64,000 bases of DNA from Candidatus Uhrbacteria bacterium (GTDB taxonomy: Bacteria > Patescibacteriota > Patescibacteriia > UBA9934). Each line of letters starts with the position of its first letter. Positions within the stretch are counted from its first letter, which is position 1. The stretch spans positions 3,512-67,511 of the forward strand of contig JABHCP010000001.1 in the NCBI GenBank assembly GCA_018673485.1, read 5' to 3'. The translations under genes were made by a program, and so were the position numbers. This document shows, one piece after another, positions 1 through 64,000 of the stretch. The notes under the pieces are model-generated. The model was given only the letters and a program-made list of their open reading frames with translations. It had not been told where the DNA came from and ran no database searches.

Positions 1-31
1 CTTCGCTCCTAGCATGTTATAATTTTTACAT

Positions 32-355
32 ATGCCACCAAAGCCAAAACAAGATCAACAACTTACAGAACTAAAAAAACTTCGCGAGATGGTTGAGGAA
101 ATAAAAACTGACATCGATGAGGAGACCAATAAACCATTTTGGAAGAAAATGCTCGCAGCGTTTGCAGTCGGCGTTATGCGTGGACTGGGAATCGTAATTG
201 GTACAACTGTGGTAGTAGGAATACTGGTTTATCTCATGCAGGTGTTCATAGACTGGACAGACATTCAAATAGGACTCACCTCTTGGCTATCAGACATATT
301 AGACCAAGGCATAGCTGAGGCAATACCCGCAGGAATATCATCATTAATAAAATAA
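32..355 (+). CDS. hypothetical small membrane protein
   Basis: 107 aa ORF with a charged N-terminus followed by hydrophobic helices (AAFAVGVMRGLGIVIGTTVVVGILVYLM); no recognisable family. Confidence 0.4.
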   Translation: MPPKPKQDQQLTELKKLREMVEEIKTDIDEETNKPFWKKMLAAFAVGVMRGLGIVIGTTVVVGILVYLMQVFIDWTDIQIGLTSWLSDILDQGIAEAIPAGISSLIK

Positions 356-476
356 AAAACACCCCGGAGAAATCTGGGGGATTTTTTTGTTTAAAGTGTT
401 TTCCGTCTGTCATCCTGAGACTCCACGAAGGATCTATTTGAAAGTATCTATTATCAAAGTTCTAATCAAACCTAAC

Positions 477-566
477 GGCAACCCCCTCCAGCTCCCCCTT
501 GCCCATTCGACAAGCTCAGGGCACCCTGAGTTATATCGAAGGGTGGGAAGTGGGAGAGTCGAACTT
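477..566. repeat. composite palindromic intergenic repeat (CCCCCT/AGGGGG hairpin family plus a TTCGACAAGCTCAGGGC unit)
   Basis: Shares aaccccct...ccccctt motifs with copies at 39475, 43480, 50501 and 55361. The TTCGACAAGCTCAGGGC unit is the reverse complement of GCCCTGAGCCTGTCGAA, found at 52286 and 56328. The track ORFs 387..677 and 499..696 are translations of this repeat. Confidence 0.6.
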
Positions 567-1968
567 AGCGCACTATCAATTGAACTTCGCCGGATGCCAC
601 TGCGGTCACGTATGCGACGTGGCTCTTTTTTGTTGCGATTTTATTACGCCTCAAATATCTTTCCATTCGAAGCATGAACGTACCAGCTTCATCTGACAAC
701 ACCACTGGATGAACACCGGCACGCAAAACCATCTGCCGTGCAATCTGCCTATTCGGACAACCCATAATAATTGGCACGTTTGGACGGAATATATTTATTG
801 TAGCCGAAACCGATTTAAACGAAGATGACGTTGCGATAAAATCAATCTGTTTATTATCTGCCATCATGTGAACTGACTGCGCGATCGATTTTGGCAGCTT
901 TCCTAAATCGTGAATCTGATAAAAAGATATGTCATCGAATCTGGACTTTTCTGCCTCATCGATTATAGCTGCCATTGTCTTGACTACTGTGTAAGGATAT
1001 TCACCAGTAGCGGTCTCACCGGACAACATAACAGCATCAGTGTGGTCTATGATTGCATTAGCTACATCTGACGTCTCCGCACGCGTTGCCCTTGGATTAC
1101 TGATCATTGATTCCATCATGTGAGTTGCAACGATAACTGGCTTACCAACTTCTCGACACTGTTCGATCATCTCCTTTTGCACAATCGGAACCTGCTCAGG
1201 CTTAATCTCTACTCCCAAGTCACCACGAGCAATCATAGCTCCATCGATAACTTCTAGAATTTCAGCAAAATCCTCTACAGCCTCTGGACGTTCAATCTTG
1301 GCAATTATTTTTGGACTAATGCATCCTAATGCTCTGCACTTTGCATCAACTATCCTTCTAAGCGCTTTGATATCTTGTGCGCTTGTCACAAAAGACAAGG
1401 CGACAAAATCAACACCTTGCTCTAAACCAAACATCAAGTCCTCATGATCCTTTTGCGTCATTGCAGGCGCTGACACAACTGAGTCTGGGAGGTTGATCCC
1501 CTTATTTGAAATTACCGGGCCACCATTTACAACCTTAACCTTTACAACTTTTCCGCGCACCGACTCGACTACAGTCTCAATAAATCCATCGTTGATAAAT
1601 AACCTGTGTCCCTTTTTGACATCCTTGTGAAGATTCTTGTAAGTCACCGGTATTGGGCCATCAGGCTCATAAGAATCAACCGCAGTACTTAAATGAACCT
1701 CCTGCCCTTTGTGCAACTCTATCCCCTTCTTTGGCAAAGTACCAATACGAATCTTTGGTCCTTGCAAGTCCTGCAATACAGCCACAATCCTACCCGTCTT
1801 ATTTGCTGCTGAGCGGATGTGCTTTACCAATGCTTTATGGTCTGCATAAGAACCATGAGAAAAGTTTAAACGCGCAACATCCATTCCTGCGCGTATCATA
1901 CGAACGAGCGTGGTCACAGATGATGACGCTGGCCCGATCGTTGCTACAATTTTTGTTCGTCGCTTCAT
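565..1968 (-). CDS. pyk: pyruvate kinase
   Basis: N-terminus MKRRTKIVATIGPASSS and the full-length PK barrel; 467 aa. Confidence 0.9.
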   Translation of the reverse strand: MKRRTKIVATIGPASSSVTTLVRMIRAGMDVARLNFSHGSYADHKALVKHIRSAANKTGRIVAVLQDLQGPKIRIGTLPKKGIELHKGQEVHLSTAVDSYEPDGPIPVTYKNLHKDVKKGHRLFINDGFIETVVESVRGKVVKVKVVNGGPVISNKGINLPDSVVSAPAMTQKDHEDLMFGLEQGVDFVALSFVTSAQDIKALRRIVDAKCRALGCISPKIIAKIERPEAVEDFAEILEVIDGAMIARGDLGVEIKPEQVPIVQKEMIEQCREVGKPVIVATHMMESMISNPRATRAETSDVANAIIDHTDAVMLSGETATGEYPYTVVKTMAAIIDEAEKSRFDDISFYQIHDLGKLPKSIAQSVHMMADNKQIDFIATSSSFKSVSATINIFRPNVPIIMGCPNRQIARQMVLRAGVHPVVLSDEAGTFMLRMERYLRRNKIATKKSHVAYVTAVASGEVQLIVR

Positions 1969-1992
1969 AAGTAACGAAATTATACCATGAAA

Positions 1993-2466
1993 CTAAACTC
2001 TCTTTCGACGCTTGCGTACAAGTTTTTGCAATTCCTCCTCGAATTTTTTTAAATCTTCAAATGAATGATAGACCGACGCGAAACGGATGTACGCAACCTT
2101 ATCAAACGATCGTAAATGTTTCATGACAATGTCACCGAGCTTCAAACTAGTGATCTCACCGGTCCTCTCCTTTTGAATATCGCGCTCAATCTTTTGCACC
2201 AACGCGTGGAACTGCGCATCTGTAAACGGACGCTTCTCTAAAGCCTTGTTAAGTCCATCAACCATCTTAGAACGCAAATAAGGCTCACGCTTTGCGTCAC
2301 GCTTCACAACAGTCACGTTAACAAGGTCAACCTCTTCAACAGTAGAAAACCGATAACCACATACCGCCTTCTCACACTCACGACGACGCCGAACACCAGC
2401 TCCATCTCCCGCGAGACGTGAGTCAACAACTCTTGTAGATTTAAACCGACAAACTGGACAATGCAT
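1993..2466 (-). CDS. nrdR: transcriptional repressor NrdR
   Basis: MHCPVCRFKSTRVVDSR zinc ribbon plus ATP-cone; 157 aa. Confidence 0.9.
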   Translation of the reverse strand: MHCPVCRFKSTRVVDSRLAGDGAGVRRRRECEKAVCGYRFSTVEEVDLVNVTVVKRDAKREPYLRSKMVDGLNKALEKRPFTDAQFHALVQKIERDIQKERTGEITSLKLGDIVMKHLRSFDKVAYIRFASVYHSFEDLKKFEEELQKLVRKRRKRV

Positions 2467-2490
2467 AATATGGAAATTTAAAGTTGAAAG

Positions 2491-2997
2491 CTAAAAGTTT
2501 AAAGCTTTTTTAATAATCGCTGGACTATCGACTGAGTTTATAAACTTTAGCGAATCGATTTCAGTAAGATCGATCCATTCTGCCAGGTCGGCATATTCTT
2601 TCTCCTCTTCATCAAAATTCTCTTTTGATAACTCGCCCCCGATGCGCCTGACGATAAAGTACAGAAGTGGGCAGTTCCAAAACTCGTCTTTGTGCTTTTT
2701 TGAATGTGCGGGGTGGAAAAATGAAGACTCGCAATGAATCGGCTCACCAACTTCAACCTCAAATCCAGTCTCTTCAAAAAATTCACGAATAAGCGCTTCT
2801 TGCATAGTCTCGCCCAACTCTACTCCGCCACCCGCAAAATCATACCCATCATACTGCTTTGATAGCAAAAGCTTCCCCTCTTCGATAAGCAACCCATAAA
2901 CCGACGGTCGAAACTGTAGCTTATCGGGCTCAATATCTCGAGTATTGCCGTAAATATCATGACACGTGATTTTATTCATACGTATCAATTTTATCAC
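2491..2997 (-). CDS. NUDIX hydrolase
   Basis: Nudix box GGGVELGETMQEALIREFFEETGFEV. Confidence 0.8.
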   Translation of the reverse strand: MIKLIRMNKITCHDIYGNTRDIEPDKLQFRPSVYGLLIEEGKLLLSKQYDGYDFAGGGVELGETMQEALIREFFEETGFEVEVGEPIHCESSFFHPAHSKKHKDEFWNCPLLYFIVRRIGGELSKENFDEEEKEYADLAEWIDLTEIDSLKFINSVDSPAIIKKALNF

Positions 2998-3169
2998 AAT
3001 TTTTCATTAAGGTGCCGATCGCGACCTTAATGAAAAATTTATATGCTTTGAGACAATCGAATTAAATAGATATGAAATTCTGAGAACTTCGATCTTTCCT
3101 CGTTCTAGGATAAAACACCAATAAAACTATCAAAACGCTACAATCAACGACCTGACCCCAATATTACTT

Positions 3170-3193
3170 CAAAAGCGCCCTTGCGAGCGCTTT
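3170..3193 (-). terminator. rho-independent terminator downstream of ftsZ
   Basis: AAAAGCGCCCTTGCGAGCGCTTTT hairpin with a U-tract on the minus-strand transcript. Confidence 0.5.
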
Positions 3194-3272
3194 TGCTTTA
3201 TATTCAATATTATCAAGCTTATGATGAACCCTCCTTCGCCAAGGCTTCGGCGGGTGATTCGACGGAGTCGAA

Positions 3273-4511
3273 TCACATCATCTTCCTGCGGATAAATGCT
3301 GGAATACCGAGGTCTTCATCGTCTTGGGCTTGATCTGGTTTTGACTGCGTTCCACCAGATGTTGGCTGTGGACTAATTTTTTGTTCAAAGTTGTTCACGG
3401 GCTTTGACTGCATCGGAGTGCTTGAGACCCTATTTTGTTCAAACGGAGAATCCTTTTTTATATTCACTGCCGGTCGCTCATCGCGCTCTGGAGCCTTCCA
3501 ACTTCCTTGTGGCGCAACGTCAGTGTCTCCGGCCAAGCTTGGTGTGCTGCGTGGTTTTCTATTATCAAATCCAGTTGCTACAACCGTAATCTTAACTTCG
3601 TCTTCAAGTGTATCATCGATATTCGCACCAAAAATAACTCGCGCATCATCATCCGCTGACCCCGTGATAACCTTAGCAGCTTCAGCAACTTCGTACATTG
3701 AAAGGTCCGGGCTACCAGTAACAGTGAAGAGGATTCCCTTAGCTCCATCAATCGAAAGTTCTAGCAGTGGACTAGCGATTGCCATCTTTGCAGCTTCGAC
3801 TGCACGATTTTCTCCTGACGCTGATCCAATTCCCATCAATGCTGATCCAGCATTTTGCATAATCGCTTTAACATCGGCAAAGTCAACGTTAATGAGTCCA
3901 GGTAAAGTAATGATCTCGGAGATCCCTTGAACACCCTGTCGCAGTACATCATCGATTATCGCGAATGACTCTAAAAGTGAAGTCTTTTTGTCGATAATCT
4001 GCAAAATTCGATCATTGGGAATTGTAATGACTGTATCAACTTGTTCTACTAAATCATTATATGCGTCATCTGCAATTCGCTTTCGCTGTGCACCTTCAAA
4101 TGTGAAAGGCTTTGTAACTACAGCAACAGTCAGTGCGCCTGCCTCACGCGCAATCTTTGCTACCTCGGGCACCGCGCCACTTCCGGTTCCACCACCGAGC
4201 CCTGCGGTTAGAAAAACCATATCAGTTCCGGCGACCATATTGCGAATATCGTTTGCTCCTTCTTCTGCTGCCCGGCGACCGACCTCTGGATTCATTCCAG
4301 CTCCAAGACCACGAGTGACAGTTTTTCCAATCGCAACTTTTTCTTGAGCGGGGTTCTGATGAAGAGCTTGTACGTCGGTATTTACCGCAACAAAGCCGAC
4401 ACCTTTAATTTTCTCTTCGATCATTCGTTTTAGTGCAGCGCCTCCGCCGCCGCCAATTCCAAAAACTTTGATCTTCGCGAAAGTTTCTACTTCTGGTTTT
4501 ACTTGAACCAT
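3273..4511 (-). CDS. ftsZ: cell division protein FtsZ
   Basis: Tubulin signature GGGTGSGAAP, long C-terminal linker, C-terminal GIPAFIRRK peptide. Confidence 0.95.
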   Translation of the reverse strand: MVQVKPEVETFAKIKVFGIGGGGGAALKRMIEEKIKGVGFVAVNTDVQALHQNPAQEKVAIGKTVTRGLGAGMNPEVGRRAAEEGANDIRNMVAGTDMVFLTAGLGGGTGSGAVPEVAKIAREAGALTVAVVTKPFTFEGAQRKRIADDAYNDLVEQVDTVITIPNDRILQIIDKKTSLLESFAIIDDVLRQGVQGISEIITLPGLINVDFADVKAIMQNAGSALMGIGSASGENRAVEAAKMAIASPLLELSIDGAKGILFTVTGSPDLSMYEVAEAAKVITGSADDDARVIFGANIDDTLEDEVKITVVATGFDNRKPRSTPSLAGDTDVAPQGSWKAPERDERPAVNIKKDSPFEQNRVSSTPMQSKPVNNFEQKISPQPTSGGTQSKPDQAQDDEDLGIPAFIRRKMM

Positions 4512-4749
4512 AGCTGAACAATTATTGTGTTATATCTACCTCCTCCATGAACACTTATTGTATTCAATTAAGCTAACATTAAATACTTTTTGTATTCATA
4601 AATTACCACACCAAGTGATGTGCATAAAGCGGTGGGTGTGGATAAGACGGGGGGGAAATAGACCATACGTAATTCCAGTGGAGGGCAAGCTGAAGACTTT
4701 ACCTTGCATTATGGCCTTTGTGGATTCTGAACTACCGTTGCTGTTCTCG

Positions 4750-5030
4750 GTCTGGGGGCACTTCGTCCCCCAAACCCCCAAGACTTACTTTCTTTGTTCG
4801 CCTCAAAGAAAGTAAGCAAAGAAAGAGCGGTCGCGGGTCCCACGCCCTATATCCATTTCAATATTGGAAACCTGATTAATTTAAATAGGTATAGGGCTGC
4901 AGTCAATGTTTTTGGGTGACTATGAATGAACTGATTGCCAGCTCGGTCGGCAGGCTCCCTCTCAGACGTGGTTGTCTGACAATGAGTGAACGGAGAGCTA
5001 ACTACTGTAACATTGCCGGGGGACTTAGGT
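4750..5030. repeat. structured ~280 nt repeat element, copy 1 (candidate ncRNA or MITE)
   Basis: About 140 nt of near-identity plus conserved hairpins match the reverse complement of 57061..57340. It sits in a 710 bp spacer separating ftsA from ftsZ. Confidence 0.6.
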
Positions 5031-5222
5031 TAAAGCACATAAACCGCCTTTCGGCGGTTCATTAAACTGTTTTCTGCCTACCGCACTACTACTTATTCTG
5101 TCGTTCCTCCACAGGAATTGCGCATGATCCAAGTGCGCAGTGCTCAGGAGACAAAAAAGCCGAGCATAGACTCGACTCCCAACTGCGCACAGCGTACTGA
5201 GCACCGTGAACTAGCCCTCCAA

Positions 5223-6473
5223 TCACGGAATCAATGACTTCATCCACTTTCGTAACTGATCCGCGACCTGATTAACACCCTTGATATTTAATAAATTGAA
5301 CTTTCCACCATGAGCGCCACGTATAGCAAATCCCCAAAGTGTAAGACCGACAGCCGTCGCATAGGCACTATCTTGCACCTCATCGATAACGCTAGTAACT
5401 CCAATTGGTTTACCGATAGTTGATGGCAATCTCAGCACTCGCTTTGAAACATCAGCCACGCCCGGTAGATGCATTGTCGCACCCGTTAAAACAACCCCAA
5501 CTGGCAGCATTCCAGACCGATCAACCTTACGAAGTTCGTCATCAATATTCTCAAATAACTCCTCAATTCGAGCTTCAATAATTTCTGATACAAATCTAAC
5601 CTTTATCATCTCATCTTCAGTTGATCCAAAGTCAGCTAGTGAGAACTGAGCCTTTCTATCTACATCGTCTGGAACTGCATTACCAAACTCTCTCTTTACC
5701 TTCTCAGCGACTTCCAGTGATGTTCTAAGCCCGATAGCAATGTCATTGGTCAAATGATCCCCTCCAACAGGTAAAACCGCTGTATGGAGGATGTCACCTT
5801 CTTCAAAGACAACCATACTCGTTGAAGATGCACCGATGTCAATCACACATACTCCAAGCTCTTTTTGTCTTTGTGTGAGCACAGCCTCCGCAGTTGCTAG
5901 TGGAGTAAACACAAGATCGTCAATATCCAATCCGGTTCTATAAATTGTCTTGGTAAGATTCTTGATTTGAGATGAAAGTGTTTGAATAATCACCGCATCA
6001 ACCTCTAGTCTTATTCCACTCATGCCAACCGGGTCCTTGATTCCGTGCTGCCCGTCCACTGTGAAACTCTTTGGAATCACATGCAAAATCTCAAAATTCG
6101 ATGGTGTAGCCACGGTTCTAGCGGCCTCAATAACTCGCTCTACATCTTCTTCACGAATATCCGTATCTGCTCTGGCAATTCCAACCACTCCATGGCTCTC
6201 TTGCACAAATATATTATGCCCGGCAATTGAGACCCACGCACCATTTACTGCAACTCCTGTCATGCGCTCGGCGCGCTCTAATGCCTTTGAAACAGAAGAT
6301 ACCGCATCTTCCATAGAAGACACAGTTCCTTTATGTACGCCCTCTGATGGAACAGAAACGGCTCCGGTGATGTGTAATTGTGGTTTTCCGGTTTCATCAG
6401 GTACAACCTGACCTACAACCACACGTATTGTGGATGACCCAATATCTAACCCTGTGATGATCTCCTCTGCCAT
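5223..6473 (-). CDS. ftsA: cell division protein FtsA
   Basis: MAEEIITGLDIGSSTIRVVVGQ actin-like ATPase; 416 aa. Confidence 0.9.
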   Translation of the reverse strand: MAEEIITGLDIGSSTIRVVVGQVVPDETGKPQLHITGAVSVPSEGVHKGTVSSMEDAVSSVSKALERAERMTGVAVNGAWVSIAGHNIFVQESHGVVGIARADTDIREEDVERVIEAARTVATPSNFEILHVIPKSFTVDGQHGIKDPVGMSGIRLEVDAVIIQTLSSQIKNLTKTIYRTGLDIDDLVFTPLATAEAVLTQRQKELGVCVIDIGASSTSMVVFEEGDILHTAVLPVGGDHLTNDIAIGLRTSLEVAEKVKREFGNAVPDDVDRKAQFSLADFGSTEDEMIKVRFVSEIIEARIEELFENIDDELRKVDRSGMLPVGVVLTGATMHLPGVADVSKRVLRLPSTIGKPIGVTSVIDEVQDSAYATAVGLTLWGFAIRGAHGGKFNLLNIKGVNQVADQLRKWMKSLIP

Positions 6474-6500
6474 AGTAAAGCTATTATATCTCAGTTATGC

Positions 6501-6887
6501 TTATCCGAAAAGCTTGCCAAGCTGCGCAATGTCTTGCAGATATGGCCATAGGATCATCGCTGCAATAAGCGCTGCAGTGCAAGACGTAATAAGTACGGCA
6601 CCTGCCATCATGTCTTTTACATCCTTAACCATATCACTGAGCCTTGGCTTGAGCCCGTCTGAGAGTCTTTCAAAAATGCTATTTATTACTTCGAGTACCA
6701 ATACCGCAGCGACGAGCAACAAAAGTACAACCTGCTCCCACACATCCAGCGGTAAAAGAAAAATAACGACCAAAACAACAAGTGCGGCAACAAGCTGAAC
6801 ACGGAAGCTATGCTCCTGCTTCATCACCTGCTTAATGCCTCGCAAAGCGTACTTTAGACTTTTGAAAAACTTTCTAAGTGAGATCAT
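6501..6887 (-). CDS. dgkA: diacylglycerol/undecaprenol kinase
   Basis: 128 aa, three transmembrane helices; DgkA-like; follows ybeY with a 4 bp overlap, as in the conserved ybeY-dgkA operon. Confidence 0.75.
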   Translation of the reverse strand: MISLRKFFKSLKYALRGIKQVMKQEHSFRVQLVAALVVLVVIFLLPLDVWEQVVLLLLVAAVLVLEVINSIFERLSDGLKPRLSDMVKDVKDMMAGAVLITSCTAALIAAMILWPYLQDIAQLGKLFG

Positions 6888-7294
6888 ATTATATGTTCAA
6901 CTATTTTATCTTGTAATGAAAACATTTCCTTATCCTCCCCTGGTTTTTCATGGTCATACCCTAGCACATGCAATATACCGTGAACAACTAAGTCGACCAC
7001 CTCATGCTCGACCGATCCGCTGGCCTGGCGCACGGCCTCATCATATGAAATGGCGATGTCGCCAATATTTTCTTTATTGTCCGGATAACCAAATGACAAT
7101 ACATCGGTAACCTCATCTTTTTTGCGGTACATTCTGTTTAATCGCCTAATTTCACTGTCAGTGACAAATCTGATACTAATGTCACCGTCTGCTGATAAAT
7201 CAGAATTTACCGCTAACTCAATACGCCTGAGCAAATCATCTGACAAGCGCTGTTCTGTTTCTATAACGGATTGTTCAAAATTAAGCCCTATCAT
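6884..7294 (-). CDS. ybeY: rRNA maturation endoribonuclease YbeY
   Basis: HGILHVLGYDH metal-binding motif. Confidence 0.9.
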   Translation of the reverse strand: MIGLNFEQSVIETEQRLSDDLLRRIELAVNSDLSADGDISIRFVTDSEIRRLNRMYRKKDEVTDVLSFGYPDNKENIGDIAISYDEAVRQASGSVEHEVVDLVVHGILHVLGYDHEKPGEDKEMFSLQDKIVEHII

Positions 7295-8256
7295 TTTGCC
7301 ACAAAGCTATTGATCATCATCTGGAATGTTTGCAAATATACAATCTCCAACTCATCGGCAAGGTCGTATTCAAACACAAACACCATATCACCTGCTTCAA
7401 TGTAGGCCAGCAGCCCATCTGAACCGATATAAGCCATGTAACCTTCTTTCGTGAGGGTTACATCCAATTCACTGAAATCCTCACTTGTACGGGCACTGTC
7501 GCTATACCAATCACTAAAATCACCCTCAGCTGACTTAAAGCCAGCCAGACGTATAGTTGCAGTTGAATTTGTTCTAAATATAACATCTTGAGTTTCCTCA
7601 AACTCAGAGTCTACCTCAGTAGCCACACTCCATTGCGCCGGATAAGTCAGTGTCATCACCTCATCTTCACTCCGATATTCATCAACCGCACCGGTATCGA
7701 GCAATGTTTGTGGAGCCTCGCCCAAAGGACTGTAACGATGGAACACCTCATTACCATCGAGGAATGTGTCTCCATCGGTATCTGGATCTCTAACGTCGGT
7801 TCCATACAAAAGCTCTTCGATGTCTGAAAGCCCATCACTGTCCAAATCTGAACCCGACCTTATCTCGATTACCACATCTGGCACTATAACCTCGTCCACA
7901 GTTGTATCCGTAGGAATATCCTGCTCCACAGGCTCCACACTCTGTATTGCAAACCAACCCAAAATCGAAAGTGTGATTACTAATATTAAACCTGCCAAAC
8001 CAAGAATAAGTGGTAAGCGGGATTTTTTCTTCTTGACTGGAGTCTTTTTCGCAACTGGTTTCACCACTGGCTTGACGACTGGCTTTACAATAGGTTTTGC
8101 AACCGGCTTTGGAGCCGGCTTCTTATCTTCCTTAACAACAGTCTTTTTTTGTTTGAAAGCCTCTGGCATTACATTAATCACAAAATCACTCAGCTCATCT
8201 GATTGTTTGTTCTTTTGAGCTCCTGCTCTAGGCTTGTCTTGCGTTTTATCAAACAT
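7291..8256 (-). CDS. single-pass membrane protein with proline/lysine repeats and a thrombospondin-type-3-like calcium-binding repeat
   Basis: KPVVKPVVKPVAK repeats in a Lys-rich cytoplasmic N-terminus, transmembrane helix LPLILGLAGLILVITLSILGW, extracellular DPDTDGDTFLDGNEVFHRYSPLG. Confidence 0.6.
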   Translation of the reverse strand: MFDKTQDKPRAGAQKNKQSDELSDFVINVMPEAFKQKKTVVKEDKKPAPKPVAKPIVKPVVKPVVKPVAKKTPVKKKKSRLPLILGLAGLILVITLSILGWFAIQSVEPVEQDIPTDTTVDEVIVPDVVIEIRSGSDLDSDGLSDIEELLYGTDVRDPDTDGDTFLDGNEVFHRYSPLGEAPQTLLDTGAVDEYRSEDEVMTLTYPAQWSVATEVDSEFEETQDVIFRTNSTATIRLAGFKSAEGDFSDWYSDSARTSEDFSELDVTLTKEGYMAYIGSDGLLAYIEAGDMVFVFEYDLADELEIVYLQTFQMMINSFVAK

Positions 8257-8270
8257 AACACCACTACCTG

Positions 8271-8984
8271 CTATTTAGGTAAATCAAACAACTTCCCTTC
8301 TCCATTTGGATTGTATCCTGAGGCAACCTCTTGTCCGTCCAAATAACTATCATCATCTGTATCGGCATCAAATGGATCTGTACCATAAACCTTAACTTCC
8401 TCACGATCACCTAGCCCATCTTTATCGGTATCGACATCTAATGGATCTGTTCCTTCTGCAATCTCCTCAGCGTCGGTTAAACCATCACCGTCTGTGTCCT
8501 GCTCCTCCAATTCTTCGTCTGTAGGCTCTGTGTCATCAATAATCTCATCATCCGAAATCACATTATCAACCTCATCGGCGACATCCTCCACTGTATCGTC
8601 TTCTACTACTTCATCAATGGCGACATCCTGAGTCATTAATCTATATGCCAAATATCCCGCTGCCGCGATTATCCCGATGGCAACTATAACGATTAATATT
8701 ACTTTAAAAACATTGGAAATGTCAGACTTTGGAGGTGATGGTGGCACTGTCCCTCCTGCAGGTGCTGGTTGCTTAGTTGGTGCTTTTGGAGTTGGAGATG
8801 CAGCTGGCGCGGGTGCTTCAGGCTTTGATTCCGCTGGGGCTGGCTTTTGCTCAGGTGCTGCAACAGCACTTTCCACAGCGGCAGGGGCTACTGGTAGATT
8901 TGTAGGAACACCAGGAGCGTCAGCACTCGCAAACATATCCTCAACCTCAGGAGCATCATCTTTCTTTACTTGATCGTCAAACAT
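8271..8984 (-). CDS. single-pass membrane protein with a C-terminal TSP3-like calcium-binding repeat module
   Basis: Transmembrane helix VFKVILIVIVAIGIIAAAGY; DTDGDGLTDAEEIAEGTDPLDVDTDKDGLGDREEVKVYGTDPFDADTDDDSYLDGQEVASGYNPNG. Confidence 0.6.
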   Translation of the reverse strand: MFDDQVKKDDAPEVEDMFASADAPGVPTNLPVAPAAVESAVAAPEQKPAPAESKPEAPAPAASPTPKAPTKQPAPAGGTVPPSPPKSDISNVFKVILIVIVAIGIIAAAGYLAYRLMTQDVAIDEVVEDDTVEDVADEVDNVISDDEIIDDTEPTDEELEEQDTDGDGLTDAEEIAEGTDPLDVDTDKDGLGDREEVKVYGTDPFDADTDDDSYLDGQEVASGYNPNGEGKLFDLPK

Positions 8985-9011
8985 AAATTATTTATTTAGT
9001 ATTTGTATATT

Positions 9012-9920
9012 CTATCCTAATGGGTCGTATCCTCCAATGACCTCTGTGCCGTCATCATAACCATCGCCGTCTGAATCTGGATTTGTTGGGTCTGTTCCGT
9101 GCAAGCGAACTTCTTCATAATCTGACAAACCGTCATCATCTGAATCTGAATCTTCATCACTTGTTCCCTGATATCTTTCTTCGTCAGCGTCCAATCCATC
9201 AAAATCTTTATCACCTGGCCCCACCATTTCAAGACAGGTATATTTATATTCTCGGATCCCAACTAAATAACATTTAGTTGGGTCTTGAGCTTCAATTGCC
9301 TCAGCCATAATTGCACCATATTTACATTGCGCGTCAGATATAATCTCATTATCGCAATTGCCGTTAATGCTTGCGTTTTGAGCCCACAATGCATGACAAT
9401 TATCAACTTTTTCTGAACTAGAATACTCCTCGCAATCACTGTAGGTATAATCATCACTCATTGTTTGAGTCACTATGGCATCACCACAACTATCCCTTGT
9501 TTCTTGATCTTCAATTTTTTTACAATCATCGGCATCTAAGGATGTCAAAGCGGATAATGCTGCGCACGAATCATAATCATCACCTTCAAGCTCATCACAA
9601 TAAGCGGTGTCACCAGTTTGTTGAGCCAACCGTGGAGCAGCACTTGCAATACATTTCTCTACGTCATCAGCACTCTGACATGACTCAATATAAAGCCTTG
9701 TACTTTGCTCAATATCGTTGCTACTACTGAAAAATGAACTAATCACAAACATTAACAACCAAACAACAAGGCCGATGACAATAATCGCACCAATGACTCT
9801 CCTAATAAGCACTCGATGCATTAACAGCCTATCTCTAAGACTGATAGTCTTCTCACCTTCTTGATCAATCTCATACCAATCAACCTGCTTTTCATCAAAT
9901 TGTTTTTGTTCGTTTTTCAT
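9012..9920 (-). CDS. single-pass membrane protein, Cys-rich ectodomain plus C-terminal TSP3-like repeat module
   Basis: Transmembrane helix VIGAIIVIGLVVWLLMFVISSFF, many Cys, DSDSDDDGLSDYEEVRLHGTDPTNPDSDGDGYDDGTEVIGGYDPLG. Confidence 0.6.
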   Translation of the reverse strand: MKNEQKQFDEKQVDWYEIDQEGEKTISLRDRLLMHRVLIRRVIGAIIVIGLVVWLLMFVISSFFSSSNDIEQSTRLYIESCQSADDVEKCIASAAPRLAQQTGDTAYCDELEGDDYDSCAALSALTSLDADDCKKIEDQETRDSCGDAIVTQTMSDDYTYSDCEEYSSSEKVDNCHALWAQNASINGNCDNEIISDAQCKYGAIMAEAIEAQDPTKCYLVGIREYKYTCLEMVGPGDKDFDGLDADEERYQGTSDEDSDSDDDGLSDYEEVRLHGTDPTNPDSDGDGYDDGTEVIGGYDPLG

Positions 9921-9932
9921 ATGATTGAAAGA

Positions 9933-12900
9933 TTAATCAGTACACATATTAAGATACATATCGGACAATTCAACCGTTCCCTCTCCATTTAAAGACACTC
10001 TCAGTGTCACTGTTTGTTCACTGGACTCATCACATGCGAATGTACTTGGAAGATTGATCGACCTGCTTGATCCAGCTCCAACAGTGGAAGCCTCAGTCTC
10101 ACCATCAAATGTCAACGAAATCGTTACATTAAGAATAGCGTCAACAATTGCTTCATACATATCAGCCAATTCATTCGCTGTTGTTGCGCTGTAAGCATAC
10201 GTTGTTCCATTGTCCGGCACTACACAGTCATGATTACCTTCTGTGGTCATAACTCCACATGAACCACCACCGTCTGTATCACTAATATCTGTGCATTCCA
10301 TGCTAGACCATCGTTGCATCTGAGCGATTTGACAGTCGTTACTGCTTAATACTGCCGAGAATACCTCAACACCAGCGTCCTTGATGTCATCAAGGAGATT
10401 GCTTACTCCTCGCATATATTCATCCGTATCCATAACATCATCACCGTCTGTATCTTCTGTGTCGATATGATCAAAGTACAAACTTTCGTAATCAGTATTG
10501 TAAATGTTTCCATCAGTGAAAATAATCATATACTCATTGTCAGCATACCCAGAGAATCCCAGCGCAGCGTCCTCAATAGATTCATAAATAGGTGTTCCAG
10601 TTACACCGTCAACAACTAGGCCATCGGATATGCTCAATTGAGTATCTGACTCTGTTGTATACACGCCTGCCGAACTTGCAGCCTCCAACATCAAGAACTT
10701 ACCTTCTCCAGACGACGCATAGCTCGCCCAAGCAATTAATGGCTTAAATGAACTCATGGCTTGATCCCACAGTGACATAGATGCTAACTTTGTACCCTTT
10801 AAGCCTGGGGTGAAAACAGTTGCATCATCTGCCTCTCCAACACCATCTGTGCCAGATGTACCACTGTCACCCAATCCATCATCGGTGCTACTATCATCAT
10901 CCTCACAAAGAGCCTCACAGTCAGCCACATCTACAGCCATTTCCCCACAATCACACACAACTGGGTCTGGCTCGACCTCTTCACACTCATCACCTATTCC
11001 ATCACCATCTGTATCTGTTTGCGAAGAATTGGAATCATCTGGACAGTTATCATCTTCATCTACTATTCCATCACCATCTGTATCTACAGGAGCCGTATAA
11101 GTTTGATGTGTCCCTCCAATATACGCCCATCCGATCCCCATATTTGCTGAGGTTCCATCATACGCTTCATGTAGAGACGTAATTGCATCACTAACAGCTG
11201 ATTCCAGAACCTCGATCCTGGTACTATCCCCCAGCTCTGAACTCATTGATCCTGAAAGGTCAATAACGAACATAATTTCTACATCCGGATACTCTCTGTC
11301 ACTCTGATCAATTGAAATACTAATCCCATCAGAAACGGTACATGCTGGAATATACAATGTAACTGTGTCACCACTGACTACACTAGTTGCAGTAGCGTCA
11401 TATGGCGCCAGATCTACGGTGTAGCTTCTGCTTGCCCCAATCTGATTCGTCTGCATTGAAATGCTTTGCGCAGTGTATGTAAACGGACAAGTTGACTCGC
11501 ATGACGCGTCACAACTTGGAGCAACACATGTGCTAATGCCGTCCATGCAAAGTTCGGAAGTCGGAGAACAGTAACTACCATCACTCCAGGCAGCACCCCC
11601 TGCATCTCCACCTTCGCAAACACCAGTCGGCACACATGAACGTCCCTCATCGTCCACCAATCCATAATCGCTTGCAAGGCATGTTTCTCCAATTCCTAGG
11701 CCTGCACGCTGATATAGAGTCTCACTGTAATAATTATATAAAACATCAGTTCCATCACAAGTCTCGCTTCCGTTAATAACTCCGTCACCGCAGAAACTTC
11801 CAGATGTTGTGACATTCACACAGCTCTCATTACAATACGCACAAGTTGATCCGTATGTAGCCGAGCATATTTGACCGTTGTCGATACCCTCATCGCAATT
11901 CTCCATGCCAGCGTAAACATATCCGTCACCACAAACGTTGCTGGTGCACTCTATTGTGCAGTCGTCTGTTGAGTCGTCATTTCCATCATCACACTCTTCG
12001 CCGTCGTCAACCACTCCGTCTCCACAAGACCCTGGTGCAATACAATCTATGTCTGCCCAATCCTCTCCCCACTCGCAAACAGAGTCATCACAACTTCGTG
12101 TGCGGATTGTTTGATATTCAAATGTTGAGCAAATTCCATCCCCTCCTACGCTACTATCACAATAACTATTAACTCCACACGGCTCACCGGTCTTGCTAGC
12201 GTCTCCATCGATACACACGGTGGTATAAGGGCACTCATTGGCCGTATCTTTGGAAATATCATCAGGATCAGAGTCTCCACAGACCGCAGTGCCCGCCTCA
12301 ATCTCAGCCTCAATATCGATATCGTCGCCGTCACTTAGCCCAAAAGTACCCGATGCACAATCGCTATCTTGTTCGCATTCACCATCATTGTCCGACATTC
12401 CTGATGAACAAATCTTTCCGGAATAAGTTTCTGTGTTTCCATCGCACTCTTCTGAATCATCTGCTGTGCTATCTCCACAATATGGCGCTGGACCGGAACA
12501 ATCCCAAGCACAAGTGTCAGACGCGCTTGCACTATAAACTCCGTTCAGATATGTACACGCCCCTGCTCCATAGGCAGCTCCAGACGCTGGTGCCACAGAT
12601 CCACAGTCGCACAGCTCACCACCAGCAAGCTCTCCATCTCCGCAGTAGGTACGTGCTGAGTTAGTACAATCTGCACCACAGAATCCATAACTACCATTTA
12701 AAGATCCATCATCGCATTCCTCACCAGCTTCTAAAACTCCGTTTCCACAACTCAAAACTTCACACTCTAATGTTGCGTCATAACCTGAACACTCTGAGTT
12801 ACAATTGTTTAATATATATCCATCATTAACTCCATCTTCATCTGAATCACACGCCGCGCCTGAAGTGGTATCCCCTATTTCACAGGTCTCAGCACTTCCT

Positions 12901-15900
12901 ACTATTCCATCTCCACAAATGTCAGATGAACCCCAAACTGTTGATCCGTCACAAAAGGCTGCTCCATTTTGGAATCCGTCACCAGTACCACTGCCTCCAA
13001 TTAAAATCTGATAATCATCATAAATATTATTATCAATATCTGGCACCCAACTTCCCTGTTCAAACTCAAGCTCAGCGCCTATCACATATCCAGCATCTCC
13101 ATAAGTTCGATAGTGATATGTTCTTGAGTCAACCGGACAAAGGTACTGACCGGTGATTTCGTTTACACAAGTTTCAGAATCATAATCGCTATAACGACCG
13201 GTTCCGCAAAGTATGTATTGATTCAACGGGTCAGCTGCAACGCTTACTCCCAACTCATCTGCCAAAACATCATTCCATGAAGTCCAAACGCTTGATGTCA
13301 ATGAACGCACGAAACTTCCTGACTCAATTTGTGGAATCGTGCCACCCATGTAGCTCGCAATATCAGTAACGTCCCCCAAGCGATCCATGTCACGCATTAG
13401 CTTTGATTTTTCATCAGCGCACTCATAACCTACCGTGGTGCAATCTAAATCCGAAGTACAGCTATCGCCATAGTCCCCGTCTGTGCTGCGGTAACACATC
13501 GCTGTGTCATCAATATTATTTACCAATGACATATTCTCTATAAACATGTCGTAAATCTCTACCGCAGTGCTGCTTGCACCATAGTTGTACGAGACAATTA
13601 CAATATTTGGATACAACGAACCAGATACATAATTAGGCACGGCGACATAAATTGAACGTCCATCCACTACAGCTTGGAACCCATCGATAGTTGTTTCGGT
13701 TGGACTACCTGAGAACCCGTTCGCGTAATACCACGCAAGCGGACTTAGGTACGCCTCGTTCATAATAATCCTCATTCCAATGGCGTCGCCTGTTGGAATG
13801 TTGTCGTCATAAACATTAAAGAAATATTCCTTCAGAACATCATCAGTACCATGCTCTTGAGCCATCACTACTCGCAACTCAGGATAATCATCTGAAATTA
13901 GATCATCATCACCGTCGTCGCGACAATAATATGTTGAGAAGTTCATCCACGCTCGACCATGACGAGCCGATGTTGCAACACCTGCATGGTACCCATCGGC
14001 ACTGTCGCTAAATGGGAAATACTCCAGAGCTGGCCATAAGTTTTCACAAACCACTACTGACACGTCAGCAGTACCAGAGACAGTTGTCGCCTCACAAGTT
14101 CCAGAATCGCCACAGGCGTCCCCGGGTGTACACCCGGTAATGCTCGCGTCACTACTGCAATAGAACGACTCACCCGAGTCATCAACGGTCACAATGGCTG
14201 AGGTTGCGATGTTGGCCTGTCCTGTTATACCTGCCGCTGAATACGACCCTAAAGCAGGGCTTGCTAGATCAACAGTTTCGTCATCCAAAATCATTATTAT
14301 ATCTTCACCATTTGGCGCGCCATAGACATCAACACCGTCAGCGTCAGAACTCCAACTAACCCATCCCCATGCATAACTTGAAATTGGCTCAATTGATTGG
14401 GCTGCGCCTGTGTCATATGAATACGCTGTTGCTGAGAATTCATGAGACTCTCCGGACTCAGTAAACACATTTGGACTATCCGTTTCTCCATCGACAATAT
14501 CAACCTCGTCGAGCCCACAAATACTTTGATATGTTTCAAATATTTGTGAATGATCTCCATCCATTGCTACACCGTACCTTGTTAGCAATCCCTCGCGCGC
14601 TGTGTCGTCGAGCTCATCACCATAAACATAAATTGAATACTGAGCGTCGGGTGCCAGCGCTTCGTCGTAATGGAATACTACCTTGTAAACCTCATCCGCA
14701 CCCTCGCCTACGGTGCTCTGCGCAAAGCCAGTCATTGGCATAACACAGTCTCCACCATTTTGAGCTTGGACAATTGGAGCCAACATTCTACTAATCAAAC
14801 TAAAGGCTCGGCTCCACCAACCCTTTTGAATTTCATTCATTGCTATTGTTGAATGCGTACTTGGGCACAGTCCATCATCCGTCGTTGACACATCAAGGAT
14901 CAAAAATGCATTGTCATCAAATGATGATACGTCCATCTGCATATCAAACAATCCGTAAATCTCGGCATTTAAACATGCGCTTGAACCATTCGGGAAAAGA
15001 TCTGGATCAGGGCGTGCCATGCAACAACCAGTTGTAGCTGGGCCATAGCCCTCGTCACAGTCATCATCGTTTTCAGCTACACACGACAAGTAAAGCGAAG
15101 TGTAAGCTGAAAGTCCGTCATATGAAACCTCGATTGTTGACGTTGCAATATTTGTATCCATATCAACCTGCTCAGCTGCATCATCGATGATTTGAGCAAG
15201 CTGTACTGGGTCTGGATAACCATCAGGTCCAGCGCCATACGAGCTTTCCTCGCACACTGCCAACTCACCACTTCCTACAACTCCGTCTCCACAAACTGAA
15301 GGGTCGACGTAATAAATTGAAGAACCTGAGAGCAAGCAATCACTAGAGCACCACTCTTCCCCATCGCAATCCTCACCAGCGCCAGTGGAGCTGTCTTGAT
15401 CGAGCGACTCATCACCACAAGTTCCATAGCTTCCAGCTGAACCTTCACGCAAACAACTTGAAGAACACCCATCACCATCGATGGTGTTACCGTCGTCGCA
15501 TGTTTCATAAGGAGCATCTATATCCCAATCTCCGTCTCCACACTCAGCTGCAACTTGAGTAATAGGTGTTGTTCCTTCGTTTAAACATACTGAGGAACAT
15601 CCGTCACCTGAGGATGCATTTCCGTCGTCGCACTCTTCTCCACCTTGATCGTCCTCATGTGCCTCATCAAGATTTCCACAAGTTGCTCCGACTGACTGCG
15701 AGCCCTCGTTCAAACACGAACTTGAGCATCCGTCACCATTTCTCGAATTACTATCATCGCACTCCTCACCAGCATCCAAGTCTCCGTCTCCACAACATGA
15801 CGCGTCGTCTTGACCACAAGTTGAACTAGAATAAACACACTCTTCGTCAGACCCGCAAACTGTGCCAGAGATTGAGCAAGTGCCCTCCAGTGTTTCAGTG

Positions 15901-18900
15901 TCGCTGATCTCACAAACATCCTGACACTCCACGTCTGTACTACACGAGTCTCCAGTACTAGAGCATGAATACGTACAGGCGCTGGAACCAACATTTTGAC
16001 ATGTACTTGAACACGTAACATCGTCGGTGTCATCGCAGTCCTCACCAATCTCTACTATACCGTTACCACAAATTCCATAATATATTTCAGATCCTGTAGC
16101 AACGCACTCGGAAGTGCATCCAGACGGAATATTAGTTTGTCCGACATCAAATAGATCGCTTGAAATAGTCACCCACTGCGCGACATCCTCATCATCCACT
16201 ATTGGATCGGTCCACACCCACTCATATTCATAGCCATTCAATTCTTGTCCGGCAACTGAACAACTATCCGGATCTCCATAGGCAGTTACTTCGTAATACT
16301 GTGTGTCGCCAATGCTATCAAGTGTAATATTTTCTGGCTCCAAGCCTATGCGACCGACCAAACAAAGTGCATCGTCGTCCTTAGTCCCAAAAGTCCAAGA
16401 AAAATCATCGCCATAGTTTGTTCGTGACAGTGGAACTCCGCTTGTCGAGATAGCTGACCCCGAAACTATAACTCTATAATATTCTGCTTCTTTCAGCTCT
16501 GTGCCATATGTAGTGTCAGAAATTACCAGAGCAACCTCTGAACATCCAACAGATTCGATATCAGTTGAATCTCCAATAGAATCTGTATCGCTACAGCTTG
16601 CCACAGTTGTAATTTCTGAAAGAGTTGCGCAAAGCTCGTTCGCGCATGAATACAACGCTATATCACCAAGAACTGAATCATCCATTAGTGTATTGAAAGT
16701 TACGCTGATCGCACCGTTAATGCATGCGGTATCACAGTCTGGCAAGTAATCACTTACATAAGGATCCGCAAAGTTCACTATCACCTCGGCGTCTCCCTCT
16801 GTACCACTAGCCTGCTCTTCTGCAGTTAGCACCGTCGTACCCTCCGCTACCGCCACTGCTGACTGACAATACTCGTCGCTTATAGTCGCACAACTCGTCA
16901 GCCCAACATATGAACCAGTATCCAAATCCCAATCCCATGAGTAATCAACTGGATTTAGCACCTGGCACTCTTGAAGTGGAAGTGCATTAAACTCTGATTC
17001 ATCTCCCTGCTCGTCGATTGTCGCTGATATCGGACTAACCAAAACCTCGGATACATCACAATCCTCCTCACTTGCACCAGTTGTGAAAGTCCATGAATAT
17101 TCCTGGCTTAAGTTCTGTCCATCTTGGGACATTATTTGATCACTAACTTCTACTAAATACGAAGTGCTTGTCTTAAATTTTCCGCCATTATATGTTGAGT
17201 GTGCTGTCCATATAAACGATGTCTGAGTGGCGCTCGCGCTATCTTGCACTGAATCTGCCAAAACCTCTGCCGCGTCCTTATCGTCACCGCTTAGATCGCA
17301 ATCACTGTCCTCGCACTCATAAACTTTGATGTAGTCGCTCGTGATAGTGCTTGTATCCATTAATGTGCTGAAAGTTCCACGCACAACCGCATTAGTGCAC
17401 GCCTCTCGCGTGAAGCGATAGTTAGGCACGGCACTCACCAAAGTATCCGAACATTCAACTAAAAGTTCAGGCACTACCGGTATGGGTCCAGTTGAGAAAA
17501 ACCAGCTATACCCACCCAGCGACAATGTGGTGTCACTCGACTCTTCTGCTCCTATTTCAAAATTAAGCGTGTTACTTTCTTCTCCTCCGGCTGAAGTAAC
17601 ACTCAACGCTCCAGTCTGCGCTCCAGACGGAACATTTACAGTAATATCACTATCGCTCCAGTCACCAGAGACGACTGTAGCGCTCACACCGCTGAAAAAC
17701 TCAACTGAACCAATGTCAGAGCCAAGGTTCTCTCCATAAATAACCACGGTATCATCCACTTCGCCCATATCCGGATCAATTGCGCAAATTCCCGGCGTTG
17801 GGTCATCATTTGTTACTTCAAAATCCATAGCCTCGGAGTCAATATCGGCCTGGCTTGTTATATAAATATCATAGTCCCCTACCGTAAGACTGTCTCCGCC
17901 TGTAAATTCGTCAGGCACTATTACAGTTATTTCGGTGGTATCCCAAATTTGTCCCTCACACTCATCTGGAAACTCAATACTTCCTTGCGCTGTGTATCCG
18001 CTGGTCTGATCCTCAAACCAAACGGTGCCCAAAGAAGATCCAAAGCTTGTTCCGGAGATCGTTACATATTGACCGATCCCTCCACTATCAGGCTCAACTG
18101 AATAAATAGTTGGTACAATGTCATCTCCATAATCAACACCAAAGCTGATCTCGTTTGAAGTCACTCCATCAACTGTCACAGAAAGATCAACGTACTCACC
18201 GGCAGTGAGTGACGGAACAGTAATTGTGAGTGACGAATCTGACCACCTAGAGTAACTGCTCGTCGTGGTTGTATTAAAACTTACAAATGAATCATCTCGA
18301 CTGTCTCCAAAGCCTAGCCCAGAAAGTGACACTCCGTCTCCGACTTCAGCAGTATCAGGACTAACGTTACAAAGACTTGGTCGCTGCGTATCATTAACAT
18401 CAAAATCATCAATTAATGCACCCGAATCATCGTCGGTTGCGTCTGAATACCCTCGAGGTATCTCGATTGTAATTGGACCATCAGCTGCTCCGTCTGGTAC
18501 TTCAGCAATGATCTCCTCAGAGTTCCAACCGTCACCACATGATGGAATATCGGCCTCAACTGTGCCACCCGCACCATCTGCGAAGTAAACGGAACCAGTT
18601 GACCCAAAACCGGATCCAGAAATAGTTACATAAGTTCCAACCGCACCGTTTGAAGGTGAGACGCTACTTATTTCAGGATATGTTACACATGCCCCATCTT
18701 CACAGTCTCCACCCGAACAATCACTATCTTCAGAGCATGATTCACCATCGCAACTACCACAACTTCCACCGCAATCAACCCCCTCTTCGTCACCATCCAA
18801 TACTCTACTAAAACAATGAGCTGGCAGAATCCTAATTCGAACAGAATCAGAATCTTCATTTCCAGCAATATCGGTCACTGTAACTTCGAGCGTGTAACGT

Positions 18901-19928
18901 GCATCTTCCTCGGCGTCATCTGTGTACCAAGTGCTCTCGATTGTCACGTCAGACAAGTCTGCACCACTGGCTGCAACACTATCGAACCAATCGTCACCGG
19001 CATAAAAATCAGCAACTGATATTTCACTATCATCTGTTGCAGATATTTGAACAAGCGTTGAACTATCCGCTGGAATCATCTCACCACTATCTGGATATGT
19101 GACGCTTACATTGGGGTCCTCTGTATCAACTATGTCCCCTGTTGTGAAAGTCGATGTACAACTTACAGCCGAACAATCTAGAGAGGTTCCTGATGTGCTA
19201 TCAATATCGCTATCAACTACAACTGTGTATTGTGTATTTTCACCAAAACAGAATCGATCTTCATTAGGTTCCGGGCAAGGCTCCGATGGTGTAAACGTAA
19301 CTTTATTTCCAGAAATCTCTAATGTGCCATCAACCTCATCGCCAGTTTCTGTATTAGAAATAGTAAGATTGCCCTCAACGGTATCCTCTTGAACTCGCCG
19401 GCTAAAAGTAACATTCAAAACCACGTTTCGAATTGAAACCTCACCTTCTGGTGAATAACTGGCAACTGCAAAGCTCGAAGCCGATCCACCACCCATACCA
19501 CTGGACGCCCCTGAAGAACTTGAGCTTGAACTCGATCCTGAGCCACCCGAGCCGTCTGTTAAGGCCCCTAACACAAATGTGGTGATTGACCAGGACAAAA
19601 GTATTATTCCCAGGCCAATAAAGCCATTTAATAAAATCTTTTTCGCTTTATCCACTTTGTCAGGGTCGCCTTGGGCTGTCATCCAGACAAATCCTCCGTA
19701 CAGCACGATGACCACTGCAATAACGCCCAGCACCGTCAGAAAGGTTCTGATCAGCCTGGCGACTATGATTTGCAGACTCTCATCTTGCAAACCGCTAGTC
19801 TCACCTACAGTTTCAAGTTCATCAACTTGAGCGTACGCTGTGTGGATTGGTGCTAAAACACCTCCCGACACAGTAAATACGACTGCGAGTGCGCTTAATA
19901 GTAAAGTGAAACGTTTGAGTAATGACAT
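9933..19928 (-). CDS. giant (3331 aa) membrane-anchored surface protein with IPT/TIG repeats, Myxococcus-type cysteine-rich repeats, a vWA domain and TSP3 repeats
   Basis: N-terminal signal peptide plus a two-helix module (LGVIAVVIVLYGGFVWMTAQGDPDKVDKAKKILLNGFIGLGIILL). Repeated SPxxGxxGxYVTISGxxFG IPT-like units. At least 8 CGDGxxxxGEECDDGNxxxGDGCSxxC units. MIDAS motif DVEIMFVIDLSGSMS. DTDGDGIVDEDDNCPDDSNSSQTDTDGDGIGDEC. Confidence 0.85.
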   Translation of the reverse strand: MSLLKRFTLLLSALAVVFTVSGGVLAPIHTAYAQVDELETVGETSGLQDESLQIIVARLIRTFLTVLGVIAVVIVLYGGFVWMTAQGDPDKVDKAKKILLNGFIGLGIILLSWSITTFVLGALTDGSGGSGSSSSSSSSGASSGMGGGSASSFAVASYSPEGEVSIRNVVLNVTFSRRVQEDTVEGNLTISNTETGDEVDGTLEISGNKVTFTPSEPCPEPNEDRFCFGENTQYTVVVDSDIDSTSGTSLDCSAVSCTSTFTTGDIVDTEDPNVSVTYPDSGEMIPADSSTLVQISATDDSEISVADFYAGDDWFDSVAASGADLSDVTIESTWYTDDAEEDARYTLEVTVTDIAGNEDSDSVRIRILPAHCFSRVLDGDEEGVDCGGSCGSCDGESCSEDSDCSGGDCEDGACVTYPEISSVSPSNGAVGTYVTISGSGFGSTGSVYFADGAGGTVEADIPSCGDGWNSEEIIAEVPDGAADGPITIEIPRGYSDATDDDSGALIDDFDVNDTQRPSLCNVSPDTAEVGDGVSLSGLGFGDSRDDSFVSFNTTTTSSYSRWSDSSLTITVPSLTAGEYVDLSVTVDGVTSNEISFGVDYGDDIVPTIYSVEPDSGGIGQYVTISGTSFGSSLGTVWFEDQTSGYTAQGSIEFPDECEGQIWDTTEITVIVPDEFTGGDSLTVGDYDIYITSQADIDSEAMDFEVTNDDPTPGICAIDPDMGEVDDTVVIYGENLGSDIGSVEFFSGVSATVVSGDWSDSDITVNVPSGAQTGALSVTSAGGEESNTLNFEIGAEESSDTTLSLGGYSWFFSTGPIPVVPELLVECSDTLVSAVPNYRFTREACTNAVVRGTFSTLMDTSTITSDYIKVYECEDSDCDLSGDDKDAAEVLADSVQDSASATQTSFIWTAHSTYNGGKFKTSTSYLVEVSDQIMSQDGQNLSQEYSWTFTTGASEEDCDVSEVLVSPISATIDEQGDESEFNALPLQECQVLNPVDYSWDWDLDTGSYVGLTSCATISDEYCQSAVAVAEGTTVLTAEEQASGTEGDAEVIVNFADPYVSDYLPDCDTACINGAISVTFNTLMDDSVLGDIALYSCANELCATLSEITTVASCSDTDSIGDSTDIESVGCSEVALVISDTTYGTELKEAEYYRVIVSGSAISTSGVPLSRTNYGDDFSWTFGTKDDDALCLVGRIGLEPENITLDSIGDTQYYEVTAYGDPDSCSVAGQELNGYEYEWVWTDPIVDDEDVAQWVTISSDLFDVGQTNIPSGCTSECVATGSEIYYGICGNGIVEIGEDCDDTDDVTCSSTCQNVGSSACTYSCSSTGDSCSTDVECQDVCEISDTETLEGTCSISGTVCGSDEECVYSSSTCGQDDASCCGDGDLDAGEECDDSNSRNGDGCSSSCLNEGSQSVGATCGNLDEAHEDDQGGEECDDGNASSGDGCSSVCLNEGTTPITQVAAECGDGDWDIDAPYETCDDGNTIDGDGCSSSCLREGSAGSYGTCGDESLDQDSSTGAGEDCDGEEWCSSDCLLSGSSIYYVDPSVCGDGVVGSGELAVCEESSYGAGPDGYPDPVQLAQIIDDAAEQVDMDTNIATSTIEVSYDGLSAYTSLYLSCVAENDDDCDEGYGPATTGCCMARPDPDLFPNGSSACLNAEIYGLFDMQMDVSSFDDNAFLILDVSTTDDGLCPSTHSTIAMNEIQKGWWSRAFSLISRMLAPIVQAQNGGDCVMPMTGFAQSTVGEGADEVYKVVFHYDEALAPDAQYSIYVYGDELDDTAREGLLTRYGVAMDGDHSQIFETYQSICGLDEVDIVDGETDSPNVFTESGESHEFSATAYSYDTGAAQSIEPISSYAWGWVSWSSDADGVDVYGAPNGEDIIMILDDETVDLASPALGSYSAAGITGQANIATSAIVTVDDSGESFYCSSDASITGCTPGDACGDSGTCEATTVSGTADVSVVVCENLWPALEYFPFSDSADGYHAGVATSARHGRAWMNFSTYYCRDDGDDDLISDDYPELRVVMAQEHGTDDVLKEYFFNVYDDNIPTGDAIGMRIIMNEAYLSPLAWYYANGFSGSPTETTIDGFQAVVDGRSIYVAVPNYVSGSLYPNIVIVSYNYGASSTAVEIYDMFIENMSLVNNIDDTAMCYRSTDGDYGDSCTSDLDCTTVGYECADEKSKLMRDMDRLGDVTDIASYMGGTIPQIESGSFVRSLTSSVWTSWNDVLADELGVSVAADPLNQYILCGTGRYSDYDSETCVNEITGQYLCPVDSRTYHYRTYGDAGYVIGAELEFEQGSWVPDIDNNIYDDYQILIGGSGTGDGFQNGAAFCDGSTVWGSSDICGDGIVGSAETCEIGDTTSGAACDSDEDGVNDGYILNNCNSECSGYDATLECEVLSCGNGVLEAGEECDDGSLNGSYGFCGADCTNSARTYCGDGELAGGELCDCGSVAPASGAAYGAGACTYLNGVYSASASDTCAWDCSGPAPYCGDSTADDSEECDGNTETYSGKICSSGMSDNDGECEQDSDCASGTFGLSDGDDIDIEAEIEAGTAVCGDSDPDDISKDTANECPYTTVCIDGDASKTGEPCGVNSYCDSSVGGDGICSTFEYQTIRTRSCDDSVCEWGEDWADIDCIAPGSCGDGVVDDGEECDDGNDDSTDDCTIECTSNVCGDGYVYAGMENCDEGIDNGQICSATYGSTCAYCNESCVNVTTSGSFCGDGVINGSETCDGTDVLYNYYSETLYQRAGLGIGETCLASDYGLVDDEGRSCVPTGVCEGGDAGGAAWSDGSYCSPTSELCMDGISTCVAPSCDASCESTCPFTYTAQSISMQTNQIGASRSYTVDLAPYDATATSVVSGDTVTLYIPACTVSDGISISIDQSDREYPDVEIMFVIDLSGSMSSELGDSTRIEVLESAVSDAITSLHEAYDGTSANMGIGWAYIGGTHQTYTAPVDTDGDGIVDEDDNCPDDSNSSQTDTDGDGIGDECEEVEPDPVVCDCGEMAVDVADCEALCEDDDSSTDDGLGDSGTSGTDGVGEADDATVFTPGLKGTKLASMSLWDQAMSSFKPLIAWASYASSGEGKFLMLEAASSAGVYTTESDTQLSISDGLVVDGVTGTPIYESIEDAALGFSGYADNEYMIIFTDGNIYNTDYESLYFDHIDTEDTDGDDVMDTDEYMRGVSNLLDDIKDAGVEVFSAVLSSNDCQIAQMQRWSSMECTDISDTDGGGSCGVMTTEGNHDCVVPDNGTTYAYSATTANELADMYEAIVDAILNVTISLTFDGETEASTVGAGSSRSINLPSTFACDESSEQTVTLRVSLNGEGTVELSDMYLNMCTD

Positions 19929-19937
19929 GTAACAAGA

Positions 19938-21749
19938 TTATGAACTAAAGAAGGAACACGCGTTGTCCGATGGCGCTCCATTGCAACAATAAGGGTAATC
20001 ACTATCTGTACCACAGCTTCCTCCAGAAGTATCTGGCCCTTCTCCTGGTGCAAAACAATTTTGATACTGGTTCTTTACCCCATCCCCAACATCTGTTGTG
20101 TAATAATATGTAGCTGTATCAACACTTTCAAAAAATACTCCATGATAGATCTCTGCCTGAGTTACAACTGGGCTTAAACCAGTTTCTGACGTGTCACCAC
20201 CAAATATATCTAACGAATTTGACCAAACCGTATACCACATCTCATGCAACGGGCTTGAAGTAAGGTCGATGAAATTTTCTGTGTCGGTTGAGCTTGTAAG
20301 CGTTGACGTCATCATTATTGAATCAAAGGTAACTAGAACTGTTTGATCCAAAGCCACATCTTCTTCCAAAATATTTGGAGAAATATCGACTATCACAGGT
20401 GCGTCCAAGCTGATATCACCCGTTGTTGTAAAACTCCACACATAATCGTCACCAGCTGTACCATCGCCGTCACCATCGAGCCCGTTACCGGACGTATCAG
20501 CTATTCCGTCATAAGGAGAAATATCAACCTGCGGTGGCTCGGCCCCTATTGTCGGTGCACCAACAGTTACAGTAATTGGCTGACTGCCGGGTAAACAATA
20601 AATTGTTTGTCCGCAAGAGTTTGTGCCACAAGGGTCGTCTGACGTAAACGTGACTGTTCTATAACCATTACTAATTACATATTCACCGGCAGTTGGTGTT
20701 CCGCTATCACCCGTAACTTGGATGTTGTCAAAACCTGAATCGGTACCGCGTATACCTGTGGCACTAGTTAAGTCCACCGCTTCGCTGAAGGTTATCTCGA
20801 CCGTAATGTTTCTATCATAACTTCCAGACGCTACTGGAGTGACAGTTCTAACGCTTGGTGGAGTAAGATCAATTTCAGTTCCAACTTCAAATGACCACTC
20901 GTACCCTCCGCCATTTAATACTGTAGATCCTTCGGCGGTTTTTATACTGTCGTCGAGGAACACAGTGTATGAGGTGTCGTCAGTTGGAGAACCCAAAAGC
21001 GGCGTGTCGAATACAAATGTTTTTAAATCATCAGTGAAAGTAACACTTACCTCCGTTGATGCAAACACTGTACCGTCCTCATCTGCTGATTGATAAATGA
21101 TTATATTATCTGCGTTTAGCGCGGTGTCAACCGTGTCATCTGAAAGGTCTTCTGGAGTTCCGTTCACATCGTACCCCTCAATAAATGACTCAATGTCCAT
21201 CGCTTCTTTAAAGGTAACGAAAATTCGCGTGTTGCGAGCAACCTCGGTTGCGTTACGTGCTGGGTAATGATCGCTAAGTCCGCCCGACCCTAATGAGCCT
21301 GACAATCGCTCAGCAGATATTGTAGTCGAAGAAGACGTTGACGATGTGCCGGTGCTTGAAATTGCTCCAGTCAACGCACTAATGATAAATGCAGTAATCG
21401 CATATGCCCCCAATGTGATAATCAAACCAATGGTTGCGTTGATAAGTATTGTCTTTGCCTTGTCGACCTTGTCGCCCTCGCCACCGGCTGTCATCCAAAG
21501 GAATCCAGCATACAGAACGAGAAGTAAGAAGATGACTCCTAATGTACTTAGGAATACTTTTATAATTGTCCCGATGAGTTCTGCTAAGTCTGTATCTTGA
21601 AGTCCTGATGCATCTCCGGTAGCTTCCAGTCCTTCAGCGACTTGCGCGAATGCAGGTACTGCACTAAAAACAAAAAGCATCAGTACAAAAAAACTGACAC
21701 CTACCATCAACATACTCGCTTTGGGTAGAAGCGCTCTAAATATATTCAT
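19938..21749 (-). CDS. 603 aa surface protein sharing the N-terminal two-helix module with the giant protein; Ig-like domains
   Basis: N-terminus LGVIFLLLVLYAGFLWMTAGGEGDKVDKAKTILINATIGLIITL is paralogous to that of the 9933..19928 protein; S/T linker; Big-like domains (VTFKEAMD, ITFSEAVD). Confidence 0.8.
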   Translation of the reverse strand: MNIFRALLPKASMLMVGVSFFVLMLFVFSAVPAFAQVAEGLEATGDASGLQDTDLAELIGTIIKVFLSTLGVIFLLLVLYAGFLWMTAGGEGDKVDKAKTILINATIGLIITLGAYAITAFIISALTGAISSTGTSSTSSSTTISAERLSGSLGSGGLSDHYPARNATEVARNTRIFVTFKEAMDIESFIEGYDVNGTPEDLSDDTVDTALNADNIIIYQSADEDGTVFASTEVSVTFTDDLKTFVFDTPLLGSPTDDTSYTVFLDDSIKTAEGSTVLNGGGYEWSFEVGTEIDLTPPSVRTVTPVASGSYDRNITVEITFSEAVDLTSATGIRGTDSGFDNIQVTGDSGTPTAGEYVISNGYRTVTFTSDDPCGTNSCGQTIYCLPGSQPITVTVGAPTIGAEPPQVDISPYDGIADTSGNGLDGDGDGTAGDDYVWSFTTTGDISLDAPVIVDISPNILEEDVALDQTVLVTFDSIMMTSTLTSSTDTENFIDLTSSPLHEMWYTVWSNSLDIFGGDTSETGLSPVVTQAEIYHGVFFESVDTATYYYTTDVGDGVKNQYQNCFAPGEGPDTSGGSCGTDSDYPYCCNGAPSDNACSFFSS

Positions 21750-21841
21750 AAATATTTCTATTGTAAGTCATTACGACTAACAACATTATACCGCAAATGC
21801 ATGATATCTTCGCGATGAAATGTGGACAAAGAACAAACCAA

Positions 21842-21870
21842 AACACCACTCGATATTTTCGAGTGGTGTT
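21842..21870 (-). terminator. rho-independent terminator after the Gly-rich giant gene
   Basis: ACACCACTCGA-tatttt-TCGAGTGGTGT, an 11 bp perfect stem followed by a T-run on the minus transcript. Confidence 0.6.
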
Positions 21871-21892
21871 TATCATTTCATCTTTCAATTTT

Positions 21893-24800
21893 CTATTGAG
21901 ATAACTCTGTGCGCTTCTTCATTACCTTACCTTCAAGATCAAGATCATCGGCCTCGTCAACATCATCTCCTTGCGTAAACCTCGGAAAAAACGTTGCCTC
22001 GACATCTATGATGTATTGGTTCCAATTGTCGCCATATAGTGTGTTTGCAACCTCTTCTGAGGCTATCCAGCGGATAGTGATTCCATCTGAATCTATTGCA
22101 TAGACCTTAGGGTCAGACTGGATCTTGATGAGTACGACACCTGGATTAGGAAGCATCGGATGTCCTAAAGTTATTGTTGTCAACGTTGCGTCCGTTACTG
22201 TCTTCACGTTATCGAAGTTATCTTGGTAGGTAAAGAATGTCTGTGCATCCATGAAAGGACGTCGGACCATATCACCTGTTGAGCTATCGGTGTCGAGGTA
22301 ATAAACAGTTGAGAAGTATGAACTTCGGATGTAATCCCCTATCTCAGTTACAGATATGTCCTCAACTTCTCCTGTCACTGGTGAGTAGCCTTGTTCTCCC
22401 GTGGTTGGTTCTGTGACCTCGGAAGTTGGATCTTCGTCGATCGTATTATCGGTTGAGTCTTCTGTGCCGTCATCCGCACCGTTGAGCGCACAACTCTCGG
22501 TCTCGAAGGTGGCTGTGATCTCTGCGAGGTCTGTTCCTTCGATCTTAAACTGTAGTGTAGATCCTGCAATGTCCGCTGGTATTGTCCAAGTGTAGTTCTC
22601 TGTGTTAGTTATTGGGCCTTCAATGAGAGTATATGTTATTCCTGCGTCTGTTGAGTAATATAGATTGACGAGGTTCACAGAAGAGTTTGAAGCCCATGCA
22701 AGGGCGATGTTCTCTCCAGGGTTGAAACCTTCTTCGCATGTTCCAGATGCACTTGAGGACTCTGAGATTGAATCTACTGGATTGTCGTCTGTTCCAGAGC
22801 CAATGGATGGGTCTGGAGCGGACGATGAGACTGAGACGCCTCCAGAGGATGCTGTTGTGAATGTGGCAGGGTGGGTAACGCCAGCAATAGCACCACCGAA
22901 TGCTGTGGCGGCGGCGTCTGCCGCTACTGTCATTGTGAATGTGTAATCTGTTGAACTTTCGAATTGGTCATGTGTGACAGTTAAAACGGTATTACCTACT
23001 GTCCATGCATCTACCTTACCTCCAGGATCTGCTGATAGCGTATATGCTGCAGTGCCTGTGTTAATAGCCTCCGAGAAAGTAACTACAATATCTTCTGAGG
23101 TTGAAACGTTTGTTTCAGCGTCAGCTGGAGAAAGGACTGTAATAACAGGACCGGTTCTGTCTCCATACACAACATTTGCGAAAGCTCCGATGTCAGTGTT
23201 TGTGTTTGTTCCATCTGTTATTGAAAAGTTTACCTGTGAAAGAACAGATAGAGTACCTGAACCTTCGTTGGTATCTACTACTGTTGCCGGAGTTGCAAGC
23301 GTAATCTCAAGACTGCCGACTGTTCCCTGAACAAGATCTGTTGTGGAACCTCCAAAGGCTAGGTTGTCGAAATCTCCGTCAACGTCCACGCTCAAGTCTG
23401 CGTAACGGATGACCGAGGCGGCTGTAATGTTTTCTGAAAATCTTAGATCAAGAGTATCTACTTTACCGTCCGCATCTTGGTCGGAATAGTTTATATCTGT
23501 AATACGAGGTTTCGCGCCGTCCGTTGCTGCTTTAGAACCTGAGGTTGTTGAGTTTGCTGAGGTATCATCGATCGATCCAGCGATTGTAATAGTGGGGGTA
23601 ACAGAAGTATCTCCAATACTCTTTTCTGTAAGAACTACTGTAATTTGTGAATCAGCAGTACGTGAGGCTGACGCTACGGTGTAGCTGTCAGAGGACGTGA
23701 AGTCAGCTCCGGCGATCGTTCCAGTTTCAACGTCTTCAGTCATTGTTAAAATAACGGCGTCGATGTAACCATCTGAATCTGTGTCATCTGTGGCCGCTGA
23801 TGAGATTGATGGGCCGTAGAGGTCAACAGCAGACAACGAACCGTCTCCACCGTTAGTAGCTGCGTCTGGTCCAGTTCCTCCAGCAGAAACAGTTGAAGCG
23901 ACAAGACTGGAAAGATAATTAGACGAATCCGCACCATAGGCAACGCGAATACGCCCTCCTCCACCTCCACCACCGTTTGTGGTTGTTCCAGAAGAATCAT
24001 GTCCGTCACCTCCAATGGCTGTAATGGCTCCACTCGTACCAGAAAAAGCACCAGCTGTTACGATTTTAATGGACCCTCCAGAACCACCACCAGTTGACTC
24101 AGTCGAATCTCCATTACCAGCAGATCCATTAGCCGTTAAAGAACCACTTACAACTATGTCACCAACTGAATCAAGAATAATTAACCCACCACCACTAGCT
24201 CCAGCTTTATTAGCTGTTCCACCAGATGAAGAACCAAAAAGTATAGGATCTGTAGAAGAACCATAACTAGCTCCGTAATCGTTTGCTAAGTTTCCTCCTG
24301 CTCCATCTCCACCTGTGCCACCGTGTCCGGCACCCTGAGTGGAAAGAATTGAGTTTGCATAACCATGACCATAACCAGATCCAACCTGACTTTGACTACA
24401 GACGTTTGATCCGCTTGGTCCAAAACCATTTCCGTTACCAACCCCTGTACATCCTTTTCCATTTGCATTGATAGCCGATGTACCATCGATTGATAACGAA
24501 GCCAAGTTTTGCCAATCAACACTTCCATTGATCGTTGAGCCTGTCATGGTAACAGCGGCAGCCTCATTCAAAGTCATCGTGATTGCGGCAGGCAAGCTAA
24601 TCGTAGCCGAGCTAAACCCAACTGTTCCAGTTGATGAAAGATCGAAGTTTGTTATCGCTTCCGTGGAGCAGTCCAATACATTTATGAATGTAATATTGGT
24701 TGCAGTAAGCGATGGCGTTGCATCTATTGATGCATCACAATACATAGACACTACAGATGAATCTGTCGTCCATGTTGTTGCAGAATAATCTCCAGTAAAG

Positions 24801-25924
24801 CTGAATCCATGATACGTAGTTACCGCATTCGTTCCTGTATTTTTTGTGTAGACCGTACCGGTACCTCCCTCATCTGCATCGTCAGGTCCAGCACCTCCCG
24901 CTACAGCAAAAACACCTGATCCATAACTTGTAAAACTGTTTACACCATAGGTTAATGCAATACGTCCCCCACCACCTCCTCCACCGTCATATCCAGCACC
25001 ATCATACCCATCACCACCATCTGCAGATAATGCTCCTGTGCTTCCGGAAAGCGCTCCTGTTACAGCGATATCAACCGATCCACCGCCACCTCCTCCAACA
25101 CCTTGATTGCTGGCTCCAGGCCCATTAGCTCCATTCGCAGAGACTGAGCCATTAAAGGTAAAACCTCCGCCTATTACTAATTTAACTAAACCGCCTCCAT
25201 CACCTCCTGTGGTACTTGTGAAACCTCCAGAAGAAGAACCAAACAAAACAGGTACTGTAGAACTACCATAAGTAGATCCATTAGCATTTAGTTCATATGA
25301 TGGCCCCAGCGCAGCATCTCCATCCCCACCAGCACCTCCGTGACCAGCACCACTACCTGAACGTAGGCTAACTCCAGCCGCACCTCCACCATACCCTGCG
25401 GTATCAACTGTGCAGACATTAAATTCATTTGGCCCAAATCCATTACTACCTGAAGCTCCCTGACACCCCTTCTCATCCACATTAATCCCATTTCCTGCGT
25501 AAATTGTAAAATTACCAGATGTAGATATTAGCACTCCCTGCATATCAAACCCTGCGGTTGGATCGTTATCCCAACCCGCTCCAGCGTGAGTTAGGAATGC
25601 ATAGTCTGATCCATCTGCCAGACCATTACCAATCGTTACAGATGCTACATTTATTTCTTTATCTAAAAGACAATATCCGTCATTATTTCCATTCAAGAAA
25701 GTGACATCATCTGACGTTGTCCATGAACCCTCATCGAGCTCGGAACCACCTGGGGCGTCTGTTGGCACAACCGGAGAAGCTGCCGTACCATCACAGTATG
25801 CAGTTATGGTTGCGGCTTGTGCCTCCGGAACATTCACCATAAAGGTGAATGGAACTAAAACCATTGCAATGATGGAAGTATTGCAAATTAATAAGGCAAG
25901 TGATCTTGTCTTCATATTTTTCAT
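21893..25924 (-). CDS. large (~1343 aa) secreted glycine-rich repeat protein
   Basis: Signal peptide MKNMKTRSLALLICNTSIIAMVLVPFTFMVNVPEAQA. Two tandem ~200 aa Gly-rich repeats (GAGHGGxGGDG...GGGGGGGRIxxxYG). S/T-rich region. Big-like domain VTFSEAINTG. An upstream in-frame ATG at 25978 is also possible. Confidence 0.8.
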   Translation of the reverse strand: MKNMKTRSLALLICNTSIIAMVLVPFTFMVNVPEAQAATITAYCDGTAASPVVPTDAPGGSELDEGSWTTSDDVTFLNGNNDGYCLLDKEINVASVTIGNGLADGSDYAFLTHAGAGWDNDPTAGFDMQGVLISTSGNFTIYAGNGINVDEKGCQGASGSNGFGPNEFNVCTVDTAGYGGGAAGVSLRSGSGAGHGGAGGDGDAALGPSYELNANGSTYGSSTVPVLFGSSSGGFTSTTGGDGGGLVKLVIGGGFTFNGSVSANGANGPGASNQGVGGGGGGSVDIAVTGALSGSTGALSADGGDGYDGAGYDGGGGGGGRIALTYGVNSFTSYGSGVFAVAGGAGPDDADEGGTGTVYTKNTGTNAVTTYHGFSFTGDYSATTWTTDSSVVSMYCDASIDATPSLTATNITFINVLDCSTEAITNFDLSSTGTVGFSSATISLPAAITMTLNEAAAVTMTGSTINGSVDWQNLASLSIDGTSAINANGKGCTGVGNGNGFGPSGSNVCSQSQVGSGYGHGYANSILSTQGAGHGGTGGDGAGGNLANDYGASYGSSTDPILFGSSSGGTANKAGASGGGLIILDSVGDIVVSGSLTANGSAGNGDSTESTGGGSGGSIKIVTAGAFSGTSGAITAIGGDGHDSSGTTTNGGGGGGGRIRVAYGADSSNYLSSLVASTVSAGGTGPDAATNGGDGSLSAVDLYGPSISSAATDDTDSDGYIDAVILTMTEDVETGTIAGADFTSSDSYTVASASRTADSQITVVLTEKSIGDTSVTPTITIAGSIDDTSANSTTSGSKAATDGAKPRITDINYSDQDADGKVDTLDLRFSENITAASVIRYADLSVDVDGDFDNLAFGGSTTDLVQGTVGSLEITLATPATVVDTNEGSGTLSVLSQVNFSITDGTNTNTDIGAFANVVYGDRTGPVITVLSPADAETNVSTSEDIVVTFSEAINTGTAAYTLSADPGGKVDAWTVGNTVLTVTHDQFESSTDYTFTMTVAADAAATAFGGAIAGVTHPATFTTASSGGVSVSSSAPDPSIGSGTDDNPVDSISESSSASGTCEEGFNPGENIALAWASNSSVNLVNLYYSTDAGITYTLIEGPITNTENYTWTIPADIAGSTLQFKIEGTDLAEITATFETESCALNGADDGTEDSTDNTIDEDPTSEVTEPTTGEQGYSPVTGEVEDISVTEIGDYIRSSYFSTVYYLDTDSSTGDMVRRPFMDAQTFFTYQDNFDNVKTVTDATLTTITLGHPMLPNPGVVLIKIQSDPKVYAIDSDGITIRWIASEEVANTLYGDNWNQYIIDVEATFFPRFTQGDDVDEADDLDLEGKVMKKRTELSQ

Positions 25925-26007
25925 GTTTAAATTGTTGGCTATATTATAGCACCGCGGAGTGCTAAAAAAAACAAACATGGGGATAGAAAAAACCCCGCAT
26001 CACACCA

Positions 26008-26075
26008 CCATCCCGAGCACAGCAAGGGATCTTCTAATTAAGAAGATTTCTCCCCCGTCAGACGGGGTTCGAAAT
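26008..26075. repeat. degenerate copy of the aaRS 3'UTR-type hairpin repeat
   Basis: Shares the ATCCCGAGC, GGGATCT and CCCCGTCAGACGGGG hairpin motifs with 29190..29296 and 51745..51852. Confidence 0.4.
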
Positions 26076-26113
26076 GGGAATATGTTACGGAGATTCTAAA
26101 ATGATTCAATTGA

Positions 26114-26560
26114 TTACTCACTTAACAATCTTGCCAACATCGCTTTCACGCGTTTGCCGTCGACCTGACCCTTGAGTTCTTCCATAACTTTACCCATCGC
26201 CTTGCCCATGCCCGACATGTCACCGACTTCAAGTTCGTCAATCACTTTCTTTACCGCCTTTTCTAAATCTTCCTCTGACATCTCAGGTGGTAAATACTTT
26301 TTTAAAACCTTCATTTCAGATCGTGCCTTGTCAGCCAAGTCCTCACGCTCCCCTTTTACAAAACTCTCAAGTGAGTCTTCGATCTTTTTCACGTCAGACT
26401 TAATCACTGCAACAACGTCAGCGTCCTCAAGCTCTTCCTTTAAATCAATTACTTTATTCTTAAGTGAGGCCATGAGCATTCGCAAAACACTAAGCGTCTC
26501 GGCATCCCTTCCCTTCATCGCTACCTTGATGTCATCAGATATTTTTTCGTACAAATTCAT
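26114..26560 (-). CDS. GatB/YqeY domain protein
   Basis: 148 aa; MNLYEKISDDIKVAMKGRDAETLSVLRMLMASLKN is typical of YqeY. Confidence 0.8.
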   Translation of the reverse strand: MNLYEKISDDIKVAMKGRDAETLSVLRMLMASLKNKVIDLKEELEDADVVAVIKSDVKKIEDSLESFVKGEREDLADKARSEMKVLKKYLPPEMSEEDLEKAVKKVIDELEVGDMSGMGKAMGKVMEELKGQVDGKRVKAMLARLLSE

Positions 26561-26574
26561 ATTTTGAATATAAA

Positions 26575-26625
26575 GTTAAAAGTTGAAAGTTGAAAGTCTA
26601 AAGCTTTAAACTTTGGACTTTAGGC
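26575..26625. repeat. tandem heptamer repeats (GTTGAAA-like)
   Basis: gttaaaagttgaaagttgaaagtctaaagctttaaactttgga; a similar array lies at 2466..2500. Confidence 0.5.
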
Positions 26626-26764
26626 TTAGTTAGAAGTATACAGTAGGCGGTTATCAGTGGCTAGGCAGTGCGGGTTTAAATTGTTTAATCGCTCGGCTCC
26701 GCCATCACTTGTTTAAAATGTTTATTTCGAAGTAAACACTTTAAACAATTTAAACATCTTAAAC

Positions 26765-26793
26765 AAAAATTAGGGCGCTAGGCCCTAATTTTT
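26765..26793 (-). terminator. rpsU terminator
   Basis: TTAGGGCgctaGCCCTAA hairpin flanked by A/T runs, immediately 3' of rpsU. Confidence 0.6.
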
Positions 26794-26795
26794 AA

Positions 26796-27053
26796 TTATC
26801 GTTTTCGGTATCCACCGCGTTTGCGGTCGTCTTCATTGATCTGACCAGTTTTGATCATCCAAGCTCGCTTATCTCCGATCTTCATACCGCGCAATGCGCT
26901 GTCCTTTCGCTTGTTTTTTGTCTTATCTTTCGCGTGATATCTCTTTCCTGCAACTGTTAACTTTTTACCAGATTGCATAAATCGACGTGAAAATCGACGA
27001 TACATCGCCTCAAAACTTTCTCCTTTTTTTCGTTTGATAAATATATCTGACAT
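26796..27053 (-). CDS. rpsU: 30S ribosomal protein S21
   Basis: 85 aa, highly basic, with the S21-like RRFxRxxxxSG and KRKxK pattern. Confidence 0.65.
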   Translation of the reverse strand: MSDIFIKRKKGESFEAMYRRFSRRFMQSGKKLTVAGKRYHAKDKTKNKRKDSALRGMKIGDKRAWMIKTGQINEDDRKRGGYRKR

Positions 27054-27214
27054 GTGCTTTCACCTTCCTTTCTCTGTTTGATAAGAATTACGCACGAATA
27101 GTAGCTTATTGATGCATAAATGTCAACAGTAAGGGTTTGAGTTGTTGAAGGTGTTTAAGGTGTTTATTTTGAAGTAAACATTTTAAACATTTAAACACTT
27201 TAAACCTTCCCCAT

Positions 27215-27252
27215 AAAAGCAAAAGTCCCACCCGAGGATCGCCAAGGGTGAG
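27215..27252 (-). terminator. terminator of GC-island gene A
   Basis: CACCCttggcgatcctcGGGTG stem followed by GACTTTTGCTTTT on the minus transcript; paralogous to the hairpin at 28093. Confidence 0.5.
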
Positions 27253-27274
27253 AATCGAATTGTCTACGTTGGAC

Positions 27275-28003
27275 CTAACTGCCCCAAATCGCCCTGCGCA
27301 CAGCTTCTTGCAAGGTCTTACCCTCACCATCATGTTGCCTAGACACAAGAGCTGTATCACCACCACCGTCGAGCTTCATCATGAAGGAAAACGAGTAGGT
27401 CCCATCGTCCAAGCACGACGCGATAGCGGTACGCTCAGCGAACTGCCTCCACAGGTTGGAGGGGAGCGCGCCGAGCAAACGCTGATCCTTCAAGATCGGG
27501 AAAAACCAATCCCCCATTTGGATATGCGTTGCACACAGTGGCCCAGCGGGAACGCCAGCGGTCTTGAGCTTGAATTGACAACCAGGCTGCAAGAACTCTC
27601 CCAGAGAAACGGGCTGAGCCAGCGGCACACGCACCCACGCCCGACTGGTATTGGGAACAAAGATGGCCAGGAATTTCTCAGGACCCGGGAAGGTGTTTGG
27701 CCAGATCATTGCCTGGACTACACCGTCAGGACACTGCTCGATGATCTCGATCGCATCGATGACAATTTCGTAGGACTCAAACTTGATCCAGGAGCCACCA
27801 GCGCCCAAGCCGACCATACACGTGACCGTAATGGAGACCTGAGAGCCATCAATGGACACGAGCTCTATCTCATAGATCTTGTTGCGATCCATACGAGCGT
27901 GCCCCTCATCGTCCACATCGCAGACCTGGACCTGATACACGACCTTGCGCTGAAACTGTGAAAGGAAACTGAACATCGTACAGGCTGATTCGATCTTAGT
28001 CAT
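27275..28003 (-). CDS. hypothetical protein, GC-rich islet paralogue A
   Basis: GC above 60% in a ~40% GC genome. RBS GGAGGTG lies 6 nt upstream of the ATG at 28003. Weak similarity to the adjacent gene (KIYEIELVSIDG versus TIYRRVDLVDLGG). The track ORF extends to 28063. Confidence 0.55.
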   Translation of the reverse strand: MTKIESACTMFSFLSQFQRKVVYQVQVCDVDDEGHARMDRNKIYEIELVSIDGSQVSITVTCMVGLGAGGSWIKFESYEIVIDAIEIIEQCPDGVVQAMIWPNTFPGPEKFLAIFVPNTSRAWVRVPLAQPVSLGEFLQPGCQFKLKTAGVPAGPLCATHIQMGDWFFPILKDQRLLGALPSNLWRQFAERTAIASCLDDGTYSFSFMMKLDGGGDTALVSRQHDGEGKTLQEAVRRAIWGS

Positions 28004-28092
28004 TAGCACCTCCAGGCAACTTGACCAGATGAGTTCTCCTAAACGGAGAAAGCACCTTAACAAACAATCGACTTTGCGTCAATCTTAGCCCT

Positions 28093-28129
28093 AAAAGCAA
28101 AAGTCCCCACCCGGCGATCCCGGGTGGAG
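28093..28129 (-). terminator. terminator of GC-island gene B
   Basis: CACCCGGcgatcCCGGGTG stem followed by GGACTTTTGCTTTT. Confidence 0.6.
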
Positions 28130-28167
28130 TTAGACGCTGACCTTGCGGTCTAGATTGTGAGCTCGAG

Positions 28168-29022
28168 CTACTCGTCGGCCTGCTCGAAGAGATGTCGGTA
28201 CTGCTCGACCCGAAAGAGGATGTCGGGAACGGTCAGATGAGCCCGGAGACGCTGCATGATAGTGACAGCCATGGGATCTCCACAGAGATACCCAGCGACA
28301 TCGATAGGTATGAAAATGATGTCTCGTGCGCCCTGAACGCCAGGAAGTCCCTCCTCGACATCGAACGAAAGCCGGAACTTGAAGCCACCTTCGCCAGTGC
28401 CGTCGAGGTGGTCCCAGTCCACGTTCGCGACCAAGGAGCCAACTCCCTCGCCGATACGAACGTTCGCAGCTACGAAACCACGGTTCATGCACATGCCAGT
28501 GGTGCCGGGAAGCTCGAAGATCACAGGAATCGGACAATTGTCTTCACCGCCGCCAGCGCACTGGGCCAACTCGGCCTGAGCTGCCGTCACGGCGCTATCT
28601 TCCCGACTCATCTCCGGACGCCAGTACGTACCACCGGCGACCAGCTCCATATATCCACCCATGGCAACCTGACGACGCCTCAGCAAGCCCACGTAGATCT
28701 CGCCGCTCGGGGACTTGGTGTAGAGAAGTAGCGCTGGGCCACCACCACCGGGCTCCCGATAAAGGATACCTGCGTAGCCACCCAGATCGACCAGGTCGAC
28801 GCGTCGGTAGATCGTCTTCTCAGGACTGACGAGCACGAAGCAGGCACGCCCCACGCTCCCATCCGGGTAACGCTTGACGTGAACCTCCCAGTCGCACATC
28901 CCCGACGGGATGTCAGCCATCAGATCGAGCTGCCAGGCGGGAAGCCCTGCCACGAACGGATCAGGGTGCTGCCAAAGCTCCAACTCGCTCACACCATCAG
29001 TCTGCGTAGTGTCATTGCACAT
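28168..29022 (-). CDS. hypothetical protein, GC-rich islet paralogue B
   Basis: 284 aa, about 65% GC, RBS GGAGAAAGG; unknown family. Confidence 0.55.
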   Translation of the reverse strand: MCNDTTQTDGVSELELWQHPDPFVAGLPAWQLDLMADIPSGMCDWEVHVKRYPDGSVGRACFVLVSPEKTIYRRVDLVDLGGYAGILYREPGGGGPALLLYTKSPSGEIYVGLLRRRQVAMGGYMELVAGGTYWRPEMSREDSAVTAAQAELAQCAGGGEDNCPIPVIFELPGTTGMCMNRGFVAANVRIGEGVGSLVANVDWDHLDGTGEGGFKFRLSFDVEEGLPGVQGARDIIFIPIDVAGYLCGDPMAVTIMQRLRAHLTVPDILFRVEQYRHLFEQADE

Positions 29023-29034
29023 ACCTTTCTCCGA

Positions 29035-29063
29035 TGTTCACTACGGTGAACACAGTGCTGTTC
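29035..29063. promoter_or_regulatory. operator-like overlapping palindromes upstream of GC-islet gene B
   Basis: TGTTCACtacgGTGAACAcagtgcTGTTCA: three alternating TGTTCA/TGAACA half-sites between the putative promoter and the RBS. Confidence 0.4.
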
Positions 29064-29189
29064 ATTTGATAGACCATGCTCCCTTATGGAAGTACCAGCT
29101 TTCTACCAAATATTAGCCACTTTGTCAACCCAAAAACCCGCCGTTTCCGACGGGTTTTTAAATTATTGTACTTCTATCCCCTCTTCGAC

Positions 29190-29296
29190 CGACATCTGGG
29201 TTCTGAATTATTGAGATCCCTCGGCTTCGACCCGTCTGACGGGTCTTCGCTCGGGATGACGGCTTCTGGAGTGCTGTTATCCGCTGCCGTCACTTA
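29190..29296 (-). repeat. conserved structured 3'UTR element abutting the hisS stop codon
   Basis: On the RNA sense strand it begins at the UGA stop: UGACGGCAGCG..GCCGUCAUCCCGAGCGAAGACCCGUCAGACGGGUCGAAG..GAGGGAUCU. It is homologous to the element after aspS. Confidence 0.6.
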
Positions 29297-30612
29297 CCTC
29301 CCAATTGCTTCTGAACAAGATCAACGACTTTGTCCATGTTCACAATCTCTTGTCCGCCGGATTCCATATCGCGAATGATAATTGTGCCGTCGAGAACTTC
29401 TTTTTGTCCAAGAATGAGTGCTATCTTTGATTTTCGTTTATCTGCCATCTCGAGCTGAGTTTTCAGTGAGCCCTTTCCAAAAGCCTCGGCGATCTTTACG
29501 CCTGCTGTACGGAACTCCTCAAACACTACCAACCCTTTACGCCGAGCAGCGTCGCCCAACTGACAGAAGAACACATCAATCTCTCGATCCTTTGGCAAGA
29601 CAACACCCTGGTTTTTCATTGCTCGGATAATTCGCTCAACGCCCATGGCAAGCCCTATCGCGTGAGTATCCTCACGTCCACCAAGCTGTTCAATCAATGT
29701 GTCATATCGTCCACCGCCACCTAGAGCGTTCTGAGACTTCACGCCTTCATCGTCAACCTGCACGATCTCAAATACTGTGCGTGTGTAGTAGTCCAAACCT
29801 CGTACCAAAAACGGATCAAGTTCATATGGCACTTCAGCTTCGTCAAGATATTCAATCACTGTCATGAAGTGCTGCTTTGAGTCTTCATCAAGCCAGTCTA
29901 AAATCTGTGGAGCGTCAGCTTTAAGCTCGGCCATTCCCTCTTCTTTTGAATCAAGTAAACGCAATGGATTTTTTGTAAGACGTTTCTTATCAACGTCAGA
30001 CAACTTTTTGCGAAACTGCTTAAAGTAACTTACCAACTCCATAATATACTCACGACGAGAATCCTCTGTTCCGATTGAGTTGATTAGGAACTTTGACTTC
30101 ACTCCCAAGCCTTGCAACATGCGGTGCGCCATAATAATCATCTGCGCGTCCAAGATAGGGTCAGCTGACCCAATTGCCTCCAATCCAAATTGATGAAATT
30201 GACGATATCGACCAGCCTGCGGTCGGTCGTGTCTAAACATCTGACCAAAGTACCACATCTTTACTGGCTGTGGCTTATTAAGCATTCCGTGCTCAATATA
30301 CGCACGCGCAACTGAAGCTGTAGCCTCAGGTCGCATTGTAACTCTAGCCTCACTCGGATCCTTGAACGTATACATTTCTTTTTCAACAATGTCTGTCGCT
30401 TTTCCAACCGATCGTTCAAACAAAGTTGTTGGCTCCAAAATCGGCAAACGAATTCTGCCAAAACTATAATCAGTCGCAACATTGCGCGCTGCGTCCTCAA
30501 CAGCGTTCCAATACGCCTCGTGCTCAGGTACAACATCCTTAAACCCACGCAAACTTTGTGGAGTCTTAATCTTTTTCTTTACCACCTCCTCTTTATCGCT
30601 CTGTGCATTCAT
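29290..30612 (-). CDS. hisS: histidine--tRNA ligase
   Basis: Class II motifs, GGGGRYDTLIEQLGG, 440 aa. Confidence 0.95.
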   Translation of the reverse strand: MNAQSDKEEVVKKKIKTPQSLRGFKDVVPEHEAYWNAVEDAARNVATDYSFGRIRLPILEPTTLFERSVGKATDIVEKEMYTFKDPSEARVTMRPEATASVARAYIEHGMLNKPQPVKMWYFGQMFRHDRPQAGRYRQFHQFGLEAIGSADPILDAQMIIMAHRMLQGLGVKSKFLINSIGTEDSRREYIMELVSYFKQFRKKLSDVDKKRLTKNPLRLLDSKEEGMAELKADAPQILDWLDEDSKQHFMTVIEYLDEAEVPYELDPFLVRGLDYYTRTVFEIVQVDDEGVKSQNALGGGGRYDTLIEQLGGREDTHAIGLAMGVERIIRAMKNQGVVLPKDREIDVFFCQLGDAARRKGLVVFEEFRTAGVKIAEAFGKGSLKTQLEMADKRKSKIALILGQKEVLDGTIIIRDMESGGQEIVNMDKVVDLVQKQLGGK

Positions 30613-30613
30613 A

Positions 30614-31222
30614 CTAATAGGTTAAATCATAATCAGGTGCAGAAATAACACCCGCTTTACTAAATGGTAATCCACGAACCCAGACTCGTCCCACAATATT
30701 ATCCTGTGGAATTGGTCCGATCGCCCTTGAGTCTAAACTCATATCGCGATTGTCTCCCATAACAAAGTACTCACTATCACTTAAAACAACATATTCCTCT
30801 CCGTGTGTAAACTCATCTATATACTCTTCATCAATTGCAACTCCATTTGGAAACTCACTATTGTAAACACTGATTGTTCCATCCTTAATCTCCACAGTCT
30901 CGCCCGGTAAACCAATTACGCGCTTGATGTAATACTGATCAACTCCCGTTGGTGGCTCAAATACAATGATCTCTCCTCTACTGATATCACGGAATCGATA
31001 AGAAAGCTCATCAATGATCAGGTATTCATTCTCCTGAAAATTCGGCTCCATTGAAGCACCCTTCACTATGAAAGGCTGAATCAAAAAGTAACGAATCGGA
31101 ATAATAATTGCCGCAGCGATTATTACGACTTGCAAAACCTCCAGAACAAATACTACAACGCCGCCAAGCGTTGCACCAAAGACCTGAAAGATAGCTGAGT
31201 CTTTTTTCTCCTTAAAAGACAT
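30614..31222 (-). CDS. lepB: signal peptidase I
   Basis: N-terminal transmembrane helix; KGASMEP Ser box; GDNRDMSLDSR box E. Confidence 0.9.
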   Translation of the reverse strand: MSFKEKKDSAIFQVFGATLGGVVVFVLEVLQVVIIAAAIIIPIRYFLIQPFIVKGASMEPNFQENEYLIIDELSYRFRDISRGEIIVFEPPTGVDQYYIKRVIGLPGETVEIKDGTISVYNSEFPNGVAIDEEYIDEFTHGEEYVVLSDSEYFVMGDNRDMSLDSRAIGPIPQDNIVGRVWVRGLPFSKAGVISAPDYDLTY

Positions 31223-31371
31223 GTAAATCGTTTAAAATTGGCTTAAATCCTGCTTAGGATAGCACGTTTTTTAAGTGTACGCAAGAATCATTATAACAGC
31301 TTTTGACTAAAGTTGGATCTCTAAACTTGCCAATTCCCAATTCCCCCACAATCTGCTAGAATGACATCGCT

Positions 31372-32853
31372 ATGAGCGACGAGCACAGTGTTGATTTTCT
31401 GAAAAAGAAGTACCAGATGGTGCCTACTCAAAAGAGCACCAAGCGTAAACGTAAGGCCCTCAAAATATTTGGGGCACTTTTTGTTGCAGTTGCAATCTGT
31501 GGTGTGTTGTTTTCATACAATCTATCTAAAGAATATAGCGATGACGTTGTTGAGTACGAAAGTTTTTCATTATTTTCATCCCTACGCAATTTGGTCGGCG
31601 CTGGTGAAAAAGAATTAACTGGCGAGGATGATGATCGTATTAACTTCCTTTTGCTGGGAGTTGGTGGGACTGGTCATGATGGCCCAGAGCTTTCCGACAC
31701 AATAATGTTTGCCAGCTACAAGCCGTCAACCGGCGACATTGGAATGCTCTCAATTCCTCGCGATCTTGCTGTTCCGATTCCAGGATATGGATATCAAAAA
31801 ATAAATAGTATAAATGCATACGCTGAAATGGATGACGCAGGATCAGGGCCCGCTTGGACATCCGAAGTTGTAGGCGATCTTCTCGATCAAGAAATTCATT
31901 ATTACGTAAAAGTGGACTTTAATGGCTTTGTTGATTTAATCGATGCCATCGGTGGAATTGATGTATACGTTGATCAATCCTTCACTGACTACACCTACCC
32001 TACTGAAGATGACTTGGTGCAAACCGTTGCCTTTGAATCTGGGTGGACCTACATGGACGGAGAAACTGCTCTGCAGTTTGCGCGATCACGACACGGTGAC
32101 AATGGTGAGGGCTCTGACTTTGCACGTGCTGAGCGTCAGCAAAAAATATTACTTGCCGTGAAAGACGACTTGCTCTCAGCGTCAACATTTTTGAACCCTT
32201 CAAAACTTAATAATCTAGTAGAAACTTTTCAAGACAATGTAGAAACAAACATGTCATTTTGGGAACTAATGAAAATGATCCGCTATGTTCCTGAAATTGA
32301 CACAGAGAATATTCACACAACCGTCCTTGATACTGGCTACGATAGCCACCTGTACTCAACCATGATCAACGGCGCCTACGTACTTCTGCCAAAGAAAGAT
32401 GACTGGACACCAATTCAGGAGATGGCGCAAAACATCTTCGAGCAAGACTCTAGTGCGAATTATGCCGCACAAAGCACTGATGACGAGAGTGACGTGCAGA
32501 TGGACCAAACAATAGTCGAGATTCAAAATGGGACGAGTGCTGTAGGGCTAGCTTTCCAAACTTCACAAATGCTTGCAGGAACCAACTTCTCTGTAGCAGA
32601 AATCAGTAATGCTGACTCACAAGATTACGAAACAACAATTATTTACGATCTCTCAGGTGGCGAAAAACCTGATGAGCTTGAAACCTTACAAAACTTCTTC
32701 GAAGCAGAGGTCGCCATGACCACATCTGGCTGGATTTTTTCAGAAACTGTTATTCCTCGTGAGCTAACCATCGACACCCCTGAGGAAACAGACGAAAGCA
32801 TTGACTTTTTAATCATTTTGGGGCAAAATGCCACGAATCTTGTCTTGCAATAA
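31372..32853 (+). CDS. LytR-CpsA-Psr (LCP) family cell-envelope phosphotransferase
   Basis: Transmembrane anchor; LLLGVGGTGHDGPELSDTIMFASYKPSTGDIGMLSIPRDL LCP core; C-terminal LytR_C-like domain. Confidence 0.85.
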   Translation: MSDEHSVDFLKKKYQMVPTQKSTKRKRKALKIFGALFVAVAICGVLFSYNLSKEYSDDVVEYESFSLFSSLRNLVGAGEKELTGEDDDRINFLLLGVGGTGHDGPELSDTIMFASYKPSTGDIGMLSIPRDLAVPIPGYGYQKINSINAYAEMDDAGSGPAWTSEVVGDLLDQEIHYYVKVDFNGFVDLIDAIGGIDVYVDQSFTDYTYPTEDDLVQTVAFESGWTYMDGETALQFARSRHGDNGEGSDFARAERQQKILLAVKDDLLSASTFLNPSKLNNLVETFQDNVETNMSFWELMKMIRYVPEIDTENIHTTVLDTGYDSHLYSTMINGAYVLLPKKDDWTPIQEMAQNIFEQDSSANYAAQSTDDESDVQMDQTIVEIQNGTSAVGLAFQTSQMLAGTNFSVAEISNADSQDYETTIIYDLSGGEKPDELETLQNFFEAEVAMTTSGWIFSETVIPRELTIDTPEETDESIDFLIILGQNATNLVLQ

Positions 32854-32877
32854 CAGACCCCAACCCCTAAGCATTTT

Positions 32878-34248
32878 ATGACCGCTATCGCCCCAAAAGT
32901 CGCCATTGTTGGCCGCTCTAACGTTGGAAAATCAACACTATTTAATAAACTCATTGAAGAGCAGAAGTCTTTAGTTTCAGCAATTCCAGGAACGACTCGT
33001 GATAGATATGAAGGTGACTGTATTTGGCGAGCAAAGATCGTACGTCTAATAGATACTGGGGGGCTCGATAGAAACCAAACAGATGAAATAGATGTAGAAA
33101 TCGGCAAACAGGCGCGCGCCGCCATCAAAGAAGCTGACCTTGTTATTTTTATGGTCGACTTACAAGTCGGACTCCAAGATGAAGACCGACTTTTAGAGCG
33201 CGAGCTGCAAAAACTAAAAAAGCCAATATTGCTCATTGGAAACAAAGCCGACAACACAAAACTTGTTCAATCAGTGAACGATGAATGCTGGCACAAATGG
33301 AGCTCTGGTACACCGATGGCGGTAAGTGCCAAGCGTGGAACAGGAACAGGTGACTTGCTTGACATCATATTTGAAGAACTAGCCAAGATCGGTAAAGATC
33401 CAATCTCTGTCTCTGACGCAACAGCAATGCGAGTTTCTGTGATTGGAAGACCAAACGTTGGTAAATCATCACTTCTTAACGCAGCGCTTGGACAGAATAG
33501 ATTTATCGCCTCATCTCGTGAACATACAACGCGAGAACCAAACGACACTCCGGTAACAATCGATGGTCGCGACTACATATTGGTCGACACAGCCGGTATT
33601 AGAAAAATGGCACGCGTACACAAAGGAAAATCAAAACTAGAAAAAGAAGGCGTGGAGCGCACAATTTGCGCCATGAAAACATCAGATGTCTGTTTGCTAG
33701 TAATTGATATTTCAAGAAACATTCAAGCCCAAGATAAACATCTTGCTGGTGAGCTTCAAAAATCAGGAGCAAGTGTAATTATCATTGCCAACAAATGGGA
33801 CCTTATTCCAGACAAAGACGCGGTAACTATTGATAAGTACGAACACTATATTCGCGCCAACCTTCCATCACTGGATTGGGCACCAATTTTGTTCACATCA
33901 GCGCAAACTGGAAAACGAGTACAAAACCTATTCGAATTAGTGGATAAAGTTTTCGAACATCGATTCACGCAACTCAGTGACTCCCAAACAAACGATTTCA
34001 TTAGTCGTGCGATTGTAAAACACAAGCCAAGTCGTGGAAAAGGAATCTCTCATCCTAAAATCTTTAAATTCCGACAATCTGGAACAAATCCTCCAGAGTT
34101 CCTGTTGTTCATCAAACAAAGTCGAACAGACTCGCTAAACGTTTCTTACGTGCGATTCTTGGAGAACCTGCTGCGCAAGTACCACTCATTTGAGGGAACT
34201 CCAATAACTATTAAAGTGAAGTGCCGTAAAAAGTCACATACAACGTAG
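32878..34248 (+). CDS. der: ribosome-associated GTPase Der (EngA)
   Basis: Two tandem GTPase domains (GRSNVGKST, GRPNVGKSS) plus a KH-like C-terminus. Confidence 0.95.
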   Translation: MTAIAPKVAIVGRSNVGKSTLFNKLIEEQKSLVSAIPGTTRDRYEGDCIWRAKIVRLIDTGGLDRNQTDEIDVEIGKQARAAIKEADLVIFMVDLQVGLQDEDRLLERELQKLKKPILLIGNKADNTKLVQSVNDECWHKWSSGTPMAVSAKRGTGTGDLLDIIFEELAKIGKDPISVSDATAMRVSVIGRPNVGKSSLLNAALGQNRFIASSREHTTREPNDTPVTIDGRDYILVDTAGIRKMARVHKGKSKLEKEGVERTICAMKTSDVCLLVIDISRNIQAQDKHLAGELQKSGASVIIIANKWDLIPDKDAVTIDKYEHYIRANLPSLDWAPILFTSAQTGKRVQNLFELVDKVFEHRFTQLSDSQTNDFISRAIVKHKPSRGKGISHPKIFKFRQSGTNPPEFLLFIKQSRTDSLNVSYVRFLENLLRKYHSFEGTPITIKVKCRKKSHTT

Positions 34249-34351
34249 CAGACTTCAGAACCCAGGCGTCAGACTACAGTCGAAGAAAAAGTGGTTTACC
34301 CAGCCTACTTCCTACTAGCTACTATCTACTTTCTGCAATATAATCAAAACT

Positions 34352-34912
34352 ATGAAACTCATCATTGGTCTTGGAAATCCAGGTAAAAAATACGAGCAAA
34401 CCCGACACAATGTCGGTTTTATGGTTCTTAACGCAATTGCAAACGAACTGAAAGCTTCGTTTTCAGAAAAGTCCGACCTTCACAGTGAGGTGGCAGAATT
34501 AAATCTTGAAGGAGATAAACTGATTCTTGCAAAGCCAACAACATTCATGAACAAGTCAGGTGACGCATTGCAAGCCATAGTGAAAAAATATAAAGTAAAC
34601 GTCGATGATGTTTGGGTTGTTTACGATGACGCATCACTGGACCTTGGAACTATCAGAATTCGACAAGAAGGATCAGCTGGTGGTCACAACGGAGTAAAAT
34701 CGATAATTGACACCATTGATTCACAAACATTCTGGAGATTCAAAGTCGGTGTCGGTTCCCCACCAGAGAACTTTCCGCTTGAGGACTGGGTACTATCAAA
34801 GTTCGCGGAAGATCAGATTGAAATGCAAAATAAAATAATTGAACTTACTAAAGAGTCGATTCTCAACGCTCTGCAAACCGAGCCGACGGATGAAAGCTTG
34901 TCACTCAACTAA
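34352..34912 (+). CDS. pth: peptidyl-tRNA hydrolase
   Basis: MKLIIGLGNPGKKYEQTRHNVGF. Confidence 0.95.
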   Translation: MKLIIGLGNPGKKYEQTRHNVGFMVLNAIANELKASFSEKSDLHSEVAELNLEGDKLILAKPTTFMNKSGDALQAIVKKYKVNVDDVWVVYDDASLDLGTIRIRQEGSAGGHNGVKSIIDTIDSQTFWRFKVGVGSPPENFPLEDWVLSKFAEDQIEMQNKIIELTKESILNALQTEPTDESLSLN

Positions 34913-34917
34913 AAAAT

Positions 34918-34958
34918 GTGTCACCCCTGGCTACGACCAGGGTCCCATCAACTATCGA
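34918..34958. repeat. TGTCACCCCTGGCTACGACCAGGG hairpin repeat unit
   Basis: Same unit as at 48856 and 53365; translates as VTPGYDQGPI in track ORFs. Confidence 0.6.
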
Positions 34959-34965
34959 TCTTATC

Positions 34966-35660
34966 ATATGAAAAAACTCGCACTGCTCACACTCGCCTCT
35001 TTACTCCTTGTTGGATTTGGTTGCACGACCGATATGTCAGTCACGGAGCAAACCGATACATCAGATGAACAACTAGAAGATATAATCGATACAACTCCAG
35101 AGGTTTCAACGATCGACTCAGACAGTGACGGAATCACAGACTACGATGAGATTGAAATGTACCAGACAGACCCTAACGATACCGACAGTGATGATGACGG
35201 ATACTCAGACGGTGAAGAGGTCTCCGCTGGCTACGATCCAAACGAACCGGCAATTACAACAATTGTTGAAGAACGTGCCAACTACCAGGATACTCAAACA
35301 CAAGACGGTATGACACTAAATACAGATATAACAGTCGACCTTACAACAACAATTGACTGTGGAGCTGAAGCATCATGTTTTGATGAAAAATTTGCATTAT
35401 GTGAACCCTCAACAATGACAAGCGATGCAAGTGGATGGGTTGCCGTTAGTTATGAAATTACTGGCCCTGCAGATGAGGGCTGCGCGGTTACAATGATCTA
35501 CACAACAAATCCAAACCCTGTATGGCAAGACAAGCCACTTCACTGTGTTTATGACAATACTAAAGACTTTGAAGTAGCGATGATGGAAGCATTCGAATCT
35601 GCAATGGAAATAGATGGATACTGTTCTGGACCACTCAACGACGTATTCCACGCTGAATAA
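34966..35660 (+). CDS. lipoprotein with a TSP3-like calcium-binding repeat module
   Basis: MKKLALLTLASLLLVGFGC lipobox; DSDSDGITDYDEIEMYQTDPNDTDSDDDGYSDGEEVSAGYDPNEP. The track ORF begins at 34839 inside pth. Confidence 0.65.
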
Positions 35661-35767
35661 TTTATTCAATAATGTTTCACTAAAGGGCCGATCGGCACCT
35701 TAATGAAACATTCTGCAAAAAAGGGCCTAAATTGGCTCTTTTTTGGTTAAAATTAGCTAAATATAGG

Positions 35768-35796
35768 TTGACAAAACCCTTTTTTTATGCTATATT
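35768..35796 (+). promoter_or_regulatory. consensus sigma70-type promoter of the GC-rich cassette
   Basis: TTGACA, 17 nt spacer, TATATT; followed by a ~180 nt GC-rich structured leader (gtctcaccacccaaggaatgaccatgagac, ctaggggctcgccccctag). Confidence 0.6.
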
Positions 35797-35987
35797 TCAA
35801 TGTCTCACCACCCAAGGAATGACCATGAGACTTCCCCGCGACGGACTCCTAGGCTAGGGGCTCGCCCCCTAGTACCACATCGATGAGATCTTCTTCCTCG
35901 ACGGCTACTCGGAGATGAAGGGGCGAGCCCGCAACGGCACGCCGTCGCTTTACCGCAACTTCACCTTCACACTCTCAGGAGACCGTC

Positions 35988-36446
35988 ATGTCCTTCAACA
36001 ACCCATACGACCACAGCAGCTACTCTCGTCGCCCAAACCAGACCACCCTCTTCTTCGAGGGAGCCCTCAACCCGAGCGACGACATGCTCGAGGCCCTCGA
36101 GCGCAATGGGATCAAAGTGACGCGCTTCTTCCGGCCAGCCATCCGGCACAACCGGATCCGGTACCACAACATCGAGATCATCGCGCATCACTGGCTCTAC
36201 GGCGATGACGTGAGGCATGAGCTCGGATTCCCGTGCATACCCATGGTCCAGCTACGAGATGGCACCTGGCTCAAGCTCAACATCTACAGCGGCGCCGCCT
36301 GCGTGTGCGACCCAAATGAAGAGCTGCGAGCGTGGTACATGCGCCGCCGTGCCCTGTGCAAGGCTGGTGGCCAAATCAAGCTACCAGACTACCACGAGCC
36401 CCCACCACTGGTGCGCGAACAGCAGAGCGTAGTGTGCACCCCCTGA
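35988..36446 (+). CDS. hypothetical protein encoded by a GC-rich (~62%) horizontally acquired cassette
   Basis: 152 aa, no recognisable family; GC-rich region 35800..36510 in a ~40% GC context. Confidence 0.55.
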   Translation: MSFNNPYDHSSYSRRPNQTTLFFEGALNPSDDMLEALERNGIKVTRFFRPAIRHNRIRYHNIEIIAHHWLYGDDVRHELGFPCIPMVQLRDGTWLKLNIYSGAACVCDPNEELRAWYMRRRALCKAGGQIKLPDYHEPPPLVREQQSVVCTP

Positions 36447-36472
36447 CCCCTCCCTCACCCTCACCCCAAGGA

Positions 36473-36507
36473 CCCCCAACTTGTGGCGTGGGGGTTCTTC
36501 TTTTTTA
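36473..36507 (+). terminator. rho-independent terminator of the GC-rich cassette
   Basis: ACCCCCAacttgtggcgTGGGGGT followed by TCTTCTTTTTT. Confidence 0.65.
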
Positions 36508-36567
36508 CACAACACCCCTTGACATGCTCTCAAAAATCCAAATTTTCGTGCGTGATAAAATATATGT

Positions 36568-37665
36568 ATGATCGGAGAAGAGAATTTAGCGTGCTTAATT
36601 GCCCTTAATGAATTTCCTAAATTTGGTCCGCGCAGAATGCAGCGGTTGTTTAAGGTATTTGATACATCTCGATCGATCTTTGAATCAAACGCGACAGAAC
36701 TTCGAAATGCCGGCATTCCAGAAACTGTCGCTAAAGAGTTTATCGAATTTCGAAAGACAATTAATCTCGTCGAACTTCTTGAGCTTGTCCAAACAAATGA
36801 CATGACAGTTATTTCAATCTTCGATGAGAACTTCCCTACCCTGCTCAAAGAAATATATGACCCACCGACGTTGCTATATATAAAAGGTGAACTTCCCGAT
36901 CTATCTAATCGAAAACTGCTTGGAATCGTTGGCTCGCGTAAAGCCAGTCCGTATGGCGCGCAGGTCGCTAAAGATCTAACACAGGATATTGCCCGCGCTG
37001 GAATCATAACAGTCAGCGGGCTTGCCTATGGAATCGATGGCATCGCACACAAAGCCACAATTGATGCGAAAGGACAAACCATCGCCGTCTTAGGCTTTGG
37101 AATTCTACACGAACCAAGCTCACGAGAACAAGTAATCCAGAATCATATAATTGAAAATGGCGGGTGCATCATCAGTGAGTTCCCTCTCATGATGCACGGA
37201 GCTAAACAAAACTTCCCAATTCGAAATAGAATTATCTCAGGGATTAGTCACGGAACACTTGTAGTCGAGGCAGCAATAAAATCTGGATCGCTAATCACAG
37301 CTCGCTCTGCAATGGAACAAAACCGCGAAGTCTTTGCAGTACCCGGTCCAATAAACTCACAAACATCAGAAGGAACTAATCAGCTCATCAAAGACGGTGC
37401 ACACATGGTGACCAAGATTGAAGATATTCTCGGGCCACTCGAAATCGATCGGATAGTTGCAAGAGCCAAAACAAAAACCACCCCCCAGGGTGACACTCCA
37501 CAAGAAGATCAAATTCTCTCAATACTATCAAAACAACCAACCCACATCGACGACATCACCCGCACCACAAACCTCCCCGCCCCAACAGTCGCCAGCACAA
37601 TCTCCATCCTAGAATTAAAAAGCCTGGTACAAAATGTCGGAGGTGAGAGGTATTATTTGAATTAA
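36568..37665 (+). CDS. dprA: DNA processing protein DprA (Smf)
   Basis: LLGIVGSRKASPYGAQVAKDL Rossmann-like core and C-terminal wHTH; 365 aa. Confidence 0.9.
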   Translation: MIGEENLACLIALNEFPKFGPRRMQRLFKVFDTSRSIFESNATELRNAGIPETVAKEFIEFRKTINLVELLELVQTNDMTVISIFDENFPTLLKEIYDPPTLLYIKGELPDLSNRKLLGIVGSRKASPYGAQVAKDLTQDIARAGIITVSGLAYGIDGIAHKATIDAKGQTIAVLGFGILHEPSSREQVIQNHIIENGGCIISEFPLMMHGAKQNFPIRNRIISGISHGTLVVEAAIKSGSLITARSAMEQNREVFAVPGPINSQTSEGTNQLIKDGAHMVTKIEDILGPLEIDRIVARAKTKTTPQGDTPQEDQILSILSKQPTHIDDITRTTNLPAPTVASTISILELKSLVQNVGGERYYLN

Positions 37666-37687
37666 TAATTTAAACTTCATCCCCGTC

Positions 37688-37756
37688 TCATCATCCCCAC
37701 CTCGACGTCCCATCCCCCACTCGACGTCTCATCCCCACCCCGACGTAAGGAGGGGC
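37688..37756. repeat. three tandem ~18 bp direct repeats ending in an inverted-repeat arm upstream of the GIY-YIG gene
   Basis: tcatccccacctcgacgtc / catcccccactcgacgtc / catccccaccccgacgtaaggaggggcc. The arm CCCGACGTAAGGAGGG reappears inverted at 38094..38112. Confidence 0.6.
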
Positions 37757-37768
37757 CTCGGCTGTCTC

Positions 37769-38086
37769 ATGAAACTATCGGTCAGCCGTGAAACTCAAAC
37801 TATGCACTTCATCTATATAACAACAAACAAAAACAATTCCGTAATATACACTGGCACCACCAGTGAATTGAAACAAAGAATATATCAACATAAAGAAAAA
37901 ATGGTGGATGGATTTACGAAAAAATACAATGTCGATAAGCTAGTATACTATGAAGCAATTGAAGATCGGAATTCAGCGCTAGCTCGAGAAAAACAAATCA
38001 AAGGCTGGCGGCGAGAGAAAAAAATGCACATAGTTCTATCAATGAACCCAAATTTATTTGATTTGTACGAAACTTTAGATCAATAA
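37769..38086 (+). CDS. GIY-YIG nuclease superfamily protein (small stand-alone)
   Basis: FIYITTNKNNSVIYTGTTSELKQRIYQH GIY-YIG motif. The start could instead be the ATG at 37802 (MHFIYI). Confidence 0.8.
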   Translation: MKLSVSRETQTMHFIYITTNKNNSVIYTGTTSELKQRIYQHKEKMVDGFTKKYNVDKLVYYEAIEDRNSALAREKQIKGWRREKKMHIVLSMNPNLFDLYETLDQ

Positions 38087-38189
38087 GTTTTTAGGTCCCT
38101 CCTTACGTCGGGATGGGTAACTGCTAATACCACTAAGCATTGTGAACTACCTACTGCATTCCTTCACAATATGATACATTGTAAATCCT

Positions 38190-39476
38190 ATGATCCCACA
38201 GTATAACGAAACCTACGAAAAGTTTTTATCGCTTACGAATCTTTGCGAAAAGGTATTTTCGGATTCGACGGCAGAGCTTAAGAAGTCTATGAAGCGCACT
38301 GAGCAATTTATGGAAGCTCTTGGTAGTCCGCACAAAAAGCTCAAGATTATTCACATTGCCGGCACCAGTGGTAAAGGATCAACCGCGTACATGGTTCATC
38401 AAATGCTTACAGCTGATAAGCAAAATGTTGGAACGTATCTATCTCCTCACACAACAACCTTTCTGGAACGCTTTCAATATAACGACAAGCTTTTGAGCGC
38501 TGACGATCTTGTGAGTTCGATGAATGAGCTCATGGATACTTATCAAAAACATCTGGCAAAAACTAATACTCCACTTTCATTTTTTGAGCTATCGACTTGC
38601 CTTTCACTTTTTGCTTTTCAAAAAGCTGGTGCAAGGTGGTGCGTACTTGAGACAGGATGCGGAGGTCGATGGGATGCTACAAATGTAATTCCGACTCCGG
38701 AGGTTGCGATTATCACAAATATCGATAAGGACCATACAGAACTTCTAGGTAACTCACTTGCACAAATCGCATTTGAAAAAGCAGGAATTATTAAAAAGAA
38801 TGGAACAATATTCTGTGGTGAAGTCAGACCAAATATAAAAAAGGTGTTCATGAAGGAAGCGATAAAAAATAATGCAGCGCTTTTCTTTATTCACCCACCA
38901 TTTGAAAACATCATTAACGCTGAGCATGGAGAGCATCAACAACACAATGCGTCACTTGCGATTGCTGCAGCGAAGGAGATAAACATCAAAGATAATGCGA
39001 TCGAGCAAACGCTTGATAATCTTAAGCGACTTCCCTGCCGATTTGAGACAATGCAACAGTCACCACAGATAATTCTCGATGGCGCCCACTCCCCTGCAAA
39101 GATCGCGGCCACTGTTAAAAAAATCAAAGAACTCAAAAAACCAATTCATCTAATCTTTGGATGTGCGGCAAATAAGGATGCACCGCAAATGCTCAAGCAA
39201 CTCATCCCTCACGTTGATAAAGTAACTACAACACGGTTCCAAATGGGCATGCGTAAGGCTGCGGTTCCATCTGAACTCCTGAAGGTTGCACCAAAAGCAA
39301 AGCGCGCAGGTTCATTCTTGGACCACAGTGAAGCGCTTGATCACGCAAAAAAACAAAGTAAGAATGACGAGGTAATAATCGCCACCGGCTCTCTCTTCTT
39401 AACCGGCGAGTTGAGAGCTAATTGGATAAGTGAGGATCAAATCGTTAAAAGCTCGAATTCATTCTCACACATATAA
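38190..39476 (+). CDS. folC: folylpolyglutamate synthase / Mur ligase family
   Basis: IHIAGTSGKGST P-loop, Mur ligase middle and C-terminal domains. Confidence 0.8.
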   Translation: MIPQYNETYEKFLSLTNLCEKVFSDSTAELKKSMKRTEQFMEALGSPHKKLKIIHIAGTSGKGSTAYMVHQMLTADKQNVGTYLSPHTTTFLERFQYNDKLLSADDLVSSMNELMDTYQKHLAKTNTPLSFFELSTCLSLFAFQKAGARWCVLETGCGGRWDATNVIPTPEVAIITNIDKDHTELLGNSLAQIAFEKAGIIKKNGTIFCGEVRPNIKKVFMKEAIKNNAALFFIHPPFENIINAEHGEHQQHNASLAIAAAKEINIKDNAIEQTLDNLKRLPCRFETMQQSPQIILDGAHSPAKIAATVKKIKELKKPIHLIFGCAANKDAPQMLKQLIPHVDKVTTTRFQMGMRKAAVPSELLKVAPKAKRAGSFLDHSEALDHAKKQSKNDEVIIATGSLFLTGELRANWISEDQIVKSSNSFSHI

Positions 39477-39556
39477 CCACCCCTATCCCCTCCTTAAAAA
39501 GTAGGGGGACCAAGATCTCGACCCTCCCCCTTTTTAAGGGGGAGCTGGAGGGGGTT
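39475..39556. repeat. palindromic MITE-like repeat (CCCCCT/AGGGGG family)
   Basis: aaccacccctatcccctccttaaaaagtagggggaccaagatctcgaccctccccctttttaagggggagctggagggggtt. Confidence 0.7.
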
Positions 39557-39629
39557 AAATCTTACGTCATTTGACATACTCCCTTATTTACTGCATTATT
39601 GCTACGTAAATACTACATTTTAGCCAACT

Positions 39630-41933
39630 ATGGGTACAAAATTATTGATCGTTGAGTCGCCAACCAAGGCTCGAACAATTACAAAATTCTTAGGCGCACC
39701 TTATGAGGTGCTTTCTTCATATGGCCACATTCGTGATCTTCCAAGAAAGGAAATGGGAGTTGATACTGAGAAAAACTTCACACCTAAATATGTTGTACCG
39801 ACTGACAAAAAGAAACGAGTCAGCGAACTAAAGGCAGCAGCAAAGAAAGCAGATGAAATTTACCTGGCGTCTGATGAAGACCGAGAAGGAGAAGCGATTG
39901 CCTGGCACATTGCTGAAATTTTAGGACTTAAAGAAAATGAAATAAAACGAATTGCATTTCACGAAATTACAAAGCACGCAATTGAAGAGGCTCTAAAGGA
40001 ACCAAGAAAATTATCAATGGACTTGGTCGATGCTCAACAAACCCGCAGAATCCTGGACCGCCTTGTAGGTTACGAACTCTCTCCGTTCCTGTGGAAAAAA
40101 GTCCAACGTGGGCTTTCAGCTGGACGAGTACAGTCTGTTGCACTGCGTCTAATTGTTGAACGCGAGCGCGAACGTAATGCATTTAATACAGATGAATACT
40201 GGACGATTGAAGGACTATTTGAAAAAGACGCAACTGAGTTTGAGGGCAAGCTATCAAAGATCGATGGTAAGACTGTAAAAAAGTTACAAATTCAAACTGA
40301 GGCTGACGCACAAAAAATCAAAGACGATGTAGCTGGAGTTGAGTTTACAGTTTCTTCAATGGAGAAAAAGCACGCAACACGTAAACCGCCAGTGCCACTA
40401 ACAACGTCATCATTGCAACAAGAAGCTAACAGCAAACTGGGGTTCGGAGCAAAGCAAACCATGACAATTGCGCAAAAGTTATACGAGACAGGTATGATCA
40501 CGTACATGCGTACTGACTCTCTCAACCTAGCTGACAAGTTTTTGGGTGAAGCGCAGGCATACATTCAAAGCAGTCTTGGAAGCGATTACGCAACAGGACA
40601 ACAGGTTTACAAAACAAAAAAGAAAGGGGCACAAGAAGCCCACGAAGCCATTCGTCCAACAGATGTCACAGCAAGCCCAGAGGACCTACGACAGAAACTC
40701 AGCGATGAAGGTCAATGGAAATTATACGACCTAATCTGGCGTCGAACACTAGCAACCCAACTTCCACCAGCAAAGCTCGAGCAAACCGGAATCAACTTGG
40801 AGGCAAAAAACTACACGTTCCGAGCTAGTGGAAGCATCATAGTATTTGATGGCTTCATGAAAGTTTACCGCGCAGCTAAGCAGACCATTCTTCCAGAGGT
40901 AAAAGAGGGTGATAAAGTGCTCGACAAGGGAGTGGATGCTAAACAACACTTTACAGAGCCACCAGCACGATTCTCTGATGCAACTTTGGTTAAAGTGATG
41001 GAAGAGCATGGAATTGGACGACCATCCACCTATGCCCCAACAATCGGAACAATAATCGACCGTGGATATGTTGAGCGCGATGAACGAAAGAAGCTCGCTC
41101 CAACAAATACAGCCTTGATTGTAACTGATCTATTAGTGGAGCACTTCCCAGACATTGTTGATTATGAGTTCACTGCGACGATGGAGAAAACGCTCGATGA
41201 AATTGCCGAAGGAAAAATCGAATGGGAACCAATGCTTGAAGCTTTTTACAGACCATTTCATAAGAACTTAGAAGAAAAAGCCGACGCACTCACAAGAGCA
41301 GACGTGATGCATGAGCGTGAGCTAGGAGTTGATAAGAAATCTGGAAAGATGGTATATCTAAAAACCGGACGATTCGGACCTTTCGTACAGCTTGGTGAGT
41401 ATCACAAAGAAGACAAAGAGGCACCGAAGCCAAAAAGTTCGTCACTACTCAAAGGCATGAACATGGACACTGTAAAGCTTGAGGAGGTTATGCCACTGTT
41501 CGATCTTCCCCGCACTGTTGGAGAAACTGAGGGTGGAGAAAAAATCACATCTCAACTTGGACCTTATGGACCATATCTAAAAGCTGGAAAACTCAATGCT
41601 TCCCTGCCAGAAGACATCAGCGTATTGGAAGTCGATGAGGCTACAGCGCGCGTAATCATCGAGACAACACGTGCTGAGAAGAAAGCTATGGCCGAGCCAC
41701 TTGCCAAGCTCGGCGAGGATCCAGAAAGCAAAGGTGAGATTCTTGTAAAGGTTGGGCGCTTTGGACCATACATATCAGACGGTACAACAAACGTATCAAT
41801 CCCGAAAAAGTTTGAGCCAACAGAAGTTAGCAGAGAACAAGCGATCGAGATGCTAATAAAGAAACGTGCCAAGAAAGGATATAAAAAAACACCAGCCAAG
41901 AAAAAACCTGCAAAGAAAACAAAAAAGAAATAG
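39630..41933 (+). CDS. topA: DNA topoisomerase I
   Basis: Toprim N-terminus MGTKLLIVESPTKARTI, GRFGPF/GRFGPY C-terminal repeats, Lys-rich tail. Confidence 0.95.
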   Translation: MGTKLLIVESPTKARTITKFLGAPYEVLSSYGHIRDLPRKEMGVDTEKNFTPKYVVPTDKKKRVSELKAAAKKADEIYLASDEDREGEAIAWHIAEILGLKENEIKRIAFHEITKHAIEEALKEPRKLSMDLVDAQQTRRILDRLVGYELSPFLWKKVQRGLSAGRVQSVALRLIVERERERNAFNTDEYWTIEGLFEKDATEFEGKLSKIDGKTVKKLQIQTEADAQKIKDDVAGVEFTVSSMEKKHATRKPPVPLTTSSLQQEANSKLGFGAKQTMTIAQKLYETGMITYMRTDSLNLADKFLGEAQAYIQSSLGSDYATGQQVYKTKKKGAQEAHEAIRPTDVTASPEDLRQKLSDEGQWKLYDLIWRRTLATQLPPAKLEQTGINLEAKNYTFRASGSIIVFDGFMKVYRAAKQTILPEVKEGDKVLDKGVDAKQHFTEPPARFSDATLVKVMEEHGIGRPSTYAPTIGTIIDRGYVERDERKKLAPTNTALIVTDLLVEHFPDIVDYEFTATMEKTLDEIAEGKIEWEPMLEAFYRPFHKNLEEKADALTRADVMHERELGVDKKSGKMVYLKTGRFGPFVQLGEYHKEDKEAPKPKSSSLLKGMNMDTVKLEEVMPLFDLPRTVGETEGGEKITSQLGPYGPYLKAGKLNASLPEDISVLEVDEATARVIIETTRAEKKAMAEPLAKLGEDPESKGEILVKVGRFGPYISDGTTNVSIPKKFEPTEVSREQAIEMLIKKRAKKGYKKTPAKKKPAKKTKKK

Positions 41934-41963
41934 GCTCCCAAGCCTATTTCTTTTTTTAACTAC

Positions 41964-43370
41964 TTACTCAGCTTCTGCCTGCGCTTTCTCTGCAGCGGCT
42001 AAGTCTTTCTCAAGCTTCTCTTTTCGTTTTTTCAACTCCTCGATCTTTTTCTCTACCTTTTCTAGTTTTTTCTGAAGTGCCTCTTTGTCCACATCAGACA
42101 AACCTTCAGCATCAAGTTGAGTTTCTAGATCTTTTCTTTGATCTACGAATGAGCCTTCATCTACATAGATCTGCTCAGCCGTATCACTGAGCTCTTTTTG
42201 CTTATCCGCGTCTTTGATACCTTCAATCCTTTTATCAAACTTTTCCTGCTCTGACGCACTTTCTTTGGCCTTTTCTTTATCTCTTTTATTCCGACCAATT
42301 TTTTTAACAACTTCAGATTTCTTTTTATCACGCTCGTCCAACCACTTATCCAAATTTTTGGTTGACTCACTTGCCTCACCAAACTTTAGGTCCTCTTGAC
42401 CGATCATCTGCTTGGCAAATCCCCAAGCCCCAACCGCCATTCTTGGCAATGTTGGCAATGATCCTTGAATTGGCTTAAGACCGAACGCAAACTTACCAGC
42501 AAGCCCCACCGGACCAATAGCCGCAGCTGCCGCAGTCCACTTCACTTTATCCACCTTATTTTTGTGCGCCTTTTCTTGATCTGCTTTGGCCTTCGCTGCA
42601 TCAAACTCAGCCTGTTCCTCTTCTTGCCTAGCCTGTTCTGCCAACTGATCTGCAGTCTGTTGCTCTTGTTTCTCGGTCTCAACTCTAGCTTCGCGTTGCT
42701 CTCTCTTAGTCTCATCTCTACCAAAACCTAATTCACTTGCCGCTACTACCCCAGCTACTAATCCTAGCTCGGCCATAGCTTTTTGCGTATCTTGGACTTG
42801 TTGACCTATCCTCACCTTCTCATCTTCATCAGTGGCATTAGCCATTTGCTCACCAAGGCGTTGAAATTCAGCATTAAACCAATCCCTGTCCCATTTTTCC
42901 TTATCCCATTTTTCTTTGCCTGCCTCAATTTGTTCTTGCGACTGAACCTTTTTCTCCTCCAGTTCTTTTAGTTCATTATTAATAGCAATCTCATGTTTAC
43001 CAGGGCGAGCAAGTTCACTATTTAATTCTTCACTTCGTTCTTTTAAAGTCTTCAATTCAGCACTTTCCGACCGGTCTTCGGCCTCAGCTCGTTCTTGTCT
43101 TGAATCAAACTCAACATATATATCTTCAAAATCCTGACCATCTTCAAGATCGCGAATGATACTCATCCAGATCTCTGCATCCTCAAGTTCATCTGCATGC
43201 CTTGCCTCCTCTTCTGCATGCCTAGCCTCTTCTGCTTGTTCTAAGGCTTTCTCCTGCTTCTCTCTTTCTGCTTGTTGCTCAGGAGACTCTACGCCCTTTT
43301 CTTTTCCACCTTCAACCGCTGCCCCCTCCGCAGCCTTACTTTTATCTAATTCTTTGTCTGCTTTTGTCAT
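41964..43370 (-). CDS. highly charged coiled-coil protein
   Basis: E/K/Q-rich heptad-like sequence of about 469 aa, with a hydrophobic segment AAAIGPVGLAGKFAFGL. Confidence 0.5.
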   Translation of the reverse strand: MTKADKELDKSKAAEGAAVEGGKEKGVESPEQQAEREKQEKALEQAEEARHAEEEARHADELEDAEIWMSIIRDLEDGQDFEDIYVEFDSRQERAEAEDRSESAELKTLKERSEELNSELARPGKHEIAINNELKELEEKKVQSQEQIEAGKEKWDKEKWDRDWFNAEFQRLGEQMANATDEDEKVRIGQQVQDTQKAMAELGLVAGVVAASELGFGRDETKREQREARVETEKQEQQTADQLAEQARQEEEQAEFDAAKAKADQEKAHKNKVDKVKWTAAAAAIGPVGLAGKFAFGLKPIQGSLPTLPRMAVGAWGFAKQMIGQEDLKFGEASESTKNLDKWLDERDKKKSEVVKKIGRNKRDKEKAKESASEQEKFDKRIEGIKDADKQKELSDTAEQIYVDEGSFVDQRKDLETQLDAEGLSDVDKEALQKKLEKVEKKIEELKKRKEKLEKDLAAAEKAQAEAE

Positions 43371-43479
43371 ATGTCTATATGATATCAAAATCTTGCTTTT
43401 CGTGGTATTGCACGCTAGTGTATACTGTAGGGTAGAAGATAGTCGACAGCACAAAGCCTAAAGCTTAAAGTAGAATTAC

Positions 43480-43530
43480 GGCAACCCCCTGTCGTCCCCC
43501 TTGGGAAGGGGGGACACGAGAGTCTCGACT
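43480..43530. repeat. truncated copy of the CCCCCT/AGGGGG palindromic repeat
   Basis: ggcaaccccctgtcgtcccccttgggaaggggggacacgagagtctcgac. Confidence 0.6.
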
Positions 43531-43564
43531 GGGTTCTGGCATCTGTAGTCTGTATTCTGAACAT

Positions 43565-45034
43565 ATGAAAATAGCTTTTGAAACAATTAAAGAAGTTCTC
43601 ACACCTGATCGGTATACGTCCGATGATATTGAGATTGCCAAAAAAGCATTCAACATGGCTAATCAGGCGCATGAGGGTCAGGTTCGTAAAACTGGAGAGC
43701 CGTACTTTATTCATCCGATGATTACCTGCATGAAGCTTGCGGAGATGAAGCTTCCTATTGAAGTTGTCATTGCTGGGCTATTGCATGACGTGCCGGAAGA
43801 TACAGAGGTGGAGCTTGATGAGATTCGCAATGCTTTTGGTGATGACGTTGCCAACATGGTTAATGGAGTTACAAAACTTGGACACGTTCAGTACCGTGGT
43901 ATTGATCGCTACGTAGAGAATCTGCGCAAGATGTTTTTGGCGATGGCCCAAGACGTTCGCGTGGTATTCATTAAATTCGCCGACAGAATGCACAACATGG
44001 AAACGCTCTATGTTATTCCAGAACACAAGCGCCGGCGCATTGCAAAAGAAGTAATGGAAATCTACGCCCCTATTGCCAACCGACTTGGAATGGGAGAATA
44101 TCGTGGGCTTTTTGAAGACTACGCATTTAGGTACCTTGAACCAAAAGAATACAACTGGACAAAACATTTGCTAGAGCAACGCGTAAAAAAAGCAGGGCCC
44201 GCGATGGAACGCGCTATGAAAAATGTAGAGTCAGATTTGCAAAAGCACAACATTCAAATATTAAACGTCCATGGAAGAATTAAGTACTGTCATTCGCTTT
44301 ACAAGAAACTTAGGCGTTACAATGACGATATTTCCAAAGTGTATGACATCATGGCACTGCGCATTCTTGTAAACGACGTGAGTGAATGCTATGCAGCGCT
44401 CGGAATTTTGCATGGTCTTTACACACCACTCTCTGGACGGATTAAAGACTACATCTCGCAACCTAAACCAAACGGATATCAATCACTGCATACAACCGTT
44501 TTTGATGACCAAGGGCATATTCTTGAATTCCAAATCCGAACCACAGAAATGCATGAAGAAGCTGAATACGGTATTGCGGCACACTGGAGGTATAAAGAAA
44601 ATCCTAATCAAAAAGACCGTGAAGTATCCTGGATGAATGAGTTGGTGAAAATTCAAAAAGAGCTCGACGAAGAAGATTTCATGGATCGCCTTGATGAGCT
44701 AAAGCTCGACATGTTCCAAGATAGAATCTTTGTGTTCTCACCAAACGGAGATGTTTTTGACCTCCCTTCTGGTTCAACACCAATTGATTTTGCATACAAT
44801 GTTCATACTGACATCGGGAACAAAGCAAGTGGCGCCAAGATAAATCATCAAATGGCGAACTTAAATACTCCACTTCGCTCAGGGGATATGTGCGAAATTC
44901 TTGTTGATAAAAATAGACAAAGTCCGAATGCTGATTGGCTCAAGTTTGTAAAAACACATCATGCGCGAACCAAGATTCGTGACGCACTAAAGAAATCAAA
45001 AAAGTCATTCTTCCAAGGTTTTATAAATAGGTAG
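43565..45034 (+). CDS. RelA/SpoT-family (p)ppGpp synthetase/hydrolase (short form)
   Basis: HD domain (HDVPEDT), synthetase domain, TGS domain (IFVFSPNGDVFDLPSGSTPIDFAY); 489 aa, no ACT domain. Confidence 0.9.
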   Translation: MKIAFETIKEVLTPDRYTSDDIEIAKKAFNMANQAHEGQVRKTGEPYFIHPMITCMKLAEMKLPIEVVIAGLLHDVPEDTEVELDEIRNAFGDDVANMVNGVTKLGHVQYRGIDRYVENLRKMFLAMAQDVRVVFIKFADRMHNMETLYVIPEHKRRRIAKEVMEIYAPIANRLGMGEYRGLFEDYAFRYLEPKEYNWTKHLLEQRVKKAGPAMERAMKNVESDLQKHNIQILNVHGRIKYCHSLYKKLRRYNDDISKVYDIMALRILVNDVSECYAALGILHGLYTPLSGRIKDYISQPKPNGYQSLHTTVFDDQGHILEFQIRTTEMHEEAEYGIAAHWRYKENPNQKDREVSWMNELVKIQKELDEEDFMDRLDELKLDMFQDRIFVFSPNGDVFDLPSGSTPIDFAYNVHTDIGNKASGAKINHQMANLNTPLRSGDMCEILVDKNRQSPNADWLKFVKTHHARTKIRDALKKSKKSFFQGFINR

Positions 45035-45035
45035 T

Positions 45036-45431
45036 ATGGAAAATATTGCAATTGGAATTGTTCGAAACAGGCAAGGGCAAGTGCTTATTATACGAAGAAA
45101 AAATCCAGAAGAAAGTCCACACCTCACAAAATTATTCTGGGCATTTCCAGGAGGCAGGCCAGAACAAGGTGAGTCGCTTGAAGAAACTGTAATTCGTGAA
45201 ATAAAAGAAGAAACAGACATTGATGTTAAAATCAATCACCTACTTTCTACGCGCCTGCATCCCGAGTTCCCAGTTCACGCAACTTATTTTGCTTGCCACC
45301 CTATCAATCAAGCTCAGAAACCAGTGCCAGATAATAAAGAAACGATCGATGCGAGATGGGTGATTCCAGATCAATTAGAAAAATACTTTACAACAAATCT
45401 CAGTCCTGACGTCATCGCATATCTGCGATAG
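45036..45431 (+). CDS. NUDIX hydrolase
   Basis: GGRPEQGESLEETVIREIKEETDIDV Nudix box; its start is 2 bp after the rel stop. Confidence 0.8.
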   Translation: MENIAIGIVRNRQGQVLIIRRKNPEESPHLTKLFWAFPGGRPEQGESLEETVIREIKEETDIDVKINHLLSTRLHPEFPVHATYFACHPINQAQKPVPDNKETIDARWVIPDQLEKYFTTNLSPDVIAYLR

Positions 45432-45433
45432 TA

Positions 45434-45458
45434 AAAAGACCGGCTTAGCCGGTCTTTT
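45434..45458. terminator. bidirectional terminator between the Nudix gene and parB
   Basis: AAAAGACCGGCttaGCCGGTCTTTT. Confidence 0.7.
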
Positions 45459-45466
45459 GAATATTC

Positions 45467-46354
45467 CTATTCTACAATCTTTTTTATAAAATCTTTCAGC
45501 TCCTCGCGCGAGAAAAAACTAATTGTGACTTTGCTCGACGCTCCCTTCACATTAAGTGCTACCTTGGTTCCCAGCGCCTCTCTGAGCTCTGCCTCGATGG
45601 CAGCGATGTTTGGATCTTTTTCAGATGTCTTTCGCGGCGTTGTAGCACGAGCCTCTGCCTCACGCACGCTCATTCCGCCTCCAAGCATTTGCTTGAACAA
45701 TTCGTTTCGACGAATAGGATCCGATTCTGACAATAATGTTCGAGCGTGTGAGCGAGTAATCTTTTTCTCCATCAAAGCCTGTTGAACCTCATCGTCCAAA
45801 TCCATCAGACGCATTGTGTTGGCAACATAGCTCCGGCTCTTCCCTACTCTCTTTCCGATCTCATCTTGTTTTAAATTAAACAGCTCAACAAAAGAATTAA
45901 ATGCTCTGGCCTCTTCAATAGCATTCAAGTTTGATCGCTGAATATTCTCGATAAGTGCTAGCTCAAGTTTTTGCTGATCGGTCGCAGTTCTGACAACTGC
46001 CGGTACTGACTTCATTCCTAGCATCTTTGCACATCGAAATCGACGCTCACCAGCAATAAGCTCATATCTGCCATCATCAGTTCTAGTAACCAATAAGGGC
46101 TGCAAAATTCCATGCTCCTTAATTGATTGCAAAAGATCCTCCAAATCTGATGGAGAAAAATGCACTCGCGGCTGATGTGGATTCTCGACAATACTTTCCA
46201 CTGGAATCTCTGACTCAACAGTATGTTTTATCACATCTGCTGCCTCGGTGCCGGGCTGTGGTGCTATTTTTGGTGGAATCAATGAACTAAGTCCACGACC
46301 TAATCCTCCCTTAGGTGTTACCATATAAAACTTCTTTGGTTGCGTTATCTTCAC
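45467..46354 (-). CDS. parB: chromosome partitioning protein ParB
   Basis: GERRFRCAKMLGMKSVPAVV ParB box; HTH. Confidence 0.9.
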   Translation of the reverse strand: MKITQPKKFYMVTPKGGLGRGLSSLIPPKIAPQPGTEAADVIKHTVESEIPVESIVENPHQPRVHFSPSDLEDLLQSIKEHGILQPLLVTRTDDGRYELIAGERRFRCAKMLGMKSVPAVVRTATDQQKLELALIENIQRSNLNAIEEARAFNSFVELFNLKQDEIGKRVGKSRSYVANTMRLMDLDDEVQQALMEKKITRSHARTLLSESDPIRRNELFKQMLGGGMSVREAEARATTPRKTSEKDPNIAAIEAELREALGTKVALNVKGASSKVTISFFSREELKDFIKKIVE

Positions 46355-47105
46355 GCGTTAAAAATTCTTTTGCTAATCGCTCGTACGAACGTGCTGCCTT
46401 TGACTTTGGATCATAATGCGCAATTGATTGACCAAAACTTGGTGCCTCTGCCAGTCGTACACTGCGCGGAATTACTGACCGGAAAATCTTTTCTGGGAAA
46501 TGCTTGTACAGCTCTTCTAAAACTTGATTTGATAATTTTGTTCGAGAATCAAACATTGTGATAACCGCCCCCATAACTTGCAACTCCGGCTTAAGTGATT
46601 GCTTGACCATGTTGATGGTTTGCATGAGCTGACCCAATCCTTCAAGAGCGTAGTACTCGGCTTGCACTGGAATCAATACACTGTCCGCTGCAACAAGTCC
46701 GTTGATAGTTAGCAATCCAAGTGTTGGTGGATTATCGATGAGAACATAATCATAGTCATTGCGAACTTCCAAAAGTGCCTGATGCAACTTACGCTCACGA
46801 CCAAATTCATTTACTAGCTCAACTGACGCCGCTGCCAAATTAGCATGCCCTGGCAATATGTGAAGACCTTCGTGCGCAGTCTTTACTAAAAGTTCACGCG
46901 CTGGGTGAAGCCCTGCGAGCGCCTCATAAGTTCCTTTGGTGTCAGAGATGTCATGCCCCAATCCACTCGATGCGTTTGCCTGTGGGTCCAAATCTACCAA
47001 CAAAACATACTTTCCCATGTCCGCCAAATACGCAGCCAGATTCACTGCTGTTGTGGATTTACCAACTCCTCCCTTTTGATTTACAACTGAAACAATATGC
47101 GCCAT
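46311..47105 (-). CDS. parA: chromosome partitioning ATPase ParA/Soj
   Basis: NQKGGVGKSTTAVNLAAYLA deviant Walker A. Confidence 0.9.
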   Translation of the reverse strand: MAHIVSVVNQKGGVGKSTTAVNLAAYLADMGKYVLLVDLDPQANASSGLGHDISDTKGTYEALAGLHPARELLVKTAHEGLHILPGHANLAAASVELVNEFGRERKLHQALLEVRNDYDYVLIDNPPTLGLLTINGLVAADSVLIPVQAEYYALEGLGQLMQTINMVKQSLKPELQVMGAVITMFDSRTKLSNQVLEELYKHFPEKIFRSVIPRSVRLAEAPSFGQSIAHYDPKSKAARSYERLAKEFLTREDNATKEVLYGNT

Positions 47106-47176
47106 AACGCAATTATTATATCAGTTAAGTAAGTGTTGAGCAAAACAAAAAGACCCGTCCTGAGGACCGGTATTCT

Positions 47177-47253
<77 letters not shown>

Positions 47254-47332
47254 CGAAGATACTACAAGTTTTAGCTCATTTTGTCAAACATAAGGGATAC
47301 AAAAAAATCTCTACATTTCTGTAAAGACTTTT

Positions 47333-47419
47333 TGGTGGGCAAGGCGGGGATCGAACCCGCACGGTATTGCTACCACGGGATTTTGAGTCCCGCGCGTCTA
47401 CCAGTTCCGCCACTCGCCC
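47333..47419 (-). tRNA. tRNA-Leu (CAA)
   Basis: 87 nt with a long variable arm, anticodon loop CUCAAAA, acceptor GGGCGAG/CTTGCCC, encoded CCA. Confidence 0.85.
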
Positions 47420-47661
47420 GTAGTGGTTTTAACGGGGAAATAGTATCAAAAATGGTTAAAATAGTCAATCCAAGGCCTTGCAAAAATACGATTATTTTGA
47501 TATAGTCTTGGCGCAGAACAAGACATCTGTACTAAGTAAACGAAGAAATTTCAGTGTAATATCAGTGCACATCGAGCATACAGAAAGACGTATAGATAAT
47601 ACGTCGTTGAGGAGCGGAGGTGTAAGCTGATAGTGCGCAAAATTTCAAAGTGAACAAATAA

Positions 47662-47738
47662 GGCTGGGTAGCTCAATTGGTTAGAGCGCAGGACTCATAA
47701 GCCTGAGGTTGTGGGTTCAATTCCCACCCCAGCTACCA
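47662..47738 (+). tRNA. tRNA-Met or tRNA-Ile2 (CAT)
   Basis: GGCTGGGTAGCTCAATTGGTTAGAGCGCAGGACTCATAAGCCTG...CCCAGCTACCA; anticodon CAT; lysidine-Ile cannot be excluded. Confidence 0.8.
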
Positions 47739-47768
47739 AAAAAGTTTGAGCTAGTCTCGAACTTTTTT
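47739..47768 (+). terminator. terminator after the tRNA
   Basis: GTTTGAGctagtCTCGAAC hairpin followed by TTTTTT. Confidence 0.6.
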
Positions 47769-48258
47769 GATACATCGTGATATAATGATTCTCGTTATGA
47801 CAATTAGTACACATACAGCGATAGGTGCCGCAATTGGATTTGCGGTTGGAAATCCCATTCTGGGTTTTATAATTGGATTCACCTCTCACTTTATCTTGGA
47901 TACGATTCCGCATGGCGACAGCAAGATCAGTGATAATCTACGAGTACACAAAAAGAAAAAAGGTGCGTTCACTTATGGAACAATAGATGGCGTTGTAGCG
48001 ATCTACATAATCCTGCTCTTAACTCCAATTTCAAAAGAAACATCAGAGCTCGCCTTCAGCGCCGCAATCGCTGGAAGCATATTGCCGGATCTGCTCGTAG
48101 GACTTCACGACCTCACAAAGTCCAAATTTCTTAAACCAATCAACGACCTACACTTTTTCTTCCACGACTTTTTTGTAAAAAAACATGGAGATATAAAACT
48201 CCCCACCGCTCTCCTGGGCCAAGTAGTGCTCATCGCTATCATCATGACCCAAATTTAA
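47767..48258 (+). CDS. hypothetical polytopic membrane protein (possibly YdjM/DUF457-like metal hydrolase)
   Basis: His-rich transmembrane segments (FTSHFILDTIPHGD); an extended -10 TGATATAAT lies at ~47778, so the true start is probably an internal Met. Confidence 0.45.
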   Translation: MIHRDIMILVMTISTHTAIGAAIGFAVGNPILGFIIGFTSHFILDTIPHGDSKISDNLRVHKKKKGAFTYGTIDGVVAIYIILLLTPISKETSELAFSAAIAGSILPDLLVGLHDLTKSKFLKPINDLHFFFHDFFVKKHGDIKLPTALLGQVVLIAIIMTQI

Positions 48259-48272
48259 AACGACGCTCTACA

Positions 48273-48333
48273 TTGTCATCCCGAGCATAGTCGAGGGATC
48301 TCTCGACTCACTCCGTTCGCTCGAGATGACGAT
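48273..48333. repeat. palindromic repeat (GTCATCCCGAGC...GCTCGAGATGAC)
   Basis: Inverted arms flanking a GTCGAGggatctCTCGAC hairpin. Confidence 0.6.
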
Positions 48334-48353
48334 AATTGTGGCGATTTTTTTAT

Positions 48354-48845
48354 TTAAAACAACACATCCGCGCTCACGCTTAAGATTGTCACAATGATTC
48401 CTGCGGTTAGTATTCCTGGGATAATTCCCATGATTGCGTACTTGAATGGTATCTTGAGTGCTACCGCTGCAAGCGTTGCAGTCCAAAGACCAGTAAGTGG
48501 CAGAGGTAAGGCTGTGAACAAAAACAAAGCCAAGGCCCCGTACTTTGCGTACTTATCGCGCACTCTACGTTCAGCTCGGTCAACCGATTTATCTATCACT
48601 TTCGTCATCCATGGAGCGATCTTTTCTGTAATCGATCGAAGCCAATTAAGGCCAAAGTATAGCGGAATGAGCGGAATCAAGTTCCCCACTATTGCATATC
48701 CCAGTGCATCAAGGGGTGAGAGAAGCCATGTATGCATTGCAATCGGAACAGCCAAGCGAAGCTCGGTGATTGGCAGGGTCGCCAAAATAACAGTCGCAAG
48801 CTCGCGTGGAAACGAATCAAGAAATTGTACAATTGTGTCGATCAT
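48354..48845 (-). CDS. hypothetical membrane protein (COG2426 small-export-protein-like)
   Basis: 163 aa, four transmembrane helices, ITELRLAVPIA motif. Confidence 0.45.
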   Translation of the reverse strand: MIDTIVQFLDSFPRELATVILATLPITELRLAVPIAMHTWLLSPLDALGYAIVGNLIPLIPLYFGLNWLRSITEKIAPWMTKVIDKSVDRAERRVRDKYAKYGALALFLFTALPLPLTGLWTATLAAVALKIPFKYAIMGIIPGILTAGIIVTILSVSADVLF

Positions 48846-48855
48846 AATTTTTTAT

Positions 48856-48941
48856 GTGTCACCCCTGGCCACGACCAGGGGTCTATCACTCTTGCGAATT
48901 CGATAGTCGATGGATCCCGGCTCTACGGCCGGGATGACAGA
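48856..48941. repeat. composite hairpin repeat (TGTCACCCCTGGCCACGACCAGGGG + TCGATGGATCCCGGCTCnnnGGCCGGGATGACA)
   Basis: The same two units recur at 53360..53440 and 53500..53555. Confidence 0.7.
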
Positions 48942-48948
48942 ATGGGAA

Positions 48949-49917
48949 CTACTCAGGCCACTGGTAAGTTTTGAATGCCCAGTACGCTAGACCTTTTGCC
49001 TCACTGACTCGTGCGTCTTTGGACTCAGCGCCCATCACAATCACATGTACCTTATCACCTTCATACTCAACGGTTGTTGCTAGCACATATCCGGCCTGTG
49101 GTAGGTATCCCGTTTTACCGCCTGAGATTGAATAAGGGTACTCGTTCATGAAAGTAGTTAAAAGTGTGTTTGTGTTTTCTACTGTCACGCTTCGACCCGA
49201 TGCCTGCGTAATCGTTATGAATGGTTGGGTTGTGTAATATGCGATGATCTCGTTTTGCTCGGCCGTCTGCAGTAGTATTACAAGCTCACGAGCAGTCGAC
49301 ATATTTCGCGCATCGAGCCCTGTCGCGTCATAAAACTCGGTCTGGTCCATTCCAAGCTCATCAGCCTTAGTATTCATACGCGCCATGAAGTCCGCTGATG
49401 ACAATCCGGAGAATCTAATTAAAGATTGCGTAGCAGTATTGTCCGACCCCACTAAACTCGCGGCTAAAACATCGCTTAACAATAAACCATTGAAGTAGCC
49501 AAGATATAATCGTCCGCCGCCAACATAGTCAAGATCTGGATCAAGAGTGACAGTCTGGCTTAAGTCTGGATTTTGTTCCAAAAATACTAAAGCAGCCATT
49601 AACTTTGTCACGCTTCCGATTGATCGCAATGCATCTGGATGTTTTTGAAAAAGCACAGCGCCACTACTGTCGTCAATCACCACAGCGCTCCACGCGGTCG
49701 TCACAATTCCATATGAGTCCAGATCAACCTTTACTGGATAATCCCGACTATCTGCCTCAGGCAGCACTGAATAAGCAACCTCGAGCTCTGCAGCGCTCAT
49801 AATGGTCTGCTCAAAGTCCCCTTCCCCAACTTGATATTCAAAAACAGAGGCATCGGTTGGGAAAACCTGCACCAGAGATGCGGCAACTAAGATTTGTCCA
49901 ATAACTTTCAAAATCAT
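48949..49917 (-). CDS. D-alanyl-D-alanine carboxypeptidase (serine-type)
   Basis: SVTKLM (SxxK), GSDNTA (SxN), GKTGY (KTG), N-terminal signal peptide. The track ORF extends to 50097 and overlaps scpB. Confidence 0.85.
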   Translation of the reverse strand: MILKVIGQILVAASLVQVFPTDASVFEYQVGEGDFEQTIMSAAELEVAYSVLPEADSRDYPVKVDLDSYGIVTTAWSAVVIDDSSGAVLFQKHPDALRSIGSVTKLMAALVFLEQNPDLSQTVTLDPDLDYVGGGRLYLGYFNGLLLSDVLAASLVGSDNTATQSLIRFSGLSSADFMARMNTKADELGMDQTEFYDATGLDARNMSTARELVILLQTAEQNEIIAYYTTQPFITITQASGRSVTVENTNTLLTTFMNEYPYSISGGKTGYLPQAGYVLATTVEYEGDKVHVIVMGAESKDARVSEAKGLAYWAFKTYQWPE

Positions 49918-49924
49918 ATATCTC

Positions 49925-50479
49925 CTACTCTTCGATCGAACTAAGTGATTCAAGCAACTGATCGATCTTTGCATTTTCGTGCAGTTCATTAAAGTCCGGA
50001 AGCTCCTCCACGCCGTGGATGCCCAAATGTCGCAGCATCTTTGATGACAAAGTATACACAGGCTGAAGCTTGACCTTATCTTCACGCTCTTCCACAAGTC
50101 CTCGCATTAAAAGATTACGCAAAATAATACTACAATTAACTCCGCGAATATGCTCAATCTCTGCCTTTGTAATCGGAGCACGGTACGCGATAATGGTGAG
50201 CGCCTCAAGCTGCGGTCGAGTGAGCTCAGACTGCATATCATCCTTAGTGAGATCTGATAGTTCCTGGGCTAAATCTGGATTGGTTGCAAGTGTGGCTGCG
50301 TCTTGTGAAATCACCAAATGCATACCCCTCTCATCAAGATTCATCTGGGTAGCTATCTCTTTTAACGCTGATTCGATATCAGACACTTTTACCTTAAGCA
50401 TTTTCGCCAGACGTTTAAACGTCATCGGCTTTGTGCTTAGAAATAGTAGTGCTTCAATTTTTGGTTTGATGGAATTCAT
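49925..50479 (-). CDS. scpB: segregation and condensation protein B
   Basis: Tandem winged-helix; IEALLFLSTKPMTFKRLAKML. Confidence 0.9.
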   Translation of the reverse strand: MNSIKPKIEALLFLSTKPMTFKRLAKMLKVKVSDIESALKEIATQMNLDERGMHLVISQDAATLATNPDLAQELSDLTKDDMQSELTRPQLEALTIIAYRAPITKAEIEHIRGVNCSIILRNLLMRGLVEEREDKVKLQPVYTLSSKMLRHLGIHGVEELPDFNELHENAKIDQLLESLSSIEE

Positions 50480-50500
50480 ATCTATAGTTTATTGAGAACC

Positions 50501-50593
50501 GCCGGCAACCCCCTCTATCTCCCCCTTGGGAAGGGGGAGGATCTTAGTCTCGACCCCCCCCTCCTTCCCAAGGAGGGGCTGGGGGTGGTTGCC
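50501..50593. repeat. palindromic MITE-like repeat (CCCCCT/AGGGGG family), full copy
   Basis: gccggcaaccccctctatctcccccttgggaagggggagg...ccctccttcccaaggaggggctgggggtggttgccg: an outer inverted repeat enclosing two internal hairpins. Confidence 0.75.
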
Positions 50594-50594
50594 G

Positions 50595-51302
50595 TTATAT
50601 CCGCTCAATTATAATCTCGCTATCTTTTTGTTTAACTTTTACAATTTGCCTTCGCATCATCTCAAGGAGTGCTAGAAAACTTACCACGACTTCCACTTTG
50701 CTTTTTGCACCCGCAACCACATCTTTAAAACTCATCTTTGCGCGAGTACTTATCGCCCCCTTGAGCTCATCGAGTCGTTCCTCAACTGACTTCACTCTTT
50801 CCATTGATATTTCTCGTAGAGCAAAGAACGGTTCCATTCGTTTTAGCAGTGATCGAAAAGCTTGGTGCAAATTTATAAGTGTGATGTTATCTGCCGGATA
50901 AAAAGCATCTTCTGTTTCGATAATCTTCCTCGTGTAAGGTCTTAGATGAGACTTTTTTGGACTTGTAAATTGCTCCTCCAATCGATCGGCTGCTTCTTTA
51001 AACAATCGATACAAACGCAACTGATCTTCCAAGTCCTCGATTTTATCCTCCTCATCATCAATGCGTAAATATGGCAAAAGCTCGCGACTTTTTATATATA
51101 TCAAACGCGATGCAATAACCAAAAAATCAGCCATTTCCTCAGGCAACACCTGCTCACTATCAAGCCGTTGCAGATACTCGTCAGCAACTTCGGCAAGGTT
51201 CACATCCTTAATTTCCAACTCACGCTTATCGAGCAATTCCAAAAGAAGCCCCAAGGGACCAGCAAACGCCTCCTGCTTGATTTCGAACTGCATCATACTC
51301 AC
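50595..51302 (-). CDS. scpA: segregation and condensation protein A
   Basis: 235 aa, kleisin ScpA family N-terminus. Confidence 0.9.
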   Translation of the reverse strand: MSMMQFEIKQEAFAGPLGLLLELLDKRELEIKDVNLAEVADEYLQRLDSEQVLPEEMADFLVIASRLIYIKSRELLPYLRIDDEEDKIEDLEDQLRLYRLFKEAADRLEEQFTSPKKSHLRPYTRKIIETEDAFYPADNITLINLHQAFRSLLKRMEPFFALREISMERVKSVEERLDELKGAISTRAKMSFKDVVAGAKSKVEVVVSFLALLEMMRRQIVKVKQKDSEIIIERI

Positions 51303-51744
51303 ATTATAGCAAAGGGATTGAGGGTATTAAAGGGATTGAGGGGACTATTTGCACAAAGACTGCGAACATGATGAAATAGACTCGCTTGCCCCTTTTTCTC
51401 TGCACACGGAGTTCAGCATGATCATGCACCAAAAAACGATCGTTGAGATCGCAGCTACGGTTGCCGTATGGCTCGGTGCACTAGCAGCTGCACCCACTTG
51501 CATCGCATGCGAAATCTCTGGATACGCCGCGCCAATCTTGGAACTGCTCATACTAGCGATTATTTCGTTTTTGATCGCTGTGCGCATCTGTACGTTCAAG
51601 ATCGAAATCTACCTCGAAGCCGTCAATCTCGAAACGCGCTACTTGTTCGACCTCGCGCGAAGCGGCGCACCCCTACCCCAGGATTCAGTCCTGGGGTGAT
51701 TTGCATCTAAAACAAAAGAACCGATCGTGTGACCGGCTCTTTCC

Positions 51745-51852
51745 TGAACTCTGTAATCAGTAGATCCTTCGACTCCCTTCGACCCGTAAGACGGGTCTTC
51801 GGTCACTCAGGATGACGGTTTCTGGAATGCAACTATTCGCTACCGTCACTTT
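51745..51852 (-). repeat. conserved structured 3'UTR element abutting the aspS stop codon
   Basis: On the RNA sense strand: UGACGGUAGCG..ACCGUCAUCCUGAGUGACCGAAGACCCGUCUUACGGGUCGAAG..GAAGGAUCU. Homologous to the element after hisS, with compensatory base changes. Confidence 0.6.
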
Positions 51853-53267
51853 TTAATCTCAATATTCGCCTCGCTCAGTGCTTTCTCGGAAAGTGCGGAT
51901 GGGGCGTCCATCATGAGGTCTCGGGCGCTTCCGTCTTTTGGAAATGCTATAACTTCTCGGATGTTTGGCTCGTTTTGCAAAATCGCCATGATCCTATCCA
52001 TTCCAAGTGCTAATCCACCATGCGGTGGTGCTCCGTATTCAAATGCTTGCAGCATGGTGCCAAATTGAGCTTCGATCTGCTCCCCCTCAAATCCCATAAT
52101 CTCCAGCGCCGCTTTCAATAACTCCGGCTTGTGATTACGGATACTCCCTCCACCGACTTCAAATCCATTCAATATAATATCGAACTGAGGAGCGATGATA
52201 TTCTCGACGTTCTTCTTTTCAAGTAAATCACTTTCAAACTCTGGCTTTGCCGCAGAGAATGGATTGTGAGTAAATGTCCAACTCTGCCCTGAGCCTGTCG
52301 AAGGGCCGCCATTATCGTCTTTTTCAAAGAATGGGAAATCGACCACCCAACAAAACGCGAGCAAATTCGGATCATCTTTATCCTCACGAAGATCGGGCCT
52401 ATCATTGCCATACTTCTCCATAGCTTCTGCATAACTCATTCGCGGAAATGGCTTTTGCTGAATTTTCTTTTCAGGATAATTATTCTCAACTACCTTTATC
52501 ATCATCTCCTCGATCAATCCTATTACATCCTCCTCTTGCACAAAGCTCATCTCAAGATCCATCTGTGTAAATTCTGGCTGTCTGTCACCACGTTGATCTT
52601 CATCACGGAAACACTTTGCCATCTGGAAATACCGCTCAACACCAGACGTCATCAAAAGCTGCTTAAACTGCTGCGGCGCCTGTGGTAACACATAAAAATT
52701 CTCAGGATGAAGACGTGACGGAACAATGAATTCTCTTGAACCCTCTGGAGTTCCCTTTGTAAGCTGTGGCGTTTCAATTTCGATAAAATCTTTATCACTC
52801 AAAAATTGTCGCATTGCCTGAAATACTTTGTTTCGATTTCGAATGTTTGTAGCCATTCGTTCAGATCGCAAATCAAGGTATCGATATTTAAGTCGAACGT
52901 CCTCACCTACTGCCGATGTGTCTTTATCTAATTCAAACGGTGGAGTCTTTGCTTCGTTTAGAACTGTAATCTTTTTTGCCAAAAGCTCAACTGTTCCGGT
53001 TGGGATCTTGTTGTTAATCTGACGTTCACCTCGCTTTTGAACTACGCCTTCAATCTCTACAACCCACTCAGGTCGAAGAGTCTCGGCAATCTTTGTTCCT
53101 TCTTCTCCCAAATCAGCTGGAACTCCCACAATTTGCAAAAGACCGTCCTTATCACGAAGATCAAAAAACATGATCTTACCCATGTCGCGTCGCGCATGAA
53201 TCCATCCGGCTACTTTTACAGTCTCCTCTGCCTTGCCGACAGTTTCTGAAGTAAATATTCGTTTCAT
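51846..53267 (-). CDS. aspS: aspartate--tRNA ligase (compact, lacks the GAD insertion)
   Basis: OB-fold N-terminus, motif 2 CFRDEDQRGDRQPEFTQMDLEMSF, motif 3 GGLALGMDRIMAIL; 473 aa. Carries a repeat-derived in-frame insertion GGPSTGSGQSW. Confidence 0.9.
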   Translation of the reverse strand: MKRIFTSETVGKAEETVKVAGWIHARRDMGKIMFFDLRDKDGLLQIVGVPADLGEEGTKIAETLRPEWVVEIEGVVQKRGERQINNKIPTGTVELLAKKITVLNEAKTPPFELDKDTSAVGEDVRLKYRYLDLRSERMATNIRNRNKVFQAMRQFLSDKDFIEIETPQLTKGTPEGSREFIVPSRLHPENFYVLPQAPQQFKQLLMTSGVERYFQMAKCFRDEDQRGDRQPEFTQMDLEMSFVQEEDVIGLIEEMMIKVVENNYPEKKIQQKPFPRMSYAEAMEKYGNDRPDLREDKDDPNLLAFCWVVDFPFFEKDDNGGPSTGSGQSWTFTHNPFSAAKPEFESDLLEKKNVENIIAPQFDIILNGFEVGGGSIRNHKPELLKAALEIMGFEGEQIEAQFGTMLQAFEYGAPPHGGLALGMDRIMAILQNEPNIREVIAFPKDGSARDLMMDAPSALSEKALSEANIEIKK

Positions 53268-53269
53268 AT

Positions 53270-53560
53270 GAATGTTTAAAGTGTTTAAGTGTCTAAAATG
53301 TTTAAATGTTTATGGGGTTTAGTTTACCTGTTTGCAGTAATTTGCTCAAGATCGTCACCATTTGTCACCCCTGGCTACGACCAGGGGCCCATCAATAAAT
53401 CGAACTCGATAATCGATGGATCCCGGCTCGAAGGCCGGGATGACACAGGCACAATTTATGTGTCATTCCTGCGAAAGCAGGAACCCATCATTACCGTGAG
53501 CTCGATCGAATTTCGATAATCGATGGATCCCGGCTCGGGGGCCGGGATGACAGATTATAC
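53270..53560. repeat. repeat-dense intergenic block (GTTTAAA repeats, TGTCACCCCTGG hairpin unit, two GGATCCCGGCTC..GGCCGGGATGACA units, one GTCATTCCTGCGAAAGCAGGAAC unit)
   Basis: Units match 48856..48941 and 34918..34958. Track ORF 53289..53519 is a repeat translation containing the SFLRKQEP motif. Confidence 0.7.
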
Positions 53561-54331
53561 AGCTAGCCCTCGCCAGAAAGGTGTGGAAGTATCCATTGGT
53601 AAATGGTATTGCATCAGATCATGGACGATGCGTGAGAAATCTTCCACATGAGCGCGCTCGAAGTTTGTGCTCACGATGTCTTCATAGGCTGCCTCGCGTG
53701 CAAAGCGCAGAACCTTCACTGCTTCTTCCTCAATTGTGCGCGCGGCAAACCACTCTTGCCCGTCCTTATGAACGCAGTCACTACACACAAGCCCTCCCTT
53801 GCCACCATGCCACCTAAAAGCAAGCGGCATAATCCTTTCCTTGCAAGCAATACAATCGGCAAGTGCCACCTCGTACCCTAGCTGCTGCATGAGTCGCAAC
53901 ATGAATGATCCGAGTAATAAAACCTGCTGTTTCTTTTCAATGCTCTCCTGATTGTCTACAAAGTTCATCCAATCAAGTACAAGATGATAAAGAATCTCAT
54001 CGTGATCGTATTCTTTTAGATGTTTATCAATGAGTGACAATGATGCCTGAGTGAGAATGCGACGATCAAGGTCCTGCATTAAAGATCTAAACGCATGCTG
54101 ACGCTCGACTGAAATTACAGTCACCGATCTTCTACCGCGAATGATCTCTAAGTCGACAATTGCATAAGGCTCAAGGTGTGCAGCTAATTTTGCCTTACCC
54201 TTACGCGCTCCGCGACCCGTAAACACGACCTTGCCAAAATCACGAGTTAGCGCAGAATAACGACGATCCGCTTCCCTAAACGGAGCGGATGTCATTATTA
54301 TTGCCTCAGTTTTTATAGCAGACCATGCCAT
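53555..54331 (-). CDS. recO: DNA repair protein RecO
   Basis: OB-fold N-terminus plus a CxxC...CxxC zinc finger (CIACKE...CSDC); start taken at MAWSAIK. Confidence 0.85.
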   Translation of the reverse strand: MAWSAIKTEAIIMTSAPFREADRRYSALTRDFGKVVFTGRGARKGKAKLAAHLEPYAIVDLEIIRGRRSVTVISVERQHAFRSLMQDLDRRILTQASLSLIDKHLKEYDHDEILYHLVLDWMNFVDNQESIEKKQQVLLLGSFMLRLMQQLGYEVALADCIACKERIMPLAFRWHGGKGGLVCSDCVHKDGQEWFAARTIEEEAVKVLRFAREAAYEDIVSTNFERAHVEDFSRIVHDLMQYHLPMDTSTPFWRGLAV

Positions 54332-54350
54332 ACTTATTTTCCACTTCGAC

Positions 54351-54495
54351 GTACCGTCGTGAGACCCCGAGCACATCGAGGGGGAGAAGTCTTCTTGAGA
54401 CTAGATGGAACTTAGAAGATCTCTCCCGTTGGTCGAGATGGGGACTAAATACTCACCACTTCGACACATCGGAGAAGTCTTCTCGAGATGGTACG
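54351..54495. repeat. ~145 bp inverted-repeat element with internal duplication
   Basis: CGTACCGTCGTGAGA...TCTCGAGATGGTACG termini; internal duplicated GAGAAGTCTTCTYGAGA units. Confidence 0.55.
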
Positions 54496-54500
54496 ATTAG

Positions 54501-54890
54501 TTACATTAAATCCAAAAATGATTGCAAGATTAACATTGCGGCCAAAGAGTCCTCCGGGGCCCTAGACCCTTCTTCTTTTTGCAATCTCTTACTTTCAGCT
54601 GTAGTAAAACTCTCATCGACCTCGTGAACCTCGATGCCGAGCTTTGATCGCAGCTCTGCTGAAAACTCCTGCGTAATCCTTAACTGTTCACCGTCGTGGA
54701 ACTTCCCCACCTCAAGTGGAGCCCCAATCACGATCTGATCAACCCCCTCTTTCTTTACAAGCTCAGCCAACTCGTCAAAAATCATTTCCGTATTCACGAC
54801 TGTTTCAATCGGGCTTGAGATTTTTGTTTCCGAATCACCAAGCGCTAATCCTATCTTCTTAAGTCCAAAATCAATTCCTAAATATCGCAT
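54501..54890 (-). CDS. ruvX: Holliday junction resolvase-like RuvX/YqgF
   Basis: MRYLGIDFGLKKIGLALGD RNase H-like fold. Confidence 0.85.
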   Translation of the reverse strand: MRYLGIDFGLKKIGLALGDSETKISSPIETVVNTEMIFDELAELVKKEGVDQIVIGAPLEVGKFHDGEQLRITQEFSAELRSKLGIEVHEVDESFTTAESKRLQKEEGSRAPEDSLAAMLILQSFLDLM

Positions 54891-54891
54891 A

Positions 54892-55338
54892 CTACTGGTT
54901 ATCATTTTCAATCGAACGCGCGTCGAAACTTGGTCGCACTACCTCACCCTCAACCATTGCCGCATGATCATCGCGAAGACTGAACCGATCATCACCATCG
55001 TCAACGTGCAAAATTGTAATATACGTTAAACCTGGAATCATAATTTTATCAAGTGCAATTGTTATTTGATGCTCCCCTTCAATAAAATAATCAGATACTC
55101 CAATAGTCTCGCCTGGTGCCTCACCCATGGACCCATAGATCGCAACAAACCCCGGTTCTGAACTTTCAACCTCAAGATACACTTGATCCAATTCATATTG
55201 ATCATCGACCGTGATCGACCCACTCTCGATCTCCACTGGGCCAAAATTTGGAACATATTCTTCAGAAGTAATAAAATATGTGCCAATGATAGCCAAAATA
55301 ATTATAATCAAAATTAAACTCCAATATTCTTTTTTCAT
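54892..55338 (-). CDS. hypothetical secreted/membrane-anchored protein
   Basis: N-terminal transmembrane helix MKKEYWSLILIIIILAIIGTYFI and an acidic ectodomain. Confidence 0.5.
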   Translation of the reverse strand: MKKEYWSLILIIIILAIIGTYFITSEEYVPNFGPVEIESGSITVDDQYELDQVYLEVESSEPGFVAIYGSMGEAPGETIGVSDYFIEGEHQITIALDKIMIPGLTYITILHVDDGDDRFSLRDDHAAMVEGEVVRPSFDARSIENDNQ

Positions 55339-55360
55339 ATAAATAACTTTATCATCTCAT

Positions 55361-55494
55361 AACCCCCTCCAGCCGTCGCTCTTTCAGAGCTATGGCCGGC
55401 ACAGCCATCTCCCCCTTAAAAATGGGGAGGGTCCAAGTCTAGACCTCGACTCCCCTCCTTTTTAAGGAGGGGCTAGGGGTGGTTATGTGAAAGA
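55361..55494. repeat. palindromic MITE-like repeat (CCCCCT/AGGGGG family), longest copy
   Basis: aaccccctccagcc...tcccccttaaaaatggggagg...ccctcctttttaaggaggggctaggggtggtt. Confidence 0.75.
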
Positions 55495-55505
55495 AATTAA
55501 CTTCC

Positions 55506-56282
55506 TTAAATATTAATCTTAGGCTGAGGAGTGATAATCTCCGGACCATCCTCGGTTACCACTACTGTAACCTCAAAATGCGCCGCATCAGACTCGTCCT
55601 GCGTACGGATTGACCAACCGTCGTCATCTGTTTTAATTTTATAATCACCAGCAGTTAGCATCGGCTCAAGCGCCAAACACATTCCCTGCTTAATTTTTAC
55701 AATGGGAAAATCACCACTGGTAAAATTTGGAATAGACGGCTTCTCATGCACCGCGTGTCCAACACCATGCCCGGTCAATGATTGTACGATACCGTAGTCT
55801 GTCCCCTCTACAACCTCCTCAACTGCCTTAGCGATATCTTGAATGACATCACCTTCTTTGCAAGCCTCCACTGCACGCTCAAGCGCAAGTCGAGTTGTTC
55901 GAAGTAAAGCTTTACGCTCATCGCTAATTGATCCCACCGGAACAGTCACCGCCATGTCAGTACAAAGTCCTTTGTACCAACAACCGATATCGAGCCCAAC
56001 AATGTCCCCTTCTTTAAGTTCAATGTCACGATCTCCGCAACCATGCACGATCTCATCGTTTGCAGAAATACACAGCGTAGACGGAAATGGAATATCGTCA
56101 CCATAACCTTTAAACGACGGCTTTGCACCCTCATCAAGCAACGCCTGCTCTGCAATTTGATCGATCTCTGACATCAAAACACCAGGCTTGATTGCATCAA
56201 CCGCCTTTTGCAATGCGCTTGCTAGAATCTTCCCACCCTCGCGCATGATCTGAATTTCTTCTTGTGTTTTTATGAGTGACAT
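55506..56282 (-). CDS. map: methionine aminopeptidase type I
   Basis: 258 aa pita-bread fold with metal ligands (D, D, H, E, E). Confidence 0.9.
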   Translation of the reverse strand: MSLIKTQEEIQIMREGGKILASALQKAVDAIKPGVLMSEIDQIAEQALLDEGAKPSFKGYGDDIPFPSTLCISANDEIVHGCGDRDIELKEGDIVGLDIGCWYKGLCTDMAVTVPVGSISDERKALLRTTRLALERAVEACKEGDVIQDIAKAVEEVVEGTDYGIVQSLTGHGVGHAVHEKPSIPNFTSGDFPIVKIKQGMCLALEPMLTAGDYKIKTDDDGWSIRTQDESDAAHFEVTVVVTEDGPEIITPQPKINI

Positions 56283-56327
56283 ATCTTTATTAATATCTTA
56301 AACCACTATACAACTACCCACTCAGAG

Positions 56328-56348
56328 CCCTGAGCCTGTCGAAGGGCG
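56328..56348. repeat. GCCCTGAGCCTGTCGAAGGGC repeat unit
   Basis: 21 nt identical to 52286..52306 inside aspS, and reverse-complement related to 506..522. Confidence 0.7.
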
Positions 56349-56432
56349 AAGAGTCCCGTTGTTTACGTCTACGTTCGATCGTTGACGCACGGGATCCTTC
56401 GTCGCCTTTAGGCTCCTCTGGATGGGGGTAGA

Positions 56433-56987
56433 CTACAAACTAAGTGCTTGAACAATCCGCTGTGTTACTTCCTCGATACTTCCAACTCCATCAACCTCAA
56501 GCGCAATTCCAAGAGCTTTATACTTCTCGATAATCGGCTCTGTGTCATTATGGTAAATATCCAAACGCTTCATAATGGTCTCCTTGTTGTCGTCCATTCT
56601 GCACTCAATCTCCGCACGCTTTAGTAAACGACCCAAAGTCTCTTCTTTTGGAATAGTAACCACAACTACCTTAGTTGGAACATCAAAGTTTCTAAACGTA
56701 TTGTACTGCGCAATATTGCGCGGATATCCATCCAAAATATATCCATTCTCCGCATCCTCTTTCTGCAATCGCAATTTTAAAACATCGAGCGCCGTGTCGT
56801 CCGAAACCAACTCACCAAGATTAATAATGTCATCAATCTTATTTCCCAAAATACTCCCCGACTTAACCTCATCTCGAAGCAACTCACCCATCGACAAAGC
56901 CGGAATACCAAGCCTCTCCGACAAAATCTTCGCCTGAGTTCCCTTCCCACTCCCCTGCGGACCCAACACCAATATTTTATGTTTCAT
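56433..56987 (-). CDS. adk: adenylate kinase
   Basis: ILVLGPQGSGKGTQAK P-loop, short-lid form, 184 aa. Confidence 0.95.
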   Translation of the reverse strand: MKHKILVLGPQGSGKGTQAKILSERLGIPALSMGELLRDEVKSGSILGNKIDDIINLGELVSDDTALDVLKLRLQKEDAENGYILDGYPRNIAQYNTFRNFDVPTKVVVVTIPKEETLGRLLKRAEIECRMDDNKETIMKRLDIYHNDTEPIIEKYKALGIALEVDGVGSIEEVTQRIVQALSL

Positions 56988-57060
56988 AGTAATCGTTGAA
57001 ATTGTTTAATCGCTCGGCTTCACCTCGCTTGTCTAAAATGTTTATTATTATCTTCACTCA

Positions 57061-57340
57061 CCTGAGTCCCCCGGCAATGTTTAAGTAGTTACCCCCCGTC
57101 CATTCATTGTCAGACAACCCCGTCTGAGAGGGAGCCTGCCGACCGAACTGGCAATCAGTCCATTCATAGTTACCCAAAAACATTGACTGCAGGCCGAGGC
57201 ATTCTTTGCGGCCGTGGGACTACTCTGAAAAGGCTTTTTTCCGGCGGAGCCGGACCTGGCTCCGCCATGGCTTTGCATACTTTCTTTGAGCCAACAAAGA
57301 AAGTATGTCTGGGGGTTACAGGGGGATGAAATACCCCCTG
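57061..57340. repeat. structured ~280 nt repeat element, copy 2
   Basis: Reverse complement of 4750..5030. Conserved core of ~140 nt, conserved hairpin TACTTTCTTTG..CAAAGAAAGTA, compensatory stem CAGGGGG/CCCCCTG versus GGGGG/CCCCC. Confidence 0.6.
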
Positions 57341-57345
57341 CTTAG

Positions 57346-57573
57346 CTAAACCTCAAATGTCTTCTTCAAAGCCCTCTCGTTATCATTGCTAGAGATCAAA
57401 TGCGCCCTCTCAAGGTGCTTAAACAGCTCCCTAACGCGCTCTTCGTCCAAAGACCCATATTTCCTCATATAGATCTGCAAAGCCACCTCCACAAGGCTCC
57501 TTTCCCTAGAATCCAACCCCATACTACGAGAAAGCTTATGGATCCCATCATCGCTCAATTTAACTTCAGTCAT
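57346..57573 (-). CDS. hypothetical small helical protein
   Basis: 75 aa with no family match; occupies the position where infA would normally sit but is not IF-1. Confidence 0.35.
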   Translation of the reverse strand: MTEVKLSDDGIHKLSRSMGLDSRERSLVEVALQIYMRKYGSLDEERVRELFKHLERAHLISSNDNERALKKTFEV

Positions 57574-57667
57574 ATATTTATTATTGATCTTACCACCCCA
57601 TTTTAGCGTGTTTGGAGGGTGAGTTCAACCATATCTAACTATTCTATAAAGAAAGAAGTAATTTTAG

Positions 57668-58276
57668 TTGTATCATTATTATTTAAATGCTATTTTTAGA
57701 TATATGCATATTAAAACACACAAAGTAGAAGTATTTAGCGAACCATGTTCTTTAGAATTAATGCACTTCGATGATACTGATCGAGTTAAATGGAAACAAT
57801 TATTTGATCAATGGAAATCTTTAAAAATGGGAATGAGAGAATACAAATCCAGAGAACCAAATTTTCCAGAGGGCTTATCAGAAGTAGCCTTTTGTCTTCA
57901 CTCAGGTTCTGGTAGATTCATTAAACTTAAGGGAAATAGCAAAGCATCGTTCGATACCTTCGACCTACAAGACAATCGATCAGAACAAATAAAGGCCTGT
58001 AGCGTAGAGTACGATCTCACATCCTTCGGTCCGAAATCCGTTTGGGACGACATCTATTTTCTGGACTTTTTCAATGAAGGTTTGCTGGATGGTAGATTTG
58101 ATATTTATCAGATACCAACAGATCTGATCTTGAATATGAAAGTAAATAAAGATCAAACTGTAGCTGATCAGCAAAATCAAGGTAGGAGACCAAGATTTAG
58201 TATCAAAAGGAAAATTATAAAAGAATTAAACATCAAACCCATCGCTACAAAAGTGACGGTTTGGAAGAAAGACTAG
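57668..58276 (+). CDS. hypothetical protein, candidate restriction endonuclease partner of the adjacent methyltransferase
   Basis: 202 aa, AT-rich; convergent and overlapping by 4 bp with the 3' end of the C5-MTase gene; the start may be the ATG at 57706. Confidence 0.4.
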   Translation: MYHYYLNAIFRYMHIKTHKVEVFSEPCSLELMHFDDTDRVKWKQLFDQWKSLKMGMREYKSREPNFPEGLSEVAFCLHSGSGRFIKLKGNSKASFDTFDLQDNRSEQIKACSVEYDLTSFGPKSVWDDIYFLDFFNEGLLDGRFDIYQIPTDLILNMKVNKDQTVADQQNQGRRPRFSIKRKIIKELNIKPIATKVTVWKKD

Positions 58277-59868
58277 GAATTCAAAGCAAACTTCATTTTC
58301 TTCGCGATCGCTCTTAGAACTGGAACTGAAACTGAATTTCCAAATTGTTTATATAAAGCAGAGTCAGCCAAATGCTCAGGAATAATATACGAATCAGGAA
58401 AACCCTGAATTCTTGCACATTCACGAGGCGTCAACTTTCTAATACCATTCTCATCTTTTATTATAGGAACATTGTGTCCGCCTGTACCCATATTGGCAGT
58501 TAAAGTTGGGCAGACGCCTTTTTTATTTTCCCTTACATATTTTCGCCTCCACTGATACACTTTCCCGAATTCCTTTACGTCATCTTTAATTTTCTCATAA
58601 AGTGGCTTACCGTTATAATAATACTTATCGTCTACCTTGGATTCCAAAATGTCTGTTATTTTTACTTTCAACTCTACAGGATCTGGAAAGCTGAAATTAT
58701 TCAAATGATCAGCATTCAAAAAACCTACAATATAAATTCTCTCACGATTTTGCGGGACATTGCCATAATCCATGGTGTTTAAAACCTTGGAGGAGACGGA
58801 GTACCCCAGACTCTGCAATGTCTCTTTGATGATTTTGAATGTTTTTCCTTGATCATGTCCTTGAAGATTTTTAACATTCTCTAGTAGAAAGGCCTTTGGC
58901 TTTCGAGTTTCTAATATTCTCGCTACATCAAAAAATAAGTTCCCTCTTTCTTTCTTGTCATCAAATCCCTGCCTATATCCAGCGATAGAAAATGCCTGAC
59001 ATGGAAAACCACCCAATAATATATCAAAGTCCGGCAAATCATTTTCATGGATATTTCGAATATCCTCAACAACTAATTTTGAAGTTCTAAAATTTAAATC
59101 ATAAGTATCTTTACACTTTGGCTCATAGTCGTTTGCAAAGACTGTCTCAAAACCTTCCGCCTCGAATCCCAATCTAACACCACCCACACCAGCGAATAAA
59201 TCTACTGTCTTAAATGAATTGGTCACCTCCATACTATCTTTATTATTTTTATCTTTTGAAAAATTTCTTATAACTCTAATTACAACGCCTCTAACCTCCA
59301 GTTCCTTTACGAAAATAGGTAAAATATTCTGATTAGCTGGTTGCAATCTATAACCATCTTTTAACCTATATATTTTCTTTAATGTACAAGTGTCATCTTC
59401 TAGAATAGCTACCACTGTTTGTCCATTCTCAGGAGATATTTGTGGTTTTATGATAACGATATCGCCATCAAAAATTCCATCGTCTATCATGCTGTCCCCC
59501 TTCACCCTCAAGGCATAACAATCTTCACGCCCCGACAATAGACTACTAGGAACCTCTATCAAATCGGTTTCATCTTCCAAGACTTCAATGGGCTTCCCGG
59601 CAGCTATACTACCTTTAACTGGAATTAATATTGTATTTGTATCTACCTTCAACGATATTGATCTTGGTATATGGTTGGATCCTTCAATATAACCCTTCTT
59701 CACTAAAGCCTGTACATGCTGATGTATCGTGGAATTCGATTTTAATCCTACCAGCCCCCTAAGCTGATTTATTGTTGGAGGAATGCCGTCCTCTTCAATA
59801 CCACTTTTGATAAATTCTAGGATTTCGCTTTGCCTATTTGTTAAACGTTCATTCACCATATAAAGCAA
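58273..59868 (-). CDS. LexA (HTH + S24 autopeptidase) fused to DNA cytosine-5 methyltransferase
   Basis: N-terminus with LexA wHTH (INQLRGLVGLKSNSTIHQHVQALVKKGYI), AAG cleavage site, GDSM Ser and TLKK Lys of the S24 dyad. C-terminus with C5-MTase motifs I DLFAGVGGVRLGF, IV GGFPCQAFSIAG, ENV, QNRERIYIVG and GNSV. Confidence 0.85.
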   Translation of the reverse strand: MLYMVNERLTNRQSEILEFIKSGIEEDGIPPTINQLRGLVGLKSNSTIHQHVQALVKKGYIEGSNHIPRSISLKVDTNTILIPVKGSIAAGKPIEVLEDETDLIEVPSSLLSGREDCYALRVKGDSMIDDGIFDGDIVIIKPQISPENGQTVVAILEDDTCTLKKIYRLKDGYRLQPANQNILPIFVKELEVRGVVIRVIRNFSKDKNNKDSMEVTNSFKTVDLFAGVGGVRLGFEAEGFETVFANDYEPKCKDTYDLNFRTSKLVVEDIRNIHENDLPDFDILLGGFPCQAFSIAGYRQGFDDKKERGNLFFDVARILETRKPKAFLLENVKNLQGHDQGKTFKIIKETLQSLGYSVSSKVLNTMDYGNVPQNRERIYIVGFLNADHLNNFSFPDPVELKVKITDILESKVDDKYYYNGKPLYEKIKDDVKEFGKVYQWRRKYVRENKKGVCPTLTANMGTGGHNVPIIKDENGIRKLTPRECARIQGFPDSYIIPEHLADSALYKQFGNSVSVPVLRAIAKKMKFALNS

Positions 59869-59917
59869 TTATATCACGAAAAGATACCGAACATGTCAGC
59901 AATAATGTGCATAACTT

Positions 59918-59948
59918 AAAACGAGGCCATCCAAAGCCTCGTCTTTTT
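59918..59948. terminator. bidirectional terminator between the protease and the LexA-MTase gene
   Basis: AAAACGAGGCcatccaaaGCCTCGTCTTTTT. Confidence 0.65.
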
Positions 59949-59997
59949 AGCTGACTACCCTATTTTATCTATTTAGTGAATTACTGTAATTTTACTC

Positions 59998-60828
59998 TCA
60001 TGAACCATTTTCAATAACACGCCTTTCAGATTCTTGGATTGCCTCATCAATCGCGTCAACTGTTACTATCTTAGAAAGACCTAAATGACCTTCCAATATT
60101 TGCACCTGTTTATTGGTTAGCGCATCACGCTCCTCACCCATTGATAAAAAACTAATAACAATGCCTAATAAATATGCTTTCTTTACCGGCACAGTTCCTT
60201 CAATAGCCACAAACTGTGGCTTTATAAAAACTGGACCACCACTATTACCAGGAAATACGGGCGCATCTAAATATATCAGATTGTTACTAAGAGTTTCGTC
60301 ATCTACTCTAGCGATAGAACCGCTACGACACATAGCATAATTTTTTTCAGCTCCTTTTAAACCAAGCGGAAAGCCTAAGTAAAAAACTCCATCACCATTT
60401 GATACCCCCGCCTCTTCATATTTGTTTGAATGAAGCGCAGTATCTGTATCAATAATTTGAACATAGTCAATTCCAGCTTCTTTGAGAATATTGCCATTAA
60501 TTGGTATCACAGCCACATCGCACTCCCCTAAAGTTGAGCTAAATACAGCCAAACCATCAACATATAACGATAATTCAAATACTTGAACATTTTCCCCTAA
60601 AGAATCGAACCGAAGAAATACTTTTTGCCTCTGTTTGCCTCTACTCAAACCAGCTTTATATAAAACATGCTTAGCTGTCACTAAATAATTCATTGCTCGG
60701 AACTGATCACCCTTCTTTTCTAGTACTTTTGCATATATAAAACCTGTACCTATAGTTTTAAGGTTTCCATCTTCATAATCCTCGATGGATACAACTGATT
60801 TTAAATATCCTGGTGGTAATAGTGCCAT
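59998..60828 (-). CDS. cytoplasmic trypsin-like (chymotrypsin-fold) serine protease
   Basis: His in VTAKHVL, Asp in ECDVAVI, Ser in PGNSGGPVF; no signal peptide or PDZ domain. Confidence 0.7.
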   Translation of the reverse strand: MALLPPGYLKSVVSIEDYEDGNLKTIGTGFIYAKVLEKKGDQFRAMNYLVTAKHVLYKAGLSRGKQRQKVFLRFDSLGENVQVFELSLYVDGLAVFSSTLGECDVAVIPINGNILKEAGIDYVQIIDTDTALHSNKYEEAGVSNGDGVFYLGFPLGLKGAEKNYAMCRSGSIARVDDETLSNNLIYLDAPVFPGNSGGPVFIKPQFVAIEGTVPVKKAYLLGIVISFLSMGEERDALTNKQVQILEGHLGLSKIVTVDAIDEAIQESERRVIENGS

Positions 60829-60874
60829 AATTTTTTATCAAAAACAGAGCCTTGCGGCCCCGTTTTTTAAATAT

Positions 60875-62149
60875 CTATTTAACGTCGTAGTTTCTCATCT
60901 GGATCTGGGATTCGACTTGTTTTACCATGTCGATTACTACCGAGACTACGATTAGGATTGATGCACCACCTACTACTAAGTTCGGGCTGCCGGTGATTCC
61001 TTGGACTATAACTGGCAAGAGCGCGATTATTGCTAGGAAGCTGGCACCACCGAATAGGATTCTGTTTCGTACCCACCCTAGATAATTCTCCGTTGGCATT
61101 CCTGGACGTACTCCTGGAATAAATCCACCTTGCTTTTGCAAGTTCTCCGCTACTTGATCTGGTCGGAAAACAACTGTTGCGTAGAAGAAGGTGAATCCAA
61201 ATACTAGTGTGAAGTAGATGATTCCGTAGAACCAGTTATTGGCAAAGGCTTCGATTACGAATGTTGCCAAGTCTCTAATCACCTGCGTTTTTGCTTCTAC
61301 AAAGAACTGAGCAATGAGCGGTGGGAATACGATTATTGATATTGCGAAAATGATCGGGATCATTCCTCCCAAGTTAACACGCATTGGCAGGTGTGACTGC
61401 ACCTTTCGTGATGCTCCTCCACGTACCCCTCGGGCGTATTGAACTGGAATATTTCGCTGTCCCTCGTTGACGACTACTACTGCTAGAATAGTTACTACAG
61501 TAAGCACCAGGAATAGTATTAAGTTAAACAAATCAGCCTGTGTGTATGTTGCTGCAACTTGCTGCAAGAATCCAGGGAATCCAGCTACAATACCGGCTAA
61601 GATTAGGATTGAAATTCCGTTACCAACATTCTTTTCAGTCATTAGCTCACCCAGCCACATAAGGAATATTGTTCCGGCTGACATGGTGATTAGGGCTGCA
61701 ATTAGTGCAAATCCTTCAATGGCGAATCCACTTCCCAACTGTCCACCCTGCTGTCCGATTAGAGACACTAGAGCAAAACTTTGAACTAGTGCAAGTGGGG
61801 CTGTTGCCCAACGAGTCCACCTGTTAATCTTTTCACGTCCTGTCGCTTCCTTTTGCATGTCTTCCATTTGCGGGAAGATCATTCCCAAAAGCTGGAAGAT
61901 AATTGATGAGGTAATGTATGGAGAGATTCCAAGGGCAACGATTGAGAAATTCTCAAGCGTTCCACCAGAGAACATGTTCAGTAGTCCTAGGAATTGGTTT
62001 GAGTTTAGAAAAGTATCTAATCCTGCTGCATCAATCCCTGGAACAGTAATATGTGCAGCAACTCGGAAGATGCTGATACATAGAACCAAAAACAGCAGGC
62101 TGTTACGCAGCTGTTTTATTTTCCAAATTCTTCGTACTGTCTCCCACAT
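60875..62149 (-). CDS. secY: preprotein translocase subunit SecY
   Basis: 424 aa, 10 transmembrane helices, conserved plug/TM2 region. Confidence 0.95.
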   Translation of the reverse strand: MWETVRRIWKIKQLRNSLLFLVLCISIFRVAAHITVPGIDAAGLDTFLNSNQFLGLLNMFSGGTLENFSIVALGISPYITSSIIFQLLGMIFPQMEDMQKEATGREKINRWTRWATAPLALVQSFALVSLIGQQGGQLGSGFAIEGFALIAALITMSAGTIFLMWLGELMTEKNVGNGISILILAGIVAGFPGFLQQVAATYTQADLFNLILFLVLTVVTILAVVVVNEGQRNIPVQYARGVRGGASRKVQSHLPMRVNLGGMIPIIFAISIIVFPPLIAQFFVEAKTQVIRDLATFVIEAFANNWFYGIIYFTLVFGFTFFYATVVFRPDQVAENLQKQGGFIPGVRPGMPTENYLGWVRNRILFGGASFLAIIALLPVIVQGITGSPNLVVGGASILIVVSVVIDMVKQVESQIQMRNYDVK

Positions 62150-62164
62150 AAAATATTGTTATGC

Positions 62165-62602
62165 TTATATCTTACCACCTGCTGCAATAATTTTCTCTGC
62201 CGCTGTCTTTGATACTGAACAACTCTTTACAGTTACTGCCTTTGCAATTTCACCGTTTGCAAGAATCTTTACCGGCTTATTCGGATATCGCACCAAACCT
62301 TTGCTTGCCAAAGTTTTTGGAGTAACAACCTCTTTTGCGATATAGCTTGCATCAATTTGTGAAACATTTACAGTTTGCGGCTTCTCGTTTGGTGAATTAA
62401 AACCACGCAACTTTGGAGTAGAAAGCATAAGACGTCGCATTCCGCGTCTTTTATGTCCTGAGCTACCTGCTCTGGATTTCTGTCCCTTCATTCCACGTCC
62501 TACAGTGTGTCCACCTTTTCCTGATCCGTATCCACGACCAAGACGCTTCTTTGTTTTCTTTGTTCCCTTTGATTTCTCAAGGGTGTGCAGTGAAAGTGTC
62601 AT
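62165..62602 (-). CDS. rplO: 50S ribosomal protein L15
   Basis: GRGYGSGKGGHTVGRGMKGQKSRAG. Confidence 0.9.
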   Translation of the reverse strand: MTLSLHTLEKSKGTKKTKKRLGRGYGSGKGGHTVGRGMKGQKSRAGSSGHKRRGMRRLMLSTPKLRGFNSPNEKPQTVNVSQIDASYIAKEVVTPKTLASKGLVRYPNKPVKILANGEIAKAVTVKSCSVSKTAAEKIIAAGGKI

Positions 62603-62615
62603 ACAAAATTATTTA

Positions 62616-63239
62616 TCAGCCTTTTTTTTCAGCTGGCTTTGCTTTTGGAGCGCTCTTATCTGCGTCGGTCGCTTCTTCTGCCTTTACAACCTTTTTGACC
62701 TTTTTCGCAGGCTTCTTTTCCGCTACCTCTTTTAGCTGGCTAAGGGCTTTAAAAGCTGCTTTTGCATTATTGATTTTATTGTTTGTTCCTAGAATCTTTG
62801 AAACTGCGTTTGGAACTCCGGCAAGTGTTAGTACCATTCGAACAGCACCACCTGACTTAAGTCCAGTTCCCTTTGGAGCAGGCTTAATGATAACCTTGGC
62901 TGCACCAAACTTGGCAGAAACGTCATATGGAATTGACTCCTTTGCCATTGGAACAGTGATTACATTCTTTTTTGCCTGTCGGTAAGCCTTTTCAATTGAG
63001 ATCTGAACATCAGCTCCTTTGGCAACTCCCACACCAACTCTTCCCTTTCGATCTCCAATAAGCAAACATGTACGGAAACGCATTCGTTTTCCACCTTTAG
63101 TAACACGAGTTACGCGTGTAAGCTCAAGAATCTTCTGCTCGAATTCACGTTGTTCGCGCTGCTGTGGACGACGTCGTCGTCGTGGCTTGCGAGCATCTCG
63201 CTGTCCGCCTGGCTTATTTGTTTTTTGATTTTCAGTCAT
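62616..63239 (-). CDS. rpsE: 30S ribosomal protein S5 with a Lys/Ala-rich C-terminal extension
   Basis: dsRBD plus S5 C-terminal domain (RVTKGGKRMRFRTCLLIGDRKGRVGVG), then a ~60 aa KA-rich tail. There is no rpmD (L30) gene between S5 and L15. Confidence 0.9.
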   Translation of the reverse strand: MTENQKTNKPGGQRDARKPRRRRRPQQREQREFEQKILELTRVTRVTKGGKRMRFRTCLLIGDRKGRVGVGVAKGADVQISIEKAYRQAKKNVITVPMAKESIPYDVSAKFGAAKVIIKPAPKGTGLKSGGAVRMVLTLAGVPNAVSKILGTNNKINNAKAAFKALSQLKEVAEKKPAKKVKKVVKAEEATDADKSAPKAKPAEKKG

Positions 63240-63243
63240 ACAA

Positions 63244-63603
63244 TTAAAATTCAAGTCCGTTCTCGCGAGCAGCATCTGCTAACGCTTTTACGCGACCGTG
63301 ATACAAGTAAGGTCCGCGATCAAATACAACCTTTGTTATTCCTGCGTCCTTTGCTCGCTTTGCAACCTCAGCTCCAACAAGTGCTGCGATCTCAACTTTT
63401 TTCTTATCTTTTGAATCAACATGAGCGTCAGCTGTAAAAGCAAGTACCTTACCAGTTTCATCATTGATAACCTGGGCAGACATATGCTTTGATGACCTAA
63501 ATACGCTCAAACGTGGTCGATCTTGAGTTCCGCGAATACGGCTGCGAGTTCTGTGTGCTCGTCGCAACTTTTGTAATTGCTTTTTCTTTATTAAGTCCTT
63601 CAT
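63244..63603 (-). CDS. rplR: 50S ribosomal protein L18
   Basis: RPRLSVFRSSKHMSAQVIND... Confidence 0.9.
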   Translation of the reverse strand: MKDLIKKKQLQKLRRAHRTRSRIRGTQDRPRLSVFRSSKHMSAQVINDETGKVLAFTADAHVDSKDKKKVEIAALVGAEVAKRAKDAGITKVVFDRGPYLYHGRVKALADAARENGLEF

Positions 63604-63606
63604 ATG

Positions 63607-64000
63607 CTATTCGGTCTTAGCTGCCTTACCAGCTTTACGTCTAACAATCTCATCAGTGTATCTAAATCCTTTACCTTTATACGGTTCAGGCTTTTTAAAT
63701 GCACGAATCTCAGCTGTAACCTGTCCTACAAGTTGCTTGCTGATTCCTGAAATTGTCAAAACATTATTCTCAATAGTGGCCTCGATTCCTTCGGGTAGAT
63801 CGTATTCAATTAAGTGAGAAAAACCAAGTCTCATCTCAACTTTTCGCCCCTTAACCTCCATCTTGAAACCAACACCATGCAATTCCAGAGCTCGGGTCCA
63901 ACCCTCTGACACTCCCTTAACTACGTTTGCAACGTTTGCTCGTGTTGTTCCCCAAATGGCACTGTCAAGTGCTTTATCTACTGGTGTGATAGCTATTGTC
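63607..64000 (-). CDS. rplF: 50S ribosomal protein L6 (5' end beyond the window edge)
   Basis: C-terminal L6 domain; the reading frame stays open to position 64000. Confidence 0.85.
   Translation of the reverse strand, partial: TIAITPVDKALDSAIWGTTRANVANVVKGVSEGWTRALELHGVGFKMEVKGRKVEMRLGFSHLIEYDLPEGIEATIENNVLTISGISKQLVGQVTAEIRAFKKPEPYKGKGFRYTDEIVRRKAGKAAKTE

Follow-up and report, generated by a model that had tools for sequence, protein, structure and literature searches.

Several groups of bacterial interspersed repeats are the closest described counterparts of the element reported here. The BOX repeats of Streptococcus pneumoniae and the BIMEs of Escherichia coli are mosaic interspersed repeats. 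REPs are short sequences of 20–40 nt, present by the hundred and located on either side of a RAYT gene; enzymes of the RAYT and IS200-type HUH class leave neither inverted termini nor target duplications behind them. The genomes of Patescibacteria, at ~1 Mb, are usually called streamlined. A further group, that of MITEs such as Correia, ERIC and Nezha, has been reviewed (PMC10969869). The element described below most likely belongs to this broad and ordinary class of REP/BIME/BOX/MITE-like intergenic repeats and spreads as DNA. More specifically, it is probably a mosaic interspersed repeat that operates at the DNA level, non-autonomous and specific to the lineage of one Candidatus Uhrbacteria species.

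How does this element compare with each of these systems? It is like BOX and BIMEs by general description, with no sequence relation known or found: all are intergenic, non-coding, 100–300 nt long, built of exchangeable modules, rich in hairpins, present in either orientation and devoid of an enzyme of their own. It differs from them in carrying a long sequence-conserved core without hairpin character, and in its host, a small-genome Patescibacterium. With the REP/REPIN-RAYT system it shares palindromic, (nearly) perfect hairpins (H1 and H2) that show compensatory changes, as well as the lack of terminal inverted repeats (TIRs) and target-site duplications (TSDs), and a related doublet from Ralstonia is REPIN-like; the Uhrbacteria unit is however ~280 nt long, with no RAYT gene and no inverted doublet in the window. 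Like MITEs, it is small, non-coding and multi-copy (245–278 nt, five loci), intergenic, predicted to fold and able to lie within operons, but it lacks the TIRs and TSDs that define them and has no known parent IS. A true MITE-like family, R3, does occur in the same genome. Finally, the element recalls the IS200/IS605 PATE, omega-RNA and HEARO group in having no TIR or TSD, one subterminal hairpin, and a conserved 3′ part with a sharp junction, while it differs in lacking a 3′ hairpin, a target motif and a HEARO match, in that no partner gene was found, and in a core that shows no excess of structure.

The window, that is the whole stretch of DNA analysed, is 64 kb long. The initial annotation had described in it two inverted copies of about 280 nt, and both a repeat search and nhmmer located them as it had stated. 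Copy A (4753..5030, + strand, 278 nt) lies between ftsZ and ftsA and is antisense to both; copy B (57061..57338, − strand, 278 nt) has a conserved 75-aa ORF on one side and adk on the other, and runs in the direction of both. These orientations agree with the initial annotation, whose conclusion that the element is not a cis leader also held. The bounds given by nhmmer are 4753–5029 (+) for copy A (score 278) and 57338–57061 (−) for copy B (score 330.6), and the repeat search of the window returned inverted arms of 100 nt (4894–4993 and 57096–57195, 93% complementarity) accompanied by three flanking arm pairs. The neighbouring genes, as identified by Pfam, are FtsZ (3273–4511, −), FtsA (5223–6473, −) and Adk (56433–56987, −). 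The exact ends of the element are set solely by where the similarity between copies stops, as none of the near-identical strains offered a precise empty site.

The element is made of a variable, hairpin-rich 5′ half followed by a 3′ core of ~135 nt, for a total of about 245–280 nt over five loci. Its 5′ module (~70–75 nt) consists of two perfect hairpins, each of which is followed by a repeat of its own 3′ arm (C5 twice, CAAAGAAAG twice). The first hairpin, H1, has the general form GGGGG-Y-NN-TTC-NN-CCCCC across copies. It is found at 4754..4771 (+) in copy A as GGGGG-C-AC-TTC-GT-CCCCC, and its counterpart in copy B (57338–57321, −) is lengthened by CAG/CTG to 57340–57319, just as the initial annotation had read this G5/C5 hairpin. 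The second C5 tract, which duplicates the H1 3′ arm, follows at 4775..4779 (+) in copy A and at 57315–57311 in copy B. The hairpin that had been noted as TACTTTCTTTG...CAAAGAAAGTA is H2, present at 4784..4816 (+) in copy A as CTTACTTTCTTTG-N7-CAAAGAAAGTAAG and at 57307–57276 in copy B; its 13-bp stem is perfect in every copy. A tail, CAAAGAAAGAGCG (GCAAAGAAAGAGCG), at 4817..4829 (+), closes the shared 5′ module with a second occurrence of the nine bases that begin the H2 3′ arm; GMAAAGAAAGRGCG is retained in copy A, in L004 and L107, in the sister-species locus L108 and in Ralstonia. The middle stretch then carries one or two GC hairpins, inserted or swapped among copies. B-type copies have an additional GC hairpin of 30 nt, inserted behind GCAAAG (57266–57243 in copy B). 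The variable pre-core hairpin of copy A (4844..4897, +) is GCCCTATA...TATAGGGC, and the copies other than A have GGCCG...CGGCC in the same place, the sequence being wholly replaced and the hairpin kept. The conserved 3′ core runs in copy A from 4897 to 5030 (+; CTGCAGTCAATG...GCCGGGGGACTTAGG, the 3′ end being also given as GCCGGGGGACTNAG) and in copy B from 57192 to 57061 (−). A shared core of ~140 nt had been announced by the initial annotation; it does exist, with its length corrected to about 135 nt. Its 3′ edge is abrupt, at GGGGGACTNAG, beside unrelated flanks.

Both window copies are insertions, missing at the orthologous sites of a sister species. Retrieval by FtsZ assigns the window to Candidatus Uhrbacteria, within the Patescibacteria. 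The closest species-level genome, GCA_964452565.1 (loci L007 and L108), is syntenic with the window, and its FtsZ is 92% identical. The ftsA-ftsZ spacer measures 711 nt in the window vs 215 nt in the sister species (L007), and window positions 4646–5221 (576 nt) occupy the place of 81 nt there; FtsA (416 aa) is intact in both genomes, with the same C-terminal ending. The extra DNA is made of the element, of a unique 192-nt segment that lies beside copy A and outside the repeat (5031..5222, unstranded), of which no second copy was found in any sequence compared, and of ~100 nt of barely alignable spacer. The ftsZ-proximal upstream region (4512..4645, −, 134 nt) is 90% identical to positions 9867–10000 of L007; it can also be aligned to L008, L009 and others, is conserved in Uhrbacteria, and includes an invariant TTATCCACA. 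The sister species too has the conserved 75-aa ORF that flanks copy B, with 152 nt between it and adk. This sister spacer (L108) contains the different ~90-nt repeat R3, whose termini read TGTGYCAYCCC, and then the adk-proximal motif that the window also has. In another relative (L113), a 76-aa ORF, adk and map are separated by 3 nt. The initial annotation had called both gaps anomalous, and these spacer lengths bear it out. That the element might terminate a larger island was rejected, as the conserved 75-aa ORF separates the restriction-modification genes from it; since they lie beyond that ORF, these genes are a separate insertion.

Five distinct intergenic sites are occupied in all: ftsA|ftsZ, 75-aa ORF|adk, a site near nusG/secE (L003), tsf|gap (L004), and L107. 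The last of these, a new site, was recovered by way of a spurious ORF call. Drawn from the window, four JGI contigs and this one ORF-derived locus, the count of five is a lower bound for this Uhrbacteria species. Relative to the gene downstream, two of the five copies point the same way; the remaining three are convergent or antisense. GC skew is negative throughout the 64-kb window with no switch between the copies, which places A and B (two copies only) in opposite orientation on one replichore. The gene order of the window recurs in the MAG GCA_018644925.1 (JABGPN010000017.1) and in several ENA/JGI assemblies identified by exact-protein look-ups, and no near-identical strain, sought by exact Adk or FtsZ protein, was without copy A or copy B. 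One 21-mer of the core has the same sequence in every copy. Four JGI contigs contain it, and no exact match occurs in 185,579 species genomes or in IMG/VR viral contigs. No further copy of the element was found by nhmmer and a covariance model in 1.3–1.4 Mb of Patescibacteria loci, and a profile of the 5′ module alone returned nothing beyond the sister species in ~1.5 Mb of other Patescibacteria loci. Core homologues were found neither in phage nor in plasmid records, the latter giving matches to the H2 module alone. Contigs of independent assemblies begin or end within the element (L001, L003, L091, L094, L095, L100 and L102), which is how assemblers behave at repeats.

The copies exchange their parts. 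Identity between the five loci is 90–95% in the core, and 81–93% with large indels in the 5′ half and middle, where copy A reaches only 54–67%. The 30-nt GC hairpin is present in copy B, L002, L093 and L003, and missing from L004 and L107. At the adk site of L093, the 5′ half equals that of L003 (123/123) and the core that of copy B (127/128), a pattern that makes it a recombinant copy. L002 retains the adk side, its synteny with the window being lost exactly at the 5′ boundary of the element. In the sister species, L108 carries a diverged 5′ module without the core, with symmetric changes in H2, fused to an unrelated 3′ part and beginning ten bases past the adk stop. The element is a mosaic interspersed repeat of the BIME/BOX-like kind, a label that describes and does not imply homology, with modules variably present or exchanged, an intergenic location and strong hairpin potential. 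It was also proposed in the initial annotation as a non-autonomous mobile element, and this proposal agrees with the data: five intergenic loci, either orientation, absence at sister sites, recombinants and assembly breaks.

The 5′ module has a relative outside the phylum of Uhrbacteria. In a BLAST search of plasmid records, the H2 region alone matches at 455 places in 144 records, almost all of them replicons of Ralstonia or other Burkholderiaceae, with 86–91% identity over 44–48 nt and a best E of 1e-5 in 7.3 Gb for the Ralstonia matches. A module HMM scores the Ralstonia/Burkholderiaceae units (L005, L006, L103 and L104) at 63–70 bits, and the aligned similarity covers ~70 nt, from TTTCGTCCCC through the 13-bp H2 to GCAAAGAAAGG. 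In Burkholderiaceae, the module opens an intergenic unit of ~220 nt, the rest of which is a long GC-rich palindrome; in Ralstonia GMI1000, a pair of them is arranged as an inverted doublet of 219 nt, and two IMG/VR contigs also bear the Ralstonia-type unit. This unit thus resembles the Uhrbacteria element in being intergenic and in its homologous first ~70 nt, but its palindrome is unrelated to the Uhrbacteria core and its G5/C5 tracts are otherwise arranged. A literature search on the Ralstonia repeat unit (as REP, REPIN or MITE), on the module sequence and on MITEs in CPR found no specific description.

Various other identities were considered and set aside. Rfam 15 at gathering thresholds returned only three tRNAs at 47.2–47.7 kb over the whole window; at E<=10, both copies gave only chance hairpin matches with E>1, and no HEARO match. 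There was no Rfam match for the Ralstonia relatives and L107 either, and ARAGORN found no tRNA or tmRNA in the element. A known RNA family was rejected on these results, be it tmRNA, RNase P, SRP, 6S, HEARO, group I/II introns, ribozymes or riboswitches, in line with the initial annotation, which had recognised no tmRNA, RNase P, SRP or 6S motifs. Coding was rejected too. The frame of a 41-aa ORF across the core has stops in 3 of the 5 loci, and the 41-aa and 65-aa ORFs show either stops in other copies or neutral ratios (12–24 : 34–45). Two frames are open in all copies, with synonymous to non-synonymous changes of 15:38 and 13:40 and no sign of purifying selection; throughout the six frames there are in-frame stops or neutral ratios. 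A template/variable pair of a DGR is excluded by changes running both ways (A>G, G>A, C>T, T>G) with indels, and by the intergenic position of both copies. Classical MITEs were discarded for want of TIRs, the 5′ end aligning with the reverse complement of the 3′ end over an internal 7–10 nt (GTCCCCC) at best, and of TSDs, the k-mers shared by the flanks being <=4–5 nt and none in register (six copies, four distinct sites); the MITE test named in the initial annotation therefore failed on both counts. An IS200/IS605-like element was rejected as there is no hairpin in the last 40 nt, the hairpins lying at the 5′ end only, no conserved target motif (left flanks GGTCT, AAGCA, CTATT, GCGCT, GTATT and AGCCA) and no partner gene. 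Pfam found no transposase or recombinase gene in the 64-kb window, which is also devoid of TnpA, TnpB, IscB and RAYT genes; none was seen in gene calls at the other loci, and no autonomous relative of the element was found. An independent gene with its own signals was rejected because no promoter or terminator is common to the copies, whose flanks are unrelated and which have no hairpin followed by a T-run.

The folding of the element has to be read with care. The spare 3′ arm behind each hairpin suggests an alternative pairing, in single-stranded DNA or in RNA: in the DNA fold of copy B and L108, the G5 tract pairs with the second C5 and not with the first, while RNAalifold pairs the second C5 tract (4775–4779) with GGGGG at 5018–5022. 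Among seven distinct sequences, compensatory double changes affect 3 of the 7 pairs of H1, whose variants include GGAGG/CCTCC in L093 and the inner pairs AC/GT, AT/AT and GT/AC, and 1 of the 13 pairs of H2 (T-A to A-U). In L093 and L003, the H1 5′ arm, the H1 3′ arm and the following C5 tract change jointly (GGAGG / CCTCC / CCTCC). The same seven sequences hold no covarying pair in the core. There, the clearest hairpin, UCAGAC/GUCUGA, shows one G-U pair and one broken pair; one predicted core pair is broken in L004. The long-range helix proposed in the initial annotation is indeed complementary (CAATGTT at 4904–4910, AACATTG at 5009–5015); as it never varies in the seven sequences, it offers no evidence either way. 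Compensatory changes are thus real yet limited to H1 and H2, and they do not single out RNA, because both hairpins fold equally well as single-stranded DNA, the 5′ hairpins giving a strong fold under DNA parameters (z about −4). Hairpins of repeat families can moreover stay complementary because mobility is selected for or because quasi-palindromes undergo templated correction. The covariation that the initial annotation had noticed therefore exists, but it is no specific sign of a folded RNA.

What, then, of the view that these copies are a family of mobile small non-coding RNA genes, producing a multi-branched sense transcript of ~280 nt closed by CCCCC/GGGGG and acting in trans, for example as guide or antisense RNA? 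Apart from the changes in H1 and H2, it can call upon whole-element sense folds that beat dinucleotide shuffles (z −2.8 to −3.6), on sense-strand pairs saved by G-U (CCUCC/GGGGG, GAGAG vs GGGGG opposite CUCUC, and GUCUGA to GUUUGA), on a location independent of host gene orientation, and above all on core conservation far above that of the 5′ half and middle, its strongest argument. Yet the antisense strand folds equally well or better (z −3.45 and −4.22), and all of the excess stability and covariation resides in the two perfect 5′ hairpins, the core alone showing no excess folding energy over shuffles (z −0.36 to −1.26). Together with the lack of a conserved internal promoter or terminator, the lack of any Rfam match and the lack of homologues among the other Patescibacteria loci searched, this makes RNA genes of this kind unlikely, and the independent ncRNA gene of the initial annotation was not upheld. 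The conserved core, of ~135 nt with its abrupt end at GGGGGACTNAG, lends itself to a different reading, in which the element is a PATE-like remnant of an IS200/IS605-type or similar transposon, the 5′ hairpins forming its left end and the core its right end, the latter possibly still encoding an omega-RNA-like guide scaffold with which a TnpB or IscB from another part of the genome would work. The size is suitable, the terminal hairpin has a bulged base and compensatory changes, and TIRs and target duplications are lacking as they should be. We nevertheless hold this to be very unlikely, given the lack of a hairpin near the 3′ end, of a conserved tetra- or pentanucleotide at either end, of replication strand bias for the two window copies, of TnpA, TnpB or IscB in the window or in gene calls at the other loci, of a HEARO or other Rfam match, and of excess structure in the core.

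Two more readings start from the 5′ module. It begins a few bases past an upstream stop codon or terminator in copy B, L004, L108 and the Ralstonia loci L103 and L104, as would suit a domesticated cis-acting spacer element that insulates transcription units, guards mRNA 3′ ends or binds a nucleoid protein, like some REPs and BIMEs, and that spreads by recombination rather than transposition. The existence of recombinant copies, the retention of both copies by all near-identical strains and the sparing of the conserved gene-proximal upstream regions would agree with such a role, which we still find quite unlikely: the orientation to neighbours is inconsistent (copy A, between ftsA and ftsZ, is antisense), T-runs do not follow any of the hairpins, the same operons work in relatives with spacers of 3 to 215 nt, and the sequence-conserved core of 135 nt is left unexplained. 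The module of ~75 nt might instead be the functional unit itself, moved horizontally between Burkholderiaceae and Uhrbacteria, the 135-nt core being a lineage-specific cargo RNA. It would then be the recognition site of a novel single-stranded DNA transposase, or a mobile RNA/ssDNA conformational switch; we consider this highly doubtful.

Returning to the mosaic repeat spread as DNA, its history may be pictured as follows. The element would have entered or arisen in this Uhrbacteria lineage after the split from close relatives and multiplied into tolerated intergenic positions, where its copies would now recombine with each other. Copying into new spacers would be performed by an enzyme supplied in trans, the likeliest candidate being a RAYT, an IS200-type HUH transposase or another enzyme for which hairpins of folded single-stranded DNA are the recognition signal. 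The idea of an enzyme that works on such DNA comes from the lack of TIRs and TSDs, from the dependence on perfect hairpins that carry a bulged base, and from the Ralstonia doublet, which is REPIN-like; this part of the scheme is tentative and rather more likely wrong than right, because no such gene is seen, there is no target motif, and there is no strand bias (two copies). The core and the 5′ module may owe their conservation to the proliferation of intact copies only, to which gene conversion between copies would add. Surviving insertions sit between transcription units and would be transcribed by read-through only. The copies are probably tolerated passengers, since the ftsZ-proximal region and the adk-proximal motif are intact downstream of the insertions. 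Several observations count against this explanation. Neither an autonomous relative nor a transposase was found in the window or at the other loci, and the lack of a target motif and of a 3′ hairpin departs from both IS200/IS605 elements and REPs. The unit is far longer than a REP, and the opposite orientation of the copies on one replichore misfits a strict lagging-strand bias (two copies only). The core, finally, is much better conserved than the rest, which would suit a functional RNA or a protein-binding site too.

Within a supposedly streamlined CPR genome, the window alone bears three families of interspersed repeats. Spacers within core operons (ftsA-ftsZ, secY-adk-map), which measure 3–215 nt in relatives, reach 150–711 nt here. 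The repeats mark points of recombination between strains and fragment short-read assemblies, which is worth knowing when these genomes are binned or compared. They also call for caution in RNA discovery: where the hairpins of a repeat family are perfect, compensatory changes in them are not enough to infer a structured RNA. The module common to Uhrbacteria and to Ralstonia/Burkholderiaceae offers a modest but tangible starting point for tracing DNA exchange between CPR and free-living bacteria; were it indeed the functional unit that moved between them, it would record, as molecular traces rarely do, a physical encounter of a Patescibacterium with a lineage that is a candidate host.

Besides the ~280-nt mosaic element, the window holds a second repeat family, R3 (~90 nt), with copies at 34916-34951, 48854-48941, 53360-53447 and 53470-53554. 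Because R3 ends in the inverted repeats TGTGYCAYCCC and encloses two GC hairpins, it has the look of a true MITE. In the syntenic sister species (GCA_964452565.1), an R3 copy (9856-9940 of the adk-region locus, L108) fills the spacer that in the window holds copy B, the element copy before adk. A third family, R2 (~95 nt), has intergenic copies at window positions 39455-39560, 43480-43530, 50505-50598 and 55400-55490, and at 894-938 of L003, another locus of the same Uhrbacteria species. It is built of two C5/G5 hairpins placed around GTCTCGAC, all inside an outer stem GGCAACCCCC/GGGGGTGGTTGCC, and its copies may serve as bidirectional terminators.

The ~70-nt 5′ hairpin module of the mosaic element recurs on the megaplasmid of Ralstonia pseudosolanacearum GMI1000 (L005, 1456-1979), where it opens both of two inverted 219-nt repeat units that are 87% complementary and stand 86 nt apart, an inverted arrangement resembling that of REPINs. 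The PLSDB gene table gives no feature for this interval. At the fifth Uhrbacteria locus carrying the element (L107), the copy is directly preceded on its 5′ side by ~1.1 kb of apparently non-coding DNA (860-1935) with a GC content of 60-70%, against ~45% for the genome, and scans of this stretch for Rfam families and for tRNA or tmRNA returned no match.

Between copy A, the element copy in the ftsA/ftsZ spacer, and the ftsA stop codon lies a unique 192-nt segment (5031-5222), which carries a perfect hairpin, AACCGCC-TTTC-GGCGGTT, 10 nt from copy A; no counterpart was found in relatives or in the remaining sequence data examined. The conserved region upstream of ftsZ contains, on the minus strand, a perfect DnaA-box consensus, TTATCCACA (4637-4645), that is invariant across four Uhrbacteria genomes. 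Elsewhere in the window, an ORF of 3331 aa that contains internal repeats (9933-19928) has precomputed Pfam matches to T4SS_pilin, Big_5 and TIG, and together with adjoining ORFs bearing TSP3 and Big_5 domains it looks like a large surface-protein cluster.

A low-GC (39%) restriction-modification island (57668-59868) encodes a Bsp6I-like endonuclease, as well as a protein in which a C5 DNA methylase is joined to both a LexA DNA-binding and an S24 peptidase domain, and is missing from the equivalent position in the sister species. A 53-nt motif, possibly a promoter or the binding site of a regulator, stands before both adk (56995-57047) and yqeY (26674-26726), and its position before adk is conserved in the sister species. 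TAAACA/TGTTTA motifs form AT-rich arrays at 26700-26770, 27135-27209 and 53270-53324. The adk-map spacer measures 150 nt in the window (56283-56432) as against 243 nt in the sister species (L108, 10556-10798), and in a further relative (L113, 9767-10565) a 76-aa ORF, adk and map are separated by just 3 nt. Repeat-driven enlargement of spacers looks like a recent development confined to this Uhrbacteria lineage.

Follow-up and report, generated by a model that had tools for sequence, protein, structure and literature searches.

Three consecutive minus-strand open reading frames (ORFs), here called A, B and C, lie between an ORF of 3331 aa and ybeY/dgkA in the 64,000 nucleotides of Candidatus Uhrbacteria DNA analysed here (the window), and they share with a lipoprotein encoded elsewhere, D, an acidic repeat of the calcium-binding type. 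The question raised by this locus is whether the four proteins form one family dedicated to a calcium-dependent envelope or surface-layer scaffold, as a preliminary description had proposed, or whether something else ties them to each other and to the giant protein encoded upstream. The genes and signals concerned are the following:

3273-4511, minus strand: ftsZ, a kept downstream neighbour of the cassette
5223-6473, minus strand: ftsA, also a kept downstream neighbour of the cassette
6501-6887, minus strand: dgkA (Pfam DAGK_prokar, 8.8e-27), overlapping ybeY by 4 nt
6884-7294, minus strand: ybeY (Pfam YbeY, 1.4e-34)
7291-8256, minus strand: protein C, 321 aa, bitopic, one transmembrane (TM) helix, with its strong hydrophobic core at residues 81-99 and an assigned span of 81-104
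8271-8984, minus strand: protein B, 237 aa, bitopic, one TM helix at residues 95-113
9012-9920, minus strand: protein A, 302 aa, bitopic, N-in, one TM helix at residues 42-60
9933-19928, minus strand: Giant, 3331 aa, with a signal peptide and a VirB2-like T4SS_pilin hairpin of two TM helices at the N-terminus
19938-21749, minus strand: G2, 603 aa, with a pilin-like N-terminus (PF18895, 20.6 bits, sub-threshold) and Big_5
21841-21871, minus strand: terminator-like hairpin with a 13-bp stem between G3 and G2, the strongest of the region (consensus scan only)
34968-35660, plus strand: protein D, 230 aa, a predicted lipoprotein with the lipoprotein signal MKKLALLTLASLLLVGFG followed by C

The three bitopic membrane proteins described upstream of ybeY were recovered as consecutive ORFs at the exact coordinates, each with one strong hydrophobic helix. 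Their genes are separated by gaps of 12 nt (Giant/A), 27 nt (A/B) and 14 nt (B/C), which are followed by 4-nt overlaps into ybeY and dgkA, the start codon of ybeY overlapping the stop codon of C (ATGA). A consensus scan of the spaces between genes, from Giant through to ftsA, revealed no terminator-like hairpin comparable to the one at 21841-21871, and a promoter scan upstream of the putative operon G2-Giant-A-B-C-ybeY-dgkA-ftsA gave a score not above those of shuffles. The transcription unit probably starts with G2, and co-transcription into ybeY-dgkA would reflect a compact, conserved gene order and not a common function.

Proteins A, B, C and D each contain two or three tandem units of 22-23 residues with the pattern DxDxDGxxDxxE, extended in A, B and C to DxDxDGxxDxxE...GTDP with a last unit ending in G/R-Y-x-P. 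Every unit is a loop of the EF-hand type, acidic at positions 1, 3, 5, 9 and 12, to which a short helix is joined. These units, and the domain that follows them in C, are located as follows:

9015-9218, minus strand: TSP3 module of A, residues 235-302, three units; the protein ends in ...GGYDPLG
8295-8498, minus strand: TSP3 module of B, residues 163-230, three units
7714-7848, minus strand: TSP3 pair of C, residues 137-181, two units
7294-7689, minus strand: PsbP/Mog1/Tsi3-like alpha-beta domain of C, residues 190-321, AF2 pLDDT above 90
35115-35252, plus strand: two TSP3 units of D, residues 50-95

Pfam TSP3_bac (PF18884) was matched by B (54.4 bits), A (34.5 bits) and D (28.7 bits), all above the curated gathering cutoff of 25. 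C alone scored 13.3 bits (E 0.075), under that cutoff, and it is counted as TSP3_bac because its module is 60% identical to that of A over 45 aa (BLASTP, E 2e-12) and has the family-invariant loop columns. Such acidic sequence might be suspected of being low-complexity with chance DxDxD matches, and Asp and Glu indeed make up 26-37% of the ectodomains around the repeats; the ectodomains of A, B and C have a net charge of -41 to -47. That reading is refuted, given that the observed motif count was reached in 0/5000 shuffles per protein, likewise when the acidic sub-region alone was shuffled, that Pfam scores lie above the curated cutoff, that the period is invariant, and that the module columns are the best-conserved part of the A, B and C family alignments, with loop columns invariant in the families of all four proteins. 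Because the shuffles fail and the module columns are the most conserved, the repeats cannot be put down to compositional bias, and their description as a real TSP3 module with conserved spacing was borne out. A confident predicted structure that matches a solved one also argues against low complexity: the module of A (AF2 pLDDT about 90), in which the first of the three units is degenerate (residues 235-258), superposes on tandem EF-hand motifs 2/3 of region B of Staphylococcus aureus Bap (7c7u, 7c7r), the closest solved structure, with an rmsd of 0.8-1.0 Å over 44-45 residues at 47-48% identity. The nearest PDB sequences are lanmodulin and EF-hand proteins, as weak matches, and AF2 confidence in C drops to about 54 over its second unit. 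From their sequence and their structural similarity to Bap, the TSP3 units would be expected to bind Ca2+.

The repeat itself is already known, catalogued and ordinary, NCBI labelling homologues as 'thrombospondin type 3 repeat-containing protein'. It occurs in 8014 representative clusters at E<=0.001, many of them with 10-46 units, and is elsewhere fused to OmpA_C (PF00691), YkuD (PF03734), lectin, cadherin and other domains. The four proteins had been called paralogues, a view that did not survive comparison, as BLASTP similarity is confined to the module of 42-70 residues (about 45-70); a longer B-C alignment, obtained with compositional correction off, spans Pro-rich and acidic low-complexity sequence. 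Since only the module is common to them, A, B, C and D are not full-length paralogues but four different extracytoplasmic envelope proteins. The placing of the module at the C-terminus is right for A and B and wrong for C and D, where a globular domain comes after it, and the positively charged N-termini ascribed to the trio are found clearly in C (net +15), with A at net 0 and B at net -6. Eukaryote-type TSP type 3 repeats (PF02412) gave no match at E<=1 in A-D, nor in Giant or its C-terminal region; OmpA_C was not found in A-D, being seen only in unrelated proteins with the same repeat, and no SLH or other S-layer anchoring domain was matched in A-D with Pfam or NCBIfam. One homologue of A is labelled 'S-layer domain protein' in the database, with no domain behind the label.

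Outside the module, each protein has an architecture of its own. The ectodomain of A is an all-alpha repeat (AF2 pLDDT about 90 for residues 100-300) for which the family alignment shows 12 conserved Cys, arranged as six C-x8-12-C pairs, and the uncharged balance of its N-terminus includes a basic juxtamembrane stretch. B consists of a proline-rich cytoplasmic part with MFD... and VEDMF motifs, conserved in the family as MF[DN]...[DE]D[IM]F, a Pro/Ala-rich linker, the TM helix, an acidic linker and the three TSP3 units, with the tail GYNPNGEGKL. C has a Lys/Pro-rich cytoplasmic N-terminus with a conserved H-V-M-P..F motif (family form MF...H-x-M-P), and the most invariant stretch of its family (120 sequences) is the TSP3 pair with the following ...PLGxAPxTLLDTG, whereas the linkers drift. 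The subsequent globular domain of 130 residues has, as modelled, a PsbP/Mog1 fold: Foldseek comparison of residues 190-321 with the PDB returned PsbP, CyanoP, Mog1 and Tsi3 (E 2.5e-5 to 5e-3, probability 0.99-1.0), and Pfam PsbP_2 (PF18933) gave 12.1 bits (E 0.2) against a cutoff of 27. D, 100% identical to NCBI HN358_05015 of Candidatus Uhrbacteria bacterium, adjoins pth and der, far from the cassette, and has a C-terminal domain with six conserved Cys after the module. Its MKKLALLTLASLLLVGFG-C fits the PROSITE PS51257 rule by eye, with G18 and C19 invariant in 10 sequences, and full-length homologues number only about 10. The lipoprotein proposed as a fourth member at 34966-35660 retains its lipobox and its module, with the start moved to 34968 and only the module common with A-C. 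D is otherwise unrelated to them, a lipoprotein specific to its lineage in which the TSP3 module has been put to use again.

The N-terminus of Giant matches T4SS_pilin (PF18895) with 46.6 bits, above the cutoff of 26.6, and is followed by TIG, Big_5, Big_7 and Cys-rich DUF4215-like repeats and by a C-terminal region that matches VWA_2 weakly; VWA domains were detected in Giant orthologues. The acidic repeats that had also been reported inside the giant protein reduce to only two DxDxDG loops, each isolated, one at about residue 2972 in a DNCP-type stretch beside the weak VWA_2 match and the other at about residue 3159, and a Pfam scan of Giant gave no PF18884 or PF02412 match. As neither virB4 nor any other T4SS gene, including a T4SS ATPase, was present among the scanned window ORFs, the pilin-like hairpin may serve for membrane anchoring only.

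Relatives of C are encoded in 207 GTDB species genomes, and synteny was counted in the best 80 species-level loci, which are Uhrbacteria-like. Within these best 80 of 207 loci the order Giant-A-B-C-ybeY-dgkA is intact in 63/80, A-B-C in 68/80 and C-ybeY-dgkA in 78/80, so A, B and C are kept together in relatives and syntenic with ybeY. For the longer order Giant-A-B-C-ybeY-dgkA-ftsA-ftsZ the count is likewise 63/80. An independent metagenome sample placed B directly upstream of C in 29/30 loci and a large pilin-domain or Giant-like ORF upstream of B-C in 18/18 informative loci; ybeY is the gene after C in 18/26, and A, confined to Uhrbacteria-like genomes, is present in 3/33. The set of a giant protein plus B and C is seen in no fewer than four types of locus that differ in arrangement, one labelled Uhrbacteria-like and another Falkowbacteria-like. 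The Falkowbacteria-like loci read [pilin-domain protein(s)]-[about 1000-1460 aa]-[85-103 aa]-B-C-clpP/secDF, without ybeY/dgkA; another lineage has yqeY-Giant-B-C-ybeY; and a further one (L095/L096) has B-62aa-C without a large protein within 2 kb upstream, L095-type loci also keeping B-C without ybeY/dgkA. In every lineage seen, the cassette lies upstream of ftsA-ftsZ, either directly via ybeY-dgkA or about 7-9 kb away via clpP-secDF-wzy-pilD. The run of the trio into ybeY-dgkA is a common junction but a dispensable one, its place being taken by clpP/secDF in the Falkowbacteria-like loci. A is a Uhrbacteria-specific addition, and because of this, and of the few full-length homologues of D, the conserved unit is B plus C, a two-gene core module present across several Patescibacteria lineages and not a four-member family. 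In nearly all cases the gene or genes immediately upstream of B-C, in the same orientation, encode very large surface proteins, and a number of these, the Giant of the window included, carry the VirB2-like 'T4SS_pilin' hairpin anchor. The link to the giant upstream, which extends to other lineages, is the best-supported part of what had been proposed.

Judging from gene neighbourhood only, the most likely reading, to which we give about even chances, is that B and C accompany the giant surface protein as partners anchored in the membrane and stabilised by calcium. The proteins would insert N-in/C-out, consistent with the single TM helix of each and with the N-side position of basic residues in A and C. 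Calcium being available on the exterior, the TSP3 units would take up Ca2+ there and adopt the form of a rigid, acidic module. By means of this module, of the PsbP-fold domain of C and of the disulfide-stapled helical repeat of A, the proteins might keep the adhesin-like giant at the membrane or assemble with it, and the invariant cytoplasmic motifs of B and C would give the complex a cytoplasmic contact. Against such a partnership it can be noted that Patescibacteria keep long synteny for function-unrelated reasons, that L095/L096 have no large upstream protein and that the cassette is equally constant upstream of ftsA-ftsZ. A surface-layer scaffold role and an actual dependence on calcium are both matters that we infer. 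Bolder still, and in our opinion unlikely, is the idea that the pilin-hairpin giant(s) and B-C, with A in Uhrbacteria, constitute an undescribed surface apparatus for attachment to a host or substrate, kept in several Patescibacteria groups (Uhrbacteria-like, Falkowbacteria-like and further lineages). B and C would then be its calcium-dependent transmembrane base, with their invariant cytoplasmic motifs linking the adhesin outside to a partner in the cytoplasm, perhaps the FtsA/FtsZ machinery whose genes follow downstream.

The main competitor to a partnership with Giant, which we hold to be possible although doubtful, is that these are independent envelope proteins whose TSP3 units act as generic calcium-rigidified spacers, holding unrelated ectodomains in the wall zone as in the OmpA-family and YkuD fusions of other phyla, and that adjacency to Giant and ybeY is inherited synteny with neither a complex nor a common pathway behind it. 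The promiscuity of the module, with its 8014 clusters and many fusion partners, speaks for spacers, as do its presence in D at an unrelated locus and the absence of a giant neighbour in L095/L096; yet the B-C order and the large upstream ORF persist (29/30 and 18/18) in lineages with rearranged downstream genes, and the TSP3 pair of C and the next 15 residues are invariant in 120 sequences, beyond what a spacer needs. Constancy upstream of ftsA-ftsZ, the invariant short cytoplasmic motifs and the fusion of TSP3 to peptidoglycan-binding or peptidoglycan-crosslinking domains in other phyla would also suit lineage-specific bitopic proteins of the divisome or wall growth, B and C (and A) touching FtsA/FtsZ through their N-terminal motifs with ectodomains at the septal wall, and so standing in for the bitopic division proteins beside ftsA-ftsZ. 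We regard this as quite improbable, since Pfam and NCBIfam searches matched no family of division proteins, FtsQ/POTRA, FtsL/FtsB and FtsN included, and the distance to ftsA varies, with housekeeping genes in between, the giant surface protein being a tighter and more constant neighbour. Least credible among the readings based on neighbourhood, and very improbable, is a functional tie to ybeY-dgkA, through rRNA maturation or lipid recycling: the 4-nt overlap of C and ybeY and the frequency of the junction (78/80 and 18/26) would agree with it, but Falkowbacteria-like and L095-type loci keep B-C without these genes, the ybeY-dgkA adjacency is an ancient Firmicutes-type arrangement, and YbeY, a cytoplasmic RNase, is not known to have an envelope partner.

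How ultra-small Patescibacteria attach to or depend on other cells is largely unknown, the few cultivated Saccharibacteria being the exception. A giant pilin-anchored protein and two calcium-repeat bitopic proteins can now be named as candidates for a complex of the envelope or for attachment, and the family motifs of B and C provide simple markers for finding the gene set. What makes the locus valuable is the conservation of the B-C pair and the constancy of its partner, not the repeats; the repeat is known, the cassette appears to be undescribed.

Among known systems, the TSP3_bac proteins of the OmpA-family and YkuD-fusion types have the same 22-residue repeat, its curated cutoff being exceeded by A, B and D. 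Unlike them, A-D have no OmpA_C, YkuD or beta-barrel and only 2-3 units, A-C being N-in bitopic and D a lipoprotein, with cytoplasmic motifs added in B and C and a PsbP-fold domain in C. Mutation of the DxDxDG loops of Bap abolishes its control by calcium, as established experimentally (PMC7785521), but Bap, a giant protein of biofilms anchored by sortase, uses its EF-hands to gate the formation of amyloid and resembles A-D nowhere outside the 45-residue module. Eukaryotic thrombospondin/COMP type 3 repeats (PF02412) follow the same DxDxDGxxDxxD/E calcium-loop principle, and their spelling DNCP...Q.D.DDDG.GD.C is found in Giant and in one C homologue (P0016); A-D, however, lack the disulfide-bearing Cys, and no protein of the window matches PF02412. 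The PsbP/CyanoP/Mog1/Tsi3 fold, predicted for C 190-321 as an alpha-beta sandwich, is a recurrent protein-binding scaffold, although identity of C to its members is 9-15% and there is no photosystem, Ran or T6SS context.

The N-terminus of Giant resembles the VirB2-like pilin (PF18895) arrays of the Patescibacteria T4SS, but here the hairpin is fused to a protein of >3000 residues, with no virB4 or other T4SS gene nearby. Pilin-like genes are widespread in CPR according to a report that found no adhesins and does not mention pilin fusions or the B-C pair (bioRxiv 10.1101/2025.01.22.634366). In functional terms, A-D can be likened to dockerin type I, in that they have 2-3 tandem loop-helix units of 22-23 residues forming a small, putatively calcium-dependent module on unrelated proteins; Dockerin_1 (PF00404) is absent among their Pfam matches at E<=1, and no cohesin-like partner was identified. 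Dockerin type I is itself a docking module made of a duplicated calcium loop plus helix. The TSP3-repeat proteins CglD, a gliding-motility lipoprotein, and MtsD, a cell-cohesion protein, both of Myxococcus xanthus, gave weak NCBIfam matches in the TSP3 region only (17-20 bits against a cutoff of 400), with no homology beyond the repeats, a different type of envelope and no gliding machinery here. As envelope proteins with calcium repeats, CglD and MtsD act together with a VWA adhesin, and in this they offer a parallel to the present locus, whose Giant orthologues carry VWA domains.

The genes considered here form a tightly packed minus-strand run from G3 to ftsZ, with spacers of 12, 27 and 14 nt separating Giant, A, B and C, and 4-nt overlaps at the C/ybeY and ybeY/dgkA junctions; D lies apart from them:

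21893-25978, minus strand, G3, 1361 aa, Big_5
19938-21749, minus strand, G2, 603 aa, Big_5
9933-19928, minus strand, Giant, surface protein of 3331 aa
9012-9920, minus strand, A, bitopic protein of 302 aa
8271-8984, minus strand, B, bitopic protein of 237 aa
7291-8256, minus strand, C, bitopic protein of 321 aa
6884-7294, minus strand, ybeY
6501-6887, minus strand, dgkA
5223-6473, minus strand, ftsA
3273-4511, minus strand, ftsZ
34968-35660, plus strand, D, lipoprotein (start corrected from 34966)

The window DNA is Patescibacterial, a Candidatus Uhrbacteria MAG encodes a protein (HN358_05015) with 100% identity to D, and several metagenome assemblies contain identical copies of C. A promoter scan of the locus gave the same match counts as shuffles.

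A, B, C and D all carry tandem units of 22-23 residues of the form DxDxDGxxDxxE...GTDP (TSP3 units, Pfam PF18884), as the preliminary description had proposed, and the final unit always reads D.D.D.[YF].DG.EV...[GR]Y.P. Against a Pfam cutoff of 25 bits, B scored 54.4, A 34.5 and D 28.7, while C reached only 13.3; the C module is 60% identical to that of A (pairwise BLASTP), and its loop columns are invariant across 120 homologues. None of 5000 shuffles, including shuffles of the acidic sub-regions alone, reached the motif counts of the four proteins; therefore, the concern that the repeats are mere acidic low-complexity does not hold, and a compositional artefact, ruled out by the shuffles together with the HMM scores, retains practically no probability. 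One strong hydrophobic helix is present in each of A, B and C, as had been described, but the module ends the ectodomain only in A and B, not being C-terminal in C and D, and a clearly basic N-terminus is found in C and not in A or B. The four proteins had also been regarded as paralogues, a relationship over their whole length that pairwise BLASTP ruled out by finding them unrelated outside the module, and D is unrelated to the cassette apart from it. Likewise, the repeats said to recur inside Giant amount to two isolated DxDxDG loops with no Pfam repeat match (neither PF18884 nor PF02412, even when the C-terminal region was searched by itself), one of them in a DNCP-type stretch beside a weak VWA_2 match.

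Outside the module each protein has its own architecture. The ectodomain of A contains 12 conserved cysteines, whose six C-x8-12-C pairs recur every ~27 residues, in a region modelled as an all-alpha repeat (pLDDT about 90) and followed by three TSP3 units. Foldseek searches of the PDB with this helical ectodomain returned only insignificant alpha-repeat or HEAT-like matches, and residues 80-230, a confidently modelled repeat, may represent an undescribed disulfide-stapled alpha-solenoid. In B, a Pro/Ala-rich cytoplasmic segment leads into the transmembrane helix, which an acidic linker joins to three TSP3 units, and beyond these there is little more than the conserved tail GY[DN]PNGxGKL; its short N-terminal motifs MF[DN] and [DE]D[IM]F are kept across distant lineages. 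The cytoplasmic part of C is rich in Lys and Pro, bears a conserved H-x-M-P..F motif and precedes the helix and two TSP3 units, and this TSP3 pair with the subsequent FHRYDPLGxAPxTLLDTG is the most invariant stretch of the family. Residues 190-321 of C are modelled (pLDDT >90) with a PsbP/CyanoP/Mog1/Tsi3 fold, a type typically used for protein binding, and the predicted structure, rather than any sequence threshold, places this domain in the PsbP/Mog1 superfamily. One C homologue (P0016) has a DNCP-type thrombospondin repeat (DGDGVLDDDDNCPEDANASQADVDDDGIGDVCD) inserted in the linker after its transmembrane helix (alignment A1, columns ~160-200), and the stretch near the C-terminus of Giant is of this subtype too. 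D combines two TSP3 units with a domain bearing six conserved cysteines; it has only about ten full-length homologues, and a lipid anchor, as proposed earlier, is predicted from the lipoprotein signal at its start and from G18-C19, invariant in its ten homologues.

The N-terminus of Giant combines a signal peptide with a VirB2-like T4SS_pilin hairpin (PF18895, 46.6 bits), which makes its anchor a member of that family, and continues with TIG, Big_5 and Big_7 domains, Cys-rich repeats and a VWA-like C-terminus. G2, the next gene upstream, starts with the same signal peptide and hairpin (PF18895 sub-threshold, 20.6 bits), and in the products of these two consecutive genes a pilin hairpin is joined to a large ectodomain of Ig-like domains; in related loci, too, pilin-domain proteins (850-2500 aa) are encoded in tandem. 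No VirB4-like or other T4SS gene was found among the window ORFs scanned, and the reading as a T4SS locus was rejected.

Among genomes sampled at one per GTDB species, 207 encode a relative of C, and we analyzed the best 80 loci, of which many carry a Candidatus Uhrbacteria or Patescibacteria group label and the rest generic MAG titles. Of these best 80, 63 keep Giant-A-B-C-ybeY-dgkA in unbroken order, 68 keep A-B-C and 78 keep C-ybeY-dgkA, most of the exceptions being truncated by contig ends, and the order is kept while identity to the window proteins falls to ~22-30%; the doubt whether the trio is conserved as a set in relatives is thereby removed. Many related MAG records go under the title "uncultured Gammaproteobacteria bacterium" despite an Uhrbacteria-type locus (pilin-domain giant protein, A-B-C, ybeY-dgkA-ftsA-ftsZ), and these titles look like mislabels.

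Repeat-only matches of A turned out to be B orthologues of other lineages. Falkowbacteria-like loci, which have neither ybeY nor A, encode one or more pilin-domain proteins, a protein of ~1000-1460 aa (matching the Giant body in one locus, L089), a bitopic protein of 85-103 aa, B and C, followed by clpP on the opposite strand, secDF, wzy, sometimes a glycosyltransferase, prepilin peptidase, ftsA and ftsZ. Another lineage has hisS...yqeY-Giant-B-C-ybeY-dgkA-ftsA-ftsZ with A absent, and a further one (loci L095 and L096) has B-62aa-C, where the 2 kb upstream encode no large protein. The intervening 62-aa ORF (L095 2764-2952, L096 2797-2985) encodes 'LHIMP' plus a transmembrane helix, similar to the anchor of C and its cytoplasmic H-x-M-P motif, as though the N-terminus of C had been duplicated. 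An independent metagenome scan, for which the B alignment served as seed, recovered 33 loci containing a C-like gene: B is its immediate upstream neighbour in 29/30 that extend far enough, a large same-strand ORF, Giant-like or with a pilin domain, is found upstream in 18/18 informative loci, the following gene is ybeY in 18/26 and clpP in 4/26, and A is present in only three of the 33. From these neighbourhoods, the conserved core is therefore the giant pilin-anchored protein followed by B and C; A is an Uhrbacteria addition.

Elsewhere in the window, a ~1.9-kb island (27200-29100; GC 0.54-0.62 vs ~0.44 for the genome) between rpsU/yqeY and hisS matched nothing in Rfam significantly and no phage DNA, and is possibly of foreign origin or a chimera of the assembly. 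It contains two ORFs:

27275-28063, minus strand, 262 aa, no Pfam match
28168-29022, minus strand, 284 aa, no Pfam match

A 531-aa ORF (58273-59868, minus strand) has an unusual LexA-Dcm architecture, in which a LexA DNA-binding domain and Peptidase_S24 are fused to a full C-5 cytosine DNA methylase, and a 496-aa ORF between topA and a RelA/SpoT gene (41964-43454, minus strand) has no Pfam match at E<=0.01.

The TSP3 repeats form EF-hand-type loops outside the cytoplasm, in bitopic proteins oriented N-in, and conservation of the B-C pair goes together with that of its giant neighbour. Our judgement is evenly balanced on a mechanism in which extracellular calcium binding would make the modules fold and stiffen, B and C, with A, would join the giant adhesin-like protein in an assembly at the membrane, and the cytoplasmic motifs would offer an intracellular contact for this assembly. 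The module is also very common (8014 representative clusters match), and when residues 130-321 of C were searched against 1.84 billion representatives, TSP3 arrays from giant proteins dominated the matches, which enlarged the family size and gave no context. That these are independent envelope proteins, with TSP3 as generic spacers and inherited synteny, is possible, if doubtful. The constant position upstream of ftsA-ftsZ and the fusion of TSP3 to peptidoglycan enzymes elsewhere speak for a divisome or wall-growth role, which we nevertheless hold to be quite unlikely. The ybeY junction is common but dispensable, and since some lineages keep B-C without ybeY, a functional tie of the cassette to ybeY/dgkA is highly improbable. 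Both the observation and the interpretation in the preliminary description thus stand in part.

The calcium-repeat module is known; the novelty lies in the B-C pair with its conserved motifs and in how constantly giant pilin-anchored proteins accompany it. Our literature search found no description of the giant protein-B-C cassette and no paper pairing Patescibacteria with thrombospondin type 3 repeats, and PF18884 was mentioned in one Omnitrophota preprint only. A survey of Patescibacterial T4SS reported VirB2-like pilin arrays and found no adhesins, with no mention of giant pilin fusions or the B-C pair (bioRxiv 10.1101/2025.01.22.634366). That the cassette marks a genuinely new surface apparatus common to several Patescibacteria groups seems to us rather unlikely. 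The module of A-D belongs to PF18884 and, by HMM, is neither PF02412 nor OmpA-associated, SLH or dockerin. Only the TSP3 part of the A model was matched by Foldseek, to the tandem EF-hand region of Staphylococcus aureus Bap (7c7u/7c7r; 44-45 residues, rmsd 0.8-1.0 Å, 47-48% identity), whose calcium control through those EF-hands is experimentally established (PMC7785521); by analogy, the A-D module would function as thrombospondin type 3 repeats and the two Bap EF-hands do.

Follow-up and report, generated by a model that had tools for sequence, protein, structure and literature searches.

Two adjacent genes in the window analysed here (64 kb, the whole stretch of DNA) raise the question of how proteins of very different size come to share the same short membrane module, and what this module does for the domains that follow it. 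The organism is an ultra-small member of the Patescibacteria/CPR (Uhrbacteria-like; GTDB class ABY1), and the two reading frames, both confirmed, lie in tandem on the minus strand, encoding a 603-aa protein (19938-21749) and, after a gap of 9 nt, a 3331-aa protein (9933-19928), hereafter the giant. Our best reading is that they represent a conserved pair of modular VirB2-like pilins, anchoring and presenting a host-binding adhesin; we assign this reading a probability of roughly 0.55 when it is followed as far as specific co-assembly with further pilin modules. The following features were predicted:

21841..21871, minus strand: terminator-like hairpin (stem of 13 bp) separating the cassette from the 1361-aa gene upstream (consensus scan only)
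21645..21749, minus strand: 603-aa protein, signal peptide (aa 1-35, ...VPAFA↓QV; translation, hydrophobic segment, AlphaFold2 (AF2) helix 2-29)
21369..21644, minus strand: 603-aa protein, mature VirB2-like pilin module (aa 36-127; BLASTP against the giant, AF2, orthologues)
21279..21368, minus strand: 603-aa protein, Ser/Thr/Gly linker (pLDDT, composition in orthologues)
19941..21278, minus strand: 603-aa protein, tandem bacterial Ig-like ectodomain and Cys-rich C-terminal tail (Pfam, AF2, Foldseek)
19830..19928, minus strand: giant, signal peptide (aa 1-33, ...HTAYA↓QV; translation, hydrophobic segment 1-31, AF2 helix 2-24)
19557..19829, minus strand: giant, mature VirB2-like pilin module (aa 34-124; PF18895, NF045849, free-pilin alignment, AF2)
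19473..19559, minus strand: giant, flexible Gly/Ser-rich linker straight after TM2 (aa 124-152; direct reading)
16059..19472, minus strand: giant, Ig-like (Big_5, Big_7) and IPT/TIG stalk (aa 153 to ~1290; Pfam)
15249..16058, minus strand: giant, first acidic cysteine-rich repeat block (TIGR02232, DUF4215, Cys pattern)
12939..15248, minus strand: giant, strongly conserved central region (aa ~1561-2330; invariant columns, no Pfam or PDB relative)
11379..12938, minus strand: giant, second acidic cysteine-rich repeat region (aa 2331-2850; direct reading, tblastn conservation in orthologues)
9936..11378, minus strand: giant, C-terminal vWA-like domain with MIDAS (aa 2851-3331; motif, profile against PDB)
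7291..9920, minus strand: three tightly packed genes downstream of the cassette (302, 237 and 321 aa; translations, Pfam, tblastn)

The N-termini of the two proteins are alike over 124 residues (6-127 against 2-124; 47% identity, 67% positives, E=4e-27 by BLASTP of the 603-aa protein against the giant with composition-based statistics). Given that this is a single strong local alignment, with the remainder aligning only weakly, the likeness is not one of low complexity, and the originally predicted similarity is specific rather than compositional. Both proteins carry a signal-peptidase-I site, AxA↓Q (AYA↓QV after residue 33 in the giant, where it is also kept in orthologues and free pilins; AFA↓QV after residue 35 in the 603-aa protein), and have in common an SGLQD segment, an LY(G/A)GFxWMTAxG motif, a DKVDKAK loop and a second hydrophobic helix. 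In the giant, an amphipathic N-segment containing SGLQD leads into TM1 (~aa 59-85, ending LYGGFVWMTA), followed by the Lys-rich loop QGDPDKVDKAKK and TM2 (~aa 98-123); K/R counts in the hairpin loop are 3-4 across 117 orthologues. A Kyte-Doolittle scan identified exactly three hydrophobic segments per protein, namely the signal peptide, TM1 and TM2, and therefore no C-terminal anchor in either. AF2 models of both proteins comprise a signal helix, a short helix and then a long helical hairpin (52-84/89-128 in the giant, 55-86/92-130 in the 603-aa protein; pLDDT ~90), so that, as had been proposed, two hydrophobic helices rather than one follow the cleavable leader. The type IV pilin N-methylation motif, LPXTG, lipobox Cys and a C-terminal TM segment are absent from both proteins, in agreement with the claim that their anchoring is of none of these types. 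Within the window, hmmsearch located the module in these two ORFs only, with no third copy.

In fold searches, the hairpin was indistinguishable from any other helical hairpin. Profile searches placed the giant module in Pfam PF18895 (T4SS_pilin) with 47.5 bits (E=1.9e-12) for the module alone and 37.4 bits for the full protein, both above the cut-off (26.6 bits), and returned no match to a signal-anchor family. The 603-aa protein itself scored below this cut-off (21.2 bits); among its listed orthologues nearly all match PF18895, and at least six also match PF04956 (TrbC/VirB2). The window proteins themselves gave no match to PF04956 (E=1.3), and hhalign against a VirB2 alignment including Agrobacterium was in register but weak (probability 35%, E=4e-4). 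The TrbC/VirB2-like identity originally proposed is supported by PF18895, directly for the giant module and by way of its orthologues for the 603-aa protein; direct comparison to canonical VirB2 is weak. The module also covers 72 of 80 profile positions of the Mycoplasma-ICE pilin-like family NF045849 (36.7 bits, E=2.5e-9; cut-off 40), and aligns end to end with free-standing Patescibacteria pilins, which stop right after TM2.

A total of 81,936 cluster representatives match the module profile, of which the best 150, ranked by score and hence biased towards the subfamily of these two proteins, include free pilins, multi-hairpin proteins and giants with an N-terminal module; all 30 long single-module representatives among them are homologous to the 603-aa protein or the giant. 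The genome of the closest relative also carries a six-gene free pilin array, and a free pilin of that genome matches both PF18895 (8e-11) and PF04956 (1e-3). Every signature residue of the free pilins is retained in the fused module, and conservation reaches at least 80% at the same positions in the giant, 600-aa and free-pilin sets (mean module identity 0.51, 0.47 and 0.41 within the respective sets, and 0.42-0.47 between them). Conservation of Y.GF.WMT..G, the AK loop, IGL.II and the extracellular GL...D in the fused modules equals or exceeds that in free pilins. On these sequence grounds, we identify the N-terminal module as the full-length equivalent of free-standing VirB2-like Patescibacteria pilins, and consider its membership of the pilin family highly probable.

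Beyond the module, the extensions are of the Ig-like, IPT and adhesin type that had been predicted. In the 603-aa protein, a linker of low model confidence (pLDDT <50 at aa 129-142; composition checked in 59 orthologues) precedes three stretches of Big_5 (E=5e-14), modelled as all-beta domains (pLDDT >90) with Foldseek matches to LdtMt2 BIg domains, the S-layer proteins SbsC and SbsB, and titin Ig. The linker of the giant varies in sequence, the same 40-aa stretch in 58 orthologues comprising 26% Gly and 11% Ser. Its stalk, orthologous along its full length in 71 loci, matches TIG (three stretches, E=3.6e-19), Big_5 (E=1.5e-8, with a further Big_5 at aa 842-950) and Big_7 (E=2e-4). The first Cys-rich block consists of acidic CGDG..EECDDGN..GDGCSS.C repeats with an invariant Cys pattern (TIGR02232 at 59.5 bits; DUF4215). 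The central domain of ~700 aa contains many invariant W/Y/C/N/G columns across 11 orthologues, with no Pfam match at E<=1 for aa 1651-2350 and no sequence relative in PDB; the acidic repeats of the second Cys-rich region were read directly and are conserved in orthologues by tblastn. At the C-terminus, a domain bearing the MIDAS motif DLSGSMS is split by a variable acidic TSP3-like insert, with D-x-S-x-S and the later DG invariant in 10 orthologues. Pfam VWA_2 matched this domain below its cut-off (E=1e-3), and a profile of the domain matched vWA adhesins in PDB (SpaC, 3.6e-6; the GBS pilus adhesin 3tvy; S. sanguinis PilB, 7b7p) as well as integrin I domains. By these comparisons, the giant ends in a vWA/MIDAS domain resembling those of pilus-tip adhesins.

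The gene pair is kept in dozens of related species, the same tandem occurring in 57 of 77 related loci with a median gap of 9 nt and shared synteny. The cassette is chromosomal, usually flanked by lepB-hisS and ybeY/ftsA, and its flanks in the related loci examined consist of housekeeping genes; the genes of both fusion families belong to the vertically inherited core and are not cargo linked to a T4SS. In a consensus scan, promoter-like sites were found after the terminator-like hairpin at 21841..21871, suggesting that the cassette starts its own transcript. The 302-, 237- and 321-aa genes are conserved neighbours, found downstream of the giant in 17-26 loci by tblastn. The 237- and 321-aa products each have a cytoplasmic tail at the N-terminus, a single TM segment and an acidic ectodomain; Ca-binding TSP3_bac repeats were detected in the 302- and 237-aa proteins only, and the 321-aa protein matches no Pfam family.

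The T4SS components and dedicated peptidase that the original prediction suggested looking for elsewhere in the genome were not found in the surroundings of the pair. Neither VirB4, VirB6, VirD4 nor any other T4SS gene lies within the 64-kb window, and no T4SS gene adjoins the cassette in those flanks of related loci that were examined; polymerisation into a pilus is accordingly putative, as is a link to a T4SS in this organism. In four relatives, the free pilin arrays adjoin solute-binding-protein genes, with no T4SS family, virB4 included, among the larger flanking ORFs scanned within 10 kb. Of the S26 peptidases, just one lies nearby, the housekeeping signal peptidase I (TIGR02227, 140.8 bits), TraF models scoring 38.5 bits or lower against a cut-off of 100. 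No Patescibacteria VirB2-like pilin is known to form a pilus. ABY1 genomes are mostly VirB4-positive. In Patescibacteria, VirB2-like pilins occur and are essential, and a PrgB-type adhesin was not detected (PMC10633639, PMC12102498, PMC12857230).

The sequence of each pre-protein shows a Sec signal peptide with an AxA↓Q site for signal peptidase I. With topology derived from this peptide, the positive-inside rule and the arrangement known for VirB2-type pilins, that is, from rules rather than a dedicated predictor or experiment, the mature N-terminus would lie outside the cell. TM1 would run inward, the Lys-rich loop DKVDKAKK would lie in the cytoplasm and TM2 would run back out, placing all residues C-terminal of TM2 outside the cell. 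Multi-hairpin 'poly-pilins' support this topology, since they make topological sense only with each unit N-out/C-out. In this way, the hairpin would anchor a fibre 470 or 3,200 residues long in the cytoplasmic membrane, the cell having no outer membrane. The fibre would comprise a flexible Gly/Ser tether, an Ig-like/IPT rod and, further out in the giant, Cys-rich Ca-type repeats, the conserved domain without known relative and the terminal vWA/MIDAS adhesin domain, a tip that would bind a ligand on a host or partner cell. Such extracellular display from a membrane hairpin is likely. Signature residues are kept in the fused hairpins even where stalk identity is down to 23-28%, which suggests that they make the contacts of free pilins and may dock into a pilin assembly, either a membrane pilin pool or a T4SS-built pilus; we lean slightly towards a specific co-assembly with other pilin modules. 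That they are incorporated into an extruded pilus appears doubtful. For steric reasons, subunits with a folded extension of 3,200 residues cannot pack densely in a VirB2-type helix, and the fused proteins could sit in a pilin assembly only sparsely or at its tip. They would then represent adhesin-bearing minor subunits and resemble in this the modular type IV pilins, S. sanguinis PilB among them.

A plausible though less favoured account is that an ancestral pilin was co-opted purely as a cleavable leader and hairpin membrane anchor, yielding ordinary fibrillar adhesins or envelope proteins, tethered to the membrane, which would never polymerise and would work independently of any T4SS. The setting of the cassette among lepB, hisS, ybeY and ftsA with no T4SS gene in the window or examined flanks, the vertical inheritance of both families, the size of the extensions and the separation of relatives' free arrays from virB4 among the ORFs scanned are all consistent with such an anchor. 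However, a mere anchor needs hydrophobicity rather than sequence, yet the motifs of the fused modules are conserved at least as well as those of free pilins, and the adjacency of two different fused pilins in 57 loci suggests hairpin-hairpin contacts. Less probable still is that the module is pilin-unrelated or that the extension does not stay attached. As to the latter, TrbC and VirB2 are processed C-terminal of the hairpin during maturation. The cyclic pilin TrhA likewise loses its signal peptide and five C-terminal residues (PMC13031515), and the disordered Gly/Ser linker straight after TM2 would be protease-accessible, such that the extension might be cleaved off after export and the giant released to the wall, S-layer or medium, the hairpin serving as an export carrier only or maturing into a normal pilin. 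We consider this improbable: the only nearby S26 peptidase is the housekeeping enzyme, the linker varies between orthologues and hence holds no conserved cleavage motif, and the stalk has no other anchoring device by which a protein of 3,200 aa, once released, would stay bound to the cell. Least credible of all is a generic signal peptide and two TM helices whose resemblance to T4SS pilins is convergent or an artefact of the PF18895 name, given the strong and specific PF18895 match, the end-to-end alignment with free pilins, and the family members bridging to PF04956 and the Mycoplasma ICE family. Furthermore, predicted pilin subunits of Southlakia epibionticum form an array inside a T4SS cluster and are essential (PMC10633639), and have been termed VirB2-like (PMC12857230).

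As modular VirB2-like pilins, the pair may be set beside several known systems. Free Patescibacteria pilins (PF18895), from the same phylum, share the AxA↓Q leader, GL...D, LYGGFxWMTAGG, Lys-rich loop and second helix, but are ~110-220 aa long and end a few residues past TM2, whereas 470 and 3,200 extracellular residues follow here; they also form variable arrays of 2-11 genes (Quinonero-Coronel et al. 2025) rather than a fixed two-gene cassette among housekeeping genes. VirB2, TrbC, TraA and TrhA possess the signal-peptidase-I leader, two hydrophobic helices, basic loop and, in register, a W-M motif ending helix 1; the H-pilus built of cyclic TrhA shows its joined termini (Gly1-Asp69) on the outer surface, with the lipid headgroup facing the interior (PMC13031515). 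By contrast, the present organism is monoderm, with no T4SS cluster or TraF-type peptidase nearby, and canonical pilins lack C-terminal domains. The Mbov_0395-family Mycoplasma ICE protein (NF045849), likewise small and two-helical and belonging to a monoderm T4SS, matches the module below cut-off but is ~80 aa long with no extension. Among modular type IV pilins, S. sanguinis PilB carries a vWA module and is modelled at the pilus tip, and PilC carries a lectin module (PMC8179133). They share with our proteins a small pilin carrier, short linker and adhesive module (vWA/MIDAS in both the giant and PilB), but belong to an unrelated pilin class with a class III leader, N-methylation motif and single N-terminal helix, and the extension of the giant is up to ~7 times the entire 454-residue PilB. 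The sortase-pilus tip adhesins SpaC, GBS104 and RrgA similarly bear a vWA head on an Ig-like stalk, but are joined covalently by sortases through LPXTG and pilin motifs, whereas here a membrane hairpin at the N-terminus attaches the protein, and neither LPXTG nor a C-terminal sorting signal is present. Extended VirB6 of Rickettsiales, in which large hydrophilic domains have been added to a membrane subunit of the T4SS (PMC12857230), is comparable in principle only, being a polytopic member of another subunit family with at least five helices. The literature found on Patescibacteria VirB2-like pilins makes no mention of pilin-adhesin fusions, and databases annotate their domains automatically. 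As adhesin-bearing minor subunits, the fused pilins would supply the adhesin that went undetected in the T4SSs of Patescibacteria.

Two co-oriented genes lie 9 nt apart and make up what we refer to here as the cassette:

19938..21749, minus strand, 603-aa protein
9933..19928, minus strand, 3331-aa protein (the giant)

A single strong alignment joins the two proteins, in which residues 6-127 of the 603-aa protein match residues 2-124 of the giant at 47% identity (BLASTP with composition correction, E=4e-27); outside this shared N-terminal module only weak matches were returned. The module has the same layout in both proteins:

signal peptide, type I, with AxA before the cleavage site and Q after it (AYA or AFA, then QV)
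segment containing SGLQD, after the signal peptide
hydrophobic helix 1, ending in LY(G/A)GFxWMTAxG
loop between the helices, DKVDKAK
hydrophobic helix 2, after the loop

Hydropathy analysis identified exactly three hydrophobic segments per protein (signal peptide, helix 1 and helix 2) and none beyond residue 131, while the AlphaFold2 (AF2) models of both proteins comprise a signal helix, a short helix and then a confident helical hairpin. Among orthologues the loop carries 3-4 Lys/Arg residues. No further copy of the module was found in the 64-kb window with the module HMM. The original prediction of two neighbouring ORFs sharing a cleavable leader and two hydrophobic helices, rather than one, is thus upheld, position included, and the composition-corrected alignment places their likeness far beyond chance and beyond mere low complexity.

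Based on profile searches, we accept the module as a member of the PF18895 (T4SS_pilin) family. The giant scored 47.5 bits (E=1.9e-12) over its first 132 residues and 37.4 bits as a full protein, both above the gathering score of 26.6 bits; the 603-aa protein scored 21.2 and 19.5 bits, under this cut-off, and PF18895 is present in nearly all of its listed orthologues. Against the NCBIfam model for a Mycoplasma-ICE “Mbov_0395 family pilin-like conjugal transfer protein”, the giant's module reached 36.7 bits (cut-off 40). A word-indexed homologue search also retrieved small homologues of the module, 97-205 aa in length, all but one of which carry PF18895; among them are one named Candidatus Uhrbacteria and one named “pilin”. 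These free-standing pilins align with the module from leader through second helix and then end, with free PF18895 members stopping 0-12 residues past it, which indicates that the N-termini of both window proteins are whole pilins and not fragments. Whereas the usual members of the family are about 100-220 aa and end just past helix 2, the window proteins continue to 603 and 3331 aa. Run exhaustively against 1.84 billion cluster representatives, the module profile matched 81,936 of them (E<=1e-3). Three classes make up the top 150: free pilins, proteins of 2-17 tandem hairpin units, and long proteins in which one N-terminal module is followed by 500-5,000 more residues. Among PDB sequences the profile found no match at E<=10, and fold searches with the hairpin monomer were non-specific.

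A type IV or Flp pilin was considered and rejected, the leader being of type I and followed by two helices, and neither protein matching the N-methylation motif PF07963 in Pfam searches. A genuine type IV pilin-like ORF, which does match PF07963, was observed in one related locus (L078). Taken with the PF18895 score, the end-to-end alignment with free pilins bears out the proposal that the head is a conjugative-type pilin and neither a type IV pilin nor a simple signal anchor.

Homology of the module with canonical VirB2/TrbC is probable. Direct comparison of the giant's module with PF04956 (TrbC/VirB2) gave only E=1.3. In hhalign comparisons, 187 module and 119 VirB2 sequences aligned in register through both helices, the W-M motif and the loop at a probability of 35% (E=4e-4), and the module against a single VirB2 sequence reached 16%, signals too weak as proof of homology. 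The Agrobacterium VirB2 query scored 63 bits on PF04956 and was 98% identical to a database VirB2. Bridging members were also identified: a free pilin of 146 aa in the genome of the closest relative (L076) matched both PF18895 (8e-11) and PF04956 (1e-3), and precomputed annotation assigns both families to six of the orthologues listed for the 603-aa protein. These same two families jointly define the VirB2-like pilins of Patescibacteria in a survey of 3,035 genomes (PMC12102498), and the essential T4SS cluster of Southlakia epibionticum includes pilin subunits predicted by structure-based annotation (PMC10633639). The link to the proposed TrbC/VirB2 identity is thus an indirect one, running through PF18895 membership and the bridging members. 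A dedicated pilin peptidase was looked for in the window and not found, the only S26 peptidase there being signal peptidase I (lepB; TIGR02227 at 140.8 bits). As a candidate TraF-type pilin protease, lepB was rejected, since TraF models scored far under their cut-offs and the gene corresponds to an ordinary housekeeping signal peptidase I.

Directly past helix 2, both proteins continue into a flexible Gly/Ser/Thr linker, which in 58 and 59 orthologues, respectively, is variable in sequence (22-26% Gly) and is disordered in the AF2 model; post-export cleavage at this linker may occur, with low probability. The ectodomain of the 603-aa protein is all-beta, with three Big_5 stretches (Pfam), and its AF2 model (pLDDT 84 overall, >90 in domains) is matched by Foldseek to LdtMt2 (bacterial Ig domains), SbsC/SbsB (S-layer proteins) and titin. 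Acidic residues dominate the giant (D+E 19%, K+R 2.4%), which also contains 4.6% Cys, its parts following one another in this order:

after the linker, Big_5, Big_7 and several IPT/TIG domains (Pfam)
next, two blocks of “cysteine-rich acidic repeat”, TIGR02232/DUF4215 (NCBIfam, Pfam)
12939-15248, minus strand, central region of ~700 residues (aa about 1561-2330)
C-terminal domain of ~480 residues, vWA-like with MIDAS

No other part of the giant is as well conserved as the central region, where 11 orthologues share dozens of invariant W, Y, C, N and G positions; searches with this region found no relative in Pfam or among PDB sequences, and it may represent the functional core of the protein. 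By motif and profile match, the C-terminal domain is a predicted vWA/MIDAS domain. Within its D-x-S-x-S motif and beyond, 10 orthologues share D40, S42 and D289-G290 without exception, and S44 is almost invariant. Among PDB sequences, the profile of the domain matched SpaC, the tip adhesin of a sortase pilus (3.6e-6), a GBS pilus adhesin and the vWA module of PilB, a type IV pilin from S. sanguinis; TRAP, complement factor B and integrin I domains were matched as well. Its score of 20.1 bits against Pfam VWA_2 lies under the cut-off of 27 because a variable acidic insert, similar to thrombospondin type 3 (TSP3) repeats, splits the domain.

An LPXTG motif, a lipobox Cys at the cleavage site and a C-terminal TM segment are absent from both proteins, whose C-termini read ...LNMCTD and ...ACSFFSS. 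Accordingly, sequence and hydropathy agree with the original prediction that anchoring here is unlike sortase, lipobox and C-terminal systems, and the Ig-like, IPT and adhesin-type nature of the extensions was recovered by Pfam, by AF2 with Foldseek, and by the vWA/MIDAS head. Together, these are giant adhesin-like proteins headed by a pilin module, with no other anchoring device.

Using one genome per GTDB species, a module scan identified 584 relatives, of which the best 79 loci were kept, 77 with module HMM matches. In 57 of these 77 loci the two genes stand in tandem, a pilin-headed protein of 480-1,060 aa followed by a giant of 1,400 to >3,480 aa at a median gap of 9 nt; in a further 15 a single long member is present, in several cases at the end of a contig, and 5 comprise arrays of 6-11 free pilins. 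The extensions are orthologous over their full length, with 37-69% identity for the giant and 46-67% for the 603-aa ectodomain in the best loci, and the surroundings recur as well: hisS (59 loci) and lepB (54 loci) upstream, and TSP3-repeat membrane proteins, ybeY and ftsA downstream. Named carriers include Uhrbacteria, Magasanikbacteria, Falkowbacteria, Kuenenbacteria and Kerfeldbacteria, the first two belonging to GTDB class ABY1, for which most of the entries consulted in Table S1 of the survey are VirB4-positive (PMC12102498). Many cassette-bearing MAG records (L001, L003, L006-L009 and others) bear the title “uncultured Gammaproteobacteria bacterium”, and one bears “Candidatus Kapaibacterium”; such taxonomy seems to be a placeholder or an error, and is unfit for inferring distribution.

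The possibility that the module serves as a generic anchor for varied cargo was rejected, as all 30 long single-module representatives among the best 150 of 81,936 matches are homologues of one or other window protein, with stalk identity down to 23-28%. We conclude that these are two old, vertically inherited fusion families rather than a general-purpose anchor. The 603-aa protein has matches in more than 400 clusters (90% identity), under source names such as “hypothetical”, “Ig-like domain-containing protein”, “pilin” and “Type IV secretion system pilin/Bacterial Ig-like domain”, the last of which shows that the domain pair is visible to automatic annotation. No description of a pilin-adhesin fusion was found in the literature, including the Patescibacteria survey (PMC12102498) and a 2025 T4SS review. 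New here are the two-gene cassette, kept in at least 57 species-level genomes, the vWA/MIDAS head, and a pilin signature undiminished in the fused copies.

The window is a housekeeping-dense stretch of chromosome, carrying pyk, nrdR, ftsZ, ftsA, ybeY, hisS, lepB, der, pth and dprA, together with topA, relA, parAB, scpAB, aspS, recO, map, adk, secY and rpsE. No T4SS component was found among its ORFs of at least 150 aa, all of which are housekeeping or have no assigned function, nor in those flanks of related loci that were examined. Several further features were observed around the cassette and elsewhere in the window:

7291-9920, minus strand, three ORFs downstream of the giant (302, 237 and 321 aa), the first two acidic and with bacterial thrombospondin type 3 (Ca-binding) repeats (Pfam)
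34839-35660, plus strand, another acidic protein with bacterial thrombospondin type 3 repeats (Pfam)
21893..25978, minus strand, 1361-aa secreted protein upstream of the cassette, with a signal peptide and no pilin module
27275-29022, minus strand, two ORFs of 262 and 284 aa with no family match, located between hisS and the genes for the surface proteins
57668-58276, plus strand, Bsp6I-like restriction endonuclease gene
58273-59868, minus strand, 531-aa protein with LexA DNA-binding, S24 peptidase and C-5 cytosine DNA methyltransferase domains

Of the three downstream ORFs, that of 321 aa shows a comparable acidic layout with a single TM segment and has no Pfam match, and all three are conserved neighbours of the cassette. 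An upstream terminator-like hairpin and gaps of 9 nt and 12 nt suggest that the cassette and the downstream TSP3 genes are co-transcribed, and the occurrence of the same TSP3-type motif in the insert of the giant's vWA domain hints at a Ca-dependent surface complex. The 1361-aa protein comprises two internal Gly-rich units of ~400 aa (GKGCxG..GNGFGP..NVC...), Big_5 and a conserved C-terminal domain, and is kept only in the nearest relatives (L001, L002, L004 and L009). The 27275-29022 segment has a G+C content of 52.9%, versus about 44% for the rest of the window, and at the equivalent position the two closest relatives have only weak homologues of its ORFs (28-32% identity); it could be a small foreign or fast-evolving insert. 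The endonuclease and 531-aa genes are convergent, their ORF ends overlapping by 4 bp, and would constitute a restriction-modification system whose methylase bears a LexA-type repressor module.

Free pilins of the family were also found in arrays of 6-11 PF18895 genes, each of the following being directly preceded by an extracellular solute-binding protein gene (SBP_bac_1):

L033:1534-5547
L048:5664-11972
L071:42-5343
L078:6535-13426

The larger ORFs beside the arrays of L033, L048, L071, L076 and L078 comprise solute-binding proteins, Wzy/Wzx, PNPase and ORFs with no assigned function, and among them neither a T4SS family nor VirB4 was found. The recurring pairing of a solute-binding protein gene with a pilin array sits oddly with a purely T4SS role of these pilins. 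Furthermore, in about half of the best 150 of 81,936 family matches, one polypeptide chain strings together 2-17 hairpin units through extracellular linkers (e.g. P0013, P0014, P0020, and P0016, of 1775 aa with 17 matched stretches). Sequence inspection indicated that P0013 and P0016 are continuous ORFs and not fused gene calls, and the literature found on Patescibacteria pilins makes no mention of such poly-pilins.

From the positive-inside rule and the known topology of the VirB2 class, the module would be oriented with its N-terminus out, loop in and C-terminus out; with the C-terminus of the hairpin outside, the whole extension would be extracellular. Multi-hairpin family proteins are topologically consistent only if each unit is N-out/C-out, which fits this proposal. 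The H-pilus formed by cyclic TrhA exposes the joined pilin termini on its outside, with the lipid headgroup facing the interior (PMC13031515). Given that position of the TrhA termini, an extension at the C-terminus would be expected to face outward after assembly into a filament as well. In 1998 work by Rondot and colleagues, F pili reportedly displayed short fusions made to the C-terminus of F-pilin.

Whether the hairpin acts as a mere anchor or engages other pilins can be weighed from its conservation. The same positions are at least 80% conserved in fused and free modules (Y.GF.WMT..G, AK, IGL.II and I..F), the extracellular GL...D segment is also conserved in the fused modules, and identity averages 0.51 and 0.47 inside the two fused sets, compared with 0.41 for free pilins among themselves and 0.42-0.47 across sets. 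As a mere anchor would need no such conservation, we favour specific contacts with other pilin modules, which could form in a membrane pool or in a T4SS-built filament. More tentatively, with a probability of roughly three in ten, both proteins may be genuine components of a pilus of the T4SS type (VirB2 class) in a monoderm bacterium, placed at its tip or at scattered points of the shaft, where the vWA head of the giant would act as adhesin. In a filament, a passenger of 3,200 residues would be tolerable at the tip or sparsely only. Such an arrangement would resemble the modular type IV pilins, e.g. PilB, a pilin with an added vWA module that has been modelled at the pilus tip (PMC8179133). 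Arguing against incorporation in a pilus are the absence of T4SS genes around the cassette, both in this window and in those related loci whose flanks were examined, and the free arrays of four relatives, which adjoin solute-binding protein genes with no VirB4 among the larger ORFs scanned. To our knowledge, no Patescibacteria pilus of the VirB2-like type has been seen so far.

The VirB2-like pilins of Patescibacteria are a recent and unexplained finding, essential in the sole species tested and occurring in a monoderm wall type from which conjugative pili had been considered absent, with no pilus or adhesin tied to them; adhesins such as PrgB were not detected in the group (PMC12102498). A conserved and widespread pair combining pilin module, stalk and vWA adhesin offers a concrete candidate for the attachment of epibionts to their hosts, and its large exposed ectodomain a handle (antibodies, tags) for tracing pilin modules. 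The pair also carries the idea of modular pilins over from type IV pili into the unrelated, conjugative pilin class. If the pilus reading is true, these would be the first modular conjugative-type pilins and would supply the adhesin that Patescibacteria T4SSs appear to be without; the essential, non-conjugative T4SS of these ultra-small epibionts would then double as a deployer of ~100-nm host-capture fibres. Even if the hairpin is an anchor only, it would represent a distinct tether for giant surface proteins, separate from sortase, lipid and C-terminal anchors, and one that seems to belong to the core of a large uncultivated class.
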